Of a stretch of 64,000 nt of DNA, positions 1-64,000 are shown one piece after another. Positions within the stretch are counted from its first letter, which is position 1. The number at the start of each line of letters is the position of its first letter. Both the position numbers and the translations under genes were made by a program. The stretch lies in the sequence record PQ356294.1; one strand, written 5' to 3'. The notes below the pieces were generated by a model. The model had not been told where the DNA came from. It was given only the letters and a program-made list of their open reading frames with translations, and did no database searches. This DNA is from Escherichia phage Ec_YwIITB1.

Positions 1-14
1 TTTTGAAATAAAAA

Positions 15-34
15 GGGAGAGCCTCGGCTCTCCC
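15..34 (-). terminator. intrinsic terminator-like hairpin downstream of gene 52
   Basis: GGGAGAGC-CGAG-GCTCTCCC stem-loop followed by U-run on the minus-strand transcript. Confidence 0.6.
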
Positions 35-185
35 TAAAATTACTGCATGACTGTGATAACTATCATGATAACACGTTGAATTCCGAACGCAAGAAGACCT
101 CCTGCTACAGCAGGAACAACACCTAAACCAGCCAGTAAAATGCTACCAGATACTAACGCAGCGCTTGTAATACCTATGAATGGAC

Positions 186-1514
186 TCATTTGATTTCCTC
201 TAAATCTTTGGTGTATTCTGTAACTACATCAGTAGTTTTCCAATATTCGTTTTCTTCTTTTTTGGCTTTAGCTTCTTCAGCAAGTTTCTTTGCTTCGTCA
301 GAAGTCATATGAAAAATATTCATTCCAACTAGTTTATCAACATAAGAAGAATACATATCAATTTTAGAAAGTTCTTCTGTTAGCTCTTTACGAGTTTTAC
401 CTTGTACAACAATTTCACCTGAAATTACTTTCTTAATGAAATGCGCCTTGGCAAAAGCTAAACGAAATGCTGATTCAGTTTCTTTTATTTTGTTATCAAT
501 TCGTTTTTGGACATAAGTTTTACGAACTTCAACGAAGTCTTTGATTAAATCAACTACGTTATCGTAAACTTGCAGCTTTCCTTTCTCATTAATGACGGTA
601 ATATTCTGGGAACGACGCTCAATCAACCCGAAGTCTTTCATAATTTTTGCATGGCGTTCTTCTTCGTTATCGCTTAAGGAATATTCTTTACGGAATTTAA
701 CTTTGAAGCCAAAACCATGCTCACCACAAGCATCATCCCATGTAATGAAGCCTTTATCTTCAAGCGGGTCTAAGATTTTACTCACATAAGTTTCACGATC
801 ATACTTATACGGAATCTCGGTGATATTCATTTGAGTTCGCGAAGTAAACTTGTACGTTCCACGAATTTCATATTGACCGTCAATTTCAACGACTTCACCG
901 CGAAATTCTGGGAATTCTACCTTCGGTTTAGTTACTTTCTTTCCTTGAAGAGCCTGTAGTACAGCTTTCTTGACAGAAGAAACGCTATGAGGAAGAATGT
1001 AAGTTGCATAACCAGTTGCAATACCGGAAACACCATTAAGAAGAACAGTAGGAATAATAGGCAAATAGAAAGCAGGCGGAATGTGTTCTTTATCTTGATG
1101 TACCGGAGCATATTCAGTATCTTTATATACGTTATAGAAATTTTTACTTACACGAGCAAAAATATAACGACTTGCCGCTGCTTTTTGAACGGTACGAGAA
1201 CCAAAGTTTCCTTGACCATCTAACAGAGGAAAGTTATTATTCCAAGTATTAGCCATCAAAGCCCCAGCATCTTGTGCAGAGATTTCACCATGATGATATC
1301 CAAGGTCTGCTACACCACCTGCGATAGATGCGAGTTTGTGAAACTTATCTTTATTTCCTCGTGCCAAATCAAGAGCTCGAGCAATAACAAATCGTTGAAC
1401 TGGCTTAAATCCATCAATCATATTTGGGATAGCACGATTTTCAACCGTGTACATAGCATAAGCCAATGCTTCATTATCAATGATACTTTTTAAATCGCGA
1501 TTATTCAGTTGCAT
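186..1514 (-). CDS. 52: DNA topoisomerase II medium subunit (gp52)
   Basis: 442-aa ORF with GyrA-like type IIA topoisomerase character; length and N-terminus (MQLNNRDLKSIIDNEALAYAMYT) match T4 gp52 as recalled. Confidence 0.92.
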   Translation of the reverse strand: MQLNNRDLKSIIDNEALAYAMYTVENRAIPNMIDGFKPVQRFVIARALDLARGNKDKFHKLASIAGGVADLGYHHGEISAQDAGALMANTWNNNFPLLDGQGNFGSRTVQKAAASRYIFARVSKNFYNVYKDTEYAPVHQDKEHIPPAFYLPIIPTVLLNGVSGIATGYATYILPHSVSSVKKAVLQALQGKKVTKPKVEFPEFRGEVVEIDGQYEIRGTYKFTSRTQMNITEIPYKYDRETYVSKILDPLEDKGFITWDDACGEHGFGFKVKFRKEYSLSDNEEERHAKIMKDFGLIERRSQNITVINEKGKLQVYDNVVDLIKDFVEVRKTYVQKRIDNKIKETESAFRLAFAKAHFIKKVISGEIVVQGKTRKELTEELSKIDMYSSYVDKLVGMNIFHMTSDEAKKLAEEAKAKKEENEYWKTTDVVTEYTKDLEEIK

Positions 1515-1820
1515 AAATTTACCATACTAGTGAATGTAGTGCCATAATAACATCAGAAATGAAAAGCACGACTTGAATTAATCCGAACATTACTCCATAA
1601 TATAGTGCTACCAATAAAGTAGCAAGGGCTAATGAATAGCCCAAGATTTTCTTAATCATTAGTAGATAACAACACAAATGTTAAATATGCACACATACCC
1701 TGAGATAAAGCTTGTGAAAACACGCTGTTAGCATCGTGCAGATAGTTAAAACACATGCTACTATCCAACAAATAAATGAAATAACTCCTAATAATTTTGC
1801 GATATTCATAATATTCTCCT

Positions 1821-1976
1821 CAACTATTTTTAGAACCAATGTACGCGAATAATGATAAAATCGCTAATACACCCTGAGCTGATGCTTGCAAAAATACTGA
1901 AGTTTCTCCGGTTATTACTGTTCCGATGCATAAAAAGAACCAACAGAAAAAGGCTATACCGTGAACAAATTTCATA
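1821..1976 (-). CDS. ac: small hydrophobic membrane protein (51 aa), ac-like
   Basis: ATG at 1976 preceded by GAGGAAAA SD; 51-codon hydrophobic ORF (MKFVHGIAFFCWFFLCIGTV...), not in the track because under 60 aa; position between 52 and stp as in T4. Confidence 0.45.
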
Positions 1977-1982
1977 TTTTCC

Positions 1983-2063
1983 TCACTGGCGTCCGAAGAC
2001 GCCTTTGGTTTTAAGATTGTTACGATAGAACTGCATCACATGTTCGTTATGGAAATTACTCAT
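1983..2063 (-). CDS. stp: Stp peptide (26 aa) coding segment, in frame with the C-terminus of the ndd ORF
   Basis: Last 26 codons encode [26 protein letters not shown], which matches T4 Stp as recalled; internal ATG at 2063. Confidence 0.6.
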
Positions 2064-2534
2064 ACACACCACACATTTTGCATAATATACCTGCAAAACA
2101 AATTTAAAGTTATCAGCCAACATACGGTTCATTTCTTCAAGTGTTTGATACTCAGAATGATGATTACGAGTAAACGCTAAAGCTAACTGACCTTTTCCAA
2201 ATCCAGTCGTTAGAGGTTTCATCTTAGAAGCAGGCAAATAAAACACTGCGTATGGAACATTATTATTTGCAATAGTGCGCGCGAGCTGAGACCGACGTTG
2301 ACGAATATGACTTAGAACTGCACTGAACCCTTGTTTAGAACGCTGATTACCTACATAAAATCGTGCAGATACGCATGAACCATATGAACCATCGAATTCG
2401 CTTACTAAAAAGTAAAATCCAGGGTTAGATAAAATATCTTTGTGCGGAGTTCCCAAAAACCATTCACCGCCCTTGATTGTACCAATAACAGTTGCGCCTG
2501 CATTATTCAAATCAGTAACAGTCATATATTTCAT
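1983..2534 (-). CDS. ndd: Ndd-like nucleoid disruption protein ORF (183 aa as read, continuous with stp)
   Basis: ORF starting [26 protein letters not shown] in the ndd position between stp and denB; SD upstream. Confidence 0.6.
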
Positions 2535-2593
2535 GTTAATTTCCTCTAATTATTTTCTACTCCAAGGCCGCATGAATACACACGGCCGATAAA

Positions 2594-2809
2594 TTAATCG
2601 TCGCAGTCGACGCTCAATTCCCAAAACTCTTCTACGGTATAAGTTTCAGTATCATTTTCAATACAGAAACGTTCATTGCTGTTATTTGCTAAAGTAGCGT
2701 TAACTGTCATTTTCTCGCTAGTGCTCTTAAGAGGTGAAATACGAATTAACTGATCACCATTATCTAAACAAAAAATTTCACCAACTTTTACATCTTTAAA
2801 AATTTTCAT
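2594..2809 (-). CDS. hypothetical protein (71 aa, ndd.x-like)
   Basis: Minus-strand ORF in the T4 ndd-denB small-ORF cluster; GAGG SD upstream. Confidence 0.55.
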   Translation of the reverse strand: MKIFKDVKVGEIFCLDNGDQLIRISPLKSTSEKMTVNATLANNSNERFCIENDTETYTVEEFWELSVDCDD

Positions 2810-2924
2810 AATTCACCTCAAGGAGTATAAAATCCGAATGCAGTTGTTGACCATCCCATCCAATACGGAAAATTTGCACCGACGTAAAACACGAGAATAT
2901 AAAACCAACCACTCAACAAATTTA

Positions 2925-3143
2925 TCATTTTACACCATTCCAAATTGTTTCAACCACAGATTTTAAGCCATTTTGATGAATGTCCATTCCGACAACTGCC
3001 ATCAAATAAATTCCAACTACAACTGAACCTAAGGCGAAAATCAGCATGAAAATGAATAAAGCTGGAAAAATATTATCAAAAAACCATTCAACAAATGTAA
3101 AAGCACTACGTTTACGCTTCATATTTTCCTCACATAAATCCAA
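2925..3143 (-). CDS. hypothetical small membrane protein (72 aa)
   Basis: Hydrophobic ORF (FIFMLIFALGSVVVGIYLMAVVG) on the transcribed strand. Confidence 0.5.
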   Translation of the reverse strand: MDLCEENMKRKRSAFTFVEWFFDNIFPALFIFMLIFALGSVVVGIYLMAVVGMDIHQNGLKSVVETIWNGVK

Positions 3144-3240
3144 AGTAAGCGTTTAATACATCAATCATTAAAACGATTGGGAATATACTCAAAACTACTA
3201 GTATTATAACTACATTCCATATAGCTTTAACAATCTTTTT
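3130..3240 (-). CDS. hypothetical small membrane protein (36 aa); track ORF 3130..3378 is over-extended
   Basis: ATG (MKKIVKAIWNVVIILVVLSIFPIV...) sits just downstream of an early promoter module and GGAGG SD; the upstream part of the track ORF is translated promoter sequence. Confidence 0.4.
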   Translation of the reverse strand, partial: KKIVKAIWNVVIILVVLSIFPIVLMIDVLNAYFGFM

Positions 3241-3270
3241 CATTTTCTGTTCCTCCGTAGTTGATAGTTG

Positions 3271-3301
3271 TATAGTACCACAGAGGAACAGTCTTGTAAA
3301 C
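3271..3301 (-). promoter_or_regulatory. T4-type early promoter module (-35 GTTTAC, -10 TACTAT)
   Basis: Minus-strand GTTTACaagactgttcctctgtggTACTATAC followed by GGAGG SD; module repeated at 54857 and elsewhere. Confidence 0.6.
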
Positions 3302-3486
3302 AACTTTTTTAAAAATATTCGTAATAAATGTGAATACCAACTACTACCGCTGAAACTTGCGCAACCCACCATGCACAAGCAATAAGTACAGAATTCAAAA
3401 TTTTCATAATAACCTCATTACAAAAGTAAATGTTAAACAAATTAGTGGAATACTAATTAACCAAATAAAACACCACCATAATGAAC

Positions 3487-3750
3487 TCATAGTTCAATCT
3501 CAGCGATTTTCATTTCATTACTATTAATAGCCGCTTTAAGACTATCTGAAAGAATTACACTCCAGTGGTCATTCATATGGCCATTAACTAAGCGTGTAAT
3601 TTCTTCGGGAGTTGAAAAATAAGGCGTATCAGACTCCCAATGCGATAGTCCCAAGCGAGTATAAATCATGCCTTCATCATCGCTAGAATATTCAACCGAC
3701 ACAAACTCATCAGTTATTTTATGTTTAGCGTAATAAAATTTAAATTTCAT
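3487..3750 (-). CDS. hypothetical protein (87 aa); start re-set to ATG after SD
   Basis: ATG at 3750 (MKFKFYYAKHKITDEF...) preceded by GGAGGAG SD; track start at 3810 lies inside the promoter. Confidence 0.5.
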   Translation of the reverse strand: MKFKFYYAKHKITDEFVSVEYSSDDEGMIYTRLGLSHWESDTPYFSTPEEITRLVNGHMNDHWSVILSDSLKAAINSNEMKIAEIEL

Positions 3751-3777
3751 TTTTACTCCTCCGTAGCTGATAGTTGT

Positions 3778-3807
3778 ATAATACCACAGTCCTTGCGGTA
3801 TGTAAAC
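3778..3807 (-). promoter_or_regulatory. T4-type early promoter
   Basis: Minus-strand GTTTAC...(18 nt)...TATTAT then GGAGGAG SD. Confidence 0.6.
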
Positions 3808-3823
3808 CATTTTGTGAAATTTT

Positions 3824-4381
3824 TTAAATGGAAAGATACCATCCGTTGTAGTTGCTTTTTCTTACAACCTTACGAAGGTCTTCTCTATCACCGATGAACT
3901 TCGGAGTGTACTGGATGACACCTGGATGAATTTCTTTAGTGTTGAATATAATTATACAGTCAGCGACCTGATGATTCAGAATGGGCCCTAGATTTATTCC
4001 AGAACCGTATGGATACTCTCCGCTGCATCCTGTTGTTACAGAAATCCAACGTGAGTCAGTTTGATGTGTCTTAACTTCTACACGAAGCCCGCAGTATCTT
4101 GGATGCGCCAATACATCCCATGCGTATGTATACGGGTCATTAACATCCTCTTGGCCTTTGTTAACATACCCGCTTAGCCAATCTGCTACAAAAAACTCTG
4201 CGTACACCGCGATACGGCATCTTTCAATGACTTCTGCTTTATCCTGATTAGGATTTTGTTTTAAAGAGTATCTTGCTGTATCAGCAATTTTGACCTTCAT
4301 TTCACTAGTCAAGTCACTGTTCGATAGGGTAAATGTCGGAATCTGAAATAGTCTCTGTAAACCCGGATTCGTTTTCTGCAT
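3824..4381 (-). CDS. denB: endonuclease IV (DenB)-like protein
   Basis: 185-aa ORF in the denB position upstream of rIIB; length equals T4 DenB as recalled. Confidence 0.65.
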   Translation of the reverse strand: MQKTNPGLQRLFQIPTFTLSNSDLTSEMKVKIADTARYSLKQNPNQDKAEVIERCRIAVYAEFFVADWLSGYVNKGQEDVNDPYTYAWDVLAHPRYCGLRVEVKTHQTDSRWISVTTGCSGEYPYGSGINLGPILNHQVADCIIIFNTKEIHPGVIQYTPKFIGDREDLRKVVRKSNYNGWYLSI

Positions 4382-4643
4382 TTAGACTTTCCTTTTTACC
4401 GCTGAGATAAGCGTTATATACTTTAAGAGTGCCGTAATAAATTCGGTCATTTTCATCTAAAGACTCACGGTCAAGTTCATCGAGTTCCTTTTTATCCATG
4501 ACTATAACATCATTGCAGTAAAGAAACCCAAGTTTTTCGTGACCAAACTCAAATTTATTGCAGTACACAATATTAGCGTGATGATTTCCGTGTAGATTAA
4601 TCTCTTTTATGTCGGAATCACCGATATTCATACAATAAATCAT
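4314..4643 (-). CDS. hypothetical protein (109 aa, denB.1-like)
   Basis: ORF with AAGGGAAA SD downstream of a hairpin; overlaps denB 5' end. Confidence 0.5.
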   Translation of the reverse strand: MIYCMNIGDSDIKEINLHGNHHANIVYCNKFEFGHEKLGFLYCNDVIVMDKKELDELDRESLDENDRIYYGTLKVYNAYLSGKKESLNAENESGFTETISDSDIYPIEQ

Positions 4644-4662
4644 AATTTCCCTTAAAACAAAA

Positions 4663-4676
4663 AGGGCCGAAGCCCT
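4663..4676 (-). terminator. UUCG-loop hairpin with U-run
   Basis: Minus-strand GGGCUUCGGCCC followed by UUUUUGUUUU. Confidence 0.5.
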
Positions 4677-4870
4677 TATTTAAATTGTGCAATTCTTTTT
4701 TCTAAACAATCTGCATAAGATTTCATTGAGATGAGCTGCGAAAGCATCAGTTCTTGCTCAACTTCATTAACTGATAGAAACTTTGTGCTTTCTAAAAATT
4801 TGCTCAGTGCATTAATTTTGAGCATTAATTGATCGTATTCTTCTTTTACTCGTGCTTGATAACCTAACAT
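4676..4870 (-). CDS. hypothetical protein (64 aa)
   Basis: ORF with AAGGAAAA SD directly downstream of rIIB and a UUCG hairpin. Confidence 0.5.
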   Translation of the reverse strand: MLGYQARVKEEYDQLMLKINALSKFLESTKFLSVNEVEQELMLSQLISMKSYADCLEKRIAQFK

Positions 4871-4884
4871 AATTTTCCTTAGTT

Positions 4885-4900
4885 AAGGGCCGAAGCCCTT
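4885..4900 (-). terminator. UUCG-loop RNA hairpin immediately 3' of rIIB (structural; weak terminator)
   Basis: GGGCUUCGGCCC directly after the rIIB stop; no strong U-run. Confidence 0.4.
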
Positions 4901-5837
4901 ATTTAAATTGTTCAGTAACGTCTTCAACTACTTCGTATTGGCAGGTACGCATTTTAGCATCGTTGTAATCAATCGGAATTGATACTACATCACGCGGATG
5001 CACTTTAACTTTTACAACTCGACTGGTTGAACTGCCAAAGTGACGAATATAAGATTTAGAACACACATGCAGACCACGAGAACAAGTTTGTGTATCATCG
5101 TCATTCACGCGAGTACGTGGCATTTTAACTACTTTACCGGGACTGTTGTCAAAAGTATTTGAATGGCAGTCAAAGTAATTGCTGCGAACTACTTTCCAAG
5201 CATAGAAGTAGCCATCTTCTGTAATTTCAATATCGTTTGCTACCAAGAAATCAAAGAGTCGAGATACCGCTTTTTGGCTTGGGTTTTCCAACAGATTTTC
5301 CAAGAACGGAAAATAAAATTCAAAGTTTTCGCCTTTTTCCATCGAATCGAGAATACGATCAACTAAACCAGACCGCAATTCAATATTTTGATAGAACAAG
5401 CTTCCACCTTCAATTCGAACATCACCGGAAATATATTTTTCAACAGCACGACGAACGTTAATTTTTTGCGCCGCTTCTTCCAATTTATCTGCAACAAGCA
5501 GATTAAGAATTTCCTGGAAGTTTGAATGAGTATTAGGAGTTGCGTTATAAGTTACACCGTCAACAGTAATTGAAATGAATTTTTTAGATGCATTCCAAAT
5601 AATGTCAGATTTAGCAACTGGAGCAATAACTGCATCGCTATTAACTTTAACTGTAATATCACCGCTAATAGTAACTTTGGGACGTTTAGCTTCTTCAGCA
5701 TTTTTCAAAACACGACGGATTGTGTCAACCGATACACCTTGCCAATCAGCCAATTCCTGCTGGGTATAATTGCCGCTTGAATACAGTTTGACGATTTCAG
5801 CTTGTTCGTTTTTGGTCAGGCATTTAATATTGTACAT
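4899..5837 (-). CDS. rIIB: rIIB protein
   Basis: 312-aa ORF (T4 rIIB length) immediately downstream of rIIA; N-terminus MYNIKCLTKNEQAEIVKLYSSGNYTQQELA. Confidence 0.9.
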   Translation of the reverse strand: MYNIKCLTKNEQAEIVKLYSSGNYTQQELADWQGVSVDTIRRVLKNAEEAKRPKVTISGDITVKVNSDAVIAPVAKSDIIWNASKKFISITVDGVTYNATPNTHSNFQEILNLLVADKLEEAAQKINVRRAVEKYISGDVRIEGGSLFYQNIELRSGLVDRILDSMEKGENFEFYFPFLENLLENPSQKAVSRLFDFLVANDIEITEDGYFYAWKVVRSNYFDCHSNTFDNSPGKVVKMPRTRVNDDDTQTCSRGLHVCSKSYIRHFGSSTSRVVKVKVHPRDVVSIPIDYNDAKMRTCQYEVVEDVTEQFK

Positions 5838-5848
5838 AATTTTCCTTA

Positions 5849-8026
5849 TTAGGCCGCAAGGGCCTTCATAGTTTTAGCGATTTGGGAAACTTCATCATCA
5901 CTTAAAGAGTTGCGATAACCGATGAAGTCGGAAACAATACGGAATTTCTTGGTAAACTCAGCAACCATTTTATCACTGTTTTTTGAAGCATTATATGATA
6001 GTGTTTCAAAAAGATTAGTTACTGTCCAGATGTCATGACCGATGGTATCTTTTCCACCGTTGAAATATATCCCCCGCAATGAACTAACCATATTACCGAG
6101 TCGTGTATATTCTTCGGAAACTTCATCTGTACTGAAGTACTTCATCATAAAATCTAATTCAGGATACTTGATAATTTTATCAATATATCGTTGAGCTGAA
6201 CTTGAATAACCTACGTACTTATCATAATCTACATCATCAAAAGCATCTACATATAAATCACGCAGAGTTTCAAAAATACATTGGCACTGACCAAGTTCTT
6301 TTACCTTTTTCTGCAAAAGCGGACGAATAACATAAAATTCATTAATGCCAATAAGATTAGCCATACGAGTCAAAATACTTGTAGATGGATTACAAAGCGA
6401 TGTAGTACCATCCATAGAGAAAATATCAGAACGATGCATATATGCTACGTAACCAGTAATTTCATCTGCTTCTGATGTGAGTGTAAACAGTTCCTCTTTT
6501 TCCCAGCGTCCGTCTTTAATTTCAAACTTAAATGCAGTAGCAGCTTTAGGACGAGGAGCTTTACTTTTAACTACCTTTGGAATATAACTTTTAACTAAAG
6601 CTTCAATTTCTGACAAATAATGAATGTTAACTTCATCACTTTCAAACATTGCCATAATATCAGGGAGTAAATCAATCTGTGATTCTACTTCCGGATTAAT
6701 AAACAGAAGACGCTCATTATGATGAATATTCAAAGTGTTGTTAAATTCTTTATCATCTAATGCATGCGCTAATCCACGGACAATATTAACACGATTTTTA
6801 ATATTATCAATAACAATATTAATTTTTGTTGTATTAATACCAAACAGACGATAACTTGATGCAATGGCCGAAGTTTCATGACTTTGCTTAATGCGTTTCA
6901 GTCGAGGGTCAAGATTTACTTCATACACAACTCCTGCATTACATAACTTACTGTCAGGTTCAAACATGCTTTGCATCTTTTTATATGACAGATTTTTAGT
7001 CGTAAATTTGACTGAATTACTAATCATATAATCTCGAGCAGAATATCCCATCTTCATCAATTCACGGTATGTATGACGAGGAGATGTAGATTCTTTAAAT
7101 CGTTTTACATCTTCATTGAATGCCTTCTCACTAAGCTCTTTAACACGCTCAATAATATTTTTACGAGTACGATCATCCAATGAAAGAGCTTCGCGTGATG
7201 GAGCAATATCCAGTGAACCCATTGGAAACTTAATGTAATTCACTTCATTGCGGATGCTTAACCAGTTACGGTCTCTAATAACACCATCAATAGGATAAAC
7301 AATACCACCATAGATAGCATATAATCCACCGCGATCTAGCCAATATCTTTCTGGATTTACACCGTAATAGTCATCAAAATCCGGAAAATAATCAATTTCG
7401 CGGTCAAGACCATTAATGATAGCCAAATCTTTGAATGGTCGCATGATATAAGAAACTTCATAAGCAAAGTTTCTAAAGTCCTTTTCTTCAACTGGAACTA
7501 CGATTTCAATACCAGTTTTATCATTTGGACCCATTTCTTTTACGAATGTAGGTTTAATTTGCGGACCATCACCATCCATGTAAGCTACATAACCGCGAAT
7601 TTCACCTTTATGATACGAAGTAATACTAAATGTATCAGTATAGCTAAACGGAGATTTAGAACCTAAACCAAATCCGCCAATGAAATCGTTAGATTCAGCC
7701 TTAGATGAACTGAAGTATGAATTATACAGCCCAGGAGAATTATCATCACCCTGAATATCAAAATCGCTCATACCCGGACCAAAATCTCGGCAAACAAATC
7801 GCGGATCTAATCGTCCTGGAACTTGAATGATAAATTTTTCATGATTTCCATTGAGAGCATGGGCGTCAATCATGTTGGTAATCAATTCACGGACTACTGC
7901 GCGAATCTTGTTTGTATACAAATCAGATGATAGAATTTTAAATACTTTAGGATTTGCTGCGATGCTAAATGCTTTTGATTTAGAACCATTACCAAGAATT
8001 GTTTCTTTTTCAGTGGTGATAATCAT
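5849..8026 (-). CDS. rIIA: rIIA protein
   Basis: 725-aa ORF (T4 rIIA length) with GHKL-ATPase-like N-terminal region; classic rIIA-rIIB adjacency. Confidence 0.92.
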
Positions 8027-8036
8027 AATTTCCTCA

Positions 8037-8240
8037 TTAATTCATATTGCGTTTAATAACTTCAGCAACTTCTAGTAGTTCATCTTTAGTTGCAGTATCG
8101 GATTGAATTTTATCTCTAATATCCTTAAAGCGGTTTTTAAACTCTTCGGCTTCTCCAATATCGAAAAAGCGTTGAATGATTCTATATTCTCGATGAACTG
8201 CTTTATCAAAAAGTTCTAAATTTACTCTGTATGATTTCAT
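8037..8240 (-). CDS. rIIA.1: rIIA.1-like small protein
   Basis: 67-aa ORF directly upstream of rIIA, downstream of an early promoter with GAGG SD. Confidence 0.65.
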
Positions 8241-8265
8241 TTCAATATCCTCATTTGCCCAATTA

Positions 8266-8295
8266 ATTATACCACATCCTTGTGGTAAAGTAAAC
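8266..8295 (-). promoter_or_regulatory. early promoter upstream of rIIA.1/rIIA
   Basis: Minus-strand GTTTACtttaccacaaggatgtggTATAAT. Confidence 0.65.
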
Positions 8296-10115
8296 TACTG
8301 GCTCATCCATTCTTTACGAAGGTCAGCATTATCTCCCATGAGCATTTCAAAAAGCTCTTTCCAATTCTCAGGAAGTTTAACAACATCATATACTGGGTTT
8401 TGAATCATCTCACGATATTCAGATTTTTCCAAAGAGCCAAGTCCCTTAATATAACGGATGCTATGTTTAGGTAGAGCATCTTTGGCACTCTCATATTCAG
8501 CGACTGTATAAAACCATTCTTGTTTTTTACCGACCTGAGCGATGATTACAGGAGTTTTGACGAAACGAATTCTTCCTTGTTCAAACAGTTCTGGCCAATT
8601 GCTAAAAAATCCGAGCAGAGAAGGATAAATGCTTCCTAGACCATCATGGTCGGCATCGGTCATAATTGCAATATTGTGATAATTCAAGTTTTCAGCCTTT
8701 TCACCAAGAACTAATCCGGTGATTGCGCAAATATCAAACAGTTCTTTATTTTTAAGCATATCAGCATATGACATACCCCAACTGTTGAGAACTTTACCAC
8801 GTAATGGATAACCACCATGAAGTTCTTTATCACGAACATCAATGAGATATCCAATAGCCGAATCGCCTTCAGTCAAGAAAAGAGTAGTATCAGCATCTTT
8901 ACCACAAAGATTCGCTTTAATGTGTTTATGAACCTTAGCTTTAGAGGCCTTTTTAGCTGCTTTAGTTTCTGCTGCCTTTTCTGCCGCCAATTTACGAGCC
9001 AAAGCAGCTTCAATAATTGGCATTAAAATTGCTTCATTATTTAAAATAGCGCGTGAAATCTTTTTAGCATCAAGCTGAATATGACTACGAATTTCACCAA
9101 ATGGAGAAGTCAAACGCTCTTTAGTTTGAGAATCAAATCGCATGTTTTTCATATCACGAACAAACATGACGATAGTCAAACATTCTTTAACACGTGCTTT
9201 AGTTACATCAATTTTGAACTTACGTTTGATTTGTGGAATAAGGTCTTCACAAATATCATCCATAACGCAGTCAATATGATGGCCACCATTCTTAGTATGA
9301 ATGTTATTGACGTATGTTAATTGACGAAAACCATCTGGTGAACGACCGACCGCAATAGAACAATTTTCTTGTTCTTGAACAATAGCATGCTCATCATATT
9401 GGCGTGCATATTTCTTAAAATTGCCCTGAACCTTTTTACCGTTAAAGGTAAATTGAATATCAGGATAAACTACTGCAAGTGTCTGGAGGCGATCCAATGT
9501 AATGTCAAGATAAACCTGAGACAGCTCATTAGTTTCAAATGACATAAAATCAGGAATGAAAGTAACGCGTGTTCCTTTCCATTTTCCAGGAATATCTTCC
9601 CATGATTTATTTTCCATGCCATTTGAACAACGAACTACAATATTATTTTGACCGTCGCCAGTTTCACCGACAAACATCACAGAAAAAATGTTAGTTAAAC
9701 TAGAACCAACACCGTTCATACCGCCAGTGACGCGTTCTTTGTCATCACCAAAGTTACCACCTGCTTTTGGAATAGTCCAGGCAGCAACGGGACCAGGAAT
9801 TTCTTCACCGGTAGGTGTTTTAACCATCGCTTGTGGAATACCGCGACCATTATCTTCAACTGTTACTTGGTTGTTTTTAATAGTAACATTAATTTTATTC
9901 GCGAATTTAAACTTAGTACGAATACCTTCATCTACTGAGTTATCGATAATTTCATCAATAAGCTTAACAAGACCAGGTACATACTGAACACTTTCCCATT
10001 TACCAAACAGAAAACGCTCATGCATTTCATTAGCGGAAGAGCCAATATACATGCCACTACGCTTTTTGATATGTTCAATATCGCTCAGAATTTTAATTTC
10101 ATTCTTAATCATCAC
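8295..10115 (-). CDS. 39: DNA topoisomerase II large subunit (gp39, contiguous 39+60 type)
   Basis: 606-aa ORF with GyrB-like ATPase and TOPRIM regions; single uninterrupted frame. Confidence 0.93.
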   Translation of the reverse strand: MMIKNEIKILSDIEHIKKRSGMYIGSSANEMHERFLFGKWESVQYVPGLVKLIDEIIDNSVDEGIRTKFKFANKINVTIKNNQVTVEDNGRGIPQAMVKTPTGEEIPGPVAAWTIPKAGGNFGDDKERVTGGMNGVGSSLTNIFSVMFVGETGDGQNNIVVRCSNGMENKSWEDIPGKWKGTRVTFIPDFMSFETNELSQVYLDITLDRLQTLAVVYPDIQFTFNGKKVQGNFKKYARQYDEHAIVQEQENCSIAVGRSPDGFRQLTYVNNIHTKNGGHHIDCVMDDICEDLIPQIKRKFKIDVTKARVKECLTIVMFVRDMKNMRFDSQTKERLTSPFGEIRSHIQLDAKKISRAILNNEAILMPIIEAALARKLAAEKAAETKAAKKASKAKVHKHIKANLCGKDADTTLFLTEGDSAIGYLIDVRDKELHGGYPLRGKVLNSWGMSYADMLKNKELFDICAITGLVLGEKAENLNYHNIAIMTDADHDGLGSIYPSLLGFFSNWPELFEQGRIRFVKTPVIIAQVGKKQEWFYTVAEYESAKDALPKHSIRYIKGLGSLEKSEYREMIQNPVYDVVKLPENWKELFEMLMGDNADLRKEWMSQ

Positions 10116-10139
10116 TTATCCTCGTTTGGTTTCGGGAAT

Positions 10140-10176
10140 ATTATACTCCGGTAATCATAAAGCTAAAGGCCCGAAG
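10140..10176 (-). promoter_or_regulatory. candidate MotA-dependent middle promoter upstream of gene 39
   Basis: Minus-strand TTTAGCTTTA (MotA-box-like, about 12 nt upstream of -10) ...ccggag TATAAT. Confidence 0.45.
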
Positions 10177-10181
10177 GCCTT
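10166..10181 (-). terminator. hairpin 3' of the 39.1-like gene
   Basis: AAGGCCUUCGGGCCUU stem-loop adjacent to the stop codon. Confidence 0.45.
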
Positions 10182-10451
10182 TTATTTAAAACGGATAGTT
10201 GAATCCTTGAAGAATAGACCAGAACACACAGTTCCTTCTACTTTCTGCCCAGTAGGTCCAATAGCACGAAATCCAGTATGTTGAAAATCATTTTCAGAGC
10301 AACCGAACCAATTGTATCCAGTGATTTCAATATTAGTAAAACCGCTTGAAGATAAAACTTTGGTTGCATTATCAGCATCAGTACATCCTGCTAAAGACAC
10401 TGCTAATACTAATGCTGCGATAGAACGATTAACATATTTCATAGTTTTCAC
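10182..10451 (-). CDS. predicted lipoprotein (39.1-like)
   Basis: Signal peptide with lipobox (LAVSLAGC) at N-terminus. Confidence 0.6.
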   Translation of the reverse strand: MKTMKYVNRSIAALVLAVSLAGCTDADNATKVLSSSGFTNIEITGYNWFGCSENDFQHTGFRAIGPTGQKVEGTVCSGLFFKDSTIRFK

Positions 10452-10819
10452 TTAAATTTAATGGCTTGAAGGAGACTAATAATTCTCAAGCGACTTCTTT
10501 CATCTTTAACTGTAAAAGAAAGAGGGTCGCCAGATTTCATAGTGATGGTACATCCAAAATCAAAATCTTCAGGAACTTCTTCGAAGAAGTCAAATTCTTC
10601 ATCATAAATTAAAACATTACTCTGAAAACTGTGAAGAATTTTTCCGTCATTTCCAGATGCTGTACTAATCATTGTAACATTATGGCCTTTCATATCTTCA
10701 ACGATAAATTCGCTTGTAGATATTACGGCATTAATAGAACCATTCCTATAAATAGCAGAAAATAGATATTTCTTTTCTTCACCTTCGCGAATGCGATATT
10801 TCTTACCGATTTTAAACAT
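10448..10819 (-). CDS. hypothetical protein (39.2-like)
   Basis: ORF with ATG at 10819 (track start 10825 appears to be GTG). Confidence 0.55.
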   Translation of the reverse strand: MFKIGKKYRIREGEEKKYLFSAIYRNGSINAVISTSEFIVEDMKGHNVTMISTASGNDGKILHSFQSNVLIYDEEFDFFEEVPEDFDFGCTITMKSGDPLSFTVKDERSRLRIISLLQAIKFK

Positions 10820-10821
10820 AA

Positions 10822-10998
10822 TCACCCTTTAAGTAAGTCGTAAAATCCACCATTCACATGCTTAGGAGCGGAAACTAACCGAATAGCAACCCGATGACAA
10901 TCAGGACATACATCAGTATCCCTTTCAGAAATTTTCTTGATTTTTTCGTATTCTTTTTCGCAGTCTTTGGATTGACATTTATAATCATAAAGCGGCAT
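10822..10998 (-). CDS. small zinc-ribbon protein (58 aa)
   Basis: ORF MPLYDYKCQSKDCEKEYE...DVCPDCH with two CxxC pairs; under 60 aa so absent from the track. Confidence 0.45.
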   Translation of the reverse strand: MPLYDYKCQSKDCEKEYEKIKKISERDTDVCPDCHRVAIRLVSAPKHVNGGFYDLLKG

Positions 10999-11000
10999 AA

Positions 11001-11414
11001 TTATTCCTTAAAGTGAGCTTTCAACATCTGATACAATGACCATGCCTGTATATTATTTTCAATAGTAATGTTCATAACCGGGAATTCAGATGGATCAGTT
11101 ATTGTTGCAGATTCTTCCTGCTCTTCAGCTGCCTGGTATGGATTTTCAACTTCATTAAAGAATTCAGCTTCATTCGATGAAAGCCAAATAAAATCTTCAT
11201 CCAAAATATCTTTACCAGAAGATAGTACTAAATTTCCAGCAAATGACATAATTTTAATAGGACGCCCAAGAGCATCCACATCTAAAATTTTAAAAGGATG
11301 CATACCTAAACGGCGTGCATAGATTCCGTTATCAGTATGGTCTTTAATAAAAGCTTCTTGAGCTTGTTTATTTTTAAATTGATACCATTTATTAACTTCA
11401 AATTTAATAGCCAT
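11001..11414 (-). CDS. hypothetical protein (137 aa; goF-region)
   Basis: Minus-strand ORF, acidic C-terminal half; occupies the goF/cef region of the T4 order. Confidence 0.55.
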
Positions 11415-11629
11415 TAATAAATTTCCTTCCAGTAAGTTGTGCCATCTTCAGTAATTTCGCGAAATACACCGTAAATCGGTTGTTTATCCCCAACCTTTTC
11501 ATACACATAAACCGAAGTCAAGTGAGTAAACTTAACAGTATGTTCCTTTTGAACTACTACCAAATCTGGATCGAATAACACATCTTCAAATTCGTCATTA
11601 GTGCAGTTCTGAACAATTTTACGTTTCAT
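11414..11629 (-). CDS. hypothetical protein (71 aa; cef-region)
   Basis: Stop/start overlap with the downstream gene. Confidence 0.5.
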
Positions 11630-11642
11630 TACAATTTCCTCG

Positions 11643-11924
11643 TTAATTGAACAGTGGAGCGATGCGTTTCAGAAGAGTAGCAGCACCTTTGGCAAATTTT
11701 ACATCATGAAAAACAGTTTCTTCTTCCGTTACAACACGAACTTTAATGTTTTCACAATCCCAATTTTTGCGAACAATCTTCAAAAGCTGCAGTAAATCTT
11801 TACATTCAGCAATATCGATAACACATCCACGAGAATCTTCCATTATCGCACGATAACCATAAGCCATACCATAATCGTTGAAAGATTGTTCGATGATAAT
11901 TAAGTTTTCCATTTTATTCTCCAA
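11643..11924 (-). CDS. hypothetical protein (93 aa)
   Basis: Minus-strand ORF with SD upstream. Confidence 0.5.
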   Translation of the reverse strand: MENKMENLIIIEQSFNDYGMAYGYRAIMEDSRGCVIDIAECKDLLQLLKIVRKNWDCENIKVRVVTEEETVFHDVKFAKGAATLLKRIAPLFN

Positions 11925-12009
11925 GTTATTTTCTGTATCAGTAGTTGATATTGATATAGTACCATAATCAACTACTGATGTATATAGTTTTATGAAAAAA
12001 TTTTAAACT

Positions 12010-12507
12010 TTATGCATAGCGAGCTTTGCTATAGTGTTTAATCCAACTTTCAGGAATGACTTTGTATGTTCCTAAAAATACCGCGTTGTACAACTTAACG
12101 CCATCTTCTACCCACTGATCGGTAATGTATGCGCACATAGCACGAGTACGACGTTTTTGAACAACCACTTCTTCATCTTCAGTAAATTCGAATTCATAAG
12201 GAGCGACGAACTTAATAGCTTGACCGAGTTTCCACTTAAAGTCTACACCTACGTGCGAAGTGTCAATCGTTTCAATTCCTTTGGCAGGAACAGCTTTCAA
12301 AAACGCAGATTCAAGAAATTTCGCGCGAACATAGCCAAACTGGGGTTTAGACTTTCCATCTTTAGGAATGATACGCACTTTTACTTCAGAATCTTCATCT
12401 TTAACGCCGTGTTTAAGCTGAATGCTTACAACTTCAACCAATTTTCCTGCTGCTTTAGAACGGGATTTATCAGATACACGAGCAATTTCGCCAATATTAA
12501 TAATCAT
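12010..12507 (-). CDS. motB: MotB-family protein (165 aa)
   Basis: ORF in the motB position upstream of dexA; shares a C-terminal motif (ITDQWVEDGVKLYNAVF) with the neighbouring paralog. Confidence 0.55.
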   Translation of the reverse strand: MIINIGEIARVSDKSRSKAAGKLVEVVSIQLKHGVKDEDSEVKVRIIPKDGKSKPQFGYVRAKFLESAFLKAVPAKGIETIDTSHVGVDFKWKLGQAIKFVAPYEFEFTEDEEVVVQKRRTRAMCAYITDQWVEDGVKLYNAVFLGTYKVIPESWIKHYSKARYA

Positions 12508-12552
12508 AGTTATCTCTCACTTGTTAAAAAGATTTTATACTCCACAGGACCA

Positions 12553-12581
12553 TTATACTCTGGTCCCAAGAGTTTGTAAAC
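12553..12581 (-). promoter_or_regulatory. early promoter upstream of motB
   Basis: Minus-strand GTTTACaaactcttgggaccagagTATAAT. Confidence 0.6.
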
Positions 12582-12583
12582 TA

Positions 12584-13123
12584 TTAATTCAAAATAGCTA
12601 CCACTGCACTACGAGGTACTACACTAAAATCACCTGCATGAACAACGTTCAGGAGTTCAACACCATCTTCAATCCACTGGTCTGTTACCCAACCACAGAC
12701 CGAAATAAATGGAGTCTTGATAGCTACAGCACGAGTTAGAAGGTCAGTAGGATCGCATTCTTGGAAGAGGATAATCTCTGCTTCAAAGACTATAGTTTTA
12801 ATTACTTCATCATTATCTAAGCGTTGTGCTCGAATCACATAAGCTTTATTCTTATCATGCCAATTACTTTTTGAAAAACTTTTAACCACAAACTCGCCTT
12901 CACCAAAAACACTAGTCAATGCTTTATAACCCAAATCTAGTTCAGTAGTTTTAATTTCAGTTTCAACCAGTTTGTAGATTTTGCCGATTTCAATAGCGGT
13001 AGTCATAGTAGGTTCCTTAATTTCCAGTGGTTTAACAGGGCATACATAAGTGCTTACAACATCAAAATCAATCAGTTTAGCTACCGGATTTGGTGTGTAT
13101 TCAGGATTATAATTAAATTTCAT
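12584..13123 (-). CDS. MotB-family paralog (179 aa)
   Basis: C-terminal motif VTDQWIEDGVELLNVVH paralogous to 12010..12507. Confidence 0.55.
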   Translation of the reverse strand: MKFNYNPEYTPNPVAKLIDFDVVSTYVCPVKPLEIKEPTMTTAIEIGKIYKLVETEIKTTELDLGYKALTSVFGEGEFVVKSFSKSNWHDKNKAYVIRAQRLDNDEVIKTIVFEAEIILFQECDPTDLLTRAVAIKTPFISVCGWVTDQWIEDGVELLNVVHAGDFSVVPRSAVVAILN

Positions 13124-13125
13124 AA

Positions 13126-13626
13126 TTATCTCATTTCAATAAAATCTATAAGTTCAGCATGGGATTTACGGAACATTACTTGATGTCCGCCAATGATAAC
13201 TTGGTCATCTGGCACTTCGTATACAGCAAGATAAAATCCTTTAGAAGATAATTCTTCACGCTCTTCTCGTGTGAACCATCTCATCATATCATATTCACTA
13301 GCGAAAGCAAAATGATAAAGAGCTATAAACCATCCTGGAATATGATATTCTACTCCAACATAATCTTTCTTGAACTTAGTATTAATTACTATATTAGCGT
13401 TTTTAACTAATAGTTTATCTTCATGTGGTACAGGAATTCTTTTATTATCATCGCTATGATGCATAAAATTAGGTCTACTATAACCTACACGTAATAGCCA
13501 CTCTTCGCTCCATGAATCTATTATACTCCTGTACGGCGTTATTTGAACGCAAAGATTTCGACGTATTGTTATAGCATCTTCATGATCAAGAATACTAAAC
13601 GATGATTCAACACGATAAATTTTCAT
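13126..13626 (-). CDS. hypothetical protein (166 aa; track start over-extended)
   Basis: ATG at 13626 (MKIYRVESSF...) after GAGGA SD; track start at 13665 lies in the promoter. Confidence 0.5.
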   Translation of the reverse strand: MKIYRVESSFSILDHEDAITIRRNLCVQITPYRSIIDSWSEEWLLRVGYSRPNFMHHSDDNKRIPVPHEDKLLVKNANIVINTKFKKDYVGVEYHIPGWFIALYHFAFASEYDMMRWFTREEREELSSKGFYLAVYEVPDDQVIIGGHQVMFRKSHAELIDFIEMR

Positions 13627-13652
13627 TTTATTATCCTCAGTAGCTATGGTGT

Positions 13653-13683
13653 TATAATACCACAACTAACCGAGGAAGTAAAC
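13653..13683 (-). promoter_or_regulatory. early promoter
   Basis: Minus-strand GTTTAC...TATTAT followed by GAGGA SD. Confidence 0.55.
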
Positions 13684-13689
13684 AACTTT

Positions 13690-14373
13690 TTATCGTTTTG
13701 TTGGAAGAGATAGAGGATCGTACTCTTCCTCTGACGGAGCATCTTCAAGACCCATAGCATATCGCAAAGCATACTTCATCATTAGGATGTCTTTCGCACA
13801 GTCATGAATAGAATCATGTGCAACGAATCCGTCTAAAGTTCCCTTTGGAAGAGGACATGTGGTCATATCACGAACAAGCAGAAGTGCTTCAATTCTGGTA
13901 CGAATATCACGCTGATTCCAGAATTTACATGGTTCTAACTTAAATGTATCAAGCTCATTCTCAGAAACGCCGTTAAAACGCTGAATATCACGAATAAGAT
14001 CAACTAAAATTGGAAAATCAAACGACATTCCACGGCACCAGCCCTGAGATTTCCAAGGATCGATATTATGCGCATTGATGTAATCATTAAATTTTGCAAT
14101 ACCATCGATAGTGCTTACATCTTCATCTGATGGCGCAATATTTTTTCGAGCTTCAGGAGACTGATTTTTCCACCATTCGATAGTGCTTTTAGTAAAAAGA
14201 CGATGTCCTTTTTGGCTTTTTAAATCAAACTTGATTTTAATGCCGCGTGAAACTAATTCATCAAATGTTTCAACTACTTCTGGGTTAGGGTCAAAGGCAA
14301 TAACAGCCAAATCAATAACAGCTGCCTTTTCACCGCTTCCCATTGTTTCAAAATCTATAATAAAATCAAACAT
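13690..14373 (-). CDS. dexA: exonuclease A (DexA)
   Basis: 227-aa ORF, N-terminus MFDFIIDFETMGSGEKAAVIDLAVIAFD (DEDD exonuclease acidic motif); matches T4 DexA as recalled. Confidence 0.9.
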   Translation of the reverse strand: MFDFIIDFETMGSGEKAAVIDLAVIAFDPNPEVVETFDELVSRGIKIKFDLKSQKGHRLFTKSTIEWWKNQSPEARKNIAPSDEDVSTIDGIAKFNDYINAHNIDPWKSQGWCRGMSFDFPILVDLIRDIQRFNGVSENELDTFKLEPCKFWNQRDIRTRIEALLLVRDMTTCPLPKGTLDGFVAHDSIHDCAKDILMMKYALRYAMGLEDAPSEEEYDPLSLPTKR

Positions 14374-14648
14374 TAAATTTTCCTTGCTAAATCGCGAATT
14401 TGACCTATAGTATAATCTTGGATATAAACTTTATTAATGGGCTCATCAATAAATTTTGCCATAGATTCAATATCTTTTTGTATTTCTTCAAGACTGTATA
14501 CTATCTTTAAAGCTTTTTCACGAATAGTAACATTATCAGGTCCTGGATTTTCTTGAATGACAGCTTTAACATTTGCCATAAGAGATTTAAACTGATGCAA
14601 ACTTAATTCAATCATTAATAACCGCCTTATAAAGATGGCTAATTTCAC
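14373..14648 (-). CDS. hypothetical protein (dexA.1-like, 91 aa)
   Basis: Shares LEEIxxD...DYxxGxI motif with the adjacent ORF. Confidence 0.5.
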   Translation of the reverse strand: MKLAIFIRRLLMIELSLHQFKSLMANVKAVIQENPGPDNVTIREKALKIVYSLEEIQKDIESMAKFIDEPINKVYIQDYTIGQIRDLARKI

Positions 14649-14868
14649 CTAAAACATAATCACTGATTGTAACAGTTTTCACTTCACCGCAAAAGAATTC
14701 TAATGCAATCAAATCTCGTTCAATTTCTTCCAATTGAAACATTAACTTGCCTGATTCAATTTTTACATTTGTACGATTTTTACTATAAGCTATTTCATAA
14801 ATTTCGCTCACTTTATCTTGAAGCAGATAAAACTGGTCTTTAGTTATTTCCACGAATAGCTTCCTCAA
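14608..14868 (-). CDS. hypothetical protein (dexA.2-like, 86 aa)
   Basis: Paralog of 14373..14648. Confidence 0.5.
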   Translation of the reverse strand: MRKLFVEITKDQFYLLQDKVSEIYEIAYSKNRTNVKIESGKLMFQLEEIERDLIALEFFCGEVKTVTISDYVLGEISHLYKAVIND

Positions 14869-15100
14869 ATTTAATTAGTAATTTACAGACACTTTCATCT
14901 AGCGTAATTACCGTATCTATATTACTGTGATATGATTGTTTTTCAATTCGTTTAATTGCTAGTATAGTATCACTTATAAGATTAAGCTTATAAAGGAGCT
15001 CAGCTCCTGTTACCATAACACTGAGGTTATCTTGCTTATCAGTGTGCTTCTTTATACCATCTATTAGACGATTTAAATATTTTGAATTGATGTTAATCAT
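14840..15100 (-). CDS. hypothetical protein (86 aa)
   Basis: Minus-strand ORF between the dexA cluster and dda. Confidence 0.5.
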   Translation of the reverse strand: MININSKYLNRLIDGIKKHTDKQDNLSVMVTGAELLYKLNLISDTILAIKRIEKQSYHSNIDTVITLDESVCKLLIKFEEAIRGNN

Positions 15101-15106
15101 ATATCC

Positions 15107-16426
15107 TCACACATAAAACACATCATAACGACCACGAGTAACACCAACATAAAGAAGCTGCTGAGCTAGTTCAGCGTCTGCATAATGAATACAAGGCGTA
15201 TAAATGAAAGCACGGTCTACAGACATACCCTGCGCTTTGTGGAACGTTGATGCAGGAAGTGCTTTCACTTTACTAAACTGTGATTTAGCATCCCAAAAAT
15301 CACTCCACGGAGCTTTTCCACCTTTATTCCAATTTTTATACGTTTCTGCCGTTTTACCTAAAAATAGGTTAAACTTATACAGCTCTTCATCAGATGAAAT
15401 TATTTTAATCTTTTCACGATAATATTCATCATCGCCGTAAGTTTCTACTGTTAAATCCCAATGACGAATTAGATATTCTCCAGGAACACCACGAGCTTTA
15501 ACAAATGTTGATGTATACTCTGCTTCTATAATACGAACTAATTGTCCGTTATTAAAAATAATTTCTGACACAGGCTTTCCATCAATTTTATATGTTTTAA
15601 TTAATGGTTCCTGCATTACAATAATTTCACCGACGATAAAATCTTTATCAGTTTCAAAAATCTTTTTGCGAATAATACTATTTAACTTGTCGACGGATTT
15701 ATTCGTAAATGCCATGACGCGATTTTCAAACAAATCGTCTAGTGATTTTACGATTGAAAAATAATTTACCATAAAATCGCGTAAAGCGGTATCACCAGTA
15801 AATCCACGTACTCCATGGCCGTCAACAACTTTATCATAAATCCACTTACCGTTGCGAACATCAGTAGCTACATCAATAATAGGAGCATTACTGCGTTTAA
15901 CTTCAGTGAGTTCACACTGATAAAAGTCTTTGTGTGTAAAGAACGGACTAATATAAGCAGTGTTTTCTCCTGGGTCAACAGGTCTAATTTGCTTATTATC
16001 GCCTATTCCAATTATAGTACACCACGGCGGGATAGTTGAAAGCAGAATTTTGAATAGCTTTCTATCATACATTGACGCTTCGTCGCAGATTAATACCCTA
16101 CATTTAGCCAAATCCGGTACTTCTTTTTGCTCAAAAAGAACGTTTTCTTCGTATGTTACTGGGTTGATTTTAAGAATACTGTGAATAGTACTTGCTTCTT
16201 TCCCTGACAGTTTTGAAAGAATCTTTTTAGCTGCATGTGTAGGAGCTGCTAAAATAATGCCAGTTTCGCCTGTAGATATTAAGGCTTCAATGATGAACTT
16301 GGTAAGAGTAGTCTTACCAGTACCGGCAGGTCCATTAATAGTCACATGATGTTTCTTTTCTTTAATAGCCATCATAACGATGTTAAAGGCATTTTTCTGG
16401 CCTTCGGTCAAATCATCAAATGTCAT
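15107..16426 (-). CDS. dda: Dda DNA helicase (SF1B)
   Basis: 439-aa ORF with Walker A GPAGTGKT and helicase motifs; near-identical to T4 Dda as recalled. Confidence 0.95.
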   Translation of the reverse strand: MTFDDLTEGQKNAFNIVMMAIKEKKHHVTINGPAGTGKTTLTKFIIEALISTGETGIILAAPTHAAKKILSKLSGKEASTIHSILKINPVTYEENVLFEQKEVPDLAKCRVLICDEASMYDRKLFKILLSTIPPWCTIIGIGDNKQIRPVDPGENTAYISPFFTHKDFYQCELTEVKRSNAPIIDVATDVRNGKWIYDKVVDGHGVRGFTGDTALRDFMVNYFSIVKSLDDLFENRVMAFTNKSVDKLNSIIRKKIFETDKDFIVGEIIVMQEPLIKTYKIDGKPVSEIIFNNGQLVRIIEAEYTSTFVKARGVPGEYLIRHWDLTVETYGDDEYYREKIKIISSDEELYKFNLFLGKTAETYKNWNKGGKAPWSDFWDAKSQFSKVKALPASTFHKAQGMSVDRAFIYTPCIHYADAELAQQLLYVGVTRGRYDVFYV

Positions 16427-16734
16427 CGTAAATTCCCTGCAATTGGTATACTAACAATACGCCCAGTATCTAAAATTCGCCGATATAATCTTTGTGTGTC
16501 TACATCAGGCTTAACACGTTTAACTTCTATTTTATTAAACCAAAACTTGCGTGGAGTCTCAACTAATCTCGGAATTCCCATACCTAAAGCTAGCCGATAC
16601 TGCTCTTTAAGAGTAGTAAATACTTTATCAGCAATCTCCCTTTCAAAAAATACAGCAGGGCGATGTTCATCAAGAGGAACAGGCGCCGTAAATCCATCTT
16701 TATCTCTATAAACTATCGCATATACATAAAACAT
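16423..16734 (-). CDS. dda.1-like hypothetical protein
   Basis: 103-aa ORF with ATGA stop/start overlap onto dda. Confidence 0.6.
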   Translation of the reverse strand: MFYVYAIVYRDKDGFTAPVPLDEHRPAVFFEREIADKVFTTLKEQYRLALGMGIPRLVETPRKFWFNKIEVKRVKPDVDTQRLYRRILDTGRIVSIPIAGNLR

Positions 16735-16735
16735 A

Positions 16736-17482
16736 TTATCCTCGGATAAGTTTAAAAATTGAACAATTTAGCGGGTATCCTCTTTTCAGTTTAAGTTTAT
16801 CAATAAAAGACAAGTTTTGATACCGCTCTACACCTTGAATAATTTTATCACACATATCATATTGCATTTCTGCTTCTGACAACTTTTTCACAGTTTTCCA
16901 ATCCGAGCCTTTAAGAAGAACGTTCAATTTAACAACTTCAGCTCCTTCTGCTATACGAGAACCATCAATACGAGCTTTGAGTGCTACAATCGTTAGCTTA
17001 ATATCAGAGGTCTGTTTTGATTTAGAAAGCTGAGAAATGTGCTCAATTCGGTTTTCACGTTTTTTCTGTATAGCTTTAATTTGATTATAAGTCTTTTTGA
17101 TTTTAGCCCATTTCTTTTCATCTAAATTTAGTTTATGAACTTTTTTCGCAGATGAACGACCAATTCGCAAAGCAAATAAATCACGCTTTTCAATCAACTC
17201 TTCTAAAGTATAATCAGAACGAAATGTATTGTACTTTTTCTTTACTGCAATAACATTCCCTTTAATGTATCCAACGTTATTATCAAAACGTTCTAATGAT
17301 AATTTCTCTCCTTCAATACGATTATCAAAAGGTTCTCCCGAGTAAGCGCAAACTTTCTGATCTAAAATGTTCTTAATGTAATTGAAGTCTAAGTTAAAAT
17401 CTTTAGAACGTCTTTTAGCAGATGCCTGAGTGTGCTCTAGACGACGTGTAATTTTACGAATTTGATTTTTAGACAGTTTCAT
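16736..17482 (-). CDS. srd: Srd-like protein
   Basis: 248-aa basic ORF between dda and modA, as in T4. Confidence 0.7.
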   Translation of the reverse strand: MKLSKNQIRKITRRLEHTQASAKRRSKDFNLDFNYIKNILDQKVCAYSGEPFDNRIEGEKLSLERFDNNVGYIKGNVIAVKKKYNTFRSDYTLEELIEKRDLFALRIGRSSAKKVHKLNLDEKKWAKIKKTYNQIKAIQKKRENRIEHISQLSKSKQTSDIKLTIVALKARIDGSRIAEGAEVVKLNVLLKGSDWKTVKKLSEAEMQYDMCDKIIQGVERYQNLSFIDKLKLKRGYPLNCSIFKLIRG

Positions 17483-17511
17483 ATTTTTCTCACGGACGGG
17501 TTAACTACTTA

Positions 17512-17542
17512 TACTATAACATTTTTACTTCAGTTTGTAAAC
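17512..17542 (-). promoter_or_regulatory. early promoter upstream of srd
   Basis: Minus-strand GTTTAC with A/T-rich upstream element (aaagttgtttac). Confidence 0.5.
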
Positions 17543-17598
17543 AACTTTATGAAAAATGCTTTAAAACTTTCGTGGTATAATGAATCTAAGTCCTTCCA

Positions 17599-18201
17599 TT
17601 ATAGATTAAATCCTTCAAAATCAAGAGTATAGATAGTGTATGTTGAATACTTTTTATACTCGTATCTATCCGCAATTCTAAATACACTTCCAGCTGGTAT
17701 CATTACTTCTTGTTCATCTGAAACTAATTCCATATTACGATAACGATGGCTATCCGGAAATTTAAAACTCGGGCTATATTCTTTACAACGTAAAGCTTTT
17801 ATAGCATACTCCTGGAAATTAAACACCATAGGAGCTTTGAATTCAAAAATAACTTGTGTATTGTATTCTAATCCAGAAGCAAAATGTAGAGCTATATTTT
17901 TATCATATGAAGCTGATACTACTTTATCAAATGTAATAATATCAATTCCTTGATTTAACACCTGCTTAGTCTCAACTGGAACACCTCTCCAAAGAGGTTT
18001 ATCGTTTGGTTCCAAACGAGATTTGATTATTTCATTTAACCAAGAATGATCGTCTGGCTTATTAGTAATACAATGAATTAAAAGTTCAATTTCAGATAAA
18101 TTAAATCCTTCGGAAAGTAATTCTTCACGAATAGAAGCACGCACGGATGCATCCATTGATTTTATTTTAAAATCTTTTAATTGCATTGCTGAATATTTCA
18201 T
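17599..18201 (-). CDS. modA: ADP-ribosyltransferase ModA
   Basis: 200-aa ORF, adjacent paralog of the next gene; T4 order srd-modA-modB. Confidence 0.8.
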   Translation of the reverse strand: MKYSAMQLKDFKIKSMDASVRASIREELLSEGFNLSEIELLIHCITNKPDDHSWLNEIIKSRLEPNDKPLWRGVPVETKQVLNQGIDIITFDKVVSASYDKNIALHFASGLEYNTQVIFEFKAPMVFNFQEYAIKALRCKEYSPSFKFPDSHRYRNMELVSDEQEVMIPAGSVFRIADRYEYKKYSTYTIYTLDFEGFNL

Positions 18202-18821
18202 TCAACTACCTCAATATCATACACTTTAAATGTTCCAAATGAATCGTGTAATTTTTCTTTTGAAATAGAAGTTATTTTATACTTTCCAATTGGAATCATC
18301 CATTCTTGTTCACGTACAATCATCATTAAGTTATCAGTACGTTCTGAATCTAATCCATCAGTATCTTCATATGTATACTTAAACTCAGTATTAGGAGAAG
18401 AAAGTATAATATCACTGATATGGTCAGAATAATTAAAAGCTTTATCAGTTTTTAAGCGAAATATTATTTCAGTGGAATATTCAACATAAGAAAAACCACA
18501 TGCTGTGTGCAAACTAGTAGTAAATGAATCTACTCTGTTCGTTGAAAACACTTCTCCGATTTGTAAATCTTTAATGAGTTCTTTTGTCGATTTTGATATA
18601 CCACGATATAGCTGATAAGGCGATTTAGTTAAATGCTTTTTAACGATTTTATTCAACTGCTGATGAAGAGCTTCATTCTTTTTGGCTTCCATACATTGCC
18701 AAAGAATTGACTGTTCAAAGTCAGTAAATTTTTCACAGACCTTTTTATACATATCATATTGAAAATCGACACTTTCAGCTTTTATAGATAACTGTTCAAC
18801 ATCTGCAAGATTAATAATCAT
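18198..18821 (-). CDS. modB: ADP-ribosyltransferase ModB
   Basis: 207-aa paralog of ModA with ATGA overlap. Confidence 0.8.
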   Translation of the reverse strand: MIINLADVEQLSIKAESVDFQYDMYKKVCEKFTDFEQSILWQCMEAKKNEALHQQLNKIVKKHLTKSPYQLYRGISKSTKELIKDLQIGEVFSTNRVDSFTTSLHTACGFSYVEYSTEIIFRLKTDKAFNYSDHISDIILSSPNTEFKYTYEDTDGLDSERTDNLMMIVREQEWMIPIGKYKITSISKEKLHDSFGTFKVYDIEVVE

Positions 18822-18834
18822 GATAGCCTCCGTA

Positions 18835-18867
18835 TACTTCAGAAGCTATCATATCATTGTTAGGAAG
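18835..18867 (-). promoter_or_regulatory. early promoter upstream of modB
   Basis: Minus-strand aaaagttGTTTAC element. Confidence 0.45.
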
Positions 18868-18888
18868 GAAAGTAAACAACTTTTTGAA

Positions 18889-19071
18889 TTATTTTGCCCA
18901 GGGAGCCCAAGGCGGAGGGTCAAGATGGTATGAAGCTAGTTCTTCTAGAAGAGCATCTGGGGCTTCAATTCCATAATTCTGTAATACTATACGGTACTCT
19001 TTCTTATAATCACTAGAATCATTCTGGATATTCGTAGAATGATTATCTTCTAACATCTCAAATAAATCCAT
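18889..19071 (-). CDS. hypothetical protein (60 aa)
   Basis: Minus-strand small ORF. Confidence 0.45.
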   Translation of the reverse strand: MDLFEMLEDNHSTNIQNDSSDYKKEYRIVLQNYGIEAPDALLEELASYHLDPPPWAPWAK

Positions 19072-19097
19072 ATTAATTCCTAGCGATAAAAACCAAA

Positions 19098-19550
19098 TTA
19101 ACGATTAGCTTCAATAATCTTTCTTTCTTCTTCAGATATTCTCCAGCGTAGTCCAACATCAAAATGAGCCCAGACCATCTTAACAAATGCATTTATATCT
19201 TTAATATCTTCAATAATGAATGTTTTACTTTTAGAAGGTTGACTAACTAATTTAACTTTATCGTCTTCAAACAGGTCAAAAAGACCATATTCATGAGCTC
19301 TTTTATAGCCTTTAATAGTTAAAGCTTCAGAAGAAGAAAACGGTGAATCAGTATTCTGCAAAATATCTTCAGTATGCTTTATAATTAGAATAACATTTTC
19401 TGGATATTTTCTTTCTTTTATATCTTTAATTAAAATATCCGGATTTTCTGCTAAAGGAATAATTAATGAGCACTTTTTATCAAGTGTATTTACTGATTTA
19501 CCTTCTTTAGACATAAATTCTATTGAATAATGTTTTGCTACTTCAATCAT
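19098..19550 (-). CDS. hypothetical protein (150 aa)
   Basis: Minus-strand ORF; the upstream small ORF ends with an overlapping stop. Confidence 0.55.
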
Positions 19551-19707
19551 GTGATTTCCTCTTGCCTACTAATGGGCCGTCAGGAATTTTGTTTTCCTGG
19601 ATATATTTCTCATTTTCTTCCATCATTTTACTGCCAATTTTAAGAAGCAAATCCATTGCTTCATTTGCTTTAGCTTTAGCCTCTTCTAGCGTCATATCTC
19701 TGTTCAT
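19551..19707 (-). CDS. hypothetical small protein (52 aa)
   Basis: ATG with GGGGAT SD; stop overlaps the start of 19098..19550; under 60 aa so not in the track. Confidence 0.4.
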
Positions 19708-19907
19708 GATTTATCCCCATAGATGTCTCTCATCAATTTAAGCGCTGAGCGTTCTAATTTCTTTTCTTTCTCAGCACTAATCATTGATTTCATCCATTCT
19801 TCCGATTCGTTCTGCATTTCTTTATTTACCTGTTCAACCCAACCATCATCAATGTACATTGAGTTTGGTCTATTGAACCATTCAAGCATCTTCTTCAGAA
19901 CTTTCAC
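19704..19907 (-). CDS. hypothetical protein (67 aa)
   Basis: Minus-strand ORF with ATGA coupling to the next ORF. Confidence 0.5.
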
Positions 19908-20379
19908 TTGTTTTACCTAAAACAATAGTAGGAGCATCGTCAAATTCATGAATTTTTAGCAATTTTGGATTTAAATTATTCCATACACAATAAATGAAGT
20001 ATGATAACGCATCTTCACTCGCAATTATAAATTTATTTCCTTTATCTATTTTCCAGTCATATAGTGAATCATATGAATATAATGGCAAAGGGTTATTGTT
20101 ATAATATGATTCAGCAACATCAATATAGTTTGATTTAGTAAATGCTTGAATTGACATAAATGGAGAATTTCGTACAGTTTCAATAATTCCGATCTTTTTA
20201 AGTTTTATTTCAACATCTTCTGGAACTGGCATTGAAATGAAATCTTCTACTAGATACATGTTATTATCATATCTTTTATCAATTATTACTGCTACTGTAA
20301 TTGGAATATCTTTAGCAAACGCCATGCTATCACTGCTGATATACATTTCAAACAAAATTGCTTCCATAATTTTCCTCAA
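19882..20379 (-). CDS. hypothetical protein (165 aa; mrh-region)
   Basis: Minus-strand ORF in the modB-soc interval. Confidence 0.55.
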
Positions 20380-20714
20380 TCACAAGATGTAGATGAACAA
20401 CTAAAATCACAAGAACTTCCACACGAATCACCCGTCCACACATGAACAGGAACATTAGTATCATATGAATCAGAACTAGACTGTGTATTCTGCGTATTAG
20501 ATGATGTAGGTGTTGACCAACGCCAAGGATTTTTATAATATTCTTGGGCTTCTTCATAAGTCATAGTAACTGCTTCTACTGTTCCATCTCCCATATAAAC
20601 ATATTCAACTACAGTTAAAGAAAGGTAGTCATTTGAAATAGGAACTACACCTTCTCCGGGAGTCGTAGAGAAAAAATCCGTAAAGAAACTTTTAAACCAA
20701 TTAAAGATAAACAT
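20376..20714 (-). CDS. hypothetical protein with Cys/Ser-rich C-terminus (112 aa)
   Basis: ORF ending ...[18 protein letters not shown]. Confidence 0.5.
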
Positions 20715-20926
20715 TACAAAAAGCCTCTTTGAAATTCGACTCTTTGAAATCCACCCCAGTCAGTGTATCGCATTTCAGCATTGAACTCGACTGAACCATC
20801 TGCATGCATCATGAATGAATGCGTGACGATATCACAATCCCAGCTTTTCATACCCCATTTATCAGAGATAGCTTTATCAAGAACCTTCTGGAGGTCTTCA
20901 TTTGGTTTAATCCAGCGATTTAACAT
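20714..20926 (-). CDS. hypothetical protein (70 aa)
   Basis: First ORF downstream of the early promoter at about 20953..20983. Confidence 0.5.
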   Translation of the reverse strand: MLNRWIKPNEDLQKVLDKAISDKWGMKSWDCDIVTHSFMMHADGSVEFNAEMRYTDWGGFQRVEFQRGFL

Positions 20927-20952
20927 AGTGCTCTCCTCTATAAGATAATTTT

Positions 20953-20983
20953 ATTATACCATACTCATTTTGGAAAGTAAACC
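20953..20983 (-). promoter_or_regulatory. early promoter
   Basis: Minus-strand GTTTACtttccaaaatgagtatggTATAAT. Confidence 0.6.
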
Positions 20984-20998
20984 GGTAAAATGAAAAAA

Positions 20999-21016
20999 GG
21001 ACTCCCGAAGGAGTCC
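20999..21016 (-). terminator. intrinsic terminator downstream of soc
   Basis: GGACUCCUUCGGGAGUCC followed by UUUUUU. Confidence 0.7.
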
Positions 21017-21027
21017 TTGAATTATTA

Positions 21028-21264
21028 ACCACCTATTTCTGTAGGCGTAAACATTGCAGCATTCTTAGTTTTCCAATCAGCTGCATCAGAAACTACGGTA
21101 GAATATGCTGCCTTTTCAGAAGGAAAGATTTGATAATGAGAATCTGCGATACGATGCTCGTTAGAATAAATTTCAAACGGAACAGAAACTTCCATACCTT
21201 TAACTTCTTTGCCTTCACCTGCTGGATGAGTAAAGGTCTTGATGTTAACGAAACCACCATAATA
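21028..21264 (-). pseudogene. soc: soc (small outer capsid protein) with start codon out of frame
   Basis: Frame encodes Soc-like ...GGFVNIKTF...HYQIFPSEKAAYSTV...AAMFTPTEIGG but lacks an in-frame start; the SD-proximal ATG at 21260 is offset by one base after a G-run. Confidence 0.6.
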
Positions 21265-21302
21265 AACTCCTTTATTGTTTAATTACAGGTGTATTTATAT
21301 CA

Positions 21303-21821
21303 TCAATAACCTCGGTCTTGACGAGCGAAGTTTTCAGCATTTTTCAAATAATAAAGTTTAAAGATTTCTTCAGCCGTAAGACCGAGACCTTGGAACATGT
21401 TTAGAACGAAATGAAGAATATCAATCATTTCGAATTTAATTTCCAACTGGTCTTGTGGAGACAAATCAGTAATTAAAGTTTCACGTCGTTCACCATGCTG
21501 AGCTTTCCAAGGTTTCCATACAGCAGATGCATCTTTTTCACCATTGCTCATACCACCAAGAGAAGTCAATAGTTCGCGGAATTCATCATCAATATAATCT
21601 TTTTGATTACGCAGCCAATCAACAACTTCGCCTGCGGTAGCCAAATCATCAGGATGACGGTTATATTCAGGTTTATCTTTAGCTAAACGAACCTGCAAAG
21701 ATTTCTGCATATCAAGCATAACCTGCAGCGGGTCTTTTTCATCACCGAGAATATCCCAGTATTCATTTTGAGCTTTATCAGCGCCTTCGATCAGTTGTGA
21801 ACATTCATTAAAGTAAGCCAT
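21303..21821 (-). CDS. 56: dCTPase/dCTP pyrophosphatase (gp56)
   Basis: 172-aa ORF from ATG at 21821 (MAYFNECSQLIEG...), AAAGGAAA SD; matches T4 gp56 as recalled; track start 21914 is a GTG extension. Confidence 0.88.
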   Translation of the reverse strand: MAYFNECSQLIEGADKAQNEYWDILGDEKDPLQVMLDMQKSLQVRLAKDKPEYNRHPDDLATAGEVVDWLRNQKDYIDDEFRELLTSLGGMSNGEKDASAVWKPWKAQHGERRETLITDLSPQDQLEIKFEMIDILHFVLNMFQGLGLTAEEIFKLYYLKNAENFARQDRGY

Positions 21822-21892
21822 TATTTTTCCTTTCAATTCATGGGTTAGTAGATTAATTATACAATAAATATATAAAGCAATAAGGAGGATAT

Positions 21893-22093
21893 ATGGCACA
21901 AAAATTAATGGCACTTGTTAATGCCATAAAAGGTAATAAAAAACGTATAGCTTTTACTATTTCTGCTATGGTAGGAATTTTACTCTGGAACTTTATTTTA
22001 TCGCCAATTGCAATTGCGCATGGCGTTAATATTCCAGTAGTTACTCTTGATACATTCGTAGATCTAGCATTTGCTTTAGTTGGGTTAATTTAA
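21893..22093 (+). CDS. small hydrophobic protein (66 aa) on the opposite strand
   Basis: Plus-strand ORF with strong AAGGAGG SD 6 nt upstream of ATG; predicted transmembrane segments. Confidence 0.45.
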   Translation: MAQKLMALVNAIKGNKKRIAFTISAMVGILLWNFILSPIAIAHGVNIPVVTLDTFVDLAFALVGLI

Positions 22094-23118
22094 ATCTTGG
22101 AATATTTAGATAACCGCATTTTAGCCATCAACCCCTGGGCAATATTATTTTTCATATATTCCATAATTTGTTCAGGGGTTGCACCTTCCTTTCTAATCAT
22201 ATCATTGACATCTTTTGATTTCCAGGGAGATTTATCCCAAAACATAACCCTTTCTCCTGCATCAACTAATTTAGTCATTCGTTTAATAGTGTCAGGATGA
22301 CGAGGTTCATTATCTAAAACCCACACACGTCTATCTTTAAATGGAACAATTTCTAGGTCTAATTGACCACCCGTAATAGCTATACCATTTTCAATAAAAA
22401 GTGAATCTATAGGTCCTTCTAGAACATATACATCACCATCTTTGACTCGTTCGACTCCATATATTTTTGTTGCCTCAGGATAAGCTTTGATAGTGATATA
22501 TTTTTGAGGAGCATCTTTCTTTAATGCACGTCCTTGAAAGGACTCAGCTTTTCCGTTAGCATTATAAATTGGAATAACAAGACGAGGCTCGGGCGTTTCC
22601 TTTTTATATGTTCCTGGAGCTATACTATTAACTAATTTAGGCCATTCGGTTGTAAACCAAAGATATTTCCATTTATCCTTTGGAATACAACGAGCTTTTA
22701 CATATTTTATAATTGGATGGTCTTCCGCCAGTTTATCTAATCTAACACATGACGGAAGAGCTTTAATTATTTTCTTCTCAGGATGTTTAGGAAGTTCTTT
22801 AGGTTTTTCTACTGGACGACTTTTACCTTTTTCTTTTCTTATTTCAAAGATATACTCACGATATAAATCAGGTTCAAACTCCTTTAAATATATTCCAATT
22901 GGCGCATGATAGCTGCAGTTATAACAATGAATATTTCCTTCATTATTATCACCATAATACCATCCACGCGCTTTATTTTGGTCGGTTTTTGAATCTCCAC
23001 AAACTGGGCATCTAAACCGTAATTTAAAAGTTGAACTATTATTTACTTGTGTGAATTTAGGTAAATGAGCTAATGCACGATATGCAAACTCATTATCAAT
23101 CCAAGCTATTGATGACAT
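22090..23118 (-). CDS. 61: DNA primase (gp61)
   Basis: 342-aa ORF with zinc-ribbon (CPVCGD...CYNC) and TOPRIM-like region; T4 gp61 length. Confidence 0.9.
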   Translation of the reverse strand: MSSIAWIDNEFAYRALAHLPKFTQVNNSSTFKLRFRCPVCGDSKTDQNKARGWYYGDNNEGNIHCYNCSYHAPIGIYLKEFEPDLYREYIFEIRKEKGKSRPVEKPKELPKHPEKKIIKALPSCVRLDKLAEDHPIIKYVKARCIPKDKWKYLWFTTEWPKLVNSIAPGTYKKETPEPRLVIPIYNANGKAESFQGRALKKDAPQKYITIKAYPEATKIYGVERVKDGDVYVLEGPIDSLFIENGIAITGGQLDLEIVPFKDRRVWVLDNEPRHPDTIKRMTKLVDAGERVMFWDKSPWKSKDVNDMIRKEGATPEQIMEYMKNNIAQGLMAKMRLSKYSKI

Positions 23119-23121
23119 TCT

Positions 23122-23286
23122 TTACTCTTCTTTTTCTTTAGATTCCTCTTTTTTCTTTTTAGGAATCTGTTCAGGACCTTTATTTACTACAGCACCTGAT
23201 GTTGTTCCAGTAGAGATATTTTCAGGATTACCACCTGAATCTCCAGCAACCATATCTTCTTTAATAAATTCTTTATATGTTTTCAT
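23122..23286 (-). CDS. hypothetical small protein (54 aa, 61.1-like)
   Basis: ATG at 23286 (MKTYKEFIKEDMVAGD...); under 60 aa, not in track. Confidence 0.4.
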   Translation of the reverse strand: MKTYKEFIKEDMVAGDSGGNPENISTGTTSGAVVNKGPEQIPKKKKEESKEKEE

Positions 23287-23287
23287 A

Positions 23288-23644
23288 TTAACCTCTATTC
23301 ATAAAAGCATTAAAAATTTGGTCATCAATCGATGGAATAGCAACCTTTTCGGCATCATTTAGCAAATCATTAATTTCATCAGATAGCATAACACATGTGC
23401 CTTTATTTCCTGTAATTGTTACTGCACAATTACGAACGTTTTCTTTATTAAATTTTAGGTTAATATTTTCGTAATGAAAATCCTTTAATGCTGAATATAT
23501 TTTTAAAATAAAATTGTCTTTTACTACAATAAATCCAACCTCACTATTAAAACGCGGTTCATGGAAGCTGTAATAAATCTTTTCATCTATGAAATCATAT
23601 GAAATTTTTTCCATTTTTAAATATGAAAATTCAGAACTGTACAT
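23288..23644 (-). CDS. 61.2: hypothetical protein (118 aa), 61.2-position
   Basis: Minus-strand ORF immediately downstream of sp in the 61.x cluster. Confidence 0.5.
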   Translation of the reverse strand: MYSSEFSYLKMEKISYDFIDEKIYYSFHEPRFNSEVGFIVVKDNFILKIYSALKDFHYENINLKFNKENVRNCAVTITGNKGTCVMLSDEINDLLNDAEKVAIPSIDDQIFNAFMNRG

Positions 23645-23656
23645 ACTAACCTCTAA

Positions 23657-23950
23657 TTACTCACCTACCACTTCAGCGATGATATTTTTATTATTAAAGT
23701 TTTTATCGCAATACAGAACATAATTATATTGCATTACACCACCAGATTTAAGCTGTTTTTGCACTTCAGCTTTCATTTCAGGACGATCACGTTCAACGAT
23801 ATTCATAATATCCGCTTCAATTTGAATTTCAACTTCAGTCTGATCTGCAGTCATAGACCATTCGCACAAATCTTTGTCATAACCCGCCATAGCAGGCTGA
23901 GCAGTGCAAGAAGCCAAAGCAAAAATTGCAGCAAAGATAAATTTTTTCAT
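23657..23950 (-). CDS. sp: Spackle (Sp) periplasmic protein
   Basis: 97-aa ORF with signal peptide MKKFIFAAIFALASCTAQPAMA; matches T4 Sp as recalled. Confidence 0.8.
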   Translation of the reverse strand: MKKFIFAAIFALASCTAQPAMAGYDKDLCEWSMTADQTEVEIQIEADIMNIVERDRPEMKAEVQKQLKSGGVMQYNYVLYCDKNFNNKNIIAEVVGE

Positions 23951-23976
23951 GATAATCTCCTCAGTAGTTTATGTTT

Positions 23977-24008
23977 ATATAATATCTCAATTTCCAATAA
24001 AAGTAAAC
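23977..24008 (-). promoter_or_regulatory. early promoter upstream of sp
   Basis: Minus-strand GTTTAC...TATTATATAAAC. Confidence 0.55.
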
Positions 24009-24010
24009 AG

Positions 24011-24310
24011 TTATTTTAAAACTTCTGCATAATCACATGTTACAAACTGTTTCTCTAGTTTAGTAATTTTACGAAAGTATCTTTTGCATTGACGAATCTG
24101 CCGCTTTGTAGGGCGCACAGCAAACTTAATAAATTCCACTCGACCAAATGGAGGGCTTTCTTCTGCTGGAATATCTAACACCAATTCCCACGTATCTGCG
24201 ATAAGTGCTTTGAATTGAGTATTTTTCCTGACATTATACGGTGTAGGTTTAAATAAAACGATATGCATATTATCCTCGGCAATCCACTTCACATACCTTC
24301 TTATCATCAA
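24011..24310 (-). CDS. hypothetical protein (99 aa, 61.4-like)
   Basis: Basic ORF downstream of dmd. Confidence 0.5.
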   Translation of the reverse strand: MMIRRYVKWIAEDNMHIVLFKPTPYNVRKNTQFKALIADTWELVLDIPAEESPPFGRVEFIKFAVRPTKRQIRQCKRYFRKITKLEKQFVTCDYAEVLK

Positions 24311-24452
24311 TAAAAGCTTTAACTAGCGCTTTATTAACTTCAGCATATTGAGTAGTAGCCCATTGAACGTCATCTTTCATCATTGTGATCTCTTTAGTAA
24401 ACATGCTTTCGTTCTTAAACCACCCCATAAAAACTACCTTTACCAATTCCAT
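24270..24452 (-). CDS. dmd: Dmd (discriminator of mRNA degradation; antitoxin-like)
   Basis: 60-aa ORF MELVKVVFMGWFKNE... at the position and length of T4 Dmd. Confidence 0.75.
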   Translation of the reverse strand: MELVKVVFMGWFKNESMFTKEITMMKDDVQWATTQYAEVNKALVKAFIDDKKVCEVDCRG

Positions 24453-24483
24453 AACAATCTCCTCATTTAACCAACAAGACTAC

Positions 24484-24512
24484 TATACCATAGTCTTGTC
24501 GGCTTGTAAACT
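24484..24512 (-). promoter_or_regulatory. early promoter upstream of dmd
   Basis: Minus-strand GTTTACaagccgacaagactatggTATAGT. Confidence 0.55.
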
Positions 24513-25938
24513 AAAATTTTAATTCATTCGCCAAAGCATCTAACTGGGCTCGGGCAGATTCGTTTCTTTGATAGCGATTCTGTTCAGCCTGAATTTGCTG
24601 TGAACCTGCTACTTCGTTCACTTCAGTTGGAGTAGAATCTTGTTCAATTTCTACCCATTTCTGATTTCCTTTTTGAACACCCATCAAAAACTTATTCCAT
24701 TTATTCTTATCACCGTATCGTGATTTGATTTGCTTAATGAGTTGTTGTTCAGCAGCTGCTAGCTCCTCGGTTTCAATGACCGCAAGCATAAAATCAGCTG
24801 TTGCTGGAAGACCGGCAGATTCTGCAATATCGCTCATGTTAACATCAGAAGAATCCCAAGCTTGCTTACCAACCTGTGCTGCGGTCCAAAGAACAGTTTC
24901 AGTTTCAACAGCAAGAGCACGCAATTCTTCTGCAATGGCTTTAACAGTTGTGTAACTATTTTCTGAATAAACTCTGATGCGGCAAGATTTACAAATACCT
25001 AGATAGTCAACAATAATGATTGTTGGAACAAAATTCTTCTTGAGCTTTAATTCATTTAAAAGCGACCGAAATGTGTTAGCGTCTGCTCCACCAGTAGGAT
25101 ACTGTTTAACGATTAAACGACCGAGAGTAGATTTCTCACGCCATTTTTCCATTTTTCCTTTATACTCAGCGTAAGAAATATGCCCATCATCAATGTCATC
25201 AAGAGAAACATCAAGCATATTAGCATCAATACGTTTAGCACAGACTTCTTCTGCCATTTCCATGGAAATGTAAAGAACATTATGTCCGAGCTGCAAATAA
25301 TCTGCTGCTAATGAACACAGACCTAATGACTTACCGACGTTAACACCAGCCATTAAAACATTCAGTGTTCCAGTTTCAGCTCCGCCTTTAGTAATTTTAT
25401 TTAGAATTTTGAGTTTAAATGGAACCTTACGAGCTTTATTCATATAAGATAGCCAACGTGCTTCGTAGTCATCCATCCAATCATGACCAACATAACTATC
25501 AAATGAAATTGATAATGCTTGGCGCATGATGTCAGGAATAGCACCTACATCTGGCATTTTCTTATTTCGTTTTTCTGGAGGAAGCTCAGCATTGGTTTGA
25601 ATTTCAATTATTTTAGACGTAGCATTAAACATCGCCCTTTGCTGAACATATTTTTCTGTTTCTTTTACTAACCAGCTATGGTCTTCTGGAGAATCGGCTA
25701 GTTTCGAAATAAGTGTTTTTACACCAGAATATTCTGTTTCAGTAAATGAACTATTTTCTAATGCAACATTTAACGCATTAATAGATGGAACGCTATGGTA
25801 CTCATTAACATGAGATTTAATTAATTTGAATGTATTTTTAGCTGGACCACTTTCAAAATATTCTGAATCCATATATGGCCAAACTTTTGAAAAATAAGCT
25901 TGATCAAATATGAGATGAGAAAGAATAATTTCTACCAC
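24511..25938 (-). CDS. 41: replicative DNA helicase (gp41)
   Basis: 475-aa DnaB-family ORF with Walker A (GVNVGKS); T4 gp41 length. Confidence 0.93.
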   Translation of the reverse strand: MVEIILSHLIFDQAYFSKVWPYMDSEYFESGPAKNTFKLIKSHVNEYHSVPSINALNVALENSSFTETEYSGVKTLISKLADSPEDHSWLVKETEKYVQQRAMFNATSKIIEIQTNAELPPEKRNKKMPDVGAIPDIMRQALSISFDSYVGHDWMDDYEARWLSYMNKARKVPFKLKILNKITKGGAETGTLNVLMAGVNVGKSLGLCSLAADYLQLGHNVLYISMEMAEEVCAKRIDANMLDVSLDDIDDGHISYAEYKGKMEKWREKSTLGRLIVKQYPTGGADANTFRSLLNELKLKKNFVPTIIIVDYLGICKSCRIRVYSENSYTTVKAIAEELRALAVETETVLWTAAQVGKQAWDSSDVNMSDIAESAGLPATADFMLAVIETEELAAAEQQLIKQIKSRYGDKNKWNKFLMGVQKGNQKWVEIEQDSTPTEVNEVAGSQQIQAEQNRYQRNESARAQLDALANELKF

Positions 25939-25947
25939 ACTTACTCC

Positions 25948-26304
25948 TTAAAAGAATTTAAATTTTTTCTTTGACCTTTTATTAAATGCATCTTGTAGTT
26001 GCATTGTAATACATTTTTCTACATGAGGAGCTAACTCAGCTTTTCTTTCTTGGTCAAGAACAGCAAAGTCCATTACGACTTTTCCATCAACCCAATCTAA
26101 TTTTGTCACATACACAATGTGTGTAGAACCATCTTCTAGTTTAATGACAATCTCCTGGATAACATTTTCCATGGCAGATTTAATTATCTTAAGAGATTCA
26201 TTAAAAAGACGTTCTTTTCTTTCTTCTTCCCCCTCCGAAGAGGGGGATTCATCGATAATTTCTAAATCTAAATCATCTTTATTCATTAAATTCTTCCATA
26301 TCAC
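25948..26304 (-). CDS. 40: gp40-like protein
   Basis: 118-aa ORF between uvsX and 41, as in T4. Confidence 0.6.
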   Translation of the reverse strand: MIWKNLMNKDDLDLEIIDESPSSEGEEERKERLFNESLKIIKSAMENVIQEIVIKLEDGSTHIVYVTKLDWVDGKVVMDFAVLDQERKAELAPHVEKCITMQLQDAFNKRSKKKFKFF

Positions 26305-27460
26305 TTAACTGATCTAGGTCAGTTTCTAAATCAGCTGCTGATTTACTTTTACTTTCTGGAGATTTAAATTTTTCAACCTTTGAGTTAATCAATTCATCAA
26401 CTTCAGCTTCAACAATTTCATTACTATCAATAGCACCTAACTGATAAGCACGTTTAATAGCATCTCGGAATGGCTGATGCTTGAATAAAGGACCCCAGAA
26501 TGTAGTGCAATTGGTATCTTTTGCACGCCAAGATTTTTCTTCGCGAATCATCTCACCAGTTTCTTCGTCAAGAAATTCACGAGCATACCAGCCATTTTTA
26601 GGTTTTACCACAAATCCTAATTCAAGAGCCATATCTAACAATCCAGAATAAGGATCGATGCCACCGTCAAATTTAACATCAATAAAGAATTTACTTTTTT
26701 CTTTAACGGTACGAGATTTTTCTACATTTAGAACAAATTGATACCCCTGAAGATCAGAACCATCTTTAATCTGGCGCTTACCGATAATGAATACAGTATC
26801 AGCCGAATACATTACGCCTGTACCACCTGTCATCACGGTTTTACTAAACATTTCAATTGTTTCAATTGTATGGTTAACCGCAACACATGGAATGTTTTTA
26901 ATACTAAAATAAGGAGTAACAATACGGAATAATGACTTCAGTGATTTAGCACGAGTCATATCTGCCACAGATTTTTCATTCAAGGCATCTTCCGTTTCTT
27001 TCTTAGAAGCCATATTACCAATTGAGTCAATGAATACAATAACTTTTTCACCACGCTCAATAGCTTCAAGTTGATTCACCATATCAATTTTCAGCTGTTC
27101 AACTGACTGGATTGGTGTGTGAATTACTCGTTCCGGGTCAACTCCCATGGATCGCAAATAAGCAGGAGTAATACCAAATTCGCTATCATAGAATAGACAT
27201 ACCGCGTCAGGATATTTGTTCAAATACGCCGCAACCATAGTCAAAGACATATTTGATTTAAAGTGTTTAGAAGGACCTGCAAAAATGGTTAAACCAGACT
27301 GCATACCACCATCAATTGCACCTGAAATAGCGATATTAAGCATTGGGATTTTTGTACGAATTACATCCTTTTCATTAAAGAATTTAGATGTAGTCAGTTC
27401 AGCAGTCATTTTAGAAGTGGAAGCTTTAATCAAACGGGATTTTAAATCTGCAATAGACAT
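26279..27460 (-). CDS. uvsX: UvsX recombinase (RecA-like)
   Basis: 393-aa ORF with RecA fold motifs (GPSKHFKS Walker A); close to T4 UvsX as recalled. Confidence 0.93.
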   Translation of the reverse strand: MSIADLKSRLIKASTSKMTAELTTSKFFNEKDVIRTKIPMLNIAISGAIDGGMQSGLTIFAGPSKHFKSNMSLTMVAAYLNKYPDAVCLFYDSEFGITPAYLRSMGVDPERVIHTPIQSVEQLKIDMVNQLEAIERGEKVIVFIDSIGNMASKKETEDALNEKSVADMTRAKSLKSLFRIVTPYFSIKNIPCVAVNHTIETIEMFSKTVMTGGTGVMYSADTVFIIGKRQIKDGSDLQGYQFVLNVEKSRTVKEKSKFFIDVKFDGGIDPYSGLLDMALELGFVVKPKNGWYAREFLDEETGEMIREEKSWRAKDTNCTTFWGPLFKHQPFRDAIKRAYQLGAIDSNEIVEAEVDELINSKVEKFKSPESKSKSAADLETDLDQLSDMEEFNE

Positions 27461-27537
27461 TCATTTTTTCCATAGGCATCATTATATTTTCCTCACTGGT
27501 TAAAGATAAAGTAATTATAACACAATAAATTTAGGCA

Positions 27538-28386
27538 TTAATCAACTGCTATTGGATGAATAGCATTAAACTTATGAAACGCTTCTGATTTTTCTTTGCG
27601 CGAAACACACATGCGAAGAACCTTTAATGGCTCGTCTTCTTCACCTAATGATTTTCGTTTTTCAATATTAGAAGTTTTCCAACGAGCTTGCTCTGGAAAC
27701 TCTCTATTGATTTGCTCAAGCGCTCTATTATGTTTAGAATTACTACGAATTGAGCTACATCCGCCAGGAGCTTGCGCTTTTCCAGATACAACCAGATATT
27801 TGAACAAGGCCAAATGCGGATAACCTTGATTAATTAAATTGAGAAATGCATACATATCTTCGCATAAATCAATTTTTCCATACCCAATTTGTTCTGTTGT
27901 AAGTTTCCCGAGGTCATACCAAGTATTCGTGAATCCATATGAATTTTCACGATAATTACCCCAAGATGAAGTAATTTTAAAAATTGGTAAACGAGCATGA
28001 CCATGATAATACCCGCAATCCATTGCATCTTCAACGTATTGAATCAATTCATAGAACTGTTCACGAGTTAATTGATTAATTTTATCTACGCAGCGACGAT
28101 CATCTTTCTTTCGCATTGAACTCATACGAATAGTAGTATCATCATCAATCATCCAAATTCGTTGACCTGCATACATATCAGTAATCGCTTTACGAGTACC
28201 AGCAATTCCATTAACATCATCAGGAATAGTTATAATTTTAGCTCTAGACCCGTAAGCGTCATAATAAGCTTTTTCTTCATGTTCACGTACTACAATATGT
28301 GGTTCATAATCAGTCGGAAACATATCAAGGGCAGAAACTGCCCCTACACGTTGATAGCTTGGAATTACGAATTGAATCATTTCCAC
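27538..28386 (-). CDS. putative DNA glycosyltransferase (GT-A-like, DDD motif) in the beta-gt locus
   Basis: 282-aa ORF between uvsX and gene 42 with IWMIDDDTTI (DxD-type) motif; not the 351-aa T4 beta-gt as recalled. Confidence 0.6.
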   Translation of the reverse strand: MEMIQFVIPSYQRVGAVSALDMFPTDYEPHIVVREHEEKAYYDAYGSRAKIITIPDDVNGIAGTRKAITDMYAGQRIWMIDDDTTIRMSSMRKKDDRRCVDKINQLTREQFYELIQYVEDAMDCGYYHGHARLPIFKITSSWGNYRENSYGFTNTWYDLGKLTTEQIGYGKIDLCEDMYAFLNLINQGYPHLALFKYLVVSGKAQAPGGCSSIRSNSKHNRALEQINREFPEQARWKTSNIEKRKSLGEEDEPLKVLRMCVSRKEKSEAFHKFNAIHPIAVD

Positions 28387-29117
28387 TCACCATTATAATC
28401 TTTTTTCGCAATATGAGTTTCACCAGTTTTCCACCAATGGTCAACCAAATAAAAATGACGGGAATACACATGAAGGCTCCCGACATTCCATATAATGGAA
28501 CCTGCTTTATACTGGCGAGTTGAATCGCCTGCATTCAAGTCAGATACTAATTTATCTAATACATATTTTTGCCATGCATAATCATTACGGAATCCGAAGA
28601 CAACGTCATTTGAACGCATGCTCACTACTGCATTGACTTTCTTATCACGAATCAGGTATTGTACTGTATTCGTACACATGAAATCTGACATACCATCTTT
28701 ATTGTAGTCAAATTGCATGGATGGACGAGTATAAATCATGATACCGCGTCGAGAATCAGGATTTTGACCAAGTTCAGCTAAACACATATCATACTGGGCA
28801 TAGTTATCTTCTGACCAGATGGCCCAACCATAATTCGAGTTAATTTCGCCTTTAGAAGATGCTACCTGTTGCCAAATCTTCGGCGTTTCACCCGGAATAT
28901 CTTTAACAAACAAACTTTTAGATTTATACCATTCAAGTTCACGCTGAATGTATTCATCATTAAGAGCGCCAAAAATAAAAGGTTCATCTGCTACAAATGA
29001 TGCACCAATAATTTCAATAGTTTTAACGCCAGTTTTATCAATTACGAAATCTTTTTCCTTTAACGCAATTCCCAAATCAAGACGAGTTTCTTCAACTGTC
29101 AAATAATCGTTAATCAT
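28377..29117 (-). CDS. 42: dCMP hydroxymethylase (gp42)
   Basis: 246-aa ORF with thymidylate-synthase-like fold; T4 gp42 length. Confidence 0.9.
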   Translation of the reverse strand: MINDYLTVEETRLDLGIALKEKDFVIDKTGVKTIEIIGASFVADEPFIFGALNDEYIQRELEWYKSKSLFVKDIPGETPKIWQQVASSKGEINSNYGWAIWSEDNYAQYDMCLAELGQNPDSRRGIMIYTRPSMQFDYNKDGMSDFMCTNTVQYLIRDKKVNAVVSMRSNDVVFGFRNDYAWQKYVLDKLVSDLNAGDSTRQYKAGSIIWNVGSLHVYSRHFYLVDHWWKTGETHIAKKDYNGEWK

Positions 29118-29270
29118 TTAAACCTCAATTGATGCATTCATATTTAACTTGTAACAGTAATAAACTCCACCCTATAATAAGCGTTGGAATCATACAAGGA
29201 ACCGTTACGCTATAGTATATACTTATTATAATCATCAAGATTAAAAGCAATACTGTTAAAATTTTGCTTT

Positions 29271-29522
29271 TCATTCCTTCTCTCTGATGATAATTACTTG
29301 ATTTGGTTGTGCGGATTTTTTAGTTTCACCTGCAATTGACCAAATAAATGTAATAAACCAACCAATAATTGACCAGTTAAACAGTAAAGATGTGAAAAAG
29401 ATTCCTACTGTCGATTTTGACCCACGCATCAAGGCGATGAACCACGGAAGCATGTATATAATAATAGCCAACACGCCTGAAACTAAAACCATAAAAATTG
29501 AACCCGCTACTAAAGTTTCCAT
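29271..29522 (-). CDS. imm: Imm immunity (superinfection exclusion) membrane protein
   Basis: 83-aa two-TM ORF METLVAGSIFMVLVSGVLAIIIYMLPWF; T4 Imm length. Confidence 0.85.
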   Translation of the reverse strand: METLVAGSIFMVLVSGVLAIIIYMLPWFIALMRGSKSTVGIFFTSLLFNWSIIGWFITFIWSIAGETKKSAQPNQVIIIREKE

Positions 29523-29529
29523 GTTTTCC

Positions 29530-29910
29530 TCACTTAGTCAAATTTTTTACGCATGAATTATAAGAATTCACTACATACTCCATTGGAGCATTTTTACCCG
29601 TACGCCATTGGTAATTATTAGCCCAATTTGCCCAAAGTTCAGCGCAATAGTTTTCAATTTTTTCTTCGCGTGTAATTACATCCGAATTACGATATGCTTG
29701 GGCAGATTCATCTGGACGAATAGCTTCATCAAAATTCGCCTGCATTTGTTCTACTGTCTGTTTTGGAGCTTCTTTATAACACTTGACGTTAGGATTATAA
29801 AATTTGCTTGAACAGTTTACAATTTTTCCTACATCAGACTGATTTACTACCGGTCCTTGAGCTACACATCCAGTAAGACCCAATGCAATAACCAAAATAG
29901 CGATTTTCAT
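29530..29910 (-). CDS. predicted lipoprotein (imm.1-like, 126 aa); track ORF over-extended
   Basis: ATG at 29910 with GGAGAA SD gives MKIAILVIALGLTGC lipobox; upstream track extension is translated promoter repeat. Confidence 0.6.
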   Translation of the reverse strand: MKIAILVIALGLTGCVAQGPVVNQSDVGKIVNCSSKFYNPNVKCYKEAPKQTVEQMQANFDEAIRPDESAQAYRNSDVITREEKIENYCAELWANWANNYQWRTGKNAPMEYVVNSYNSCVKNLTK

Positions 29911-29943
29911 TTCATTCTCCAAATCCGTATCAGTTGATAGTTG

Positions 29944-29973
29944 TATAGTACCACGGAAGAACAGGGATGTAAA
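29944..29973 (-). promoter_or_regulatory. early promoter module upstream of the imm.1 lipoprotein
   Basis: Minus-strand ATTTAC...TACTATAC; same module as 3271..3301. Confidence 0.55.
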
Positions 29974-30062
29974 TAGTTTTGTGAAAAAATTTTTAATGAA
30001 TTTACAGGACCTAGAATCATCTATTTTTCTTAAGTATAGATTTATATTACTTGTATGAAAAA

Positions 30063-30078
30063 GGGACCCGGAGGTCCC
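30063..30078 (-). terminator. intrinsic terminator downstream of gene 43
   Basis: GGGACCUCCGGGUCCC followed by UUUUU. Confidence 0.7.
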
Positions 30079-30091
30079 TAGATTTATTCTA

Positions 30092-32788
30092 TCAGCCAAA
30101 CAGGAAGTCTAACGAAGCTTTTTCTTCATAGTCCATACCCGCCGATTCACACATGCCCGCAAGCGGTTTAACAAACGATTTTTGGAACAAAGTTGAGTAG
30201 TCAATCCAAGACAGTACGTCAGAACGAATTTCTTTTGGAAGTTCTGTGCCTGATGGCCAAGCAATGCACTTGTCACCAAATGGATTTCCTTCACGTAATG
30301 GAAGAACCATTACCTTATTTCCATCCAAAATTGGAGCTACACCTAAACCACTAACAGCTCGACGATAAGTTAGTACGCCACGAATATGGAACGGGCATTT
30401 AAATCCTGGCCAACCTTTATCATCATATTTCGCTATATCGTTCGCAGTTTTTACTTCAGCAATAACTTTATAGTCAAGTTGACGATATTCTTTCTCAAAG
30501 TTCTTGTAGTATTCTTGGACAGACTCTTCACCTTCCTGAAGAATACGACGAATACTTTCTTCGAGAGCTTCTTGCACTGCTTTTGGTGTTGAGCTCTGTT
30601 GAGTTTCCATACCCATAATTTTTAGATGCGGTTCAGCAAATCGCTTATCTTCCATATCATAAACGTTCAGAGCATAACGTTTTTTCGCTTTCCAAAATCC
30701 ACCAACACCCTTTGAACCAAGCGGAGGGCAAGAAATAGCTTCACGGTCCATATGCATCAGATGCTCGCGATTATTCATATAGTCACATAACTCACGATAT
30801 GCAACATCAATCATAGGTTCCATCTTTTTCTTACCAAACTGATTCATGAATTCAACTAAATCATTTTGTTCTTTAAAGCGATCAAGACCTACTTTTTCAA
30901 TAACTTTATCTACACAAACATATACCGAATCAGTATCACCTGCTGCGATGAAATCTTCACCATTAGTTCCACATACTTTATTCAGATATTCATTAATTTT
31001 GCGAGCAATCCATTGAATACCGACTTGACCGAAAATTGTGATAGCAGTAGCATTTCGCAAATCATAGTAGCGGAAATGAATATTACCAAGAGCACCATAA
31101 AGACTGTTAATAAGAATTTTACGGTTCAGCTGATTTGTGTTAGCAAGTGTAGCAGCTTTTTCACATTCTTCAATCAGACTGTTAAGAACAGATTCGGTGT
31201 AATTCGATAATTCGTTTAAGAAATCATCATTGAACTTAACATATCGTTCAACTTCCGGTTTAGTTGAACAAGACCCTACACCTTTCATAATAATCTTTTT
31301 AATAGCTTCGGCATTCATTTCTTCAGCGAACATTTTCTTTTTCCAATCTTTACGCTGGAAAAATACTTTAGCGATTTCCTTTGGAATGATACCTTCTTGA
31401 TGCTTATCATACATCCATCCATTCGGAGAACAAGAATATTCATCACTTGGCTTAGGAGCTGTTCCTGCGATATATTCATGAATTGGATAAACTTTAAATT
31501 GCCCGCGAATAGTCTCAGGACTAATGTTAACCTGACGAATAATGCTAGGATACAGAGACGTCAAGTCAAAACTCATAATGTATCGACGAGCAATTGGTTT
31601 AGGTTCAAATACAAATGCACCCGGAAAACTCTGTTTAACGTGCGAACCTTGTTGAGGAATAACCTTATGTTCACCTTTCAGTGAGTTAAAAATAATAGCA
31701 TCCCAAGTTTTAATAGGACTCATTACACCAGAAAAAGGCATTTTAGCGTAATAAGACATACTTAAAACTAGATCGATAAACCCACGAATTTTATCAATTG
31801 CTTGAACTGATTCTACGTCAATGATGTTATAACTAATGTATCGCTGATGATTAGTCTCACGAAGTTTATTAATAGGACCATCGTACGGCAATTTACCTTT
31901 TTTGGTTTCATGTTGAGCAACTGATTCCAACGAGAACGATGGCAAATTAGTAAATGCGAACTTCTTGTATAAATCTAAATAATCAAGAATAGATACGCCA
32001 TCAATAGAATAAATTTCTTTACTACCGTACATATTTTGAATTAGTTTAGATTTTACTCGACCGATTGGAGAGAAACGTTTCATACTACGTTCACCGAGAA
32101 CCATTTTAACGCGATTCATGATATACGGAACGTCAAATCCCTCAATATTCCAACCAGTAAAAATAGCAGGTCGTTTCTGTTCCCAAAGATTAATATATTC
32201 CATGAGCATATCACGCTCATTATCAAATGGCATATAAATTACTCGGTCAAGAATTTCTTGAGGAACTTCATCACCACCTTCACAGTCAAGCTTAGCAGCT
32301 AACTTTGCGTCCCATTTTGATACTGAACCGTACATTGAATTCAACAAATCAAAGACGTAAAAACGATCGTCAATTGAATCATAATGAGTGATAGCATCAA
32401 TTTCATATTCTGCTTTCATTGGGTCAGGAAATTTATCACCAGTAACCTCAATGTCACAGTTAGCTACACGAACAAATTTTCGGTCATAAACAATTTCTGA
32501 ACCATATGTATCACTGATATAAGCGAGTTTAAAATCGTTCATACCGAGAGCTTCGAGACCAATGTCTTCCATTCGTTTCATCCAGTCTCGTGCATCTTTC
32601 ATTGATGGAAATTTTTGAGGAGCACAATTTTTACCATAAATGTCTTTGTATTTTGACTCTTCCTTACAATGCCTAAACATAGTCGGAAGATATTCTACTT
32701 CGCGAGTACGTTCCTTTCCACTTTCATCAATATAACGCTCAACAATATTATTTCCGACTGTTTCGATAGAGATATAAAATTCTTTCAT
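30092..32788 (-). CDS. 43: DNA polymerase (gp43), family B
   Basis: 898-aa ORF with exonuclease and polymerase motifs (YGDTDS); T4 gp43 length. Confidence 0.95.
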   Translation of the reverse strand: MKEFYISIETVGNNIVERYIDESGKERTREVEYLPTMFRHCKEESKYKDIYGKNCAPQKFPSMKDARDWMKRMEDIGLEALGMNDFKLAYISDTYGSEIVYDRKFVRVANCDIEVTGDKFPDPMKAEYEIDAITHYDSIDDRFYVFDLLNSMYGSVSKWDAKLAAKLDCEGGDEVPQEILDRVIYMPFDNERDMLMEYINLWEQKRPAIFTGWNIEGFDVPYIMNRVKMVLGERSMKRFSPIGRVKSKLIQNMYGSKEIYSIDGVSILDYLDLYKKFAFTNLPSFSLESVAQHETKKGKLPYDGPINKLRETNHQRYISYNIIDVESVQAIDKIRGFIDLVLSMSYYAKMPFSGVMSPIKTWDAIIFNSLKGEHKVIPQQGSHVKQSFPGAFVFEPKPIARRYIMSFDLTSLYPSIIRQVNISPETIRGQFKVYPIHEYIAGTAPKPSDEYSCSPNGWMYDKHQEGIIPKEIAKVFFQRKDWKKKMFAEEMNAEAIKKIIMKGVGSCSTKPEVERYVKFNDDFLNELSNYTESVLNSLIEECEKAATLANTNQLNRKILINSLYGALGNIHFRYYDLRNATAITIFGQVGIQWIARKINEYLNKVCGTNGEDFIAAGDTDSVYVCVDKVIEKVGLDRFKEQNDLVEFMNQFGKKKMEPMIDVAYRELCDYMNNREHLMHMDREAISCPPLGSKGVGGFWKAKKRYALNVYDMEDKRFAEPHLKIMGMETQQSSTPKAVQEALEESIRRILQEGEESVQEYYKNFEKEYRQLDYKVIAEVKTANDIAKYDDKGWPGFKCPFHIRGVLTYRRAVSGLGVAPILDGNKVMVLPLREGNPFGDKCIAWPSGTELPKEIRSDVLSWIDYSTLFQKSFVKPLAGMCESAGMDYEEKASLDFLFG

Positions 32789-32795
32789 AGATATT

Positions 32796-32825
32796 CCTTA
32801 GTTTATAGCCCGAGTTATTAGGCTC
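32796..32825 (-). promoter_or_regulatory. gp43 autogenous translational operator (RNA hairpin plus SD)
   Basis: mRNA-sense GAGCCUAAUAACUCGGGCUAUAAACUAAGGAAUAUCUAUG: 5-bp stem with 8-nt loop just upstream of the gene 43 SD, matching the known T4 operator architecture. Confidence 0.65.
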
Positions 32826-32846
32826 TTGATATATTATACTCCAAAT

Positions 32847-32864
32847 AAGGGGCCGAAGCCCCTT
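32847..32864 (-). terminator. hairpin downstream of regA
   Basis: GGGGCUUCGGCCCC followed by UUAUUU. Confidence 0.55.
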
Positions 32865-32866
32865 GC

Positions 32867-33235
32867 TTAATTGCCAATCGTATATTTTGGAACGAGTTTC
32901 CATTCGTGTTTTTGTTTAAAAGAAATAACTCGGAAGTTATTAGTTAAATCTTTCATAAAAGTTCTTTGACCAGGAACGATTTCAATCAGTCCCCAATCTT
33001 CTAACAGCCATGCAATCGAATCACGACGAACTTCATCTTCTTCTGTCATTTCAACCTGACGGCCATCCATACGAAGCATTTCTTTAAAATGGACGATATA
33101 GTATAGTCCTTTTTTCTGAAGAATGTGGCAGGACTGATACAGAACTTTATCTTTATTATTAGCAATTCCCATACGAGTCAAGGTTTCTTTTACTTTCAGA
33201 AAATCTTCAGGTTTTTTAAGAGTAATTTCAATCAT
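32867..33235 (-). CDS. regA: RegA translational repressor
   Basis: 122-aa ORF immediately upstream of gene 62, T4 RegA length and position. Confidence 0.88.
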   Translation of the reverse strand: MIEITLKKPEDFLKVKETLTRMGIANNKDKVLYQSCHILQKKGLYYIVHFKEMLRMDGRQVEMTEEDEVRRDSIAWLLEDWGLIEIVPGQRTFMKDLTNNFRVISFKQKHEWKLVPKYTIGN

Positions 33236-33236
33236 T

Positions 33237-33800
33237 TTACCATTCCAATGCTAGTTTTTTGAGTTGTTTCTGTTCTTTTACATTCTTAGTCACTTCTTTT
33301 AAAAAATCATCCGTGACTAAACCTTTTAGTTCTTTTAATACTAAAGGAAGTTTTCCATTTTTAGCAAGAATTGATTTATAGTTAATTGCATCATTTGTAT
33401 TAACTTGATACCGCTTAGCAAGTAACTTAATAATCAATACTTCGGTAGAATCTTCGACAAGTTTTGCCCATTTACCGTATCTTTTGCCCCGAGGAACAGC
33501 AGCCATCAGATAATTAAAATGGGCTTCATCGCTTAAACCTGATCCAATTAAATTCATAGCATACACAGCTGGCATGCATTCAGGAAATTGTGATAATGCA
33601 TTCTCAACCATGTATTTTGAATAATCTTTTTGAGCAATAGAGCATTTAGTTTTATTATTAATAGCTCCAATTATTTCAAAAAATTCATTTTCAGCTTTTT
33701 CCTTAAAAGAATCAGCAGCAGATTGGACAGCTGTCCAATCTTTTGAATACCAAGCAACTTGATGCTCGTTTAATTGAATATCATCTTCAAATAAGCTCAT
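33237..33800 (-). CDS. 62: clamp loader small subunit (gp62)
   Basis: 187-aa ORF between regA and 44. Confidence 0.88.
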
Positions 33801-33801
33801 A

Positions 33802-34761
33802 TCACTTCCACTGCATTTCGCATGCTAATTGAATGAAAAGATATGCTAAATGTAATTCAGTATTAGCCGCAATTCCATGATACTGGTTATTTTCACCAAC
33901 AATTTCATACATACGAATAATACTTTGCGGAGTTACACGTGTATAGATTTCTTCGGCAAGTTTACCTACGAACCACGAATAATCAGCTGCATATTTTGGC
34001 GCTAAAGCTCTGAGCTGTTTAACATCTTTATTTTTGAGAGACTCAAGAACATCATCAATAGCACCACGATCGTTAGTAACCAGTGATAAAATACCAGCAT
34101 CCAAAACACCTTTAGATGAATAACTATCGAGCTCACCAATAGTTTTACGAAAATCCGGAAAATTCTTTTTAACCAAAGCTGCTACAACTTTCATATCAGC
34201 TATAGCAATTCCTTCATGCTTGCAGATTTCAGTCAATCGACGAATCATCTGCTTCATCATTTCAATTTTATCTTCATCAGTCGGTTGACCGAACGTAATA
34301 ACTCGGCAGCGTGACTGAAGCGGTTTAATAATACCATCAATATTGTTAGCAGTAATAATAATACTGCAGTTTGAACTATAAGCTTCCATAAAGGAACGAA
34401 GATGTCGTTGAGACTCTGCTAGCCCTGAACGGTCAAATTCATCAATAACGATTACTTTTTGACGACCATCAAATGAAGCTGCACTAGCAAAATTAGTCAA
34501 AGGACCACGAACGAAATCAATTTTACAGTCTGATCCATTCACAAACATCATATCAGCATTTACATCATGACACAATGCTTTTGCTACAGTTGTTTTACCT
34601 GTTCCTGGAGAAGGAGAATGAAGAATAATATGTGGAATCTTACCTTTACTTGTAATAGATTTAAAGGTTTCTTTATCAAAGGCGGGAAGAATACATTCAT
34701 CGATAGTAGATGGACGATATTTCTGTTCAAGAATGTGTTCTTTTTCATTTACAGTAATCAT
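33802..34761 (-). CDS. 44: clamp loader large subunit (gp44, AAA+)
   Basis: 319-aa ORF from MITVNEKEH with Walker A SPGTGKT; track start 34776 is a short extension. Confidence 0.9.
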
Positions 34762-34792
34762 AATTTCCTCATTCAAGTTTTAGTGTAAATTT

Positions 34793-34808
34793 AAGGGCCG
34801 AAGCCCTT
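34793..34808 (-). terminator. UUCG hairpin between genes 45 and 44
   Basis: AAGGGCUUCGGCCCUU directly after the gene 45 stop. Confidence 0.45.
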
Positions 34809-34810
34809 TA

Positions 34811-35497
34811 TTAAAAGTCGTGGGTAGAATCAGCTTCAAGAGCTACTACATAATTCGCGTGTTCACCTTCAAATTTAGCAGCGCCTTGTTTGCCTTTTGC
34901 CCAAAGCAGAAGTTTATAATTTCCTGGTTGCATTTTCATATTTGCCATATTGATAATGAAATTAAATGTATTTTCACCGTCATAATCACCAAGAGTCAAA
35001 GAATATTTAACACGGGTCAAAGCAGAATCTTCTACTTTATTAAAACCGTTAATTACGATTTTACCTTCTTTTACTGTGATAGCAATTGTATCAATCTGCA
35101 GACCACGAGATACACGCAACAGTTGTTGAAGGTCTTCAGCTTTAATTTCAGTAACAACAGATGCTACCGGGAATGGAATTGGTTTATTAGGAGCCACTAC
35201 TGTGCTCGGATCAGCTGCTGGCCAAAAAATTGTTGAACGAGCATCAGCGATTTTAATATTTCCATCTTCTGACTGGGAAATTTCTGCATCGTCATTAACT
35301 AAGGACAGAATACCGAGAAAACCGTTCAAATCGTAAATTGCTACATCAAAATCAATAGTGTCAGAAATATTTGCTTCCGCATAAGTTGTACCATTAACTG
35401 CGCGAGTCATAATAAATTGACCAGATTTAAGCATAATGCCAGAGTTAATAGTAGCGAAATTTTTAAGCAGAGCAGTAGTATCTTTAGACAGTTTCAT
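34811..35497 (-). CDS. 45: sliding clamp (gp45)
   Basis: 228-aa ORF; T4 gp45 length and position. Confidence 0.9.
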   Translation of the reverse strand: MKLSKDTTALLKNFATINSGIMLKSGQFIMTRAVNGTTYAEANISDTIDFDVAIYDLNGFLGILSLVNDDAEISQSEDGNIKIADARSTIFWPAADPSTVVAPNKPIPFPVASVVTEIKAEDLQQLLRVSRGLQIDTIAITVKEGKIVINGFNKVEDSALTRVKYSLTLGDYDGENTFNFIINMANMKMQPGNYKLLLWAKGKQGAAKFEGEHANYVVALEADSTHDF

Positions 35498-35552
35498 GTA
35501 ATTTCCTTCAATTCAAGTGAGATTTAATTTTATAACTAATTTAATAAAGCAA

Positions 35553-35942
35553 TTAACGATTAAAATCGGCAGCAATTGTTTCCGCAACAAGTTGAGCAGC
35601 GACAATTAGGCGTTCATCTGCATTACCGCAATAATCGTCTTCAAGGCGCTCACCGCATGAAGTCATAATAAATTTAGCACCAGCATTTAAAGATTCTGTC
35701 GTATGTTTGCGCATTAGTTCAATCCATTTATTGCTTACTTCGCGATCGATAGCTTCATAATACGCATGACGAGCAGGTGCAGATTTAATTTTATTCTGAA
35801 TAACTTCCATTGCGTTATCAGAAAGAGACAAAACCCATGCTCGACGAATTTTATTTTGGTTTTGTGGATTTGAATCAGAACGCACATGTTTTGGCTGAAT
35901 ATCTTTTACATCAACAGTATAATTCACAGTAATTTTAGTCAT
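35553..35942 (-). CDS. rpbA: RNA polymerase binding protein RpbA
   Basis: 129-aa ORF upstream of 45. Confidence 0.75.
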
Positions 35943-35951
35943 AATACACCT

Positions 35952-36140
35952 TTAGTCATAATAATCAGTAACAGTCCAAGCTTCATTTCTGTTGGACATT
36001 ATTTTCGTATATTCTGCTTTAAATGCATTCTTAAGCATAGATTCAGTAACTATATGCTCTTCATTAGAAAAATTATTTCTCAGAATATATCGTTTTATTT
36101 CAGGAATAGTTAATAGATGCTGTCCAGTTGAATATTCCAT
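35952..36140 (-). CDS. hypothetical protein (45.2-like, 62 aa)
   Basis: Small ORF between 46 and rpbA. Confidence 0.5.
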   Translation of the reverse strand: MEYSTGQHLLTIPEIKRYILRNNFSNEEHIVTESMLKNAFKAEYTKIMSNRNEAWTVTDYYD

Positions 36141-36195
36141 GTTTTTCCTCCATAGAGATTATACTCTAATAAATTAAAGCATAATCTCTTATAAA

Positions 36196-37878
36196 TTAAA
36201 CCATTACAGTAAATCGACCAACTTTCTTCATTTGAAGATGCTGACCATATTCTTGTGGGTCATGATCTTTATGTGAAATTATAAAAACATTAGTATTTTT
36301 TAAACTATCTAAAATAGTTGAAATAGCTTTTACACCTTCAACATCAGTTGCTGAATCAAAAACTTCATCGAGAATTAGTGTGTTTATTTTAACACCTGAA
36401 ACTTTTTCAGCAATATCACGCCAAGTAAATAAAAGAGCAATATCAATTCGTGCTTTTTCACCTTCACTAAATGAAGCATAACTAAAATCTTCACGACCAC
36501 GGGATTTAATTGTCTCATTAAATTCTTCATCTAATGTAAACACATAATCCGCTTCCATTATTTTAAGATAATGGTTAATCTGCTTATTAAATAATGGAAT
36601 GTACTTTTTAATAATAGCACCTTTAATACCAGAATCTTTGAGCATATCAGTCAAAATTCCTCTGTGGTATTTTTCCATTACCAAATTAGTTTTTGTCTTA
36701 ACAATTTTATCAAGTTCTTCTTGAAGCAGTGCTATTTCATCAGCATGGTCAATAAACTCAGATGATGCTTTTTCTATAGCTGCTTTAACTTTTTTAGCTT
36801 TATCTACAGTCGTGATTAGAGATTGCTTTTTATTGCGAATATCATTTGCCAACGTCTGCTGGGTTTTAATATTATCTCGGTATTCATCAACAAGAACTTT
36901 TAAATTATCACGATGTGTTGAAAGCTGTTCAAACGAATGTGTGCATTCAGAAACTTTATCTTTAATTTTAGAAACAACTTTATCACCGGAACTTAATTGT
37001 GACAAACAGGTTGGACATAATCCACCTTCGTGATACATATTAATGACTTTATTATACGAGTCAATTTTTGATTTAATTAAAAATGCTTCTTGACCGATTT
37101 TATTAAATGCATCAGTCGGGTCTTCATCCAAAACAATATTAACTAATCTTTCATTAGCTTCTTCTATTTCCGATTTTAGCGTTCTGGCTTCTTTTGCCAA
37201 ATCATCATACATATTCTGTAGACGAGTGAGGTTATCACCAGTTAATTTTTTCTGGCGTTCAACGTTATCATTATATATTTTAATTTGCTGGATAATACTA
37301 TCTTTTTTAACATCAAGCACTTGGTTTTGTGAATTTAATTCACGTATTAGTGCTTTATTGAGCTTATCCATTTCAGCTAATGTTCCTACTTCGAGCAGGT
37401 CTTCGACAAGCTTTCTTCTTGCAGGAGTGGATAGGCCCATAAAAGGGGTATATCCAGCCGTGCCGAGTACGACGATCTGTTTGAAACTGGCGTATGACAT
37501 TCCGATAAGCTGTTCAAATTCTGCTTGGAAATCTTTACTGCTGGCAGATTCATTAAGACGTGTACCGTTAACGGTGATTTCGAAAACATTCGGTTTTTGT
37601 CCTCTTTTGATGTAGTACTTTTTTTCATCATATTCCATCCACAGTTCAACTAAAAGTTCTTTCTTATTTGTGCTGTTTATTAATTGACCTTTCTTTACAT
37701 CACGAAATGGCTTGCCAAAAAGCCCAAATGTGATGGCTTCTAACATAGTAGACTTACCACCGCCATTTCGCCCGGTAATAAGAGTTTTTTGAACCTTATC
37801 TAGTTGAATGTCAATAGGATTTCCACCTACTGACATTATATTTTGATACCTAACTCGGTTTAATTTAAAATTCTTCAC
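36196..37878 (-). CDS. 46: recombination nuclease subunit gp46 (Rad50/SbcC-like ATPase)
   Basis: 560-aa ORF with N-terminal Walker A (GRNGGGKST), coiled coil and CxxC zinc hook. Confidence 0.92.
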   Translation of the reverse strand: MKNFKLNRVRYQNIMSVGGNPIDIQLDKVQKTLITGRNGGGKSTMLEAITFGLFGKPFRDVKKGQLINSTNKKELLVELWMEYDEKKYYIKRGQKPNVFEITVNGTRLNESASSKDFQAEFEQLIGMSYASFKQIVVLGTAGYTPFMGLSTPARRKLVEDLLEVGTLAEMDKLNKALIRELNSQNQVLDVKKDSIIQQIKIYNDNVERQKKLTGDNLTRLQNMYDDLAKEARTLKSEIEEANERLVNIVLDEDPTDAFNKIGQEAFLIKSKIDSYNKVINMYHEGGLCPTCLSQLSSGDKVVSKIKDKVSECTHSFEQLSTHRDNLKVLVDEYRDNIKTQQTLANDIRNKKQSLITTVDKAKKVKAAIEKASSEFIDHADEIALLQEELDKIVKTKTNLVMEKYHRGILTDMLKDSGIKGAIIKKYIPLFNKQINHYLKIMEADYVFTLDEEFNETIKSRGREDFSYASFSEGEKARIDIALLFTWRDIAEKVSGVKINTLILDEVFDSATDVEGVKAISTILDSLKNTNVFIISHKDHDPQEYGQHLQMKKVGRFTVMV

Positions 37879-38138
37879 AAAAGATTCCTTTTAATGTATC
37901 TTTTAGACCATTCTATCATATCATCATAATCTAAAAAGTATTCATCAAATTCAGCCATGCAAACAACACCTTTCGCTGCTTTTGATGTGATATAAATTAT
38001 TCCAACATATCTAGAATCTTCTTCGGTGTAATCAATATTTGCTATGAATTCATCGTTAATGTCAAATGTCGAAAACTTCACAGTATGCATCCTTAATACA
38101 AGATACAGCCATATCTTGTAATGATTTAGGTGTGTCAT
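37875..38138 (-). CDS. hypothetical protein (46.1-like)
   Basis: 87-aa ORF with ATGA overlap onto gene 46. Confidence 0.5.
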   Translation of the reverse strand: MTHLNHYKIWLYLVLRMHTVKFSTFDINDEFIANIDYTEEDSRYVGIIYITSKAAKGVVCMAEFDEYFLDYDDMIEWSKRYIKRNLL

Positions 38139-38325
38139 TATCTAAAATGTTGAAGTTAAAAGATACAGCCCAATCAGTGCAGACCGTAACCTTTTTAATA
38201 CAATTATCTTCAATCTCTAGCGGTTCAAACCAATATTCAATAATTTCTTTATGCCCAATATCATCTTTTACTTCGCATTCAAAATGCTGACTCATCATAA
38301 CATTTTTAAATTCATCAAAAGTCAT
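38062..38325 (-). CDS. hypothetical protein (46.2-like)
   Basis: 87-aa ORF between 47 and 46. Confidence 0.5.
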   Translation of the reverse strand: MTFDEFKNVMMSQHFECEVKDDIGHKEIIEYWFEPLEIEDNCIKKVTVCTDWAVSFNFNILDNDTPKSLQDMAVSCIKDAYCEVFDI

Positions 38326-39341
38326 TGTGTTGCCTCTACATATAACTGATTTGCATATTGAATAAGTGCTTCGCGGTCAGAATCAGTGATGTCTGGAATT
38401 GCATTAATGTATTCTTCCATTAACGTCTGAAGAGATTGAACTTCAACTTCTTCGCTATCATCTGACTCGACAGAGTTATCAATCTTTGACACAACTCGTA
38501 ATGAATGCACAACTTTTTCTAGTTCAGATTCGAACTTCGTCAGATTTTTGTCTACTTCAGTTACTATAACACGTACTGATAGATTTGTAAAATCTTTATA
38601 GTCAATTTTTCCCTTAAATGGATATTGAATTCGACGATGCCAGGTAGTGCTGTTTGGAATAAATTCCATTCGTTCTGTTTCTGTATCAAACATCCAGAAC
38701 CCGCGAGGGTCATTCTCGTCACCTGCAGTTAGTGTCCATGGTGTCCCAATATATCTGACGTTAGCAGCCTCAGAGATAGTATGGAAGTGACCAGACCACA
38801 CCTCTTTATAAGTCTTAAGGAAATCAGGTTCAAGACCGTGAGATTTCATTCCTTTATAAAAATAAAATCCATTCAGCTCCCAGTGACCAACACAAAAAGA
38901 AGCAGATGAAGTTTTGATGTGCTCAAGAATTTCACCAGTATTTTCTTCACACATCCAAGGAATTAAATCAATCAAACATCCGTCAAAATCTACTGTAGTA
39001 GGCTTATCATATACTTTAACATTAGGATATTTAGCCAAAAGCTCAGTAGAAGCATTTGGATGCATTACATTTTTGTAGTGGAGATCGTGATTTCCTACAA
39101 TAGTATGTAATGTGATTCCAGCATCATCAAGCATTTGAACTATTTCACGAGCGAACTCCATAGTTTTATGTGTGATTGCTTTTCGCACATCAAAAATATC
39201 GCCGTATTGAATCCATACAGTAATTCCGTTTTTCTTAGAATATTCTATTGCTTGTTTAATTCCATCAATTTGAATACCGCGAATCCACTCATCATCAGCT
39301 TTAACGCCTAAATGCCAATCACCCAAGTTTAGTATTTTCAT
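38322..39341 (-). CDS. 47: recombination nuclease subunit gp47 (Mre11/SbcD-like)
   Basis: 339-aa ORF with metallophosphoesterase motifs (GDWH, GNHD). Confidence 0.92.
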   Translation of the reverse strand: MKILNLGDWHLGVKADDEWIRGIQIDGIKQAIEYSKKNGITVWIQYGDIFDVRKAITHKTMEFAREIVQMLDDAGITLHTIVGNHDLHYKNVMHPNASTELLAKYPNVKVYDKPTTVDFDGCLIDLIPWMCEENTGEILEHIKTSSASFCVGHWELNGFYFYKGMKSHGLEPDFLKTYKEVWSGHFHTISEAANVRYIGTPWTLTAGDENDPRGFWMFDTETERMEFIPNSTTWHRRIQYPFKGKIDYKDFTNLSVRVIVTEVDKNLTKFESELEKVVHSLRVVSKIDNSVESDDSEEVEVQSLQTLMEEYINAIPDITDSDREALIQYANQLYVEATQ

Positions 39342-39478
39342 ATATCAAGAACCGTCATTGAAATGCAAAATAAAATTATTGAAATAAATCCATCTGGAGT
39401 GCTAAAGAACCCAATCCAGCATGCTCTAGTGAATAGATAAAACGCGAGAAAAAGTACCACATATCCAAGAAATATCAT
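39338..39478 (-). CDS. small membrane protein (46 aa, 47.1-like)
   Basis: Hydrophobic ORF whose TGA overlaps the ATG of gene 47 (ATGA); under 60 aa. Confidence 0.4.
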   Translation of the reverse strand: MIFLGYVVLFLAFYLFTRACWIGFFSTPDGFISIILFCISMTVLDI

Positions 39479-39502
39479 TATATCAAACTCCGTATAAAGC
39501 TA

Positions 39503-39518
39503 AAGGGCCGAAGCCCTT
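39503..39518 (-). terminator. UUCG hairpin 3' of alpha-gt
   Basis: AAGGGCUUCGGCCCUU adjacent to the stop codon. Confidence 0.45.
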
Positions 39519-40720
39519 TATTTTGTAATAATGTCAAACTGTTCTTTAAAGCAGAAGCTTGAATCTTGATGCTGATACAAAAATTCATAAGCTTTTTCGC
39601 GTTCACGGTCATAAAGATTTCGGTCAGATGACAGTTCTTTAATACGCTCAAATGTTGATTCCATGTCATTTTCATCAAACCAAACGATACCGCTATCATG
39701 AGAAATTAACGGAGTATTATCAACACGGAATTTTAAATTTTCACCAGTAGATTTCCAAAATACTGGAATTGTTCCGCATGCACCAAGCTCGAGATGAGTA
39801 TATTCTAAAGAACGCTGTAGATATTTTTTATCCAACTTACTCAGCTGATAACCAAATCCGGATTTACTCATGCGTTCAAGCATTTCGCTATTTACATAAC
39901 GGTCAAGAATTTGCGTTGGCAAATTAGGAGCAATTTTAATTTGGTCTACTTGATGAAGACGATAATACTCGTATGGAATTCCTTTTTCTTTAATAGGAAT
40001 GAACGCTGGAGAACGTTCCAGACCTTCCATAATAGTACTTAATCCCGCAGGTTTAAGATGTTTTTCGTGAAAATCAAACATCTGATAAAAACCTTTCCAT
40101 GTAGTCGTACGACCGATCCAACGGTTGACATTCACATTAATTTCAGAAACATCTTTCCAGTAGGTTGATCGAACCTTCGCAATATCCATAGGAGGCTGAA
40201 AGTTGTATACGGTCGGTGCTTCTTCAATATCATCAAATAGAGAAACTGTTTCTGGATACCATTCTTTCATCAGAACTTTATTAAAATCACCATTATCAGA
40301 ATGACTAAAAATAACATCAGCTCGACGAACAGTTTCTTCTAATCCCAAATTTCGGCGCAAAGAAAGAGAAGAATGGTCATGTTGATAAACTACAACACGA
40401 ACCGAAGGTTTAATGTTATCAATAATTTTTTTATAGTTATTAATAGTGTCTTCTTCTACTGAAGTAGCAGGAACTGAATTGATAATTAGAATATCACAAT
40501 CATTTACCAGCTTAAGTGTTTTATCGTATTCTTTTGCCAATAAAACCGGAATTGAAAATGATTTATAATCATGCGCGCAATTACGGGTAAATGATTTATC
40601 TTTAGCATAAACCAAAGTTACTTCATGACCATTTTTAATAAACCAATCACGCTGCTCGAGAGAAAATTTAGTTACGCCGCAACCTTCAAGACCTCGAGCC
40701 ATAAAAATGCATACTTTCAT
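39518..40720 (-). CDS. agt: DNA alpha-glucosyltransferase (alpha-gt)
   Basis: 400-aa ORF at the alpha-gt position downstream of gene 55; T4 alpha-gt length. Confidence 0.85.
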   Translation of the reverse strand: MKVCIFMARGLEGCGVTKFSLEQRDWFIKNGHEVTLVYAKDKSFTRNCAHDYKSFSIPVLLAKEYDKTLKLVNDCDILIINSVPATSVEEDTINNYKKIIDNIKPSVRVVVYQHDHSSLSLRRNLGLEETVRRADVIFSHSDNGDFNKVLMKEWYPETVSLFDDIEEAPTVYNFQPPMDIAKVRSTYWKDVSEINVNVNRWIGRTTTWKGFYQMFDFHEKHLKPAGLSTIMEGLERSPAFIPIKEKGIPYEYYRLHQVDQIKIAPNLPTQILDRYVNSEMLERMSKSGFGYQLSKLDKKYLQRSLEYTHLELGACGTIPVFWKSTGENLKFRVDNTPLISHDSGIVWFDENDMESTFERIKELSSDRNLYDREREKAYEFLYQHQDSSFCFKEQFDIITK

Positions 40721-40786
40721 TTAATATCCTCATTGTTTTGGTTTATTTTACCAAAAATTTATAAAGCAATATAGGGGCCGAAGCTC

Positions 40787-40978
40787 CTATCCGCATAATA
40801 CACCATACAGAGGCTCATTAGAGCTTCTAAATTTTATACGCTTATATGTTATAGTTCCTTCTGCTTTAGCTTTATCATGAGACTCTTTAAAGAGTCTCAT
40901 CATTTCTGCTTTAGAGGAACGAATTTTATTATAATCTATTTCAGAAGTCTGGTGTTCATCTTTCACAGTTGCCACCAT
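40787..40978 (-). CDS. hypothetical protein (63 aa)
   Basis: Small ORF in the 55 to alpha-gt interval. Confidence 0.45.
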   Translation of the reverse strand: MVATVKDEHQTSEIDYNKIRSSKAEMMRLFKESHDKAKAEGTITYKRIKFRSSNEPLYGVLCG

Positions 40979-41169
40979 TTTTTGACTTGATAGGAATCAA
41001 CCCACACTTTCATATTAGGGTCTGCTCTTACAATAGGAGGATTAACTTCTTTAATTGAACTATCATGGTATTCTTTTTCAGAAATTTTCACACAAAGATG
41101 ACCGTTCAAAGATTCAGTAAATCCTGCATTAATTTTAAGACGCTTGAATTTTACGTTTGTAAGCATCAA
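40963..41169 (-). CDS. hypothetical protein (68 aa)
   Basis: Small ORF in the 55 to alpha-gt interval. Confidence 0.45.
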   Translation of the reverse strand: MMLTNVKFKRLKINAGFTESLNGHLCVKISEKEYHDSSIKEVNPPIVRADPNMKVWVDSYQVKKWWQL

Positions 41170-41452
41170 TCATATCCTCAATCTGCGATCTAGTAGTCTT
41201 CCAAAGAATACTAATGAGTTCATCGTTATATGGCTGTTTTAGAATATCCCGACTTTTCTTGATAGCATATTCGTATTGAGCAAAATTATTGTTTTCAGCT
41301 GCAATCTGAGCGTGCTTATAAAGACGGTTCAGTTCGCGTTTATTTTTAGACAATAACTTATTTGCTTTTCTTTCTGCTTCAAGACGGTTCTTTTCTTCAA
41401 TAGAAGAAATAAGCTTTTCCACTTCATCATTAATTTCGGGTTTATCAGTCAT
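41135..41452 (-). CDS. hypothetical protein (105 aa)
   Basis: Minus-strand ORF. Confidence 0.5.
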   Translation of the reverse strand: MTDKPEINDEVEKLISSIEEKNRLEAERKANKLLSKNKRELNRLYKHAQIAAENNNFAQYEYAIKKSRDILKQPYNDELISILWKTTRSQIEDMIDAYKRKIQAS

Positions 41453-41453
41453 A

Positions 41454-41672
41454 TTATTTCTCTAATATAAAATAAAAATCATCATCTGTTAAATGATACC
41501 GATAGTTTAATTCTACACCATTAGATTTAAAAGCGGTATCGTACGGATTTTCTGGATCAATATCAATGTCAAGAGCTAAAACTTCCCTGAGATACATTTT
41601 AAGTAAATAGGGAATAGCTTCAACTTCAGGTATTTCTTCCAAGAATCCGGAGAGGTTAATCGTTAGCCTCAT
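41454..41672 (-). CDS. hypothetical protein (72 aa)
   Basis: Minus-strand ORF immediately downstream of gene 55. Confidence 0.5.
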
Positions 41673-42213
41673 ATAAAAAATCCAAACTAGGAGAATCGTC
41701 TACAACACTTTTCTTTTCAGCCCCCGGTGTTCTATAGGTTGATTCTTCGTAATGCGTCATTTTATCGTAGATGTCTTGAATAAAAGTTTCATCCACTAAC
41801 GCAACCATATCGTCGTCACGACTGTCATAGACATTGTGAACGAAGTAACTGTATTTCTTTGCAACTTCCTTACGTTCTTTTTTAATACGTTGGACGAATG
41901 CATTAAAACAAGCTTGAGTTATATATGCATGCGGGTTTTTATATTTCGTTTCATCAAAATTATGAAGCCCCTTAATAGAAGCTTCTATACCATCTGCAAT
42001 CATTTCTTGTTTCCAGGATTGGGTGTATCCTGAAAAGTTGAAACGTTTAGATAAGCCTTCTGCAATAAGCATAATGGCTAATCCGATAGTATCATTCTGA
42101 CGAACTACTTTATTTGGGTCTTTATTATTTGCTAATTCTGTTTTCCAATCAATAATAGCTTGTAAAAGCTCTTTATTGTTTACGTAATTATATTTAGGCT
42201 TAGTTTCTGACAT
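41656..42213 (-). CDS. 55: late sigma factor gp55
   Basis: 185-aa ORF from [24 protein letters not shown]; matches T4 gp55 as recalled. Confidence 0.92.
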
Positions 42214-42291
42214 TTTCACCTCTTAGCTCAATTCATAGATCTATTATATCATAATATTTGAAGATCTATCTTAAAGCATAGAGGATATCAA

Positions 42292-42561
42292 TTATCTAAG
42301 TAAGCAGTATGCCTGGAATACTTTTTCCATCATCTTTTTAAATTCATGAATATCTATATAATGACTAGTTAAATCAGCATGATATAAAAAGTCTAAAAAC
42401 TTTTCATGCGTGCTAGCATATTCGCTTTCATTTAATTCAGAAACATGACTTTCCCAATATCCAACACCAGTCTTATTTGGGAAAAATGAAATTTTCATGT
42501 ATTGATCAACATAGAAAATGCCATAATTTTCAATAGTAATAGAAATATTAATAAATTTCAT
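42292..42561 (-). CDS. hypothetical protein (89 aa, 55.x-like)
   Basis: Minus-strand ORF. Confidence 0.5.
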   Translation of the reverse strand: MKFINISITIENYGIFYVDQYMKISFFPNKTGVGYWESHVSELNESEYASTHEKFLDFLYHADLTSHYIDIHEFKKMMEKVFQAYCLLR

Positions 42562-42779
42562 GCATTCATCAACTTAGCCGCTTCAAGAGCTGCATCTAGT
42601 GAATCAAACTGGTCAACGTATTCAATCAATTCGCCATAATTAGCGTATAACCACCATTGGCTAAATTCATACTCAAGGATAAATCCATTTCCTTCAATTT
42701 GAGTTAAACCAATGCCATTTGTATTTACTTCATATCCGGCAAGACGTAAATCGTTAATAAGAGCTTCGTTCATATTCAT
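42558..42779 (-). CDS. hypothetical protein (73 aa)
   Basis: ATGA-coupled ORF. Confidence 0.5.
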   Translation of the reverse strand: MNMNEALINDLRLAGYEVNTNGIGLTQIEGNGFILEYEFSQWWLYANYGELIEYVDQFDSLDAALEAAKLMNA

Positions 42780-43102
42780 ACCTTAGCAATTTTCAGGTCA
42801 GCAAATTTTTTCTTGCGTTGATTTTTCATACGACGAATAGTTTTATCGGAAATTTCATGCTTTTGATAAGCTTTAGATTCTACACCAAAAGCTTTAACAT
42901 CAAATTCTGACAAGATATATTGAACCAACAATTCGCGGACAGTATTGCGTCCAATCTTCTGATCGTTTTGTTTCATCGTCTGATGAAGCTCTTTTTCCCA
43001 TTTATCCAAAATTTGAGGAGTTACAATATCTCCTTTTTCTAGCAAAGAAACCACTTTATCATATGCATAAGAATTGATGGCGTTTTTAATTTGAATAGTC
43101 AT
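42776..43102 (-). CDS. hypothetical protein (108 aa)
   Basis: ATGA-coupled ORF. Confidence 0.5.
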   Translation of the reverse strand: MTIQIKNAINSYAYDKVVSLLEKGDIVTPQILDKWEKELHQTMKQNDQKIGRNTVRELLVQYILSEFDVKAFGVESKAYQKHEISDKTIRRMKNQRKKKFADLKIAKV

Positions 43103-43140
43103 ACATTATCCTCAATTGCGTTAAAATTTTATTATCCAAA

Positions 43141-43156
43141 AAGGGCCGAAGCCCTT
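43141..43156 (-). terminator. UUCG hairpin with U-run
   Basis: GGGCUUCGGCCC followed by UUUUUGG. Confidence 0.5.
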
Positions 43157-43355
43157 AGCTAAACTGTTTGGCGCCCTTCCAGCCTTCGTACATCATTGCG
43201 GCTGATATTAATATTGCTCCTGCGCATTTTGAATATTTGTGATTCCAAAACCAGTTTAGAAAAACTTCGTCATCAATACCTTGAGCTATCATATTTTCAA
43301 AGAACTGACGACGAGCTTCAGCAATTCGTTGCGATAATTTAGATTCGGGATTCAT
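43155..43355 (-). CDS. hypothetical protein (66 aa)
   Basis: Minus-strand ORF followed by a hairpin. Confidence 0.5.
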   Translation of the reverse strand: MNPESKLSQRIAEARRQFFENMIAQGIDDEVFLNWFWNHKYSKCAGAILISAAMMYEGWKGAKQFS

Positions 43356-43487
43356 TTAAATTTTCCAGTTACCATTTTCATCAATAAATTTAATCCAGTC
43401 ATTTACTGACCACTTGGTCGTATCGCCTTTTGGAGTAACATTTAAAGTGTATAATCCTTGTTTAAAAAGCGTGCGTTTGATATTCAT
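43356..43487 (-). CDS. hypothetical small protein (43 aa; track ORF over-extended)
   Basis: Internal ATG (MNIKRTLFKQG...) is the likely start; the track N-terminus overlaps the upstream gene. Confidence 0.35.
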   Translation of the reverse strand: MNIKRTLFKQGLYTLNVTPKGDTTKWSVNDWIKFIDENGNWKI

Positions 43488-43494
43488 ATTTTCC

Positions 43495-43809
43495 TCAGCT
43501 GTAACGATAACACTCGTTTGATTTGCGCTTAGCAACTCGTTGAGAAGTATTATAATCAAAATCATCATCAATGTAAACTGATTTTTTCAACTTTCTTACT
43601 TCACCGCGTAATTGACGATTTAGCTCATCTTTAACTTCTGAATCGATGCCTTTCATTCTACGCCATTTATCAGAGCGAAAAATGTTTTCGACCATATCTT
43701 TATGACTTACACCATCAGGAGCTTTACGCTTTCCAAAATAGTCATAATCACGCACTTTTAAATCTTTACGACGATACGTTTTACCCATGGAGTTTAATTT
43801 CCTTAGCAA
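43495..43809 (-). CDS. hypothetical basic protein (104 aa)
   Basis: Lys/Arg-rich ORF downstream of an early promoter. Confidence 0.5.
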   Translation of the reverse strand: MLRKLNSMGKTYRRKDLKVRDYDYFGKRKAPDGVSHKDMVENIFRSDKWRRMKGIDSEVKDELNRQLRGEVRKLKKSVYIDDDFDYNTSQRVAKRKSNECYRYS

Positions 43810-43981
43810 CTAAACTAAATACGGCACGATCGCAAATCAAGCGTTTATTCCATTTAAGTAAGGATAGTGAACCTCTAGATCATCTACTGCTGTAACAATA
43901 ACAATATGTCCGTTCAATAATACTGATCTCTTTTAATCTCTTTATCAACCATATCAAATCCTCAAAGGCAATTCATATGTT

Positions 43982-44012
43982 AATAATACCACAGTTTGAA
44001 CTTGTTGTAAAC
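43982..44012 (-). promoter_or_regulatory. early promoter
   Basis: Minus-strand GTTTACaacaagttcaaactgtggTATTAT. Confidence 0.5.
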
Positions 44013-44093
44013 AACTTTGTGAAAATTATTTTAGGGAACGATAAGAAGGGAACGATAGCTTAGAATGGTAATATACAGAATGTGAGAAAGAAA

Positions 44094-44106
44094 GGCCCAG
44101 AGGGCC
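44094..44106 (-). terminator. terminator-like hairpin downstream of nrdH
   Basis: GGGCCCUCUGGGCC followed by UUUCUUUCU. Confidence 0.5.
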
Positions 44107-44110
44107 CGTC

Positions 44111-44419
44111 TTAATCTTCTATGATATCTCTATCATATCCAAGTGAAATGAGAGTTTCTTTGAAGTGTTTAATGTTCTTTTGTCTAGAATCATTGATGAA
44201 AATGACTGGATAACGAATGTTAAGAGATGTGAATCCAGCGCGTTTAGCAAGAGATACAATCAGTGGACGATCATACTCAATCTTACCATTATTTGTAAGA
44301 ACTTTATAGAAAGTAAAAGGAGCATTAAGCTCCTTTAGAAGTTTTGTAACTGATTGACATCCAGGACAACGACCAACTTCATCTGGAATTCCATAGACTT
44401 CAATCTTGTTCTGTTTCAC
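44111..44419 (-). CDS. nrdH: glutaredoxin-like protein NrdH
   Basis: 102-aa ORF with CPGC redox motif. Confidence 0.85.
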   Translation of the reverse strand: MKQNKIEVYGIPDEVGRCPGCQSVTKLLKELNAPFTFYKVLTNNGKIEYDRPLIVSLAKRAGFTSLNIRYPVIFINDSRQKNIKHFKETLISLGYDRDIIED

Positions 44420-44421
44420 AA

Positions 44422-44658
44422 CTATTCCTTACTAAGAGCAGCATTCAGCTTATTAGTAATTTTATCCAGACGCTCATTGAACTCACTAGAAGATAGTCCT
44501 TTTTCTGGAGAAATTAAGCTAATCACGAAAAATATAACAATAAAAGGAATAAGGAAAATAGCACCAACTGCCATAAACAGAAAGAACGTTACGGTTGTAA
44601 GAAAATCAGCTAAACCTTTGCGAAATTTATACATATTTACCCTTAATTGATTAACCAA
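44422..44658 (-). CDS. hypothetical membrane protein (78 aa)
   Basis: Hydrophobic ORF between nrdG and nrdH. Confidence 0.5.
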   Translation of the reverse strand: MVNQLRVNMYKFRKGLADFLTTVTFFLFMAVGAIFLIPFIVIFFVISLISPEKGLSSSEFNERLDKITNKLNAALSKE

Positions 44659-44748
44659 GCATTGATAAGCACTAAACTATATTGTGAATAAAATTCTGGA
44701 CCAAAATGAAAAATCATATCATTTATAGTATCCATAATGTAATTCAAT

Positions 44749-45219
44749 TTAATCATGTTTCCACACCCCATCGGTATTTGACCAAAGTCGCTGATTATCT
44801 GATCCTCGCCACAGCTTTTTGGTCGGAAGATTTTTCTCATACTTCCCATCAATAATAACATCAACATATTTAAGCATTTCTAGTTGTTTAATATCCTCAA
44901 ATTTATATCCTGTCCACAACCAAATGCTTTTATTTGGATAAAGATTTTTTACTGTTTGAACAATGCAATGAATAACATCTCTATTATCAGGATAGAGGGG
45001 GTCTCCCCCAGTTATAGTCAATCCTTCTGTATAATCATTATTCAAACATTCAATTAATTGTTCTAGTGTTTCACCGGTGAATGGAACACCATTTCTAGCG
45101 TTCCATGTTGATTTATTATAACACCCTTCGCATTTATGCAAACAACCTGTAACGAAAAGAACGACCCTGCATCCAGGGCCATTCACAAAATCGCAAGGAT
45201 AAAATCTATCATAATTCAT
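44749..45219 (-). CDS. nrdG: anaerobic ribonucleotide reductase activase NrdG (radical SAM)
   Basis: 156-aa ORF with CxxxCxxC cluster motif (CLHKCEGC). Confidence 0.9.
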   Translation of the reverse strand: MNYDRFYPCDFVNGPGCRVVLFVTGCLHKCEGCYNKSTWNARNGVPFTGETLEQLIECLNNDYTEGLTITGGDPLYPDNRDVIHCIVQTVKNLYPNKSIWLWTGYKFEDIKQLEMLKYVDVIIDGKYEKNLPTKKLWRGSDNQRLWSNTDGVWKHD

Positions 45220-47033
45220 TGGTGTTTAACCCTATGCATGATTTCTTTATTTTTGCCAAGATTAAATCCACGTTCATTCGGATTTCCCAAATAGCCACAA
45301 GTTCTTCTTATTGTGTTCATCTTTTTAGGATCAGTTTCTTCACAAATAGAACAAACAAACCCGTTTTCAGTAGGAGTCATTTCATGGGTACTTCCGCATG
45401 TAAAACATTTATCTACTGGCATGTTAACGCCAAAATAATCTAAATGTTGTGCAGCATAATCCCATACAGCCTCAAGACCTTTTAAGTTATTTTTCATATC
45501 AGGAAGTTCAACATAAGAAATGTGACCACCTGTCGCAATGAAATGATATGGTGCTTCTCGAGAAATCTTTTCAAACGGAGTGATATTTTCTTCTACTGAA
45601 ACATGGAAACTATTAGTGTACCAGCCTTTATCAGTAACATCTTTTACACTTCCATATTTCTCAGTATCAAGTTTACAGAAGCGATAGCACAGGTTTTCAG
45701 CAGGAGTAGAATATAAGCTAAAAGCAAAACCGGTTCTTTCAGTCCACTGCTTAAGACGAGCATTCATTTTAGTTAAAATTTCCTGTCCAATATCACGACC
45801 GACAAGAATATTCAATTCGTGAATACCAATGTATCCTAAGGACACTGAACTTCTACCGTTTTTAAATAACTCAATTATGTCATCATCAGGTTTAAGACGA
45901 ACCCCGAATGCACCTTCTTGATAAAGAATAGGAGCAACGGTCGCTTTAATTCCTTTTAAGGAACTAATTCTACACATCAAAGCTTCAAAACACAAATCCA
46001 TTCGTTCATTGAACAATTCGGCAAATTTCTGTTCATTGAATTGTGTTCCAATATAAGAATCTAACGCAATGCGAGGAAGATTCAGTGTTACAACGCCAAG
46101 ATTATTACGTCCATCAAGAATTTCATTACCAGTCGAATCTTTCCATACACTCAAGAAACTACGACAACCCATTGGAGAAACAGGAATAGATGAACCGGTG
46201 ATAACTTTATTGTTCTTAACTGAAATAATATCAGGATACATTCTTTTGCTTGCACATTCTAACGCAAGCTGCTTAATATCATAGTTTGGGTCGTCTTTAT
46301 AAAGATTAACGCCTTCTTCAACGAACATAACAAGCTTAGGGAAAATAGGAGTTATCCCATCGCGACCAAGACCTTTAATACGATTTTTCAGAATTGCCTT
46401 CTGAATCATTCGTTCAGTCCAGTCAGTTCCCGTACCGAATGTAATTGTTACAAAAGGTGTTTGTCCGTTTGAACTAAAGAGAGTATTTACTTCATATTCA
46501 TAAGCTTGGAATGCATCGTATACGTCTTTTTCTGTTTTAGATTGGGCATAATTCAACGCATCAGCGATTTGCCATTTTTCTGCATCTTCAATATGTTTTG
46601 CATAGGTGCGTTTAACATAAGGAGAAAGTATTTTATCTACATTAGCAAAAGTCGTTCCGCCATACTGATGTGAAGCGACTTGTGCAGTAATTTGTGCCAT
46701 AATTGCAGTAGCAACACCGATTGATTTAGGAGTTTCAATCTGTGCATTTCCAAGCTTAAATCCGTTCTCAAGCATTCCTTTTAAATCTACTAAACAGCAA
46801 TTAGTAAATGGAAGAGCAGGGGAATAATCAATATCATGGAAATGAATAATTCCGCTTTCATGTGCTTTCATAATAAAAGACGGGACCATATTTTTGGCAA
46901 TGTGTTTAGACACAATACCAGCCATAAGGTCCCGTTGAGTTGGAAAAACACGAGAATCTTTATTAGCATTCTCGTTTAAAAGGTCTTTATTAGTTTTATG
47001 AATCAATCCTTCAATTTCTTTTTCAATTGTCAT
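45216..47033 (-). CDS. nrdD: anaerobic ribonucleotide reductase NrdD (intron-less)
   Basis: 605-aa contiguous ORF with C-terminal glycyl-radical motif (RTCGYLG) and Zn-binding cysteines. Confidence 0.93.
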   Translation of the reverse strand: MTIEKEIEGLIHKTNKDLLNENANKDSRVFPTQRDLMAGIVSKHIAKNMVPSFIMKAHESGIIHFHDIDYSPALPFTNCCLVDLKGMLENGFKLGNAQIETPKSIGVATAIMAQITAQVASHQYGGTTFANVDKILSPYVKRTYAKHIEDAEKWQIADALNYAQSKTEKDVYDAFQAYEYEVNTLFSSNGQTPFVTITFGTGTDWTERMIQKAILKNRIKGLGRDGITPIFPKLVMFVEEGVNLYKDDPNYDIKQLALECASKRMYPDIISVKNNKVITGSSIPVSPMGCRSFLSVWKDSTGNEILDGRNNLGVVTLNLPRIALDSYIGTQFNEQKFAELFNERMDLCFEALMCRISSLKGIKATVAPILYQEGAFGVRLKPDDDIIELFKNGRSSVSLGYIGIHELNILVGRDIGQEILTKMNARLKQWTERTGFAFSLYSTPAENLCYRFCKLDTEKYGSVKDVTDKGWYTNSFHVSVEENITPFEKISREAPYHFIATGGHISYVELPDMKNNLKGLEAVWDYAAQHLDYFGVNMPVDKCFTCGSTHEMTPTENGFVCSICEETDPKKMNTIRRTCGYLGNPNERGFNLGKNKEIMHRVKHQ

Positions 47034-47503
47034 TTTAAACTCTTTCTAAGCTGCTTCTTAAATGAAGCTATTAATTGTGTTTTAGTGCCAGATTCATTAT
47101 ATTCAAATCCTCTTTGAAGCATCTCAGCCATCATTTCCTCTTTTCCCAAACGAGAAAATTCCTTTGATTTATCTCCAACGAAGTTAGGGTGAATATTATT
47201 TTGGGTGTAATCGGATTTTAAATAAGTAAGTAAATTTTCTAACCATTCAAGATAATCAACGCCTTGCCCCTTTAAGCCAGAACGATTAAATTTGTGCTTC
47301 ATTTGACCTTCCGCTGCATTGCAGAGATTACAGAGCAATCCACGCACCTTTCCTGCTTTTGGTCCATTTAATTCATGGTCATGGTCAAGGTGATTAGCTT
47401 GAACATCAGGATTTAGTTCTCGTTGGCAAATTAAGCATTTACCATTTTGTGCGTCATAAAATTTCTGTTTTTCTTCTTTATATAATTTGCCAGTCAATAA
47501 CAT
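47030..47503 (-). CDS. 49: endonuclease VII (gp49), Holliday junction resolvase
   Basis: 157-aa ORF with N-terminal Zn-binding cysteines and H-N-H-like core; T4 gp49 length. Confidence 0.88.
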   Translation of the reverse strand: MLLTGKLYKEEKQKFYDAQNGKCLICQRELNPDVQANHLDHDHELNGPKAGKVRGLLCNLCNAAEGQMKHKFNRSGLKGQGVDYLEWLENLLTYLKSDYTQNNIHPNFVGDKSKEFSRLGKEEMMAEMLQRGFEYNESGTKTQLIASFKKQLRKSLK

Positions 47504-47738
47504 AATAAACCCTTACCTTAAATAGATAAGGGTATTTATTATTTTCAAGTATTGTAAAACATTTGATGCAATCGCTTATATTGCCGAATCGTTTGGTCAG
47601 AAAAAGAATCTTTTTAGTAGGACGAGAATAAGTTCCTACACAAGTGGTCATATTAGAGTCGGTAGGACTTCCTTTAATAAAAAGTTTCCAAACCTTACCA
47701 CCATTTAACTTTTCAGTATAAATTAATTCGGTTTTCAT
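47478..47738 (-). CDS. hypothetical protein (86 aa, 49.1-like)
   Basis: Minus-strand ORF overlapping the gene 49 start. Confidence 0.45.
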   Translation of the reverse strand: MKTELIYTEKLNGGKVWKLFIKGSPTDSNMTTCVGTYSRPTKKILFLTKRFGNISDCIKCFTILENNKYPYLFKVRVYYVIDWQII

Positions 47739-48202
47739 TAAAACGCTCGGTCAGAAAAAGAATTTTGAGTTTCAAGCCATTCAATATATTCTGCTGCAGC
47801 TTGCATTAAATTACCTTCATAGCCATCATTATTTTCTTGTGCAGCTAATTTAGCTAATGCATATGAAATACGTTCACCTTGAAAATCAGCTTTAGGCTTA
47901 TGAAGAGCTTGATCAACTCTCTCTACAACTTCTTCAATTTCGCCATTTTCCACTGATTCAATATTCCACAAGCACCAATACGTAATTGGCTTATCATAGA
48001 TGTTAATAATCTTTCCATCAGAAAGTTCAATTTCAATAATTCCAGTATCAGGTTCTATATCATCTTCGCATTCTTTTGCAAGTTCACGAACTTTAAAGAC
48101 AGTACCTGCACTAAGTTCCGGCCAATAATTACACAGCCCTTTATCAGCACGATTAATTCTAAACCACTTATCTACTGTAATCATGTCCCATCTCCATATC
48201 AA
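47738..48202 (-). CDS. hypothetical protein (154 aa; pin-region)
   Basis: Minus-strand acidic ORF between nrdC and 49. Confidence 0.5.
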   Translation of the reverse strand: MIWRWDMITVDKWFRINRADKGLCNYWPELSAGTVFKVRELAKECEDDIEPDTGIIEIELSDGKIINIYDKPITYWCLWNIESVENGEIEEVVERVDQALHKPKADFQGERISYALAKLAAQENNDGYEGNLMQAAAEYIEWLETQNSFSDRAF

Positions 48203-48307
48203 TTAAGTCATTTATCGTTGGTTCATTATATACTGTTTCTTCATCAGTGTAAACCGGTTCTTCCGGCTCTGGCTCTACTGTTTCCCATCTAGCCGCCCAC
48301 CAAGGTT

Positions 48308-48628
48308 TTATAGCGTAATCCATTCTCGTATTGTCTGAGTTACTACACGTTCACGAGGCTCGACTAGTTCAACAGTCGGAACTGCATAATACCAGTCAGA
48401 ATGATAAGAACCTGAGCGAGTTTCATTTACAGACACATGAACGTTATGTTTTGGACTAAAATAAACACACTGACGATATTGGCATTTACCATCTTGCACC
48501 CAGTCTTCTATTTCGATAGGTTTAAGATAATCCGAAAAATCGAAATCATAATTTTCTGAAAATGCATCATGGTCTTCGATGATTTCGCTCAGAACTGCAT
48601 CAACATCTAATTTATTTTCAATAGTCAT
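48308..48628 (-). CDS. hypothetical protein (106 aa)
   Basis: Minus-strand ORF. Confidence 0.5.
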   Translation of the reverse strand: MTIENKLDVDAVLSEIIEDHDAFSENYDFDFSDYLKPIEIEDWVQDGKCQYRQCVYFSPKHNVHVSVNETRSGSYHSDWYYAVPTVELVEPRERVVTQTIREWITL

Positions 48629-48638
48629 TTTTCACCAA

Positions 48639-49028
48639 TTAATTTCGCAATTTATTAAGTTCTTCGTAATCAATCCAGGATTCTAGTCCTGATGGCAAAT
48701 CAGATTCAATTTCCCAAAGAAGCTCTTCAATTTTCTGAAGACGATCTAATTCTTCAGCAGGAATAGTAACCATTGACGGAGTTCTTGATACGCTAATATC
48801 GTAAATCATATTTACCCCCAGTTTGACCATACAATCGCCGTATTTCCATTTAGAAATAGACTTTTCACCATTAGAATAATAAACTTCGAGTTTAGCACGG
48901 TTATTTTTAATTTGAATAACCTTTGCTGTCATCAAAGTTCCATACCCATAGTAAACTGCGACTTCATCACCTACATATACCGCGCTTCCGCGGTAGTCAT
49001 GGATATAATCAGTTCCTTCGAGCATCAT
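48639..49028 (-). CDS. hypothetical protein (129 aa)
   Basis: ATGA-coupled to nrdC. Confidence 0.5.
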   Translation of the reverse strand: MMLEGTDYIHDYRGSAVYVGDEVAVYYGYGTLMTAKVIQIKNNRAKLEVYYSNGEKSISKWKYGDCMVKLGVNMIYDISVSRTPSMVTIPAEELDRLQKIEELLWEIESDLPSGLESWIDYEELNKLRN

Positions 49029-49288
49029 TTAAAGTATTCCCGCAATTGGTCAAATCCACCAATATGACTTCCATCAGGAGCAAATACTTGCGGCATTGTC
49101 AGACCAATTTGAGTATCACGACCTAGTTTCGTCAGAAGCTCAGCGATTTTCTCATCATCAAAAACACCTTTTTCTGGCATAATGTTGATAAATTCAAACG
49201 GATGTTTCTTTACGGTCAAAAGACGTTTTGCATTATCACAATACACGCATTTATGGATACTGCTATCATAACCATATACTTTAAACAT
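49025..49288 (-). CDS. nrdC: glutaredoxin/thioredoxin NrdC
   Basis: 87-aa ORF with CVYC active site; matches T4 NrdC as recalled. Confidence 0.9.
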   Translation of the reverse strand: MFKVYGYDSSIHKCVYCDNAKRLLTVKKHPFEFINIMPEKGVFDDEKIAELLTKLGRDTQIGLTMPQVFAPDGSHIGGFDQLREYFK

Positions 49289-49289
49289 A

Positions 49290-49589
49290 TTATTCCTTAA
49301 TTCCTAGTACTTGTTTAAAAGTCTCGTCGTAATCAAGACTTTGGCCAGTTTGTTCTTTATGTTTGTATATAATATCACTTACTTCTGATAGCATATTTTT
49401 ATATGAACGAGTTAAAGCAGATTTAAGCACGCTGTATCTATCAGGAAATTTACCATGTTCATTATAATACGCTATTGCTAATTCACGGACTGCCTTTTCA
49501 GCAGTCTCCATATATTCTTTACGCTTGGTCATTTTAATCCAAAATATTATTAGGCATTGGTTGAACACTCGCAAGTTCTTCTCGGTCAA
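49290..49589 (-). CDS. hypothetical protein (nrdC.1-like)
   Basis: Minus-strand ORF; true start may be an internal ATG. Confidence 0.45.
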
Positions 49590-49875
49590 ATCTGTGTTTA
49601 CAATGGCGACATTTATAACGAAGATTATTAGTCTGCCAATGGACTAATTGCACCTGTTCAGTTCCACACTCAGGGCAATTAGGAACGTTTTTAGAAGCCC
49701 TTTCGCGACGTTCAACCATGACCATTACGGAATCCCAATTAATAGGGCTGCTATAATCATCACAACCGTGAATCTTTCCACGCATTTCCAGATCGTCTTC
49801 TTCACCAGCCATAATAATTTTAATTAGACTAGAATTACTTGAAGTTGCAATGTCTTCTAATAGACGCTTTTTCAT
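49534..49875 (-). CDS. zinc-ribbon protein (113 aa)
   Basis: CPECG...CRHCKH four-cysteine motif. Confidence 0.5.
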
Positions 49876-50801
49876 TTCAATACCTCAATAGCATTACGTA
49901 AACCATTTGCTTTTGCATTAAGAGCTTTTAACAATTTGGTGTGTTCTGCAATTTGGGCTTCAACTTCAATTAAACGAGCATTGAGATATTCGCGTTCTTC
50001 GCTCAGGTTATCAACCTTTTCTACTTTAGGTTCTTTTACAGCTGTCTTATATGTATTAGGGTTCTTCAGTTTAATTAGAATGCGTGAACTGTATAACATT
50101 GAACCATTATCTTCGGTTTCATCATACATTTCTACTACGTCCATGATTTTTAACATCATGCGAAGTTTATAAGACAACGAACGAATAGTTTTGTTGTGCT
50201 TATTAATTTCTTTAGCGTTCATGGTGCCAAGATTACGTGAGTAATAATAAGGAACCTGGATATTAATTAGTACTGATGAACCACCTGGCTTATGTGTTAC
50301 TTCATCAGCAATAACCCAGTCCTTAACATGAACTGTATTTGTACGGTCATCGCCCATGGTAAACAGTTTGCGAGCATGCTTAAAAAGCATATTCACTTGG
50401 TCATTGAATTGACAAGCGAATTTATCAGCAAATTTAGTTTCAGGAATGGTAGATAACCAATCAGCCAAGTGGGTCTTTTTAACATCGTTAACAATAGTAA
50501 ATTCAACCAAATCGGTTATAGATGTTGCAGATTTAATGAAGCTTGGCTTCATAAAGTTTTTAATGTTCTCGTGAGCTACAGTAGAAGATAACATACGAGA
50601 ACGTTTAAACCATTCAAGCAAATTGCCCAACGAATGAGAATAAGCGTTCTGAGTATCTTTACAGATATGATTTTCCTGGCCAACATATTGAAGGAAATCA
50701 CGAAGAATATTATTGATTACTGCTCTGTGTCCGATATTATAATTACGATGTTTAGTAATAAGGCTGTCAAAATAATCAATATAATGTTTACGAGTTTTCA
50801 T
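49872..50801 (-). CDS. hypothetical protein (309 aa) with C-terminal coiled coil
   Basis: Long ORF in the nrdC.x region. Confidence 0.6.
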   Translation of the reverse strand: MKTRKHYIDYFDSLITKHRNYNIGHRAVINNILRDFLQYVGQENHICKDTQNAYSHSLGNLLEWFKRSRMLSSTVAHENIKNFMKPSFIKSATSITDLVEFTIVNDVKKTHLADWLSTIPETKFADKFACQFNDQVNMLFKHARKLFTMGDDRTNTVHVKDWVIADEVTHKPGGSSVLINIQVPYYYSRNLGTMNAKEINKHNKTIRSLSYKLRMMLKIMDVVEMYDETEDNGSMLYSSRILIKLKNPNTYKTAVKEPKVEKVDNLSEEREYLNARLIEVEAQIAEHTKLLKALNAKANGLRNAIEVLK

Positions 50802-50853
50802 GTTCTTCTCACTTGGTTAATGATTTATACTCCGAGCCATCCTTGGCTTTAAA

Positions 50854-51855
50854 TTACTTAATTAACTGTAAAGCTTGTTCTAGACGATCCAGATGATTAA
50901 CAGATTCTTCCCAAATCCTTTTAGCTTGCTCATATTCTTTCTGCGCTTTATTAGAAATTTCTAGAGCTTCTTTATAAGCTTTTTCTAGTGCAATAACTTC
51001 TGGACGAATTTCTACAGGTTCAGGCGAATCGTCAAGACATTCCATTAGTTCCTCAAGTGTAATTTCTTCTTTAGGAGTATTCACAATTTCATCACATTTT
51101 TGTTGATAAATTTCTTTATCAGTCGGTGAGTACGCACATTTCACTTCACGGAGACTAACTACAATTTTATATCCTTCCCAACCGCATATATTCTTAAAAG
51201 GATACGTATGAATATTTTCTACTGTTTCCATACAAAGTAATGCGGTTTCTAATTGACGAGTTATAGTGCTAGCAATTGAGAAAAATTTATTAATGTTCTT
51301 TTGGTTAGTTTCTGGTGTAAAAAATCCATAATTCACAAAAATAGATACTTTATTTTTATCAAGTTCATATTCTTTTATGATAATCATATCAGAAGCCAAA
51401 GGATGAATTTGACGATAATCGCCATAGCATAATTTAGAAGCTGATTTTAGAATTTGCTTTTTGAAAAGTCTGAAATTACTAATCCAACGACGAGTAAAAA
51501 TATTCTCAGGGTCTTCTTTATTATTAAGATGATATGAATTAACATCACCGAACCAATTATATCCTACTACATCTTTAGTTCGTTTAATTTCTTTCCCAAA
51601 TTTACCGAGAATATCTTGGTTAACTAAATATGAAAGAAGACGAGAACCTTTGAAGGTTTCCTTAATATCATCTTTATATTCGCGACTAGAAATTTTATGA
51701 ACTTCATGAATAAATTTGTTGGAAGAGACAATACTTGCATCAGTATTATTGAGCCATTGATTGATAATGGAAATAACACTATTCTGACTAGACACAGGTT
51801 TAACTTTATCATCAATAACGCTATTGAATGATTTGATATATTCGTTACGAGTCAT
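50854..51855 (-). CDS. hypothetical protein (333 aa); start re-set
   Basis: ATG at 51855 (MTRNEYIKSF...) after GAGGAGA SD; track start 51906 lies in the promoter. Confidence 0.55.
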   Translation of the reverse strand: MTRNEYIKSFNSVIDDKVKPVSSQNSVISIINQWLNNTDASIVSSNKFIHEVHKISSREYKDDIKETFKGSRLLSYLVNQDILGKFGKEIKRTKDVVGYNWFGDVNSYHLNNKEDPENIFTRRWISNFRLFKKQILKSASKLCYGDYRQIHPLASDMIIIKEYELDKNKVSIFVNYGFFTPETNQKNINKFFSIASTITRQLETALLCMETVENIHTYPFKNICGWEGYKIVVSLREVKCAYSPTDKEIYQQKCDEIVNTPKEEITLEELMECLDDSPEPVEIRPEVIALEKAYKEALEISNKAQKEYEQAKRIWEESVNHLDRLEQALQLIK

Positions 51856-51883
51856 ATTAATCTCCTCAGTAGAAAGTAAGAAC

Positions 51884-51913
51884 ATTATACCACATCCTTG
51901 TGGCAAAGTAAAC
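51884..51913 (-). promoter_or_regulatory. early promoter
   Basis: Minus-strand GTTTACtttgccacaaggatgtggTATAAT; near-duplicate of the rIIA.1 promoter. Confidence 0.6.
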
Positions 51914-52173
51914 TAGTTTAGTGCATTTAGTGCATTGTTCAGTTTAGAACGTTGCTTCGTAAGATTTTTGACTTTTTCTTGAGCTTTTTCTAGCATCTTT
52001 TCAGCTTCTAACACTTCATTAGTTGCTTTAACGAGTTCATCATCTACTGCCTTGATGGACTTCTCAATCGCATCCGCATGCCATTTTTCAACAGGTTTAA
52101 GACTCGGATTTTCAACAGGAAGAAAATTCGCTTTATTGAATTTCCATGCATCTTCATTACCTGAACTATACAT
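51913..52173 (-). CDS. hypothetical coiled-coil protein (86 aa)
   Basis: Minus-strand ORF; weak SD. Confidence 0.45.
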   Translation of the reverse strand: MYSSGNEDAWKFNKANFLPVENPSLKPVEKWHADAIEKSIKAVDDELVKATNEVLEAEKMLEKAQEKVKNLTKQRSKLNNALNALN

Positions 52174-52211
52174 CCAAAATTTAGGATCGTTTGATGAGTA
52201 ATTGGATAAAT

Positions 52212-52877
52212 TTAAGTTATCTTGTACTTCATGCTTTTTCTCTTGAACGGAACTTCATCCTTTCTCAAAAAATCGTATTTAAATGAAACGATCATATCAA
52301 GTTCATACGTTGTTGTATGTTCCCAATTTCGCTCAAAATGAGGTAAAATCTTAGACTGAACTGCGGCAACAACATCCATATACTTAAATGCTTCTGTCAA
52401 CTGTGATTTAAGGCATTCGCAAATTGAAAGAGAATTTTTTGTATTAGGTTTAAAGCTAATTCGCGCAGTTCTGCTATTTTCTTTTAATGGTCTTACTTCC
52501 ATCTGAAGAGTATAACCATCAAATTTCAGATTCTTTAAGTTAATATCAGAACCTTTTAATCGACTCGCAATTGATAAAATTTGTTTTAATTGTTTACGGA
52601 ATAGAGCAATAAATCTCCATTCAATACGATAATGATTTGGATTGAAAAATCCAGATGATAAATCGACCTTACTTTGGCCGACACCTTGAACAAATAGAGG
52701 ATTTTTATAATTAATGGTTTTACAGAAATCAGTGAGCTGCTCACGAGCAGTCATTTGTGTAATATATCCTGCTTGGTTAAAATTGCGCACCCATTCACTG
52801 CTGTTCAGATGTTTAAAGGCATGAATGGAACAATTAACTTTACCAAGGTCTAAATTATTTTGACACAAAAACGTCAT
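52212..52877 (-). CDS. hypothetical protein (221 aa)
   Basis: Minus-strand ORF; ATG overlaps the stop of a 21-codon upstream ORF (ATGA). Confidence 0.5.
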   Translation of the reverse strand: MTFLCQNNLDLGKVNCSIHAFKHLNSSEWVRNFNQAGYITQMTAREQLTDFCKTINYKNPLFVQGVGQSKVDLSSGFFNPNHYRIEWRFIALFRKQLKQILSIASRLKGSDINLKNLKFDGYTLQMEVRPLKENSRTARISFKPNTKNSLSICECLKSQLTEAFKYMDVVAAVQSKILPHFERNWEHTTTYELDMIVSFKYDFLRKDEVPFKRKSMKYKIT

Positions 52878-52947
52878 AGCATCACGAGTATAGCTGGCAT
52901 TACGAGAACCATATCTTCAATTTGAGAACGAGTTTTCATGGTATTCC

Positions 52948-53853
52948 TTAAGATTTAAGTAAATCGACAATTTTAATTAACTTTTCACGCTCAGATTTAG
53001 CTTTACTACTCAGTCCAGATAGTCTGAAAATTTCATCATCATATTGTTGAATAGAAATATTCAGCTCTTCAATCTGTTTATTAAAATAATCAATTTGTTC
53101 AGAATGTTTTTCGTTACTACGAACCGGTACAGGTTTTGTAGGCAATGTAGTTGAACTGGATTCATTCGGGCGATAAATTAAAATACAACTTGAACCAATA
53201 GGACATTTTGCCCCAGATGAATATTCTAATGTTCCAGCTTCTTTTAAAACTTCAAAAGCTAAACATAGATGATGGCCCATATTGACATAATCTGTAGAGT
53301 GAGCTCTGATGTAATAATCATCTCCACGAATACTAAATTTAAAGCATTTAAGGTCTTCTGTATTATTGGTCTTAAAAATCATTTGTTTATCTAGACCTTT
53401 AGCTAATCGAGCGCCTAATGCTAATAATCGGCGTTGATTTTCCCACAAATCCGTAATCATTTGATCGAATGATAATTTTGGCATTAGTCGACCATAAAGG
53501 TCATATCCTTTATTATAATTACGAAGGATTTCACTCGCGTTAATACGAGATAATGCTCCAATTTTATTAAGGGCTTTCATAATGCGATTAGATAAACTCA
53601 TTCCAGATCCGTTTGTTCGCTGCAAATGTTTTTCTAATCCAAATCCAATATCAACTTTAAACTTATCTAAAATTTCGGCATGAACATCTTTATCAATAAC
53701 ATCCAAATCCAGAGCTGAGTTAAATCTATGAAAAAATTTATCTGGCTCTGCACTGCGAAATACAGTCCATTCATTCATCATTTTTTTATTAACTAAAGAT
53801 TTAATTACTGCATTGACATTATTAATTACTACTGACATACTTTCCTCACTCAA
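52948..53853 (-). CDS. hypothetical protein (301 aa)
   Basis: Long ORF with C-terminal coiled coil. Confidence 0.6.
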   Translation of the reverse strand: MSEESMSVVINNVNAVIKSLVNKKMMNEWTVFRSAEPDKFFHRFNSALDLDVIDKDVHAEILDKFKVDIGFGLEKHLQRTNGSGMSLSNRIMKALNKIGALSRINASEILRNYNKGYDLYGRLMPKLSFDQMITDLWENQRRLLALGARLAKGLDKQMIFKTNNTEDLKCFKFSIRGDDYYIRAHSTDYVNMGHHLCLAFEVLKEAGTLEYSSGAKCPIGSSCILIYRPNESSSTTLPTKPVPVRSNEKHSEQIDYFNKQIEELNISIQQYDDEIFRLSGLSSKAKSEREKLIKIVDLLKS

Positions 53854-54277
53854 TTTTACTAAATATACAGAATAAGATGGAACAGACTATATAAGCACCA
53901 CACACAGATTGAACTAATACCATTCCAAAGAACCAAACAATATTATCAAACAATGTCTGTTTTACGTCGAAAGGACGTAAACTTACAGTAATATTATCAC
54001 CTTTTTCTATTGAAGAATACATCTCTGGGGAAATATATTCACTAAATCTATAACCGTCTTTGAGTTCATATACGGCAATAAACGATAAATTAGACCCTTT
54101 TCCTTGTGTTCCTGTAATGGTATTAACTACAGTAACACCATAATCTTTATAATGCATATAATCATTAATTGCGTAATAACCATATGCAATTACTACACAT
54201 AAACAACATATCAATAAATTCAATCTTTTAATTATCAACCGTTTCATAATAATCTCAATTAAAGGGCTTAGAACCAT
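53846..54277 (-). CDS. hypothetical membrane protein (143 aa)
   Basis: N- and C-terminal hydrophobic segments. Confidence 0.5.
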   Translation of the reverse strand: MVLSPLIEIIMKRLIIKRLNLLICCLCVVIAYGYYAINDYMHYKDYGVTVVNTITGTQGKGSNLSFIAVYELKDGYRFSEYISPEMYSSIEKGDNITVSLRPFDVKQTLFDNIVWFFGMVLVQSVCGAYIVCSILFCIFSKIE

Positions 54278-54301
54278 TATACCATCCTTGGTATAAAGCG
54301 G

Positions 54302-54829
54302 TTATGCGAGTACCGTCTTTAACCGTTCTTCAAACTTCCGAAGAGTATTTTGGCGTTCAGCTCTTTGCTTTTTGTAAGTTTCAATACGCTCTGAAATGAG
54401 AGTGTATCGTTCATTTACCGATTCTTTCATAAAATCAGGAATTTCACGAGAAGCTTTAATCTCGTCAAATTTATCAATAACAGCTTGCTCTTCAGCAATT
54501 AAATTATCATACATTAAAATATCTTTCTTGATGAACTCAATATCTTCTTGAGTTACACGAGATAATTTAGATGCTTTATCCTTTTTGTACTGTTTATTAG
54601 TATCACGAGACCAGTGCAATGTACGATTTTTATTCGTATTTTTGTAAATTTCTACAATACCGATCTCATCAATAATAACGATCCAATTCCAACGGGATTT
54701 GTAAATTTGTCCTCCATCAACAGTGATTTCACCTCCGATTGAGATGTCGTTAAAGAACTTGCTTTGTGCTTCAGATTTAAATTTACCATCGTTGTAATTT
54801 ACCAAGTTGAAAATATCTTTAGCGTTCAT
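54302..54829 (-). CDS. hypothetical protein (175 aa)
   Basis: First gene downstream of the early promoter at about 54857..54887. Confidence 0.55.
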   Translation of the reverse strand: MNAKDIFNLVNYNDGKFKSEAQSKFFNDISIGGEITVDGGQIYKSRWNWIVIIDEIGIVEIYKNTNKNRTLHWSRDTNKQYKKDKASKLSRVTQEDIEFIKKDILMYDNLIAEEQAVIDKFDEIKASREIPDFMKESVNERYTLISERIETYKKQRAERQNTLRKFEERLKTVLA

Positions 54830-54856
54830 TTTGTGTTCCTCCGTAGTTGATAGTTG

Positions 54857-54887
54857 TATAGTACCACAGAGGAACAGTCTTGTAAAC
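54857..54887 (-). promoter_or_regulatory. early promoter module
   Basis: Near-identical copy of the 3271..3301 module. Confidence 0.6.
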
Positions 54888-54889
54888 CA

Positions 54890-55204
54890 CTAAAAGAAAC
54901 TTCTTTCACAATTTTTTCCACTGAACCATGCACTTACCGCTTTCTTGGTCTCAGGAGCAGTGTTATCCATAAACCATTCAAAGGCAGCCTTTTTATGATT
55001 CTGGAGGGCTTCTCGGGCTTTAATCTGCTCACGGTCTATTAACACTAGCATGTGAGCCTTTCTTGTCACCATGGGCTTCTTATGATTTTTTGAATACTCC
55101 CAGTCATTTGTCCATCGCATTGTTGTTGCGAACTGAAATACTGCTTCTTTAATTTTAGTTTCGTAAATTTCACGAGCCTTTGAGTATAACATCATTACCT
55201 CCAT
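54890..55204 (-). CDS. hypothetical protein (104 aa)
   Basis: Minus-strand ORF. Confidence 0.5.
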   Translation of the reverse strand: MEVMMLYSKAREIYETKIKEAVFQFATTMRWTNDWEYSKNHKKPMVTRKAHMLVLIDREQIKAREALQNHKKAAFEWFMDNTAPETKKAVSAWFSGKNCERSFF

Positions 55205-55293
55205 TCACCGGTTTAATTCTAGTCATCTTTTTAATGGCAGTCCATATAATCTATTTCTGAACTGCCTTTTTGTCATAGAAGTCCTCTTATGAA

Positions 55294-56274
55294 TTATTTC
55301 AGAAGAGTAACCTCAGCGATTTCTTCCCAACCGTTTTTGTCGGTCATAATAAAGTCAGCAAGATAAAGAGCAGTACGCAGTGAAACATTGCGCAAACGGT
55401 TAACATTAACTTTCATCCATGATAATGCTTTATAAGTTTCTTCATCAGAAAGACCGCGCTTTTGCATCATGTCAGTTGAAAGAATAACATCTTCAACCCT
55501 GACCATAATTTCTTCATTAGTGTGAACACCCAAATCCAAATAAACCGAGCGGGACACTAATGCTTGTAAGTGTGGAGCAAGTTTAGTACCACGGTCTAAT
55601 TCGCGGTCAATGTCAACGTTTGTGATAAAAACAATCGTTCCTTTAAATTCAAACTCACGCTCAATGCCTTTTTCTTCTAAGAAAGAAGATGCAGTGCTCC
55701 AGCAGACTTTACGGGTCTCTCCAGTGTCCAGAGCGGCTTTTAGAAGATTAAGAATATCCATATCAGAGAAAACATCCACATCATCAATCAAAAGGACAGA
55801 ATTCTCTTCACGATTATTCCAAAGCTGCTCATAAAGACCAATACCAGAGATTTTACCATTAATACTTTTATATTCAATGTATCCAATATCATTTGCTTTA
55901 TTCAAAGCTTTATCTAAAGAATACGTTTTACCAATACCTGCTGCGCCAGAGATAATCAATGAACGAATATTTCCATTAATAATACCATTCGTCATCATTC
56001 CCATAACATTAAATCTTTTATTAATGCGGGTTTTCATATCTTCATATGATTCTTTAACTTCTTCAACTTTTACACCATCATATGAAATATCTGATTTGTA
56101 AACCCAAACACCGCGGCGCTTACCGTCAATTTCAACAAAAACTTTACCATCTCCTTGTGCATCTACCGGAGCATTATCTGGGAACCATTCGCCTAAAAGC
56201 TCAAAAGTTCCAGAGATTTCTTTACCGAAGTAGATACCCTTATTGATAGTTACAGTTTTCATTTTATTCCCCAA
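55294..56274 (-). CDS. P-loop ATPase (nrdC.10-like)
   Basis: 326-aa ORF with Walker A GAAGIGKT and Walker B LLIDDVD. Confidence 0.65.
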   Translation of the reverse strand: MGNKMKTVTINKGIYFGKEISGTFELLGEWFPDNAPVDAQGDGKVFVEIDGKRRGVWVYKSDISYDGVKVEEVKESYEDMKTRINKRFNVMGMMTNGIINGNIRSLIISGAAGIGKTYSLDKALNKANDIGYIEYKSINGKISGIGLYEQLWNNREENSVLLIDDVDVFSDMDILNLLKAALDTGETRKVCWSTASSFLEEKGIEREFEFKGTIVFITNVDIDRELDRGTKLAPHLQALVSRSVYLDLGVHTNEEIMVRVEDVILSTDMMQKRGLSDEETYKALSWMKVNVNRLRNVSLRTALYLADFIMTDKNGWEEIAEVTLLK

Positions 56275-56295
56275 ATCCGTATCAGTTGATAGTTG

Positions 56296-56326
56296 TATAG
56301 TACAATAAAGCTTTATGCTTGTAAAC
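56296..56326 (-). promoter_or_regulatory. early promoter module upstream of the P-loop ATPase gene
   Basis: Minus-strand GTTTAC...TACTATAC and GGGGA SD. Confidence 0.55.
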
Positions 56327-56356
56327 CGTTTTGCGAAAAATTTTTAAAATAAAAAA

Positions 56357-56374
56357 GGGAGCCCGAAGGCTCCC
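56357..56374 (-). terminator. intrinsic terminator downstream of the nucleotidyltransferase-like gene
   Basis: GGGAGCCUUCGGGCUCCC followed by UUUUUUAUUUU. Confidence 0.7.
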
Positions 56375-56376
56375 TA

Positions 56377-57390
56377 TCATTTATAATAACTTCGGTGGTT
56401 TTCAAGATAAACCCTCTCAAGGAAGTCATCCCAGAAACCCATGTCTACTTTTTGCTGCATACCGTTCTTAGAAGCTTCAATGGATGCTGCTTCTACTTGA
56501 TCGACCACATCTTCCAAAAACTCTTGAACAGTTTTAAATGGATGTTTACCCAACTTCACGTCGAGAATAAATGGAGCGTCTTGAAGTGGATAGACTAGGT
56601 CACCAGTTTTGTAAATTTCCAATAGTTGGAGTCCACCACGACAAGCATGACTCAGAGCTTTCCAGTCAATGCCCTCATTAGCTTCGGCCTTACGAGCGCG
56701 TTCGCCATATTCAGCATCTAATTTATTCAGTGACTGCTTAAGCTCAATAAGAGAAAGTGTTGTTTGATATTTACGACCCAACACGGTGTAGAACGTTTGT
56801 GGACCTGTTTTCTCATGATTATGGAATACCCATTCACAGAATTCGTTCTCTGGAAGACGATGCTTAATATCTTCAACTTTAGTTCGACGTTGCTTAATGG
56901 AACCGTCTTCTTGGTAATCAACCCATTGCTCAGGGATTTGATTAACTACTTTCAATACATCACGTAATGCGGCCAAACGAGAACCCTTAACACCATATTT
57001 AGAAGCTTGCTTGCGAACATATCCTAAATAGGATTTCATGTTAGTCGTATAAAAACGAGAACGATTGTCTTGAATAAACTTCCATACATCAGGCAAATCA
57101 GATTTAACTACCAGTTCAGGTGGAGTGTGGAGCATATCCAATGCTACAGTTTCACCATCTGCTGCTAATTTAAAGAAATACTTAAGACTGTATAGTTCAT
57201 GGTCAATATCATCTTTAGTGTTTTTAGATGATGTGCTGTTAGTGTTTTTACTCATATGCTCTTTAACATTTCCGATAAGAATATCACGAGCAGGAGGAAC
57301 AAAGATTTCTTTAAAATCTACATCAGATTCTGGAGTAGAAGTTCCATAAAGATGACTACCAAAATAGCTTTTCATTACTGTTTTCATCAT
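56377..57390 (-). CDS. nucleotidyltransferase-fold protein (nrdC.11-like)
   Basis: 337-aa ORF with N-terminal GS...DVD motif typical of pol-beta-superfamily nucleotidyltransferases. Confidence 0.55.
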   Translation of the reverse strand: MMKTVMKSYFGSHLYGTSTPESDVDFKEIFVPPARDILIGNVKEHMSKNTNSTSSKNTKDDIDHELYSLKYFFKLAADGETVALDMLHTPPELVVKSDLPDVWKFIQDNRSRFYTTNMKSYLGYVRKQASKYGVKGSRLAALRDVLKVVNQIPEQWVDYQEDGSIKQRRTKVEDIKHRLPENEFCEWVFHNHEKTGPQTFYTVLGRKYQTTLSLIELKQSLNKLDAEYGERARKAEANEGIDWKALSHACRGGLQLLEIYKTGDLVYPLQDAPFILDVKLGKHPFKTVQEFLEDVVDQVEAASIEASKNGMQQKVDMGFWDDFLERVYLENHRSYYK

Positions 57391-57848
57391 TCAGCCTTAT
57401 ATTCAATAACAGGACATACTTTAGCTTTACGCGCTTTTAAAAATTCGACGATAATAGATTTCTTGGGTTGAATAGGAGGTAAACCTTTATACGCTCTATC
57501 AATATTTTCTACATGTAAAGCATAATCCTTTTTCCATTTATAATCTTTATATTTTTCATGCAGTTGTGCAGGAATAACAAATGAACCAATAATAAGTAAA
57601 ACAAGCAAAATGGCAAGTATAAATGCTGATGGAATAAGAGTCCATAAACTACCAAAAATAAGCCATTTCTGTATGATTTCTGCGCAGATGATAGTTAGAC
57701 CTGCGAGCATAGTACATCCGAATAAAGAAACGAAAAATGTAGGGATAACAATAGACCAAAAATACGCGCACAGTGTCTTAGGTCGTTTCCATTCGTCGTT
57801 AAACATTTTGAATAATTTATAATGCCAAGAGTTTTCATTAATAACCAT
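57387..57848 (-). CDS. hypothetical multi-pass membrane protein (153 aa)
   Basis: Several hydrophobic segments; ATGA-coupled. Confidence 0.5.
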   Translation of the reverse strand: MVINENSWHYKLFKMFNDEWKRPKTLCAYFWSIVIPTFFVSLFGCTMLAGLTIICAEIIQKWLIFGSLWTLIPSAFILAILLVLLIIGSFVIPAQLHEKYKDYKWKKDYALHVENIDRAYKGLPPIQPKKSIIVEFLKARKAKVCPVIEYKAE

Positions 57849-57850
57849 AA

Positions 57851-58372
57851 TTATCCTTTCATTGAAGGTGTAACAGTTGTTAAATACTTAATCATAGCTT
57901 CAGCTTCTGATTTTGATAATGAAATTTCTCCATTGTTTTGACGAATAGAAATAAAATCCGGATGACGGTCACCACCAGCTTTTAAAATACACATATAAGT
58001 ATCAGTTTCATCTTCAATATCTGAAATAATTGAAGCAGTTCCACATGAATGTGGTTTTTGATAAATCAATGCAGCTTTTCTTCCACCGTTTGACTGTTCA
58101 TAAACTTTTAACACATCAAACAAATCGCTTCTTTTATCAATAGCTAAGATGTTGTTTTCATCTTCAATATTAAATCCTTCGGATACTTCATAAAGTGTCA
58201 CCCATAAATCACCTATATCGATAGTAGCATTTCCTTTTCCACGACTTTCAAGAATATGACAAATTTTCTTGATTTCGTCATAACTCATTTTAATAATATC
58301 ATCTCCTTGAATAAGGAAGATGTCATTTTTAAATTCAACACGAATTAAACCACTTCCACTTGAAATAAACAT
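57851..58372 (-). CDS. hypothetical protein (173 aa), paralog A
   Basis: C-terminal motif EAEAMIKYLTTVTPSM shared with the next ORF. Confidence 0.5.
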   Translation of the reverse strand: MFISSGSGLIRVEFKNDIFLIQGDDIIKMSYDEIKKICHILESRGKGNATIDIGDLWVTLYEVSEGFNIEDENNILAIDKRSDLFDVLKVYEQSNGGRKAALIYQKPHSCGTASIISDIEDETDTYMCILKAGGDRHPDFISIRQNNGEISLSKSEAEAMIKYLTTVTPSMKG

Positions 58373-58378
58373 ATTTCC

Positions 58379-58933
58379 TCACTTTGAAATCATAGTTGGA
58401 ATGACAGAATCGAGATAAGTCTTTAGCGCAATAGCTTCGTCTTTGGTAAATGTGACAATATGCGATCGAAAATCATCAATTTGACGAATAGTTAAGACAT
58501 CACCATCTTCATAGCATTTTGATATGTTTAAAACAGTTTCATCATTCTGATTGCAAGCGTTAGTAATAATAGCATTGCAATTTTTGAGCCATTTTAAACT
58601 ATGTTTTCTTTCATTAGAATAATAAAAATATTTAATCTTATCTATAAAACTATCCCAATGAATAACTGATAGGCATATTGACTCACTTTTAATATTAAAT
58701 CCTGGGCATGAAGAATAAAAATGAATTTTGTGCTCATCATTGATGCTTACTATTTTATCAGTATAAGGATATTCAATTTGGGTTAAATGAATGATTTCAC
58801 TAGGCGTAAAATATAGCATATCGTCTTCTTGCGTCAAACGATACATATTATTTACTTTTTCTATAGCTAATTCACCAAAAAGCGGACTAACTTCTAATAC
58901 TAATCGTTTCATATTAATCCTTTTTATTGGCAT
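58379..58933 (-). CDS. hypothetical protein (184 aa), paralog B
   Basis: C-terminal motif EAIALKTYLDSVIPTM. Confidence 0.5.
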   Translation of the reverse strand: MPIKRINMKRLVLEVSPLFGELAIEKVNNMYRLTQEDDMLYFTPSEIIHLTQIEYPYTDKIVSINDEHKIHFYSSCPGFNIKSESICLSVIHWDSFIDKIKYFYYSNERKHSLKWLKNCNAIITNACNQNDETVLNISKCYEDGDVLTIRQIDDFRSHIVTFTKDEAIALKTYLDSVIPTMISK

Positions 58934-59192
58934 GAATTTGTTTTAAAATTTTAGAGTATTCCTTTGTATCAGATTTACGTACAATCGATACACTATAAGG
59001 CATACTATCTGTGTCTTTTATAAAACGTTCCAAATGACACTCTAACAAAATTTCTGGATTATAAATCGTGTACATCAAATTACCTGTTGCTCCACGATAT
59101 TGGCAGATTTCTACTGATTGAGCATCATTCCACAATTTTGTTAAGACTAAATCACCTACTTCTAATTTCGGAAAGCTCACATTATTCACCAA
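58914..59192 (-). CDS. hypothetical protein (92 aa)
   Basis: Minus-strand ORF. Confidence 0.45.
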   Translation of the reverse strand: MVNNVSFPKLEVGDLVLTKLWNDAQSVEICQYRGATGNLMYTIYNPEILLECHLERFIKDTDSMPYSVSIVRKSDTKEYSKILKQIHANKKD

Positions 59193-59367
59193 TTAAAGTT
59201 TCAATATAAGAATCAAGATTTACTTTAGCTTCTTCCATAAGAGTTTTGTATTTAATCTTGTTAGCATATCCAGAGAAAGCTGATTCATCAATAACTGTTG
59301 ATGTATGAACAGCTTTACTATACATCTCAATTAATTCTCTTAATTTAAAAGCCTGCTCACTTGTCAT
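59182..59367 (-). CDS. small helical protein (61 aa), member of a approx. 60-aa paralog family
   Basis: N-terminal SxEQ...L and C-terminal ...YIETL motifs. Confidence 0.5.
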   Translation of the reverse strand: MTSEQAFKLRELIEMYSKAVHTSTVIDESAFSGYANKIKYKTLMEEAKVNLDSYIETLIGE

Positions 59368-59499
59368 TACATACTCCTTTGAATAATATCAATAATGTTG
59401 TTCACCAGATTATAAGTAAACATTGGATAATTATATTGAATCATCACATACACAACAAACAAAACTTTCATTCTCTTCTCCTTGACAGTTGACAAGATT

Positions 59500-59529
59500 A
59501 CTATACCATAACCTTGCCAACTTGTAAAC
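59500..59529 (-). promoter_or_regulatory. early promoter
   Basis: Minus-strand GTTTACaagttggcaaggttatggTATAGT. Confidence 0.5.
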
Positions 59530-59694
59530 CATTAAATGACGTTTTCAATAAAATTCTGAAGCTTTGTGTGAGCATCAACCATGATTTTCATTTCTTCCTT
59601 TGCGAAAGCTGTACCTCTTTCCCGAGCAGAATACTCATAATCAGAAACTGCATTAGCATATTCTTCAATTAGCTTCATTAAAAACATCTGCTTT

Positions 59695-59889
59695 TCAGTT
59701 TTCATTATTCCACCTAATCATTTCAAGATATTGAACTAACTTAGCTTTGGATTTATCCAAATCCTTTTTAGCTGCTTCTATACCATCGTATGAATATCCT
59801 TCACAATGCTCAACTGCCAATTGGTATGAATCTATTTCAATATCACGTGCTAATTTAATGATTTTTTCAAACTGTTCACGTGTTAGCAT
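59695..59889 (-). CDS. small helical protein (64 aa), paralog family member
   Basis: MLTREQFEKIIKLA...LVQYLEMI. Confidence 0.5.
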   Translation of the reverse strand: MLTREQFEKIIKLARDIEIDSYQLAVEHCEGYSYDGIEAAKKDLDKSKAKLVQYLEMIRWNNEN

Positions 59890-59891
59890 AC

Positions 59892-60131
59892 TTAAACTCT
59901 CGTATTATGATCGATAATTTCATCAAGAAACATATCTAAAGCTTCTACAGCATTATCAACTTTAGCTTCAAGTTCTTCAGCACCTTTATTTGCAATGCCC
60001 GACGAAAACCAAGCAAAGTCACTAAGTTCCTCATCTGCTTTGCGAATTAAAGCTACCAATTCTTTAATTTTATCTGCTTGTTCAATGCTAATCATTATTC
60101 CACCACATATGAAAGAGAGAATATTGCACAC
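59892..60131 (-). CDS. small helical protein (79 aa), paralog family member
   Basis: ...[14 protein letters not shown]...[11 protein letters not shown]. Confidence 0.5.
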
Positions 60132-60280
60132 GCCATATGAGTTGCAGCTTCATCACACATATCATAACGTTTCTTAAGAAGTTCTACAAGTTCTTCACTA
60201 GTAACTTCATCCATGTCGACGAAAAAATCACCATTAATGATGACGTAGATATTTCCTTCTTGATTGAGTGCTTCAATTTT
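60095..60280 (-). CDS. hypothetical small protein (61 aa); start re-set
   Basis: ATG at 60280 ([10 protein letters not shown]...) after GAGGAGA SD; track start lies in the promoter. Confidence 0.45.
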
Positions 60281-60310
60281 CATGATGTTCTCCTCTTTAT
60301 CCGATGGTTG

Positions 60311-60341
60311 TATAGTATCACAGCTCAAATTGAAAGTAAAC
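60311..60341 (-). promoter_or_regulatory. early promoter
   Basis: Minus-strand GTTTAC...TACTATAC then GAGGAGA SD. Confidence 0.55.
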
Positions 60342-60356
60342 CGGTAAAATGAAAAA

Positions 60357-60374
60357 AGTCTCCCGAAGGAGACT
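60357..60374 (-). terminator. intrinsic terminator downstream of the rI operon
   Basis: AGUCUCCUUCGGGAGACU followed by UUUUUU. Confidence 0.7.
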
Positions 60375-60378
60375 AATG

Positions 60379-60765
60379 TTATTCGAGTGAAAGAAGATAT
60401 TTGCTCTGGTAAAACATCCCAGTGATATCATCTATCGTGCTTTGAATGGCTGGAGGCATTTCTTTATAAATGCTGTTAGATTGATCTAGTATGTGATCAA
60501 TCATTTTAATTGTATCGGTAGGAAGTTTACTGGCGTCTGGAATAGAAGGCGTGTATTTTCTACCAGAATACCCTAAATATTGCTCACCAAATTTATCAAT
60601 CAAATCTGGCAATTCAGAGAAAATAAAATCGTATGCTTTGTGTCTAGCATAACTTTTAGTTTCAAAATGTGCAGAATGAAAATAAGCTTGTGCAGCCATT
60701 AATAAACCTAAGTATTCATCTGCCTTTGAAGGTTTTCCACTTTGTGAAAAGTCGCTGAATTTCAT
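60379..60765 (-). CDS. rI.-1: rI.-1-like protein
   Basis: 128-aa ORF immediately downstream of rI. Confidence 0.55.
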
Positions 60766-61055
60766 TCAGTCTCCAATTTAATGTTCATAATTCTAGCGTA
60801 TGATTGTGCCATCTCCGCGCCTCGCTCTATACATTCAAAATCGGAAGAGCACGGGTCATTTTTATAAGTCGTTCGCATAAAACTATAGAACTGTTCAGAT
60901 GATTCTACGCTTTTATTTTCAAAAAGCATATAAACGTGTCTAATACCAGATTCCATAAATTTATCAAAATGAAGATCGACATTCGCTTCAATTGGTGGAG
61001 ATAAAGCAAATGCTAATCCTAGCATGGCAAATAGTGCCGTTGCTTTTAAGGCCAT
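60762..61055 (-). CDS. rI: lysis inhibition regulator rI
   Basis: 97-aa ORF MALKATALFAMLGLAFALSPPIEA... with signal-anchor; matches T4 RI as recalled. Confidence 0.88.
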   Translation of the reverse strand: MALKATALFAMLGLAFALSPPIEANVDLHFDKFMESGIRHVYMLFENKSVESSEQFYSFMRTTYKNDPCSSDFECIERGAEMAQSYARIMNIKLETE

Positions 61056-61067
61056 AAAGGCCTCCTA

Positions 61068-61280
61068 TCATTTTTGTCCTGTATTTACTTTATGCCGATG
61101 CACGGCCTTAACTTTATCAAGGTATTTTTCAAAATTTCGCAATCTAGTATAGTCTGCCGGAGATTGGTTGAGTGATACTTCTCGACGCAAAGCTGAAATG
61201 ATATTTCCAACTTCCCTACGAATTTCATCTAATTGAAGAACAGTAAGATTGCGAAGTTGCTTTTCAGTTAATTGTAGCAT
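61068..61280 (-). CDS. rI.1: rI.1-like protein
   Basis: 70-aa ORF between tk and rI. Confidence 0.55.
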
Positions 61281-61322
61281 ATATACCCCTTTAGTTAGAT
61301 AAACCTATTTATAACTTTTGCA

Positions 61323-61904
61323 CTAACCAAGCTTTTTAGTTAATTCATTCCAATGTTTTCTACACAAAGAAACATAAATTTCATCACCAATACAGATTTG
61401 ATTACCTTCTTTAACTGGCGTTCCATCTTCCATTAATCGAGCTGTCATAATAGCTTTTTTACCACAATGACAAACTGCTTTTAGTTCAATAAGTTTATCT
61501 GCAATCGCCAAAAGTTCTTTAGAACCTTCAAATAATTTTCCAGCGAAATCAGTCCTTAGTCCATAAGCCATAACAGGAACATTATATGTATCGACAATTC
61601 GGCTTAATTGATGCACCTGTTCAGTTTTTAAAAACTGGGCTTCATCTACAAATACACAATGAATATCTTTTTGTGCTTCAGCCCATTTATAGAACTCAAA
61701 AATATCCATATCATCCGTAATAATATTCGCTTCCTGCTTAATTCCAATGCGAGAAACGACTTCACAGACAGAATCACGAGTATCAATAGCAGGCTTAAGA
61801 ACTAATACACCCATTCCGCGTTCTTTATAATTATGCGCAGCAGTCAAAAGAGAAGCAGATTTTCCAGCATTCATTGCTGCGTAAGTAAAAATTAAACTCG
61901 CCAT
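61323..61904 (-). CDS. tk: thymidine kinase
   Basis: 193-aa ORF with P-loop (AAMNAGKS) and C-terminal Zn-binding CxxC pairs; T4 Tk length. Confidence 0.92.
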   Translation of the reverse strand: MASLIFTYAAMNAGKSASLLTAAHNYKERGMGVLVLKPAIDTRDSVCEVVSRIGIKQEANIITDDMDIFEFYKWAEAQKDIHCVFVDEAQFLKTEQVHQLSRIVDTYNVPVMAYGLRTDFAGKLFEGSKELLAIADKLIELKAVCHCGKKAIMTARLMEDGTPVKEGNQICIGDEIYVSLCRKHWNELTKKLG

Positions 61905-61905
61905 C

Positions 61906-62094
61906 TTAGTCCTTAGTTAAATTTTCTAAATATGTTTCTAAATCATTTTCAGCTTTATCGATAGATTTTACTAATTCGTAATATGTTTCGGCATCTCCGT
62001 ATTCAGAAGATATTTCAAAAGACAAATCCTTTTCTAAACTAATAATTTCACCAACTAAAAATAATATTTCGTTCTTTTGTTCGCGAGTAATCAT
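61906..62094 (-). CDS. small helical protein (62 aa), paralog family member
   Basis: MITREQKNEILFLV...LETYLENL. Confidence 0.5.
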   Translation of the reverse strand: MITREQKNEILFLVGEIISLEKDLSFEISSEYGDAETYYELVKSIDKAENDLETYLENLTKD

Positions 62095-62276
62095 AAGGAA
62101 TTTATATAATTAATAAGTTCTTGTTCTTTATCGTCGAAATCTTTACACAGTTCTTCGTATTCGTCGGTATTAAAAGGACCGCATTCATCACAAACTTTTT
62201 CCAATTCGCTATTTTTATCCATAACTTCGTGAATAAGAGAAAATAGTCTGTCTTTTTGTTCTTTGCTTAGGCTCAC
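62091..62276 (-). CDS. small helical protein (61 aa), paralog family member
   Basis: MSLSKEQKDRLFSLI...LINYINSL. Confidence 0.5.
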   Translation of the reverse strand: MSLSKEQKDRLFSLIHEVMDKNSELEKVCDECGPFNTDEYEELCKDFDDKEQELINYINSL

Positions 62277-62445
62277 AGTATGTCAATCCCCAAAAGTTTT
62301 AAAATGACTCGTTTCTGATTCATAACCGCTACGATTGAATGACCGTTGGGGTCTTTTTGACCTGATCCAATTATAAATCCTTTTTGTGCGGAAAGTTCAA
62401 TCAAAACATCAAGTTCACGTAATAATTGATATTTTAAATCATCGT

Positions 62446-62673
62446 TCATTTTGGTTTACCTTCTTTAACGAAATCGGGATAAGGATAAAATCCTGAATAA
62501 AATCCTTCACCTTTATGATTGATACATCCTTTATTAGAACAATAGCACCAATAATCGAAATCACAAGCCATTTCATCATTACATAAAGCAAAAACAACTG
62601 GCCATTTACACTTTTCGCAGTGGGCATTTTTAAGAATACTAGTTTGGCTCATAACCATGTAACCTTTAAACAA
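62446..62673 (-). CDS. small Cys-rich (zinc-binding) protein (75 aa)
   Basis: CEKC...C...C.C...C cysteine pattern. Confidence 0.5.
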   Translation of the reverse strand: MFKGYMVMSQTSILKNAHCEKCKWPVVFALCNDEMACDFDYWCYCSNKGCINHKGEGFYSGFYPYPDFVKEGKPK

Positions 62674-62861
62674 TATTCTTCTACGTGCTGTTTACGACCT
62701 TTCTTATCAATAAAGGTATATTCAACGAATGTTCCAATATAGTCTTTATCTACACCATGCGGACTATTAATTGGACATTTAGTACGGCAAATGCGTTCCC
62801 ATTGACGAATAATTTCCACTTTGTTTTTAGGATCAAACGGATGCGGGTAATGTACTTTCAT
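62649..62861 (-). CDS. hypothetical protein (70 aa)
   Basis: Minus-strand ORF. Confidence 0.45.
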   Translation of the reverse strand: MKVHYPHPFDPKNKVEIIRQWERICRTKCPINSPHGVDKDYIGTFVEYTFIDKKGRKQHVEEYCLKVTWL

Positions 62862-63312
62862 AATCCACCACTATTAAATCAATATCAGGAGTAAACATGT
62901 CGATTAATTTAGAAACCTTATCCCAATCGCCGCCTGCAATACCACAACCGATACGTGGAATGTAAATTACTGGTTTAAACAAAAGGGTTTCTGCCTGTAG
63001 ATTTAATTCTATCATGCAGTTTACTAAAGCACCATAATCAAGATTAGGACCCGGTTCGTATTGTGTATACAAATTATAGCACATACTAAATCCTGTAGGA
63101 TTATGTTTAAAAACAATAGACATATCACCTAATTTATCACGAGAACCGTACTCGGTAGTGGTTTTATCTATTTCTAAAATTTTGGGATAGGCTCTTGCTA
63201 ATTGACCTGCTACGCCAGAGCCCATTGTGTGGAAGCAATTACACCCGTGCGCAATAATATTACCTTGAAGAAATAGGGCGACAATATCGCCCTTGATATA
63301 TTTTACAATCAT
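62833..63312 (-). CDS. macrodomain-like protein (TARG1/DarG-type signature)
   Basis: 159-aa ORF with KGDIV near the N-terminus and IAHGCNCFHTMGSGVAGQLA, resembling the TARG1/DarG macrodomain signature (GDLF...LAHCIS.D..MGAGIA). Confidence 0.55.
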   Translation of the reverse strand: MIVKYIKGDIVALFLQGNIIAHGCNCFHTMGSGVAGQLARAYPKILEIDKTTTEYGSRDKLGDMSIVFKHNPTGFSMCYNLYTQYEPGPNLDYGALVNCMIELNLQAETLLFKPVIYIPRIGCGIAGGDWDKVSKLIDMFTPDIDLIVVDYESTLPASV

Positions 63313-63650
63313 CTAGTACTCAATCCTCGATTATAAGAATCTACTAAACGGTCAACCATTGAATGACAAGCGGCTTTATCTTTCTCCTCCGCAACTGAAC
63401 ATTCTAAGGTATTCCACTTTTTAGCATATCGTTTTAACAATGTATCATTTTTGTATCTGCTTGATTTATCTCTTTCTCCGTCTTTATATGCATATATTAA
63501 TTTCTGCGCAAATTCAGCTTGGCATGCTTTATTTTTCCCACAATAATCCGCGGCAGTACGGTTTACATACTCTCTAATTTCAGTATATGATGTATCTGCT
63601 AACGCAGAAAATGAAATTAATCCTATACATAAAACCAAAATTTTAGTCAT
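63309..63650 (-). CDS. secreted Cys-containing protein (113 aa)
   Basis: N-terminal signal peptide MTKILVLCIGLISFSALA and four cysteines. Confidence 0.5.
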   Translation of the reverse strand: MTKILVLCIGLISFSALADTSYTEIREYVNRTAADYCGKNKACQAEFAQKLIYAYKDGERDKSSRYKNDTLLKRYAKKWNTLECSVAEEKDKAACHSMVDRLVDSYNRGLSTR

Positions 63651-64000
63651 TTACTATTTCCAAAAGTTTATTGTTTTTAAGGTAATTAGCCTTTTCTAGG
63701 ACTTCAGAAGCATATTTAGAACCTGCTTTAACATTCCATCCCGAATTATAAGAGGATATCGCCTTTCTTATATCACCCTTATGTATATTTAACCAATAAG
63801 AAAGTTCAATGTACGCCCAGGAAGCTGAATTGGACCGTTTATTCAACATTCTTTTTATTTCAGCATCGGTCATATTATAACCAAGTTCCTTGACTCTCGC
63901 TCGCATAGTAGGCAAATAATTTTGGAACATTCCATAGGCATGATGCTTTGGTTTAGATTTTAAATTAACTCCGGCAGAGCTTTCTTGCCACAAAATAGCA
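63643..64000 (-). CDS. lytic transglycosylase (SLT-domain)-like protein, 5' end beyond window
   Basis: Contains ESSAGV...AYGMFQ, resembling the SLT catalytic E-S...GLMQ motif; ORF runs off the window edge. Confidence 0.5.
   Translation of the reverse strand, partial: AILWQESSAGVNLKSKPKHHAYGMFQNYLPTMRARVKELGYNMTDAEIKRMLNKRSNSASWAYIELSYWLNIHKGDIRKAISSYNSGWNVKAGSKYASEVLEKANYLKNNKLLEIVND

What the first reader, a model, noticed from the sequence alone, without database searches (positions are those of the whole stretch)
23288..23644. 61.2-position ORF may be an anti-DarT (AdfA-like) counter-defence gene
The 118-aa ORF sits between sp and 61.1, the position of T4 gene 61.2. As I recall, the homolog of 61.2 in RB69 was named AdfA after escape mutations to the DarTG DNA ADP-ribosylation defence mapped there. 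This should be tested, and considered together with the macrodomain ORF at 62833..63312.
Basis: established knowledge. Interest (0 to 1): 0.35.

Follow-up and report, generated by a model that had tools for sequence, protein, structure and literature searches.

The report
Half-size AdfA paralogue, not adfA itself
The 118-residue gene next to spackle in this T4-like phage is a real, conserved, half-length relative of the anti-DarT factor AdfA that often sits beside true adfA in other phages; here adfA itself is missing, and whether the short gene blocks any DarT toxin is untested.

Summary
The ORF is real: minus strand, 23288-23644, 118 aa, with its own ribosome-binding site, between sp and 61.1 in a Tequatrovirus. 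dN/dS is 0.05-0.39. It is not the orthologue of T4 61.2 / RB69 adfA (208-212 aa). It is the orthologue of 'RB32ORF033c'. In about 159 sequenced phages that gene lies directly downstream of a full-length adfA; in about 140, including this window and T2, it stands alone; about 236 (T4 type) have adfA only.

Similarity to AdfA covers only AdfA's C-terminal half. It passes Pfam's AdfA cut-off (34.3 vs 27 bits), but 21.9 bits come from an identical 14-residue tail, SIDDQIFNAFMNRG, and the tail-less body gives no hit. AlphaFold models still support body homology. AdfA looks like two beta5-alpha-beta units plus a tail helix; the ORF is one unit plus the tail. Secondary structure agrees at 75% of positions in the sequence register.

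An invariant Cys occupies the residue that decides DarT1 binding in AdfA (RB69 R164H). Published work treats T2 as lacking adfA, and T2 lacking adfN is DarTG1-sensitive.

Verdict: a single-unit AdfA-family paralogue, probably a binding-type inhibitor with a different target. The macrodomain ORF is the Tk.4/AdfM (anti-DarTG2) homologue.

The parts
23288..23644 (-). ORF118: 118-aa single-unit AdfA-family paralogue, orthologue of RB32ORF033c
   Evidence: ORF list. phrog_4122 E 2e-72. 97.5% identical to RB51 'RB32ORF033c' and 94% to the T2 ORF. dN/dS 0.05-0.39. AF2 pLDDT 82.9.
23291..23332 (-). Codons 105-118: the conserved C-terminal tail SIDDQIFNAFMNRG (predicted helix 106-115). Its last codons AGA GGT also supply the Shine-Dalgarno for 61.1.
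   Evidence: Identical in T4 gp61.2. Conserved with synonymous changes in RB69 and VR7, and on three unrelated bodies. dS 0.59 and dN 0 against L010. Gives 21.9 Pfam AdfA bits on its own. DNA identity with T4 resumes exactly at 23332.
23411..23446 (-). Codons 67-78: predicted helix KENVRNCAVTIT, equivalent to the AdfA helix that carries the DarT1-specificity residue. Cys73 (23426-23428) aligns with RB69 R164 / T4 H165.
   Evidence: AF2 secondary structure. Ungapped helix alignment. N69, V70, C73 and A74 are invariant in the family.
23333..23655 (-). Cassette that differs from T4: the ORF118 body plus the 12-nt spacer. T4 has 581 nt of adfA body in its place.
   Evidence: blastn of window against T4: about 95% identity ends at 23656 and resumes at 23332.
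23645..23656 (-). 12-nt sp-ORF118 spacer TTAGAGGTTAGT containing the Shine-Dalgarno. It resembles the 3' end of an adfA tail (AGAGGTTAAT) and may be a deletion scar.
23657..23950 (-). sp (spackle), the conserved upstream neighbour of every tail-bearing gene seen
   Evidence: phrog_1586 E 1e-45. Same synteny in T4, RB69, VR7, RB51 and the P0023 contig.
23122..23286 (-). 61.1, the downstream gene; its start lies one base after the ORF118 stop
   Evidence: phrog_1823 E 7e-34. Junction sequence.
62833..63312 (-). Macrodomain protein, homologue of T4 Tk.4 / AdfM (anti-DarTG2 factor). A separate gene about 39 kb away, functionally related by theme only.
   Evidence: Pfam Macro 33.8 bits. 58% identity over the full length to T4 Tk.4, E 8e-71. 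Lies between vs and the tk genes. AdfM function reported in 10.1101/2025.11.20.689424.

Best explanation
SHOWN. ORF118 is an expressed-looking gene under purifying selection, the orthologue of RB32ORF033c. It is a half-length paralogue of AdfA. It has one beta5-alpha-beta unit, an extra helix, and the family's invariant C-terminal tail helix. AdfA has two such units plus the same tail. In this phage, true adfA is absent, so this is the sp-ORF118-61.1 configuration also found in T2.

INFERRED. Like AdfA, it has no enzymatic fold and no cellular homologues. It most likely acts stoichiometrically, by binding and blocking a host defence effector early in infection. Its unit corresponds best to AdfA's C-terminal unit, which carries the residue that switches DarT1 binding on and off. 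ORF118 has an invariant Cys at that position and divergent surrounding surfaces. Its target is therefore most likely a different DarT-type ADP-ribosyltransferase variant, or another toxin, and not the E. coli DarT1 tested so far. Because AdfA is in effect a covalent two-unit protein, ORF118 may work as a homodimer. The invariant tail is probably a shared functional motif for a common partner or for assembly. The bodies, the N-terminal 20 residues and the pre-tail linker evolve fast and would set specificity.
For: Gene reality.

Paralogue, not allele: adfA and ORF118 lie in tandem in RB51, Ozark and L010. Junction counts are about 236 adfA-only, 140 ORF118-only and 159 tandem.

Homology to the AdfA C-half: BLASTP E 6e-9 and 2e-7. 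Reciprocal PHROG hits. Pfam AdfA 34.3 bits, above the cut-off of 27. hhalign E 4e-12. Foldseek hit to a 212-aa AdfA-sized BFVD entry, E 7e-5. Secondary structure agrees at 75% of body positions in the sequence register, against 33-52% when shifted by 3 or more. The best ungapped fit is at AdfA residue 100 and the second best at residues 6-7, the N unit.

Non-enzymatic and phage-restricted: no PDB fold match for either model. Only three genuine clusters among 1.84 billion representatives, all phage. No NCBIfam hit.

AdfA mechanism: R164H creates DarT1 binding in a two-hybrid assay; T4 AdfA binds weakly.

Tail under protein-level constraint and shared by three body types.
Against: Body homology is weak by sequence once the tail is removed: BLASTP E 0.002 for T4 and no hit for RB69, hhalign E 3e-3 at 10% probability, no Pfam hit. 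The tail could have been spread by recombination, so common ancestry of the bodies rests mainly on predicted structure. The AdfA model is only moderately confident (pLDDT 72).

No experiment addresses ORF118. The only indirect data are negative for E. coli DarTG1: T2 lacking adfN is sensitive although it keeps its ORF118. A T4 transposon screen on DarTG1 found only adfN and the DarTG2 screen only tk.4, but T4 lacks ORF118.

Dimerisation, the role of the tail and the identity of the target are all inference.
Confidence: 0.5

Rival explanations
1. One reading: ORF118 is a functional AdfA equivalent that neutralises DarT1 of the DarTG1 system by binding it.
For: It occupies the same locus and passes the Pfam AdfA cut-off. 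It retains the unit homologous to the one carrying the DarT1-specificity residue. In the Tequatrovirus records it is about as common as adfA.
Against: T2 carries a 94%-identical copy and no adfA, yet T2 lacking adfN loses about 4 logs on DarTG1. Cys occupies the position of the activating His, and it is invariant. The N-terminal unit is absent. Even His-bearing T4 AdfA is too weak to protect T4 at native levels, so a more divergent half-protein is unlikely to do better against this DarT1.
Confidence: 0.1
2. The bodies are unrelated. ORF118 shares only a recombination-spread C-terminal cassette with AdfA. The 45-nt tail would serve as a junction for cassette exchange and as the ribosome-binding site of the next gene. 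ORF118 would then be an unrelated accessory protein of a hypervariable locus, with a function unconnected to DarT.
For: The tail supplies 21.9 of the 34.3 Pfam bits, and the tail-less body gives no Pfam hit. Tail-less hhalign reaches only E about 1e-3. The same tail sits on a third body type with no significant similarity to either of the others. Within Tequatrovirus the tail DNA is identical and marks the exact recombination boundary. The tail's last codons form the Shine-Dalgarno of the downstream gene.
Against: Across genera the tail keeps its amino-acid sequence through synonymous changes and in front of different downstream genes, with dN 0 and dS 0.59, so it is selected as protein. Outside the tail, the motif VGxIxVKDNxI and the helix start ENxxN are shared. 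Predicted secondary structure matches in the same register at 75% against 33-52% for shifted controls. Foldseek links the models.
Confidence: 0.2
3. The tail is a replisome- or clamp-targeting peptide, like the C-terminal gp45-binding peptides of gp43 and gp55. It would place these proteins at replication forks, where DarT attacks single-stranded DNA.
For: The tail is a short, acidic-aromatic, C-terminal and apparently flexible helix: pLDDT 50-55 in ORF118. It is conserved across different bodies. The genes lie in the primase-helicase cluster.
Against: The clamp-binding motif in this same phage is SLDFL[FY]: gp43 ends ...KASLDFLFG and gp55 ends ...[11 protein letters not shown]. The tail SIDDQIFNAFMNRG does not match it beyond general character. 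No interaction data exist.
Confidence: 0.05
4. ORF118 is a decaying remnant, a truncated adfA pseudogene with no function.
For: It is about half the length of adfA and similar only to adfA's 3' half.
Against: dN/dS is 0.05-0.39. Length is conserved (117-125 aa) in three lineages only 41-48% identical to one another. It co-occurs with intact adfA in about 159 genomes. It has its own N-terminal strands that are not derived from adfA, and a confident compact fold.
Confidence: 0.03

Closest known systems
AdfA (anti-DarT factor A; T4 gp61.2, RB69 gp61.2; Pfam PF23813; phrog_3781)
   Same: Same locus downstream of spackle. Identical 14-residue C-terminal tail. Shared VGxIxVKDNxI strand motif and ENxxN helix start. 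Predicted beta5-alpha-beta unit in the same register as AdfA's C-terminal unit. No enzymatic fold and no cellular homologues. Restricted to Tevenvirinae.
   Different: 118 aa against 208-216 aa: one unit instead of two. About 24% identity outside the tail (21 of 89 aligned columns). A separate PHROG (4122). Cys instead of His/Arg/Asn at the DarT1-specificity position. An extra helix (residues 89-100) before the tail. It co-occurs with adfA as a neighbouring gene, so it is a paralogue. No functional data exist, and T2, which has only this gene, is treated in the literature as lacking adfA.
RB32ORF033c / RB51ORF035 / phrog_4122 (uncharacterised T-even ORF annotated 'similar to gp61.2')
   Same: This is the orthologous group: 97.5% identity to the RB51 copy, same length, same position directly upstream of 61.1.
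   Different: In RB51, RB32, AR1, wV7 and Ozark it follows a full-length adfA. In this window, as in T2, it directly follows sp.
Type III tail-bearing ORFs of Gaprivervirus and related T4-like contigs (VR7ORF039c, about 145 aa; phrog_8539)
   Same: Same locus and the same C-terminal tail (SVDDQIFNAFMKRD or ...NRG). Weak Foldseek link: E 8e-4, TM-score on the query 0.54.
   Different: No significant body similarity by profile comparison, E 0.05-0.2.
AdfB (ICP1 Gp145) and type II antitoxin-like direct toxin binders
   Same: The proposed mode of action: a small non-enzymatic phage protein that binds and blocks a DarT toxin, with single-residue allele switches.
   Different: No sequence relationship, and a different phage group. 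Binding by ORF118 is untested.
AdfM (T4 Tk.4) and AdfN (T4 gp30.3), the enzymatic anti-DarT factors
   Same: AdfM is encoded in this window (62833-63312, 58% identical to T4 Tk.4) and belongs to the same layered anti-DarTG repertoire.
   Different: They are ADP-ribosylglycohydrolases, macrodomain and NADAR respectively, that erase the DNA modification. ORF118 has no such fold.

Membership tests
AdfA (Pfam PF23813 / T4 gp61.2 orthologous group) | Score above Pfam's curated gathering cut-off | tested here: met
   34.3 bits against a cut-off of 27. The result depends on the tail: the tail alone gives 21.9 bits, and the tail-less body gives no hit.
AdfA (Pfam PF23813 / T4 gp61.2 orthologous group) | Full-length, two-unit architecture of about 208-216 aa covering profile positions 1-211 | tested here: not met
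   Only profile positions 114-211 are matched. The protein is 118 aa. The AF2 model shows one beta5-alpha-beta unit against two in AdfA.
AdfA (Pfam PF23813 / T4 gp61.2 orthologous group) | Orthology: the gene immediately downstream of sp that is replaced by nothing else when present | tested here: not met
   In RB51, Ozark, L010 and about 159 records, a full-length adfA and the ORF118 orthologue are adjacent separate genes. ORF118 belongs to phrog_4122 and adfA to phrog_3781.
AdfA (Pfam PF23813 / T4 gp61.2 orthologous group) | Conserved C-terminal tail S[IV]DDQIFNAFM[NK][RK][GD] | tested here: met
   Identical to the T4 gp61.2 tail.
AdfA (Pfam PF23813 / T4 gp61.2 orthologous group) | His at the position of RB69 residue 164 (the DarT1-neutralising allele) | tested here: not met
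   Cys73 aligns with RB69 R164 / T4 H165 and is invariant across the ORF118 family.
AdfA (Pfam PF23813 / T4 gp61.2 orthologous group) | Binds DarT1 and restores plaquing on DarTG1 hosts | not testable with these tools
   The only indirect datum is that T2 lacking adfN, which retains a 94%-identical ORF118, is about 10^4-fold sensitive to DarTG1.
RB32ORF033c group (phrog_4122) | Full-length, high-identity match and position directly upstream of 61.1 | tested here: met
   phrog_4122 positions 1-118 of 118, E 2e-72. 97.5% identity to RB51 RB32ORF033c (H58). Synteny.
AdfM (T4 Tk.4 macrodomain anti-DarTG2 factor), for the ORF at 62833-63312 | Macrodomain, full-length homology to T4 Tk.4, and position between vs and tk.3 | tested here: met
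   Pfam Macro 33.8 bits against a cut-off of 22. 58% identity over 155 aa, E 8e-71. Synteny. The best NCBIfam match is the macrodomain of DarG, far below its cut-off. Anti-DarTG2 activity of this 58%-identical allele is not testable here.

The most novel reading that the evidence does not exclude
The locus downstream of spackle would be a modular anti-defence hotspot. An invariant 14-residue C-terminal helix (S[IV]DDQIFNAFM..) acts as a constant 'handle' for a common partner or for assembly. At least three interchangeable body types provide target specificity: two-unit AdfA, single-unit ORF118 and type III. ORF118 would be the ancestral single unit from which AdfA arose by duplication. It would neutralise a defence effector not yet linked to this family, either a DarT variant other than E. 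coli DarT1 or a different toxin. That would explain why about 300 sequenced T-even phages keep it, half of them alongside adfA.
Probability: 0.25. Interest if true: 0.6.

Novelty: new variant of a known kind. Interest (0 to 1): 0.38.

Why it matters
AdfA is one of very few phage proteins known to block a toxin-antitoxin defence by direct binding. Its structure, its minimal functional unit and the basis of its specificity are all unknown.

This analysis makes three points. First, many T-even phages scored as 'adfA-negative', T2 included, in fact carry a half-size paralogue. Second, AdfA appears to be a tandem duplication of that unit. Third, three otherwise dissimilar proteins at the locus share an invariant C-terminal helix.

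These points give concrete, cheap experiments: trans-expression, a C73H swap, tail deletion, two-hybrid assays and panels of DarT homologues. They could define the minimal toxin-binding module and might reveal a further layer of the anti-DarTG repertoire, which so far comprises AdfA, AdfN and AdfM. The analysis also warns that automated 'AdfA' labels based on the Pfam hit will over-call this gene, because the hit rests on the tail.

Tried and rejected
(1) 'ORF118 is simply the local allele of adfA.' Rejected: the two are adjacent genes in about 159 genomes.

(2) 'Gaprivervirus type III + type II genes are a split AdfA, with type III equal to the N-half.' Short motifs suggested it (NPNAQAY against FPNAQCY), but profile comparison does not support it: E 0.12-0.22.

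(3) 'The tail is conserved only as the ribosome-binding site or coupling element for 61.1.' Rejected: the amino-acid sequence is kept through synonymous changes and in front of different downstream genes in RB69 and VR7, with dN 0 and dS 0.59.

(4) 'The tail is a gp45 clamp-binding motif.' Not supported: gp43 and gp55 of this phage end in SLDFL[FY].

(5) Search for a known fold. Foldseek against the PDB found nothing below E 0.1 for either ORF118 or AdfA.

(6) Search for cellular or distant homologues. Exhaustive phmmer over 1.84 billion representatives found only three phage clusters plus two spurious hits to long repetitive proteins. The word-indexed search found five near-identical clusters. 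NCBIfam found nothing.

(7) Other tail-bearing genes or adfA fragments elsewhere in the window. None found.

(8) The original LeRoux 2022 paper could not be retrieved. Its content is taken as summarised.

Full report
OBSERVATION. The window is a Tequatrovirus (T4-like) genome segment. The 22.0-24.6 kb region is 98% identical to phage YUEEL01 and matches 520 phage records. On the minus strand the gene order is uvsX, 40, 41, dmd, 61.4, sp (23657-23950), the 118-codon ORF (23288-23644), 61.1 (23122-23286) and primase 61. The ORF starts with ATG, 8 nt after a GAGG Shine-Dalgarno, inside a 12-nt spacer that follows the sp stop. It ends one base before the 61.1 start codon. The ORF is real. It matches phrog_4122 end to end at E 2e-72. 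About 294 phage records carry it at 80% identity or more. dN/dS among six orthologues is 0.05-0.39. AlphaFold2 gives a confident compact model, pLDDT 82.9 overall and above 90 for residues 10-100.

WHAT IT IS NOT. T4 gp61.2 is 208 aa and RB69 gp61.2 (AdfA) is 212 aa; they are 67% identical to each other. The window ORF is 118 aa. At DNA level, about 95% identity with T4 runs through the sp stop codon (23656), vanishes over 23333-23655, and resumes at 23332, which is exactly the last 14 codons plus the stop. This looked like an allelic cassette swap. However, RB51 and Ozark carry both genes in tandem: sp, then 61.2 (210 aa), then RB32ORF033c (118 aa, annotated 'similar to gp61.2'), then 61.1. 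A metagenomic contig, L010, does the same. Junction-spanning queries give about 236 records with adfA followed by 61.1 (T4 type), about 140 with sp followed by ORF118 (this window and T2), and about 159 with adfA followed by ORF118. The ORF is therefore the orthologue of RB32ORF033c, a paralogue of adfA. True adfA is absent from this window, and no other copy or fragment was found. The 12-nt spacer TTAGAGGTTAGT before the ATG resembles the end of an adfA tail (AGAGGTTAAT before ATG). That is consistent with loss of adfA from a tandem ancestor, though it is only suggestive.

RELATION TO AdfA. BLASTP aligns ORF118 residues 21-118 with T4 gp61.2 residues 109-208 at 34% identity and E 6e-9, and with RB69 AdfA at E 2e-7. 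PHROG hits are reciprocal. Pfam's curated AdfA family (PF23813) is matched at 34.3 bits against a gathering score of 27, but only over profile positions 114-211. Much of this signal is the C-terminal 14 residues, SIDDQIFNAFMNRG, which are identical in T4:
- The tail alone scores 21.9 bits, and the tail-less body gives no Pfam hit.
- Tail-less BLASTP gives E 0.002 against T4 and no hit against RB69.
- Tail-less hhalign gives E 3e-3 against the AdfA C-half and 1e-3 against the N-half, compared with 4e-12 with the tail.
- Outside the tail, identity is 21 of 89 aligned columns.

Predicted structure supplies the missing evidence. The AdfA model (P0006, 96% identical to T4; pLDDT 72) contains the element series beta5-alpha-beta twice, at residues 2-88 and 98-179, followed by a terminal helix at 196-204. 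ORF118 has one such series: strands 8-17, 22-29, 34-42, 45-51 and 56-64, helix 67-78, and strand 84-87. It then has an extra helix at 89-100 and the tail helix at 106-115. In the register of the sequence alignment, 75% of body positions share the same DSSP state, against 33-52% when the register is shifted by 3 or more. An ungapped slide places ORF118 best at AdfA residue 100 (76%) and second best at residues 6-7 (67.5%). Foldseek against BFVD links the ORF118 model to the VR7-type protein (TM 0.78), to a 212-aa AdfA-sized entry (E 7e-5) and to a 145-aa VR25 protein (E 8e-4). I conclude, at roughly 0.8 confidence, that ORF118 is a single-unit relative of AdfA and that AdfA is an internal duplication of such a unit. 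Neither model resembles any solved structure.

THE TAIL AND THE LOCUS. Cataloguing every ORF that ends in the tail across 26 loci shows three body types. Type I is AdfA. Type II is ORF118 (117-125 aa, in three clusters 41-48% identical to one another). Type III is an ORF of about 145 aa found in Gaprivervirus (VR7, UPEC01) and in several unassigned ~170-kb T4-like contigs. These occur in five arrangements: I, II, I+II, III+II and III. All lie just downstream of spackle. Type III bodies show no significant profile similarity to the other two. The tail is conserved as protein. Across genera its codons differ synonymously and it precedes different genes. Between the window and L010 the tail has dS 0.59 and dN 0, whereas residues 1-20 and 96-104 change rapidly. 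The tail also contains the Shine-Dalgarno for the next gene, and within Tequatrovirus it forms the recombination boundary. It thus has both a coding role and a genomic role. It does not match the gp45 clamp-binding motif SLDFL[FY] of this phage's gp43 and gp55.

FUNCTIONAL INFERENCE. According to the LeRoux laboratory papers:
- AdfA of RB69 is inactive until R164H arises, which creates binding to DarT1 in a two-hybrid assay.
- T4 AdfA has His at that position, binds weakly, and is dispensable.
- AdfN (gp30.3, a NADAR protein) is the main anti-DarTG1 factor.
- T2 'naturally lacks an adfA homolog'.
- T2 lacking adfN loses about four logs on DarTG1.

T2's ORF is 94% identical to the window's. The residue aligned with RB69 R164 / T4 H165 is Cys73, which is invariant in the ORF118 family and lies in the equivalent helix. 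ORF118 is therefore unlikely to neutralise the tested E. coli DarT1. The same papers argue that inactive Adf alleles target other DarT homologues. ORF118 retains the specificity-bearing unit, is kept under purifying selection in about 300 genomes, often sits beside adfA, and lacks any enzymatic fold or cellular homologue. My best explanation is that it is a binding-type inhibitor of a different DarT-like or other defence effector, possibly acting as a homodimer that mimics two-unit AdfA. This step is inference. I put the probability that it is an anti-DarT factor of any specificity at about 0.3, and the probability that it is an anti-defence binder of some kind at about 0.5.

THE MACRODOMAIN ORF. 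The ORF at 62833-63312 (minus strand, 159 aa) has a Pfam Macro domain. It lies between vs and the tk genes. It is 58% identical over its full length to T4 Tk.4. A 2025 preprint shows that tk.4 is the single T4 gene required on DarTG2 hosts and names it adfM. The macrodomain gene is an already described anti-DarTG2 factor, here as a divergent allele, and there is no evidence that it functions together with ORF118.

VERDICT. The ORF belongs to the wider AdfA family through its tail, one motif and its predicted fold. It fails the family's architectural, orthology and key-residue criteria, and the nearest experimental evidence is negative for DarTG1. It is best described as a new, uncharacterised single-unit variant of a known counter-defence family. 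Interest is moderate, because it yields direct experiments on the minimal AdfA module and on the role of the invariant tail.

Noticed in passing
window 62833-63312 (-): Macrodomain protein, 58% identical over its full length to T4 Tk.4, which a 2025 preprint names AdfM (anti-DarTG2 factor). This is a divergent allele; tblastn of the phage collection gives 274 records at 95% identity or more and 2445 below 60%.
   Followed up: partly
L003 2059-2496; L006 1948-2454; L018-L023 near 2100-2560: A third family of ORFs of about 145 aa (VR7ORF039c type) lies downstream of spackle in Gaprivervirus and in several unassigned ~170-kb T4-like contigs. They end in the same tail (SVDDQIFNAFMKRD or ...NRG), but their bodies show no significant similarity to AdfA or ORF118.
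   Followed up: partly
L007 1367-1999 (Ozark), L010 1858-2490, P0019: Some full-length AdfA alleles have Asn (NNINNIAS) at the RB69 R164 / T4 H165 position. This is a third state beside the published His (active) and Arg (inactive), and it is found in genomes that also carry ORF118.
   Followed up: no
window 21303-22093: T4 has dam between genes 56 and 61. The window instead has only a 66-aa plus-strand ORF (21893-22093, RB32ORF030w-like, hydrophobic). tblastn with T4 Dam finds no dam anywhere in the 64-kb window.
   Followed up: partly
window 23645-23656: The sp-ORF118 spacer TTAGAGGTTAGT is nearly identical to the last codons of an adfA tail plus stop (AGAGGTTAAT). It may be a scar of adfA deletion.
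   Followed up: partly
window 24011-24310 (-): The mechanical ORF for 61.4 (99 aa, TTG start) overlaps the end of dmd. The PHROG match begins at residue 15, so the true start is probably the internal ATG (MHIVLF...), giving about 85 aa as in T4.
   Followed up: no
ORF118 residues 1-20 and 96-104 (window 23585-23644 and 23333-23359): The N-terminal strand region and the linker before the tail accumulate non-synonymous changes much faster than the core. Against L010, dN is 0.38 and 0.55 in these two regions and 0.09 in the core. They may be specificity or arms-race surfaces.
   Followed up: partly

Follow-up and report, generated by a model that had tools for sequence, protein, structure and literature searches.

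The host defences to which a phage is open are set by the pattern of sugars on its hmC; among these defences are type IV enzymes such as GmrSD and BrxU, the Brig1 glycosylase targeting alpha-glucosyl-hmC, and CRISPR nucleases. In the pathway described for T2 and T6, alpha-gt gives alpha-glucosyl-hmC, and ba-gt then adds a beta-1,6 glucose to form gentiobiosyl-hmC, whose share of hmC is 5% for T2 and 72% for T6, with 25% bare hmC in both phages (PMC6024577; PMC11078745; bioRxiv 10.64898/2026.02.25.707755). Deletion of ba-gt in T6 leaves alpha-glucosyl-hmC only and makes the phage more sensitive to Brig1 (PMC11078745). In a 2026 HPLC/MS study, furthermore, ten environmental Tequatroviruses all contained substantial gentiobiosyl-hmC: seven, including Solly, had about one-third hmC, about two-thirds gentiobiosyl-hmC, and a trace of alpha-glucosyl-hmC, and the proportions in the other three, including EL, were roughly 1:2:2 (PMC13390438). 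Like T6, the Durham Tequatroviruses have alpha-GT and TAGT without beta-GT, which T4 carries at a position syntenic with TAGT (PMC13390438). The synteny of ba-gt is hence already in print, and for T2, T6, and hundreds of their relatives both this arrangement and the gene with its product have been described.

In the window analyzed here (i.e., the whole stretch of 64,000 nucleotides from Escherichia phage Ec_YwIITB1), the minus strand holds an uninterrupted ORF at 27538..28386, which was described in the first-pass annotation as encoding 282 amino acids; this is the length when the ORF is read from a GTG. The reverse complement of 28377..28386 reads directly as GTG GAA ATG A, and the ATG at 28380 shares ATGA, a 4-nt overlap, with the TGA stop of the upstream gene 42 ORF. 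In T2, EL, and Solly, the homologous CDS is annotated with a length of 843 nt, the same ATG start, and the same 4-nt overlap with gene 42. Because of this overlap and the identical start in the three phages, the start of the gene is likely the ATG at 28380, with a product of 280 amino acids (27538..28380, minus strand); translation from the GTG at 28386 would lengthen this product by two residues. The ORF described first is therefore present and uninterrupted, but its length needs to be revised to a probable 280 residues.

We are highly confident that this gene encodes a T2/T6-type beta-glucosyl-HMC-alpha-glucosyltransferase (ba-gt, also ggt; we take it to be EC 2.4.1.28), which adds the second glucose to give gentiobiosyl-hmC. 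In a megablast search with the 849 bases of the ORF, 479 phage records were matched, and in 476 of these the match spanned 80% or more of the query with an identity of at least 90%; nearly all of the records were Tequatrovirus, of Escherichia, Shigella, Yersinia, Salmonella, and Citrobacter, and many annotate the gene as beta-glucosyl-HMC-alpha-glucosyltransferase. The protein is identical end to end at 276 of 280 residues to T2 ggt and at 274 to its T6 counterpart (98–99%), as had been anticipated in the first-pass annotation, which proposed a second glucosyltransferase in the style of T2 and T6; 273 and 278 residues are identical in EL and Solly, respectively. Profile searches matched PHROG 842 (beta-glucosyl-HMC-alpha-glucosyltransferase) at E = 1.9e-89 over residues 2–277 and also Pfam TAGT (TET-associated glycosyltransferase, PF20691, a GT-A-fold family) with a score of 38.8 bits, above the curated cut-off of 27.5. 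Given the E-value for PHROG 842 and the 476 phage records matched, the ORF is far beyond chance. No NCBIfam model matched either ba-gt or alpha-gt, and a Pfam “RNA_binding” match to ba-gt (E = 0.15) was below the cut-off and dismissed as chance.

The ba-gt genes of T2, T6, and Solly match the window gene in the length of the product (280 amino acids), in their place between uvsX and gene 42, and in the ATGA overlap, and the window protein differs from their products by point substitutions only, with DDD and every invariant column retained. More distant homologues in other Straboviridae and metagenomes (e.g., PS2_041 of Serratia phage PS2) belong to the same Pfam family with 29–78% identity and share the conserved columns of the window protein, among them DDD, R11, and the C-E-D region. 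Sugar specificity does vary among phage DNA glycosyltransferases, since RB69-type phages arabinosylate cytosines (PMC6024577; PMC13390438), and the broader TAGT family is tied by its Pfam name to TET-type hypermodification pathways. Transfer of another sugar such as arabinose, or use of a non-DNA acceptor, is nevertheless scarcely conceivable for the window enzyme, because a shift in specificity is hard to reconcile with its 98–99% identity to enzymes of phages with chemically shown gentiobiose.

In T4, the place between uvsX and gene 42 belongs to beta-gt (351 amino acids), which has in common with ba-gt the dependence on UDP-glucose, the beta linkage, and the decoration of hmC DNA. No sequence similarity between the two proteins was, however, detectable by BLASTP (best E = 3.4), nor was there a full-length alignment, in agreement with the first-pass view that the slot holds a different enzyme; a tblastn search with T4 beta-gt against the whole 64 kb also found nothing (best E = 0.13). 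A sequence search of the PDB gave no solved relative of the window protein (the best hits, at E = 0.76, were RNA-binding proteins that are not related to it), and the fold thus had to come from prediction. The predicted structure matches GT-A glycosyltransferases (nucleotide-diphospho-sugar transferases) and not the two-domain GT-B fold, which is that of T4 beta-gt. Confidence in the model is low at residues 87–100, 130–149, 194–210, and 278–280, and details of the active site are blurred. The IWMIDDDTTI motif pointed out earlier is encoded at 28129..28158, and within it D79-D80-D81 (GAT-GAT-GAT, 28138..28146, minus strand) forms a DxD-type motif, which follows the strand RIWMID at the end of the predicted strand E74–79 and is invariant in the alignment of homologues.

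Considering the shared slot and the naming of the gene as “b-gt” in some records (e.g., PP01), one might ask if the window protein is a functional stand-in for T4 beta-gt that puts a single beta-glucose straight onto bare hmC. We regard this as very improbable: in addition to the missing similarity and the other fold class, beta-glucosyl-hmC was absent from T2, T6, and the ten environmental Tequatroviruses with this gene (PMC11078745; PMC13390438), and the T6 deletion mentioned above left alpha-glucosyl-hmC only (PMC11078745). The acceptor of ba-gt is alpha-glucosyl-hmC, in contrast to the bare hmC used by T4 beta-gt, and gentiobiosyl-hmC has been found chemically in phages with a near-identical gene (PMC13390438).

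The surroundings of the gene are also those of ba-gt. Downstream, uvsX (26279..27460, minus strand; 90% identical to T4 UvsX) marks the syntenic slot and is separated from ba-gt by an intergenic spacer of 77 nt (27461..27537, minus strand); this spacing and the layout of uvsX, ba-gt, and gene 42 are identical in T2, T6, EL, and Solly, whereas T4 has segA beside its beta-gt, with further spacers, in place of the 77 nt. Indeed, segA was said at the outset to be missing from the locus, and a tblastn search with T4 SegA found nothing in the whole 64 kb (best E = 5.1), neither between uvsX and gene 42 nor elsewhere. No hidden homologue of segA, mobB, or dam was detected by tblastn anywhere in the window. 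The lack of segA and mobB homologues implies fewer homing-endonuclease insertions in this region than in T4, and in the absence of dam the window is like T6 and Solly but unlike T2, T4, and EL. The 24 kb around ba-gt are 96–98% identical to Shigella and Escherichia Tequatroviruses. Consensus scans for a dedicated promoter or terminator of ba-gt gave no signal above the shuffled background; together with the ATGA overlap, this suggests that ba-gt and gene 42 probably share a transcript and that their translation is coupled.

The genes of the hmC pathway co-occur with ba-gt in the window, namely gene 42 for dCMP hydroxymethylase, the source of the precursor of hmC (28377..29117, minus strand; 94.7% identical to T4 gp42 by tblastn), gene 56 for dCTPase (tblastn-aligned span 21306..21821, minus strand; 71.5% identical to T6 gp56 over 172 amino acids, E = 1e-82), and alpha-gt (39518..40720, minus strand). 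The last gene had been located correctly in the first-pass annotation and is full-length, encoding 400 amino acids with 361 identical in T4 (90%), 394 in T2, and 395 in Solly. In the pathway that we propose, the products of genes 42 and 56 would ensure that hmC takes the place of C in the phage DNA, and alpha-gt would put glucose on hmC in the alpha linkage to create the acceptor for ba-gt. A UDP-glucose-dependent GT-A enzyme, as ba-gt is predicted to be, would then add the second glucose in the beta-1,6 linkage to form gentiobiosyl-hmC. Formation of a beta linkage from UDP-alpha-glucose would imply an inverting mechanism, in which the DDD motif is presumed to bind the metal and the nucleotide-sugar; a possible source of the catalytic base, judging from GT2 enzymes, is the conserved C-E-D region (E174, D175). 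Since the window has no T4-type beta-gt, beta-glucosyl-hmC is not expected, and part of the hmC is expected to stay bare. The set of alpha-gt and ba-gt without beta-gt predicts the sensitivity profile of the phage, as a matter of routine annotation.

We also noticed that alpha-gt occurs in two sequence types, one comprising the window, T2, and Solly (394–395 of 400 residues) and the other T4, T6, and EL (361–363 of 400 identical to the window), which differ mainly around residues 240–300. This grouping does not track the split between T2 and T6 in gentiobiosylation.

How much of the DNA carries gentiobiose is a separate question, as the ratio of mono- to di-glucosyl forms is not derivable from sequence, given that the T2 and T6 enzymes are near-identical and yet their ratios differ widely. 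By analogy with Solly, to which ba-gt (278/280) and alpha-gt (395/400) are both nearly identical and which also has no dam, we predict with moderate confidence that the phage DNA has mostly gentiobiosyl-hmC and about one-third bare hmC, i.e., the pattern of Solly and T6. Alternatively, ba-gt could be intact but minor as in T2, where only 5% gentiobiosyl-hmC is made despite an intact gene (PMC6024577; PMC11078745), with the DNA mainly alpha-monoglucosylated and a few per cent gentiobiosyl-hmC. The identity to T2 (276/280 in ba-gt and 394/400 in alpha-gt) would be consistent with this, but both enzymes are closer to those of Solly, with about two-thirds gentiobiosyl-hmC, and substantial gentiobiosyl-hmC was present in all ten of the environmental Tequatroviruses measured (PMC13390438). 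Furthermore, the window protein has R11, invariant in homologues, where T2 has H11. A T2-like outcome is therefore rather unlikely, and the pattern of Solly and T6 is preferred. A ratio unlike that of any measured Tequatrovirus is more doubtful still: K92 and I101 of the window protein, which differ from T2, T6, and Solly and lie in or beside the poorly modelled loop 87–100, might alter the amount or the site of the second glucose, a possibility to which we give little weight.

As for residue 11 itself, Arg is present in the window (28348..28350), T6, EL, and Solly, and the column holds nothing but Arg across ten homologues, the most distant of which has 32% identity. H11 of T2 is a candidate explanation for the difference between 5% gentiobiosyl-hmC in T2 and 72% in T6. 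Both laboratory T6 records have apparent lesions in ba-gt that the window gene lacks. The gene in MH550421 (7138..7980) has a stop at codon 10, with the annotation restarting at M20, and that in AP018814 (4135..4974) has lost one GAT of GAT-GAT-GAT, changing DDD to DD. These lesions are surprising given the 72% gentiobiosyl-hmC of T6 and could be due to stock drift or sequencing error.

The first-pass annotation had also treated T4 as the norm and the window as the exception, and this framing should be reversed. In the genus, ba-gt is the commoner gene, found in 479 records as against 29 with T4-type b-gt, the latter mostly T4 and its very close relatives. The window gene is a typical ba-gt; its recognition is correct and useful for annotation, and is both already known and ordinary. 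In the course of these comparisons, we noticed that RB55 (KM607002) and RB59 (KM607003) have a b-gt identical to that of T4 labelled “beta-glucosyl-HMC-alpha-glucosyl-transferase,” and that the ba-gt gene of PP01 (LC348379) is named “b-gt.” Names alone are thus unreliable for telling b-gt from ba-gt.

Two further observations concern the genes nearby. The dCTPase of gene 56, at 71.5% identity to that of T6, is far more diverged than its neighbours (90–99%). Between gene 42 and imm, furthermore, there is a strongly hydrophobic ORF of 49 amino acids (MKSKILTVLLLILMIIISIYY...; 29125..29274, minus strand), which has a 4-nt overlap with the imm stop. Conservation of this sequence extends to T4, T2, and T6, in whose records the 153-nt gap is unannotated, and the EL and Solly records name the ORF “Phage protein.”

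Follow-up and report, generated by a model that had tools for sequence, protein, structure and literature searches.

The nrdD gene of Escherichia phage Ec_YwIITB1 raises the question of whether an intron-less anaerobic ribonucleotide reductase gene, in a region where several homing-endonuclease genes (HEGs) of phage T4 are missing, is a departure from the T-even pattern and a naive target for homing, or simply an ordinary state of these phages. Since the late 1980s it has been known that T-even phages vary in which of the T4 introns and free-standing endonuclease genes they carry, and homing and marker-exclusion crosses use T2 as their standard recipient. We analysed a 64,000-nt stretch of the genome (PQ356294.1), referred to here as the window. 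By megablast the window falls within Tequatrovirus; ECP2301, ime09, sb2 and pSs-1 are among the phages to which it is 96-97.5% identical. Position 5838 of the window corresponds to T4 coordinate 1, and the stretch spans gene 52 through rIIB and then rIIA to vs.1. Our reading, which we hold with high confidence, is that this is a T2-like Tequatrovirus carrying the common uninvaded nrdD allele, and that seven selfish elements of T4 are simply absent from it, as they are from T2 and from most natural relatives. The coordinates of the features on which this reading draws are collected in Table 1.

Table 1. Features of the window that bear on the nrdD locus and on the positions of T4 homing elements
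Feature	Position	Strand	Remarks
nrdD, class III (anaerobic) ribonucleotide reductase large subunit	45216..47033	minus	single uninterrupted ORF, 605 aa + stop
nrdG, radical-SAM activase of NrdD	44749..45219	minus	80% identical to T4 NrdG
gene 49, endonuclease VII	47030..47503	minus	99.4% identical to T4 gp49; Pfam Endonuclease_7 and dimerisation domain
T4 nrdD intron insertion site equivalent	46495..46496	minus	after coding nucleotide 538, in codon 180; empty
I-TevII homing site equivalent, 30 bp	46476..46505	minus	GCTTATGAAT followed by ATGAAGTAAATACTCTCTTT, insertion site between the two; T2-type allele
topoisomerase II large subunit, unsplit (T4 genes 39 + 60)	8295..10115	minus	606-aa ORF; PHROG 543 full length, E 1e-295
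empty segF slot, spacer between soc and gene 56	21261..21302		T4 15614-16307 (segF) reduced to about 36 bp
empty segA slot, 77-bp spacer after uvsX	27461..27537		T4 23555-25497 (segA + beta-gt) replaced
beta-glucosyl-HMC alpha-glucosyltransferase, T2/T6 type	27538..28386	minus	PHROG 842, E 1.9e-89; Pfam TAGT, E 1.2e-9
empty mobB slot, spacer between alpha-gt and alpha-gt.2	40721..40786		T4 37817-38679 (mobB) reduced to 25 bp
mobD position, occupied by two ORFs	57387..58372	minus	57387-57848 and 57851-58372

The gene itself is intact. It had been described from the letters alone as one continuous 605-codon ORF, and the ORF call and the Pfam NRDD match agree on this: residues 21-604 of the product cover profile positions 1-562 of 562 in PF13597 (E = 1.9e-170). 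The probability of 605 codons without a stop arising by chance is about 3e-20, given a stop-triplet frequency of 0.072 on the minus strand. The product also matches Pfam Gly_radical (E = 2.8e-25) and contains the glycyl-radical motif RRTCGY with G580, which is the RxCGY signature of class III enzymes. C290, C79, N311 and the zinc site C543/C546/C561/C564 are all in place; the numbering of these residues, Gly580 among them, follows the T4 NrdD structure. Downstream lies the NrdG activase, with its CX3CX2C cluster at C26/C30/C33. By family profile, catalytic and zinc residues and adjacent activase, the gene encodes a class III NrdD.

The start of nrdG overlaps the stop of nrdD in the tetranucleotide ATGA (45216-45219), and the stop of gene 49 overlaps the start of nrdD by 4 nt in another ATGA. 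In our reading, translation of nrdD is coupled to that of gene 49 upstream and of its activase gene downstream. The product of gene 49 is a Holliday-junction resolvase and not a homing enzyme.

T4 nrdD (sunY) has the same neighbours as the gene in the window: gene 49 precedes it, and nrdG and nrdH follow. It differs in carrying a group IA intron (1033 nt) with I-TevII after nucleotide 538, in having mobC between nrdD and nrdG, and in a tract of seven exon positions considered below. The best splice model for T4 gives a first exon of 538 nt, the intron of 1033 nt and a second exon of 1280 nt, and the joined exons have exactly the length of the window ORF. Alignment to these exons, the check proposed at the outset, is gapless and places the insertion site between 46496 and 46495, where the T4 intron is precisely absent; the blastn blocks break at 46495/46498. 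At the protein level, NrdD and spliced T4 NrdD are identical in 596 of 606 columns (605 residues plus the stop), or about 98.3%. Searched against Rfam, in which the group I core is family RF00028, the whole 64-kb window had no match that reached the gathering score, and no family of introns appeared at E <= 1, while the T4 nrdD intron scored 105 bits in the same search.

The sole Rfam match in the window at E <= 1 was to L20_leader, at 56341-56504 on the minus strand; it scored 29 bits (E = 0.11), where the gathering score is 58.7. This weak match is probably due to chance, and an intron remnant in the window was rejected as a candidate.

We searched the same window for HEGs by several routes. 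In tblastn at E <= 10, the best E value for any of the 15 T4 HEG proteins was 0.067, compared with 2e-105 for gp49 as a control. A search for the Mob-type HNH motif (HHIIPR..GG..N) recovered 5 of 5 genes in T4 and found none in the window. Custom profiles built from nine T4 GIY-YIG proteins and from four Mob proteins were run on six-frame stop-to-stop ORFs of at least 30 aa. Among the window ORFs the best E value was 1.1 for GIY-YIG and 0.69 for Mob-HNH, whereas in T4 the same profiles recovered all nine GIY-YIG genes at 2.6e-24 or better and the Mob genes at 1.9e-15 or better. As a control, 14 of 14 modelled T4 genes were recovered at E <= 2e-15, among them the mobA relic of 37 aa; I-TevIII, present in T4 as a defective relic, is an HNH protein of another type that lies outside the profile models, and it was not recovered. 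Degenerate relics comparable to the 37-aa mobA were rejected for the window, as none was found by tblastn at E <= 10, by regular-expression searches or by the custom profiles.

The window also contains ORFs that have no T4 counterpart, including a T2/T6-type glucosyltransferase and several families of unknown function, and Pfam and PHROGs scans of these ORFs found no nuclease domains. As the custom profiles derive from T4, an endonuclease family that is novel or very unlike those of T4 would be detectable only through these scans of window-specific ORFs. The remainder of the phage genome, beyond the window, may carry HEGs. Within the window, GIY-YIG and Mob-type HNH motifs and intron core elements were not found, by searches that recover the T4 intron and the 14 modelled genes.

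Comparison with T4 position by position shows what is missing. Five elements had been listed as absent, and all five are; the full number is seven, namely mobA, segF, segA, mobB, mobC, the nrdD intron with I-TevII, and mobD, with mobB and mobC as the additions. The missing T4 blocks are sharply delimited, and each of them coincides with a T4 HEG. At the mobA slot there is no mobA, gene 60.1 or 50-nt bypass: T4 2794-3910 is reduced to 64 bp, with the junction at 8631-8694, and the topoisomerase gene is unsplit, collinear with the 605-aa ORF of T2. SegF, SegA, MobB and MobD had no match in the window by tblastn or HMM. The glucosyltransferase gene after the segA slot sits at the place of T4 beta-gt and is collinear with T2. 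The mobC (or segH) slot is likewise empty, as nrdG and nrdD overlap at 45216-45219, where T4 has the 633-nt mobC.

The mobD slot calls for a qualification. The original prediction had the mobA, segA, segF and mobD positions lacking ORFs; the homologues are indeed absent from all four, but the mobD position is not ORF-free. Neither of its two ORFs encodes an endonuclease. The first in window coordinates (57387-57848) encodes a 153-aa membrane protein, the pair at 57387-58372 being assigned to PHROG 944 ('membrane protein') and PHROG 1502. The second (57851-58372) encodes a 173-aa y05I-like protein related to MobD.1 (Pfam T4_y05I_N, E = 2e-32; T4_y05I_C, E = 3e-23). The idea that a new kind of HEG occupies this slot was rejected, since its ORFs belong to the membrane-protein family and the y05I/MobD.1 family.

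Two further observations concern the junctions that flank nrdD. In T4, mobC is bordered by an imperfect 21-nt direct repeat (T4 42896-42916 and 43518-43538), of which the window has a single copy at 45199-45219. The repeat exists because MobC and NrdG both begin MNYDRIY. It could be a microhomology used at insertion, or it could be a coincidence, as NrdG of E. coli also begins MNY. On the other side of the gene, an additional ORF of 273 aa separates nrdD from gene 49 in phages G8 and fPS-2; in fPS-2 its annotation is homing endonuclease. Phage Manna has two shorter CDSs annotated as hypothetical proteins at the same position. The junction of nrdD and gene 49, at which the window genes overlap by 4 nt, is another optional HEG slot.

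The closest classical counterpart of this arrangement is T2 (AP018813), in which nrdG occupies 40366-40836, nrdD 40833-42650 and gene 49 42647-43120. Like the window, T2 has an unbroken nrdD of 1818 nt with 4-nt overlaps to nrdG and gene 49, an unsplit gene 39, and a beta-alpha-glucosyltransferase gene after uvsX. It lacks mobA, segA, mobB, mobC and the intron, and is collinear with the window at these places. The two nrdD genes are 95.7% identical at the nucleotide level. Other close relatives are Shigella phages sb2 and pSs-1 and Escherichia phages Ec_MI-02 and ime09, which in the nrdD region and over window 40000-64000 are collinear with the window, 96-97.5% identical to it and distinguished from it by point differences only.

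Two genes outside the nrdD region also differ from relatives. T2 has dam and the window does not: the DNA adenine methyltransferase gene, which in T4 lies at 16846-17625, is absent at window 21861-21882, and tblastn with T4 Dam found none in the window. The soc gene (about 21025-21260, minus strand) appears to be frameshifted by a 1-nt deletion, reading ATGGTGG at its start (21257-21260) where sb2, with an intact soc start, has ATGGGTGG. Other top relatives align 322 nt to the 321-nt query, implying the same 1-nt difference. This difference leaves the Soc reading frame without a start codon. Either soc, whose product is a non-essential protein decorating the capsid, is a real pseudogene here, or the deletion is a homopolymer sequencing error.

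How common the intron-less state is can be read from sequence records. The T4 nrdD intron sequence occurs in 25 phage records, many of which are T4 stocks or RefSeq duplicates, while a 100-nt probe over the empty junction of the window has an uninterrupted match in 612. The original prediction took T4 as the norm, and on this point it was mistaken: besides these counts and the identical arrangement in T2, reviews describe T4 as the HEG outlier (PMC2988022, PMC2993671), and the table of Petrov et al. gives 15 HEGs for T4, one for T2 and none for RB26 (PMC2993671). In two phages, JEP6 (MT764206.1) and SA20RB (OL960581.1), the junction probe matches only in part, over bases 44-100 and 1-48. Their nrdD genes may be divergent, or may be interrupted near the junction by an element other than the T4 intron.

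The sequence around the empty site is informative about how the intron may have moved. The T4 exon junction reads GCTTATGAGT followed by ATGAAGTGAACACGTTATTC, as against GCTTATGAAT followed by ATGAAGTAAATACTCTCTTT in the window, so that 23 of 30 positions match while the encoded protein is identical. The seven silent differences lie at -1, +8, +11, +14, +15, +17 and +20 relative to the insertion site. Between -30 and +34, no position differs between T2 and the window. Across the 1818 nt of nrdD, T4 and T2 differ at 44 positions, and 7 of these fall within 22 nt, against an expectation of about 0.5 for a stretch of this length. The extent of the I-TevII recognition site, and a cut 13-15 nt 3' of the insertion site (+13/+15), were reportedly described by Bell-Pedersen in 1990 and Loizos in 1996; four of the window-T4 differences (+11, +14, +15 and +17) would presumably surround that cut.

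The state of the seven sites tracks the intron in every phage checked, with T4 and six further carriers on one side and T2 and the window on the other. All six of the other intron-bearing phages (PST, G8, fPS-2, EC128, Manna and RPN226) have the T4 state at 7 of 7 sites. T2-type states are frequent among their markers from +35 onwards and, on the upstream side, farther out than about -150 to -180, and their nrdD genes are mosaic. In EC128 and RPN226, the T4-type tract lies between T2-type markers, bounded at +35 downstream and beyond about -150 to -180 upstream. On the simplest reading, this looks like a short co-conversion tract that accompanies the intron and extends less than 35 nt on the 3' side. 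This reading implies that T2-type alleles have received the intron in nature.

This pattern supports, without proving, the proposal that nrdD of the window is a naive homing target, which is plausible. During co-infection with T4, I-TevII would be expected to cleave this allele some 13-15 nt to the 3' side of the empty site. Repair templated by the T4 gene would bring in the intron and, with it, a short stretch of T4 exon sequence.

The same seven positions allow a different reading, in which the T2-type sequence at the insertion site is not a naive target but an allele selected for resistance to I-TevII, the seven silent changes blocking binding or cleavage. The density of the differences around the reported cleavage position would fit such an allele, as would the finding that, among records with a contiguous junction match, the T4-type junction has a best identity of 94.4% and no match above it. 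If true, it would also explain why the intron is confined to so few sequenced phage records. However, a T4-type tract with T2-type bounds, as in EC128 and RPN226, is the expected trace of homing into T2-type recipients with co-conversion. The nrdD intron has, moreover, been reported to home efficiently into intron-less targets (PMC1865063), and GIY-YIG homing enzymes are described as generally tolerant of many substitutions (PMC5009752). We therefore consider a resistant allele improbable.

It could also be that the lineage formerly carried the intron, and that a precise deletion, or recombination with an allele lacking it, left a cured site. The accepted life history of a homing element is one of repeated invasion, decay and loss (PMC2988022), and the mosaic of T4-type and T2-type markers in nrdD would be in keeping with such exchanges. 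Precise deletion, however, should have left a flanking tract of T4 type, and is contradicted by the T2-type state of the window at 7 of 7 linked sites; nor does the window hold any remnant of the intron or its ORF. Replacement by an intron-less allele would be indistinguishable from never having been invaded. We consider past loss improbable, and an uninvaded nrdD is the reading we retain.

For the free-standing enzymes, the case for a naive target is weaker than for nrdD. The mobD slot is taken up by other genes, and gene 56 (dCTPase), the target of SegF, is a third allele in the window (21303-21914). Its nucleotide identity is about 77% to T4 and about 75% to T2, whereas its neighbours stand at 92-96%.

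In summary, an intron-less nrdD accompanied by the absence of HEGs is nothing new, having been described before, and the experimental role that was proposed for this phage is already played by T2. The value of the present analysis is modest: for one more phage, it maps cleanly the seven T4 HEG positions that are empty or replaced. Of secondary interest, the nrdD intron and the seven-site exon tract go together in all six intron-bearing phages that were compared besides T4. For T-even phage genomes, an intron-less nrdD without HEGs is the ordinary state and not an unusual one, and T4 is the heavily invaded exception.

Follow-up and report, generated by a model that had tools for sequence, protein, structure and literature searches.

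A 21-codon ORF in a T4-like phage reads as the out-of-frame start of a disrupted nrdC.5 gene

Three minus-strand ORFs of 21, 221 and 86 amino acids, which follow nrdC.6 in a T4-like phage, are the pieces of a single gene, nrdC.5. They lie in the window analysed here, which is the first 64 kb of the genome of a Tequatrovirus and has a GC content of 34.5%. Judging from the alignments described below, the 21-codon ORF is the normal nrdC.5 start put out of frame, i.e., a piece of a defective accessory gene rather than a leader with a regulatory role. We consider it probable that nrdC.5 has been inactivated in this phage by two genuine 2-bp insertions. The finding amounts to a familiar gene that has been disrupted, i.e., to an ordinary pseudogene or, possibly, to an artefact of sequencing. 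Here, we describe the layout of the locus, the two insertions and the competing explanations for them, what is known about NrdC.5, and the extent to which the pieces of the gene might still be expressed.

Layout of the locus and identity of the gene

Starting at base 1, the window runs collinear with genomes whose sequence begins at the same conventional origin, at the rIIA end of the map. It is 95–98% identical to the best phage records, and no record in the collection is identical to it. For gene order, we fetched five genomes: vB_SsoM_113, UGKSEcP2, Shfl2, sb2, and T4. The order of genes in the nrdC–nrdC.11 block is the same in the window as in all of them, and in 5/5 genomes nrdC.5 is a single CDS of 1023–1026 nt (340–341 aa) positioned between nrdC.6 and nrdC.4 (50973..51995 in T4). 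The corresponding part of the window contains the following features:

52948..53838 (−): intact nrdC.6 ortholog, 296 aa, with ATG at 53838 and TAA at 52950..52948; matches phrog_2257 end to end
52945..52950 (−): native nrdC.5 ribosome-binding site, TAAGGA, overlapping the nrdC.6 TAA (52950..52948); identical sequence in relatives
51913..52939 (−): disrupted nrdC.5 ortholog as a whole, 1027 nt, versus 1023 nt in T4 and close relatives
52874..52939 (−): 21-codon ORF, with ATG at 52939..52937 and TGA at 52876..52874
52904..52907 (−): insertion 1, after codon 11, a tandem duplication of TC (TCTC versus TC in relatives) whose placement within the four bases is ambiguous
52212..52877 (−): 221-aa ORF, with ATG at 52877..52875, the ancestral Met21 codon
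52246..52247 (−): insertion 2, after codon 230, TT in CCGTTCAAG versus CCA/CCG-CAAG in relatives
51913..52173 (−): 86-aa ORF, ancestral NrdC.5 residues 255–340, comprising the end of the linker and the C-terminal long helix

Read along the minus strand, the nrdC.6 stop codon sits within TAAGGAATACC, and the nrdC.5 start codon follows; the order of elements is AAATCT, TAA, GGAATACC, and then the ATG at 52939. From that ATG, the sequence runs ATG AAA ACT CGT TCT CAA ATT GAA GAT ATG GTT CTC GTA and continues ATG CCA GCT ATA CTC GTG ATG CTA TGA CG. In the 21-codon frame, this translates as MKTRSQIEDMVLVMPAILVML, followed by TGA. The TGA and the ATG of the 221-aa ORF overlap as ATGA (52877..52874). 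The two start codons differ greatly in their predicted pairing with the 3′ end of 16S rRNA: the ATG at 52939 scores −6.1 kcal/mol, within the top 5% of the window's 1765 minus-strand ATGs, and the ATG at 52877 scores +0.5 kcal/mol, at the 86th percentile of the same set, meaning that the 221-aa ORF has no Shine-Dalgarno sequence. The 86-aa ORF also has none (predicted pairing −0.9 kcal/mol), and its ATG is located ~40 nt 3′ of the 221-aa ORF stop. The ancestral nrdC.5 frame to which the 86-aa ORF belongs is open from 52254.

An initial annotation of this DNA had described a stop codon, that of the gene identified here as nrdC.6, overlapping a strong Shine-Dalgarno sequence that feeds the ATG at 52939, a 21-codon frame from that ATG ending in the TGA of an ATGA, and a 221-aa ORF that starts at the same ATGA with no Shine-Dalgarno sequence of its own. 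All of these details are correct. The description overlooked the second 2-bp insertion, which shortens the 221-aa ORF, and the 86-aa ORF, which is the remainder of the gene. A promoter or terminator was also considered as an explanation of the junction and rejected: promoter sites there are at the level of shuffled sequence, and there is no terminator-like site at the junction.

We aligned the DNA of the nrdC.5 region from the window with that of OV876900, LR746311, HM035025, and T4. The window sequence aligns with its relatives base for base, apart from 2 additional nt at 52907/6 and 2 additional nt at 52247/6. A tblastn search with the intact 340-aa protein of two relatives gave the same picture: residues 1–11 align in frame −1 (52939..52907), residues 12–234 in frame −3 (52904..52236), and residues 231–340 in frame −2 (52245..51916). 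The composition of the ORFs follows this division. Codons 1–11 of the 21-codon ORF (MKTRSQIEDMV) are the true NrdC.5 N-terminus, and codons 12–21 are out of frame; the 221-aa ORF consists of ancestral NrdC.5 residues 21–230 plus 11 out-of-frame residues (FKRKSMKYKIT). The initial annotation had proposed, as one of its two readings, that an indel has split a longer gene, and had suggested comparing the orthologous region in T4-like genomes. That comparison bears the proposal out: all five fetched genomes, i.e., T4 and four relatives, have one CDS where the window has three ORFs.

Deletion of the four additional bases yields a full-length NrdC.5 of 340 aa that is identical at 333/340 positions (98%) to the protein of UGKSEcP2, its closest relative, and at 306/340 positions (90%) to T4 NrdC.5. 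The repaired protein matches PF23882 over residues 1–340 and positions 1–307 of the 307-position profile (E = 2.2e-124), a full-length match for which all three fragments are needed. Similarly, it matches phrog_2351 over positions 1–329 of 329 (E = 2e-166). There is no significant PDB sequence match to NrdC.5. Members of the NrdC.5/DUF7235 family have an uninterrupted ORF of ~335–342 codons, and in a collection of 5.8 billion proteins, homologues grouped at 90% identity have lengths of 330–342 aa in 50/56 clusters. The window has instead ORFs of 21, 221, and 86 aa in three frames, and the locus is therefore assigned as a disrupted allele, or pseudogene, of the NrdC.5 family. The T4 gene (NP_049703.1; DUF7235/PF23882; phrog_2351) has the same position, ribosome-binding site, and start codon as the window gene. 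However, the T4 gene is unbroken, whereas the window allele is interrupted after codons 11 and 230 and does not encode a full-length product. For annotation, this means that 52939..52874, 52877..52212, and 52173..51913 represent one disrupted nrdC.5, and not three genes or a leader peptide.

The two insertions: mutation or error

If the insertions are genuine, ribosomes would bind at nrdC.5's own ribosome-binding site and initiate at its native ATG (52939). After 11 authentic codons, they would pass the TC duplication, translate 10 nonsense codons, and terminate at the TGA (52876..52874). The other 329 ancestral codons would be distributed over two other frames, because the second insertion (TT, 52247..52246) shifts the frame again. 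Full-length NrdC.5 would not be made, and the native start would give rise to a 21-aa peptide.

Both insertions are private to the window. Neither was found in 50,697 phage records, either by megablast with 101- and 106-nt queries or with 40-mers centred on each insertion, and a 28-mer spanning insertion 1 or insertion 2 is in no record of the phage collection. The region of insertion 1 is 99 nt long in 15/15 of the best of 497 matching phage records, versus 101 nt in the query. The exact 26-mer for insertion 1 is not in IMG/VR, metagenome contigs, or genome contigs, and the exact 27-mer for insertion 2 is not in IMG/VR; as a control, the uninserted form of the insertion-1 sequence was found in IMG/VR. 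Complete E. coli genomes had no match to the insertion sequences. At the protein level, exact look-ups of the 221-aa ORF, the 86-aa ORF, and nrdC.6 returned no entry.

Thirteen substitutions set the window nrdC.5 apart from all four references, with nine at third positions of ancestral codons (binomial p = 0.009). Five private substitutions fall within 11 codons around insertion 2 (52221..52259), and all five are at ancestral third positions (p = 0.004). The third-position bias indicates that, until recently, purifying selection acted on nrdC.5 in its ancestral frame, including the parts that are now out of frame. The patch of substitutions at insertion 2 looks like real divergence and not noise. 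A donor for this patch was not found: the window has no second copy, and the private variants downstream are not in the phage collection or IMG/VR. The patch (52221..52259, −) may stem from recombination with an unsampled allele or from a complex mutational event.

The same data also fit two sequencing or assembly errors. If both insertions are errors in the consensus, the nrdC.5 of the actual phage encodes all 340 aa without interruption, and the short ORF is confined to the database sequence. Several observations are compatible with this explanation. First, both insertions are unique among ~500 relatives and all collections searched. Second, taking out exactly 4 nt gives a perfect full-length protein. 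Third, the codon-position bias of the substitutions is that of a gene under selection. In addition, two lesions in one gene, at ~2% divergence from the nearest allele, would be somewhat more than expected for genuine mutations. We consider error unlikely, though it deserves to be taken seriously.

A census of indels relative to the nearest relatives found five private frame-breaking indels, all in three dispensable genes, i.e., nrdC.5 and two small genes elsewhere in the window. The three additional indels in the small genes might mean that the quality of the consensus is imperfect, as opposed to gene decay, and deposited relatives such as sb2 have split essential genes, so such errors do occur in the group. 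The five private indels would fit the decay of unneeded genes; they would fit local consensus errors, too. However, the distribution of the indels speaks against uniform random errors. Among ~94 conserved ORFs of at least 70 aa that were compared with two relatives, nrdC.5 alone is frameshifted. Every large essential gene is intact, although errors scattered uniformly would fall mostly in such genes. Neither nrdC.5 insertion is in a homopolymer, and 0/5 indels are homopolymer-length errors, the usual platform artefact. Moreover, the indels are paired within dispensable genes, as in decay after a first knockout, and nrdC.5 has been independently disrupted in other phages (see below). On balance, we lean toward real mutation over artefact: most likely, the insertions are real rather than errors, and the allele is non-functional. 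The finding is read alike in both cases.

The two small genes are broken in different ways. The first (43790..43960, −) corresponds in position to T4 55.6, an ORF of 58–60 aa that overlaps the start of 55.5. Relative to UGKSEcP1, which has the closest allele (94.9% identity), 4 nt are missing near 43915 and one more is missing near 43862; the frame stops after 12 codons (MVDKEIKRDQYY*). The region is 175–176 nt long in the 12 best-matching phage records versus 171 nt in the window. The second is a 52-aa membrane-protein ORF (1650..1810, −) located between a topoisomerase subunit gene and ndd. It has a 1-nt deletion near 1736 (TGCA-CGATG relative to UGKSEcP2 and sb2) that alters the C-terminal half of the protein, and a 40-mer spanning this deletion is in no phage record. 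Among the deposited relatives, Shigella phage sb2 (PQ666540.1) has a DNA polymerase annotated in two pieces, as well as shortened 49.3 and vs genes, showing that frameshifts, whether errors or lesions, are common among deposited Tequatrovirus genomes.

NrdC.5 function and other broken alleles

The T4 version of nrdC.5, an early gene that is uncharacterised and not essential, counteracts the sirtuin defence Dsr1 (Srikant, Guegler and Laub, eLife 2022; PMC9391042). The dsr1 gene of E. coli ECOR17 encodes a sirtuin-domain defence, and a laboratory-evolved T4 clone that had lost nrdC.5 in a large deletion did not infect ECOR17 or MG1655 carrying ECOR17 dsr1 (PMC9391042). The authors showed that plasmid-expressed T4 nrdC.5 restored infection; T4 requires the gene only when it faces Dsr1 (PMC9391042). 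An nrdC.5 point mutation whose significance is unknown was mentioned in a study from 2015. We found no literature on the function of NrdC.5 or DUF7235 beyond Srikant et al. 2022. The evidence for anti-Dsr1 activity concerns the T4 allele only, expressed from a plasmid.

Since T4 nrdC.5 counteracts Dsr1, a phage with a broken allele would be expected to be restricted by it. To our knowledge, nrdC.5 is the only reported T4 counter-measure to Dsr1. If the lesions are real, the phage is null for nrdC.5 by nature, and the prediction is that E. coli hosts with Dsr1 restrict it and that hosts lacking Dsr1 leave it unaffected. The predicted sensitivity bears on the prediction of host range and on the choice of candidates for phage therapy. 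The general biological weight of the finding is small: frameshifts in dispensable accessory genes are commonplace in phages, and the apparent signal of an upstream ORF or of translational coupling is a by-product.

The gene is broken in other phages as well. In a Logan contig from ERR11812329 (L012, 2501..3521), one additional C, ~50 nt downstream of the site of insertion 2, splits nrdC.5 into ORFs of 250 and 86 aa. The leftover C-terminal ORF is identical to the 86-aa ORF of the window and is likewise called separately. Other nrdC.5 products are truncated, to 252 aa and 193 aa, and a 299-aa chimera consists of nrdC.5 from residue ~146 onward joined to the C-terminal half of nrdC.3, implying that nrdC.4 was deleted by recombination. 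All of these lesions affect the same dispensable gene as in the window, but the one lesion examined, the additional C, differs from those of the window; none of the alleles has the TC or TT insertion, and none creates a 21-codon ORF. Independent lesions in nrdC.5 are consistent with the gene being dispensable on many hosts.

The ATGA overlap and possible expression of the fragments

The ATGA is ancestral coding sequence (GCT ATG ACG/ACA, encoding Ala20-Met21-Thr22) and is read through in all relatives examined. To place the overlap in context, we placed a +2 insertion, in silico, ahead of each codon in the repaired nrdC.5. The median out-of-frame run in the simulation was 11 codons, versus 10 observed, and the first stop codon was the TGA of an in-frame ATGA at 22% of sites. 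The ATGA layout is therefore no more than what chance provides once the frame is shifted. It is a by-product, the expected outcome of a frameshift in an AT-rich gene. Incidental termination-reinitiation at the AUGA is physically possible, but it would be a mutational accident and not an evolved device.

The layout does share features with AUGA-coupled genes, e.g., E. coli trpB-trpA and trpE-trpD, and many T4 pairs, in which the stop and start codons overlap and the downstream start has no Shine-Dalgarno sequence. Both features are found in the window. However, the arrangement of two ORFs is not kept in relatives: in every one examined, the ATGA encodes an internal Met-Thr of one ORF. The initial annotation had proposed, as its other reading, that the 21-codon ORF is a leader peptide mediating translational coupling, and had itself named a single continuous ORF in homologs as evidence against this. 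Homologs do have one continuous ORF, and the first 11 codons are a conserved N-terminus, so the proposal falls.

A structural model gives some indication of what the fragments would contain. The AlphaFold model of NrdC.5 is poor (mean pLDDT of 54, shallow alignment) and provides coarse segment boundaries only. It consists of a helical N-terminus, an alpha/beta region at residues ~107–227, a disordered linker at residues 223–278, and a confident C-terminal helix at residues 283–341 (pLDDT 80–93). Insertion 2 is at the start of the predicted linker. Hence, with the caution due to a low-confidence model, the 221-aa piece would correspond to most of the region before the linker, and the 86-aa piece to the confident C-terminal helix.

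The gene might be split but still expressed. In this scenario, the 21-codon ORF would in effect couple translation: after terminating at the UGA, ribosomes would reinitiate at the AUG and make a 221-aa fragment with some activity, and the 86-aa piece would perhaps be made separately. In E. coli and T4, ribosomes can terminate and reinitiate at overlaps of this kind even when the downstream start has no Shine-Dalgarno sequence, and in the window the AUGA overlap follows a short ORF that is translatable and has a strong Shine-Dalgarno sequence. The position of insertion 2 at a linker is also favourable. However, the arrangement occurs in no relative, meaning that it is not an evolved mechanism. 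The fragment would lack the 20 N-terminal residues, among which residues 1–9, 12, 15, and 17 are invariant in 24 homologues, as well as the entire conserved C-terminal helix. For the 86-aa ORF, the lack of a Shine-Dalgarno sequence and the distance of its ATG from the 221-aa stop speak against expression. Overall, we regard expression of this kind as improbable. More specifically, the broken nrdC.5 might not be dead, with the reinitiated 221-aa fragment, perhaps together with the 86-aa helix piece, retaining or altering anti-Dsr1 activity. We consider this even less probable. If it were true, the active 221-aa fragment would offer a naturally occurring dissection of the domains of this uncharacterised counter-defence protein.

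Programmed recoding, in which two −1 frameshifts or +2 hops would restore full-length NrdC.5, is extremely improbable. In principle, the frames of the window could be joined by −1 shifts, as in dnaX (A AAA AAG) and the phage tail chaperone G/GT, since a −1 shift would correct each 2-bp insertion. Translational bypassing in gene 60 is a known feature of T4-type phages, and a run of five A residues (AGAAAAAGC, 52239..52235) falls within the productive window for a shift at the second site. However, that run is ancestral and is in frame in relatives, and the second site's only canonical heptamer, U UUU UUG (52272..52266), meets a TGA after four codons. At the first site, the productive window, which extends from the frame-B TGA just upstream to the frame-A TGA at 52876, has no X XXY YYZ heptamer, and no take-off and landing codons that match are seen there. 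An Rfam search of 51800..53100 returned nothing significant, the sole hit being a chance match to an miRNA (E = 0.08; 20 bits versus a gathering score of 200 bits). The locus differs from dnaX-type frameshifting and gene 60: there is no slippery site in the productive window of the first insertion, no stimulatory element was found, and the split is not conserved, with the two-frame layout occurring in no relative and being unique to the window genome.

Lastly, there is next to no chance that the 21-codon ORF is a genuine regulatory leader peptide or upstream ORF governing the downstream ORF by attenuation or translational control: although it is a short ORF with a strong Shine-Dalgarno sequence, directly upstream of and overlapping a larger ORF that has none, its first 11 codons belong to NrdC.5 itself, it is found in none of the relatives examined, it matches no Rfam leader family, and there is no terminator- or antiterminator-like structure within or just after it, the nearest hairpin being weak and >130 nt inside the CDS.

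Several features of the surrounding genes were observed in passing. The neighbouring nrdC.3 and nrdC.4 (49872..51885, −) both match phrog_1435, indicating that they are paralogues, and nrdC.3, nrdC.4, and nrdC.5 have a similar coiled-coil-like C-terminal stretch (e.g., LNALN, IEVLK, and LQLIK). Directly after the nrdC.5 stop codon and before nrdC.4, there is a good sigma-70-type match (51884..51912, −; TTTACT, 17-nt spacer, TG-extended TATAAT), accompanied by a small hairpin (51905..51888); this is probably a T4-type early promoter for nrdC.4. Further away (47478..48202, −), the end of pin, which encodes a Lon inhibitor, differs from that in T4 and UGKSEcP2. An extra 86-aa ORF (47478..47738), located between pin and the endonuclease VII gene, gene 49, overlaps the start of the latter with its 3′ end. 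The layout is similar in sb2, so the pin region looks like a case of ordinary mosaicism.

Follow-up and report, generated by a model that had tools for sequence, protein, structure and literature searches.

Phage T4 is a reference phage, and about half of its genes are without function. Several small early T4 proteins (AsiA, Dmd and Arn) are modulators of host proteins, and the ColE1 Rop/Rom protein, a helical hairpin of 63 aa, forms a homodimeric four-helix bundle that binds RNA kissing complexes. Another small early modulator of T4, 55.2, inhibits topoisomerase I (PMC4396842). The genes described here, which encode proteins of the Pfam family DUF7438 (PF24219), share with 55.2, AsiA, Dmd and Arn the character of small, early, non-essential ORFan-type genes located in variable T-even regions. 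In contrast, those four proteins have defined targets and DUF7438 has none, and none of the four occurs as a paralog family of six copies. A search of the literature by family name, gene names or UniProt accessions found no functional study of DUF7438.

A further likeness exists with Acb2 (T4 Vs.4), also a small, mostly helical T-even protein, which is encoded a few kb away. Identity with Acb2 was nevertheless rejected, since the hhalign probability against RB14 Vs.4 was 0.1% over 8 aligned columns. In Klebsiella phage Roth16, one member of the DUF7438 family bears the annotation "anti-CBASS protein acb2", which looks wrong.

Six DUF7438 paralogs in two tandem clusters

The window analysed (the whole stretch of 64 kb) belongs to a Tequatrovirus (T4-like) genome, 95-98% identical to Tequatrovirus genomes, and its source thus lies within the T-even-type phages (Tevenvirinae), as for DUF7438 in general. 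Six of its open reading frames were assigned to the family:

62091..62276, minus strand: tk.2 ortholog, 61 aa, GTG start, net charge -10, PF24219 E 1.8e-19 (70.3 bits)
61906..62094, minus strand: tk.1 ortholog, 62 aa, net charge -10, PF24219 E 6.8e-15
59892..60095, minus strand: mobD.4 ortholog, 67 aa from the ATG at 60095, net charge -9, PF24219 E 1.5e-15
59695..59889, minus strand: mobD.3 ortholog, 64 aa, PF24219 E 1.5e-17
59532..59705, minus strand: mobD.2a ortholog, 57 aa, PF24219 E 3.5e-16, PHROG 2758
59182..59367, minus strand: RB14ncORF101c ortholog, 61 aa, PF24219 E 1.5e-14, PHROG 4859

All six match PF24219 with E-values of 1e-14 to 2e-19 (54.5-70.3 bits, the curated gathering threshold being 25 bits), and the alignments cover positions 1 to 56 or 57 of the 57-position model. 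At 57-67 aa, they have the size of this single-domain family (about 55-70 aa), nearly all of whose relatives in the library are also 57-67 aa long. The five ORFs listed in the initial annotation are therefore real, all of them on the minus strand, and the sixth member that it had considered possible is the mobD.2a ortholog. For the ORF given there as 59892..60131, family membership was correct, but not the start: this long form runs from an upstream GTG (at 60131) and its Pfam match begins only at residue 14, whereas the short form (MISIEQ...) is the one annotated in RB14 and T4, so that the ATG at 60095 is the likely start.

Pairwise identity among the six paralogs is low (17-31%), as would be expected if the resemblance were purely compositional, arising from Glu/Lys-rich helices. 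However, an HMM built from the remaining five gave each paralog 12.6-26.9 bits, more than any of about 500 composition-matched shuffles of its own sequence (best shuffle, 7.5-14.8 bits), which indicates homology rather than composition, and the curated Pfam model argues in the same direction. Moreover, no further helical ORF in the window scored. In a scan of the 704 stop-to-stop ORFs of the window that reach 35 aa, a 35-sequence family HMM recovered the six members at E <= 8e-17, with no other ORF under E 0.19, and a 6-sequence HMM likewise revealed no seventh copy in the 64 kb; rI.1, a helical neighbour that begins LTEKQ, gave no match and was rejected as a member. A compositional origin is thus extremely improbable, and the six ORFs are true homologous paralogs of one small-protein family, as had been proposed from the sequence.

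This family was already known. Besides being catalogued in Pfam, and divided by PHROGs into three groups (653, 2758 and 4859), its members in the window are orthologs of T4 tk.2, tk.1, mobD.4, mobD.3 and mobD.2a and of RB14ncORF101c: the same genes as in T4/RB14, with shared order and strand and 78-100% identity (tk.1, 100% to T4 Tk.1; mobD.3, 97-100% and tk.2, 85-89% to T4 and RB14). The window phage carries the full set of six, whereas the ORF101c member has no match in T4, and the T4 RefSeq record shortens mobD.2a to 38 aa; for the T4 stock used in the HIDEN-SEQ study, however, the annotation of this gene spans 174 nt.

Some names attached to these proteins in databases were also rejected. 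PHROG 4859 and some RefSeq records carry the name of the T4 gp59-type helicase loader, which is about 217 aa long. The ORF101c ortholog and the PHROG profile, in contrast, each measure 61 aa, and a Pfam scan at E <= 1 returned only DUF7438 and sub-threshold noise, with no helicase-loader domain. The RefSeq name of mobD.4, molybdopterin-guanine dinucleotide biosynthesis "MobD", was not borne out by any Mob-type domain in Pfam or NCBIfam, and most likely stems from a mix-up with the T4 gene symbol mobD, which denotes a homing endonuclease.

The family had been called dispersed, which overstates the case: the genes form two compact tandem clusters with partial overlaps, tk.2-tk.1 and mobD.4-mobD.3-mobD.2a-(mobD.2)-ORF101c. 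Between the two lie tk, rI.1, rI, rI.-1 and mobD.5, with tk directly following the first string. The start codon of tk.2 shares bases with the stop codon upstream of it (GTGA), as does the stop codon of tk.2 with the start of tk.1 (ATGA), and the 3' end of mobD.3 overlaps the start of mobD.2a by 11 nt.

Predicted fold, sequence variation and distribution

AlphaFold2 models, obtained for two paralogs as monomers, are confident two-helix antiparallel hairpins, both for the tk.2 ortholog (H5-31 and H37-60, pLDDT 91) and for the ORF101c ortholog (H3-28 and H34-60, pLDDT 95.5), in agreement with the helical character first attributed to the family. In an alignment of 37 sequences, hydrophobic residues recur every 3-4 positions, in columns where they make up 78-100%, two packing columns hold A/S, and the T, E and Q of an N-terminal T-x-E-Q motif are present in 76-86%; the other columns are variable and D/E-rich. 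The two terminal patterns pointed out earlier are genuine, except that the spacing of the acidic C-terminal one, (D/E)x(Y/F)(L/I)Ex(L/I), had been given with an error of one residue. According to the models, the conserved residues would build the fold, through a heptad a/d hydrophobic core, small Ala/Ser packing positions and T-x-E-Q, and nearly all remaining positions, predicted to lie on the surface, would vary between paralogs. The six proteins have a pI of 4.2-5.3, a net charge of -2 to -10 and negative GRAVY values, and none contains a hydrophobic segment. Across 47 cluster representatives, mobD.4 is hypervariable, with indels, at the end of helix 1 and in the loop, but invariant in the C-terminal helix. 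A CxxC zinc site in tk.2 was rejected, as the cysteines are absent from the Dhakavirus, Mosigvirus and PYPS2T alleles.

The family is narrow: in a set of 1.84 billion representatives it accounts for 38 clusters at 50% identity, and its named relatives occur only in Tequatrovirus, Mosigvirus, Gaprivervirus, Dhakavirus, Karamvirus and Kanagawavirus, all of them Tevenvirinae. DUF7438 is thus confined to T-even-type phages and expanded in Tequatrovirus. The ORF101c ortholog was found in 192 phage records and tk.1 in only 194, which makes the latter an accessory gene; Tequatrovirus records number roughly 500. Copy content varies among close, and even near-identical, phages, consistent with the accessory region first proposed. 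In PYPS2T, tk.2 is only about 53% identical, beside a tk that is 100% identical. This variation looks like allele and cassette replacement. The description of the family as diversifying is not supported if positive selection is meant: in pairwise comparisons with RB14 and T4, dN/dS was 0-0.46, from small counts, and the six genes are under purifying selection.

Early expression, dispensability and neighbouring genes

Three putative regulatory elements were located in the mobD region:

60312..60340, minus strand: sigma-70-type early promoter, TTTACT, 17 nt, TACTAT, with TGn
60357..60374, minus strand: G+C-rich stem-loop followed by a T-run, after rI.-1
59500..59528, minus strand: promoter-like site, TTTACA, 17 nt, TATAGT, with TG (10/12 consensus)

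The first, read straight from the sequence and scoring under the threshold of the promoter scanner, lies upstream of mobD.5, at the head of the mobD.5-mobD.4-mobD.3-mobD.2a string. By position only, it is equated with the T4 mobD.5 promoter, which is active early in infection and has served as a control (PMC1702504). Together with the stem-loop (7 pairs, then TTTTTT, in the terminator scan), it forms a cassette boundary resembling the PeSL elements described in PMC2839356. The third element lies upstream of mobD.2 and the ORF101c ortholog, at a position to which, judging from their names alone, the T4 early promoters Pe57954 and Pe57.9 (PMC6024815) would be equivalent. In T4, mobD.3 and mobD.4 yield early RNA and early protein, and tk.1 and tk.2 early RNA and middle protein (PMC9697503 supplements).

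Loss of the nrdC.11-mobD.3 fragment is tolerated by T4 (PMC9825161). In the HIDEN-SEQ transposon data, the T4 and Bas37 orthologs are non-essential, as is tk, and no significant fitness change was recorded for family orthologs (adjusted p = 1) in the one T4 and 2 of the 6 Bas37 conditional comparisons inspected; no family member is among the hits highlighted by the authors. This null result fits redundancy or a requirement under other conditions, and fits a marginal function equally well. Neighbouring genes are proven counter-defence factors, namely tk.4/AdfM, nrdC.1 and bas37_0203, which block DarTG2, Septu and Druantia III. The last of these, equated with nrdC.8 by position and length only, had been considered as a family member through a similar Bas47 locus number, and was rejected because this gene, 528 nt long, occupies the position of nrdC.8. 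The initial suggestion of a host-takeover or anti-defence role is consequently plausible by context only, given that no such activity is known and that the orthologs showed neither essentiality nor significant change in the HIDEN-SEQ data inspected.

Possible roles of the hairpin proteins

Building on homology, the predicted fold, purifying selection and the narrow distribution, and on published early expression and non-essentiality of the T4/Bas37 orthologs, we infer, with a probability of roughly 40%, that the six proteins are early accessory protein-binding modulators. The six are real, expressed paralogs, each of them predicted to be soluble and acidic and to fold into an alpha-helical hairpin some 60 residues long. 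They are transcribed from early promoters as two translationally coupled strings, are dispensable in laboratory hosts, and are gained, lost or swapped in cassettes among closely related phages. Each hairpin may act as a stoichiometric small protein-binding module, probably pairing with itself, a paralog or a target helix to form a four-helix bundle, dimerisation being conjectural. Such pairing would modulate or block a host, or possibly a phage, protein early in infection, and distinct paralogs and alleles could have distinct partners. More speculative, and rather unlikely, is a combinatorial version in which self- and cross-pairing four-helix-bundle modules neutralise, paralog by paralog and allele by allele, different host immune or stress proteins, redundancy masking single-gene phenotypes. 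If this were true, the deep split between tk.2 alleles and the hypervariable loop of mobD.4 would be footprints of an arms race against host targets that vary.

Other roles were weighed against a protein-binding one. The hairpins could be Rop-like regulators, homodimeric four-helix bundles that adjust gene expression in phage or host by binding structured RNA or DNA, but this hairpin fold is generic, the proteins are acidic overall with no basic patch conserved across paralogs, and homology was not detected: the hhalign probability was 0.08% against the Rop sequence, and no Rop chain was matched in a PDB profile search at E <= 10. We consider such a role improbable. An acidic surface would instead suit DNA-mimic decoys that, like Ocr, ArdA or T4 Arn, titrate a DNA-binding restriction or defence protein, and the net charge of -9 to -10 in tk.1, tk.2 and mobD.4 (about 62-67 residues), their early expression and the adjoining anti-defence genes are in line with it. 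The remaining three paralogs, however, carry just -2 to -3, no periodic acidic pattern is conserved, known mimics are absent among the top structural matches, and no phenotype appeared in the host and defence-system conditional tables inspected, which makes mimicry unlikely as well.

A function within the phage, as adaptors or chaperones of, for example, thymidine kinase or the dNTP-synthesis machinery in the case of tk.2, is suggested by the tk.2-type gene found directly upstream of tk in Tequatrovirus, Mosigvirus, Gaprivervirus, Dhakavirus and Klebsiella phage Roth16, and by the overlapping start and stop codons of the tk.2-tk.1 string that precedes tk. Nevertheless, T4-like gene order is broadly conserved regardless, the other paralogs have no linkage to tk, itself dispensable in the screen cited above, and tk.2 alleles that differ by 47% beside an identical tk argue against tight co-adaptation; the probability of this function is accordingly low. 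Finally, the genes might lack an independent protein function, being hitch-hiking filler or translational-coupling leaders for downstream genes. The uneventful transposon screens, the frequent loss among relatives and the truncated mobD.2a of the T4 reference record would agree with this, but purifying selection, the retention of fold-defining residues across six genera and 38 clusters, the detection of protein in T4 infection for four T4 orthologs and the confident AlphaFold2 models make it doubtful.

The main outcome is that an existing Pfam family has been confirmed and tidied, with several wrong database names flagged. What emerges is a single fold that recurs five or six times in each genome, within an accessory region that has proven anti-defence neighbours. 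If the hairpins bind host factors, they would constitute a compact group of natural inhibitors that are easy to test, with a redundancy that single-gene transposon screens would miss.

DUF7438 genes in the tk–rI region

The region shares 95-98% identity with Tequatrovirus genomes (Ec_MI-02, pSs-1 and T6, among others). All its genes lie on the minus strand, and ORF names were assigned via the RB14 and T4 annotations. Six small ORFs belong to DUF7438 (PF24219).

DUF7438 members in the window
62091-62276, minus strand, tk.2
61906-62094, minus strand, tk.1
59892-60095, minus strand, mobD.4
59695-59889, minus strand, mobD.3
59532-59705, minus strand, mobD.2a
59182-59367, minus strand, RB14ncORF101c ortholog (ORF101c)

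The initial annotation had proposed five of these ORFs, and an uncertain sixth, as a dispersed family of paralogs. The ORFs are real and the doubtful member is mobD.2a, now confirmed as a further copy, but mobD.4 most likely starts at ATG 60095, not at the upstream GTG 60131. Rather than being dispersed, the genes sit in tandem in two compact strings, in which start and stop codons overlap; the strings are separated by tk, rI.1, rI, rI.-1 and mobD.5, and mobD.2a and ORF101c flank the small mobD.2 ORF.

All six proteins matched PF24219 across the entire 57-position model (E 1.5e-14 to 1.8e-19; 54.5-70.3 bits, cut-off 25), and were assigned to three related PHROGs groups (653, 2758, and 4859) that cross-match. 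Because pairwise identity is merely 17-31%, an HMM was built from any five members and the sixth was scored against about 500 shuffles of its own sequence. The omitted member reached 12.6-26.9 bits and the best shuffles 7.5-14.8, each member exceeding its own shuffles. A scan of the 64 kb with a 35-sequence family HMM, covering all 704 stop-to-stop ORFs (35 aa or longer), recovered the six members at E <= 8e-17 and no seventh below E 0.19, which puts the number detectable in the window at exactly six. Taken together, the Pfam, shuffle and window-scan results indicate homology and rule out the compositional similarity that the initial annotation had set against its own proposal. The helical neighbour rI.1, whose N-terminus reads LTEKQ, was rejected as a member.

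Directly downstream of ORF101c lies a gene for a 92-aa "Phage tudor domain" protein (58914-59192, minus strand; PF24144, E 1.8e-39); neither gene has a counterpart in the T4 stretch fetched. Two adjacent mobD.1-like ORFs of 173 and 184 aa (57851-58372 and 58379-58933, minus strand), one of them annotated in RB14 as "similar to mobD.1", have similar C-terminal ends (...EAEAMIKYLTTVTPSMKG vs ...DEAIALKTYLDSVIPTMISK) and appear to be another local pair of paralogs.

Predicted fold and conserved positions

AlphaFold2 models of two paralogs, run with family alignments, were confident antiparallel two-helix hairpins, in line with the helical character first ascribed to the family: tk.2 (pLDDT 91) has helices at 5-31 and 37-60, and the ORF101c ortholog (pLDDT 95.5) at 3-28 and 34-60. 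In a 37-sequence alignment, large hydrophobic residues recur every 3-4 positions along both helices (78-100% hydrophobic), two packing positions hold small Ala/Ser, and T-x-E-Q is conserved at the N-terminus with a spacing that resembles a helix N-capping box. Nearly all other columns are variable and Asp/Glu-rich. This pattern shows a conserved core scaffold carrying diversified surfaces. The six proteins are acidic (pI 4.2-5.3, net charge -2 to -10) and hydrophilic, and no hydrophobic segment was found in them.

Foldseek returned nothing below E 0.39 against the PDB, and in BFVD the best matches came from other T4-like phages and were small, uncharacterised proteins. Kinship to Rop, to Acb2/Vs.4 or to any PDB entry was excluded by sequence/profile comparison. 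Neither Pfam, NCBIfam nor hhalign backed several names in public records, namely "helicase loader" and "kilA" for the ORF101c ortholog, [quoted passage not shown] for mobD.4, and "anti-CBASS protein acb2" for the member of Klebsiella phage Roth16 (L007, 6834-7001). Apart from the Roth16 member, the misnamed records match window 59182-60095.

Distribution, allele variation and ortholog data

The acidic helical hairpins of DUF7438 make up a genuine family that is under constraint and restricted to a single phage subfamily. An exhaustive profile search over 1.84 billion representatives (E <= 1e-3) yielded just 38 clusters, almost all of 57-67 aa, and all named members belong to Tevenvirinae phages (Tequatrovirus, Mosigvirus, Gaprivervirus, Dhakavirus, Karamvirus, and Kanagawavirus). 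Scanning tk neighbourhoods gave six members in RB14, five each in T4 and Yersinia phage PYPS2T, three in Dhakavirus, two each in Mosigvirus and Gaprivervirus, one in Roth16, and none within the fetched stretches of Entb_43 (Karamvirus), Serratia PS2 and RB49. A metagenome contig (L011, 7203-7556) encodes a distant member of 117 aa, P0142, in which the hairpin is followed by a C-terminal extension of ~55 residues, the sole two-part architecture seen in the family; a DUF4325 gene adjoins it.

Against a background of about 500 phage records with tk at least 95% identical to that of the window, mobD.2a, mobD.3 and mobD.4 are nearly universal, and ORF101c (192 records) and tk.1 (194) each occur in roughly a third. 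The mobD.4 gene is highly polymorphic, with indels at the end of helix 1 and in the loop and an invariant C-terminal helix. Out of 741 records with tk.2, merely 167 are at least 80% identical and 573 carry a distant class; in PYPS2T, tk is 100% identical to that of the window, tk.2 just 53%, and tk.1 is absent. At least two tk.2 allele classes, ~53% identical, thus exist (L012, the PYPS2T sequence, 3806-3991 vs window 62091-62276), with a very sharp mosaic boundary. Pairwise dN/dS values against RB14 and T4 were 0-0.46, on small counts, which points to purifying selection, with alleles or cassettes being replaced, and not to demonstrated positive selection. In the rI.-1/mobD.5 gap (60312-60374, minus strand), an early-type promoter upstream of mobD.5 (TTTACT, 17 nt, TACTAT) comes directly after a G+C-rich stem-loop with a T-run, a layout resembling the PeSL cassettes proposed to drive cassette shuffling in T4-type phages. 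The T4 reference (L002, 6050-6166) has mobD.2a shortened to 38 aa, the gene is full length (57 aa) in the window and most Tequatroviruses, and it is annotated as 174 nt in the HIDEN-SEQ T4 stock; the truncation may be a strain difference or a reference-sequence error.

The T4 orthologs are expressed early and, as in Bas37, dispensable. RNA and protein are early for mobD.3 and mobD.4, RNA is early and protein middle for tk.1 and tk.2, and mobD.2a has early RNA and no recorded protein (PMC9697503 supplements); a T4 mobD.5 promoter, used as a control in PMC1702504, is active early in infection. T4 mutants lacking a nrdC.11-mobD.3 fragment are viable (PMC9825161). HIDEN-SEQ (bioRxiv 10.1101/2025.11.20.689424) classed T4 tk.1, tk.2, mobD.2a, mobD.3 and mobD.4 as "Non-essential" (91-100% of TA sites hit), and likewise Bas37 0211, 0212, 0213 and 0219 (88-100%), which we equated by position and length with mobD.2a, mobD.3, mobD.4 and tk.2. 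Across the conditional tables covered (one T4, two Bas37), the orthologs changed by -0.50 to +0.33 log2 (adjusted p = 1), and they are not among the hits highlighted by the authors.

The same study showed that genes nearby counter host defences: it named tk.4 as AdfM, an anti-DarTG2 macrodomain, and reported inhibition of Septu by nrdC.1 and of Druantia III by bas37_0203, which matches nrdC.8 in position and length (10.1101/2025.11.20.689424). The window carries an nrdC.8 ortholog (54305-54829, minus strand; 98% identical to T4 NrdC.8) and, at the tk.4 position, a macro-domain gene (62833-63312, minus strand) flanked by vs and tk, both 97-100% identical to T4 and RB14. Since its product shares 58% identity with T4 and RB14 Tk.4, and T4 Tk.4 is AdfM, this phage has a counter-defence gene in a deeply divergent allelic form.

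Putative role of the hairpins

Pfam DUF7438 and T4 tk.1, tk.2 and mobD.2a-4 had been catalogued before, so that there are such paralogs was known. Beyond that catalogue, the present work confirms the sixth copy, tells fold-defining positions apart from variable ones, records which members are present or absent and where alleles split, ties the genes to expression and transposon data, and gives evidence against several database names.

Regarding function, a Rop-like binder of nucleic acids appears improbable, and we give similarly poor odds to a decoy mimicking DNA and to an adaptor that serves Tk or another phage enzyme; that the hairpins have no independent function is an equally doubtful reading. 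We tentatively favour (probability about 0.4) early, stoichiometric protein-binding modulators. Each hairpin would act as a small binding module, probably building a four-helix bundle together with a second copy of itself, a paralog or some target helix, and would thereby modulate a host or possibly a phage protein early in infection, with partners that may differ among paralogs and alleles.
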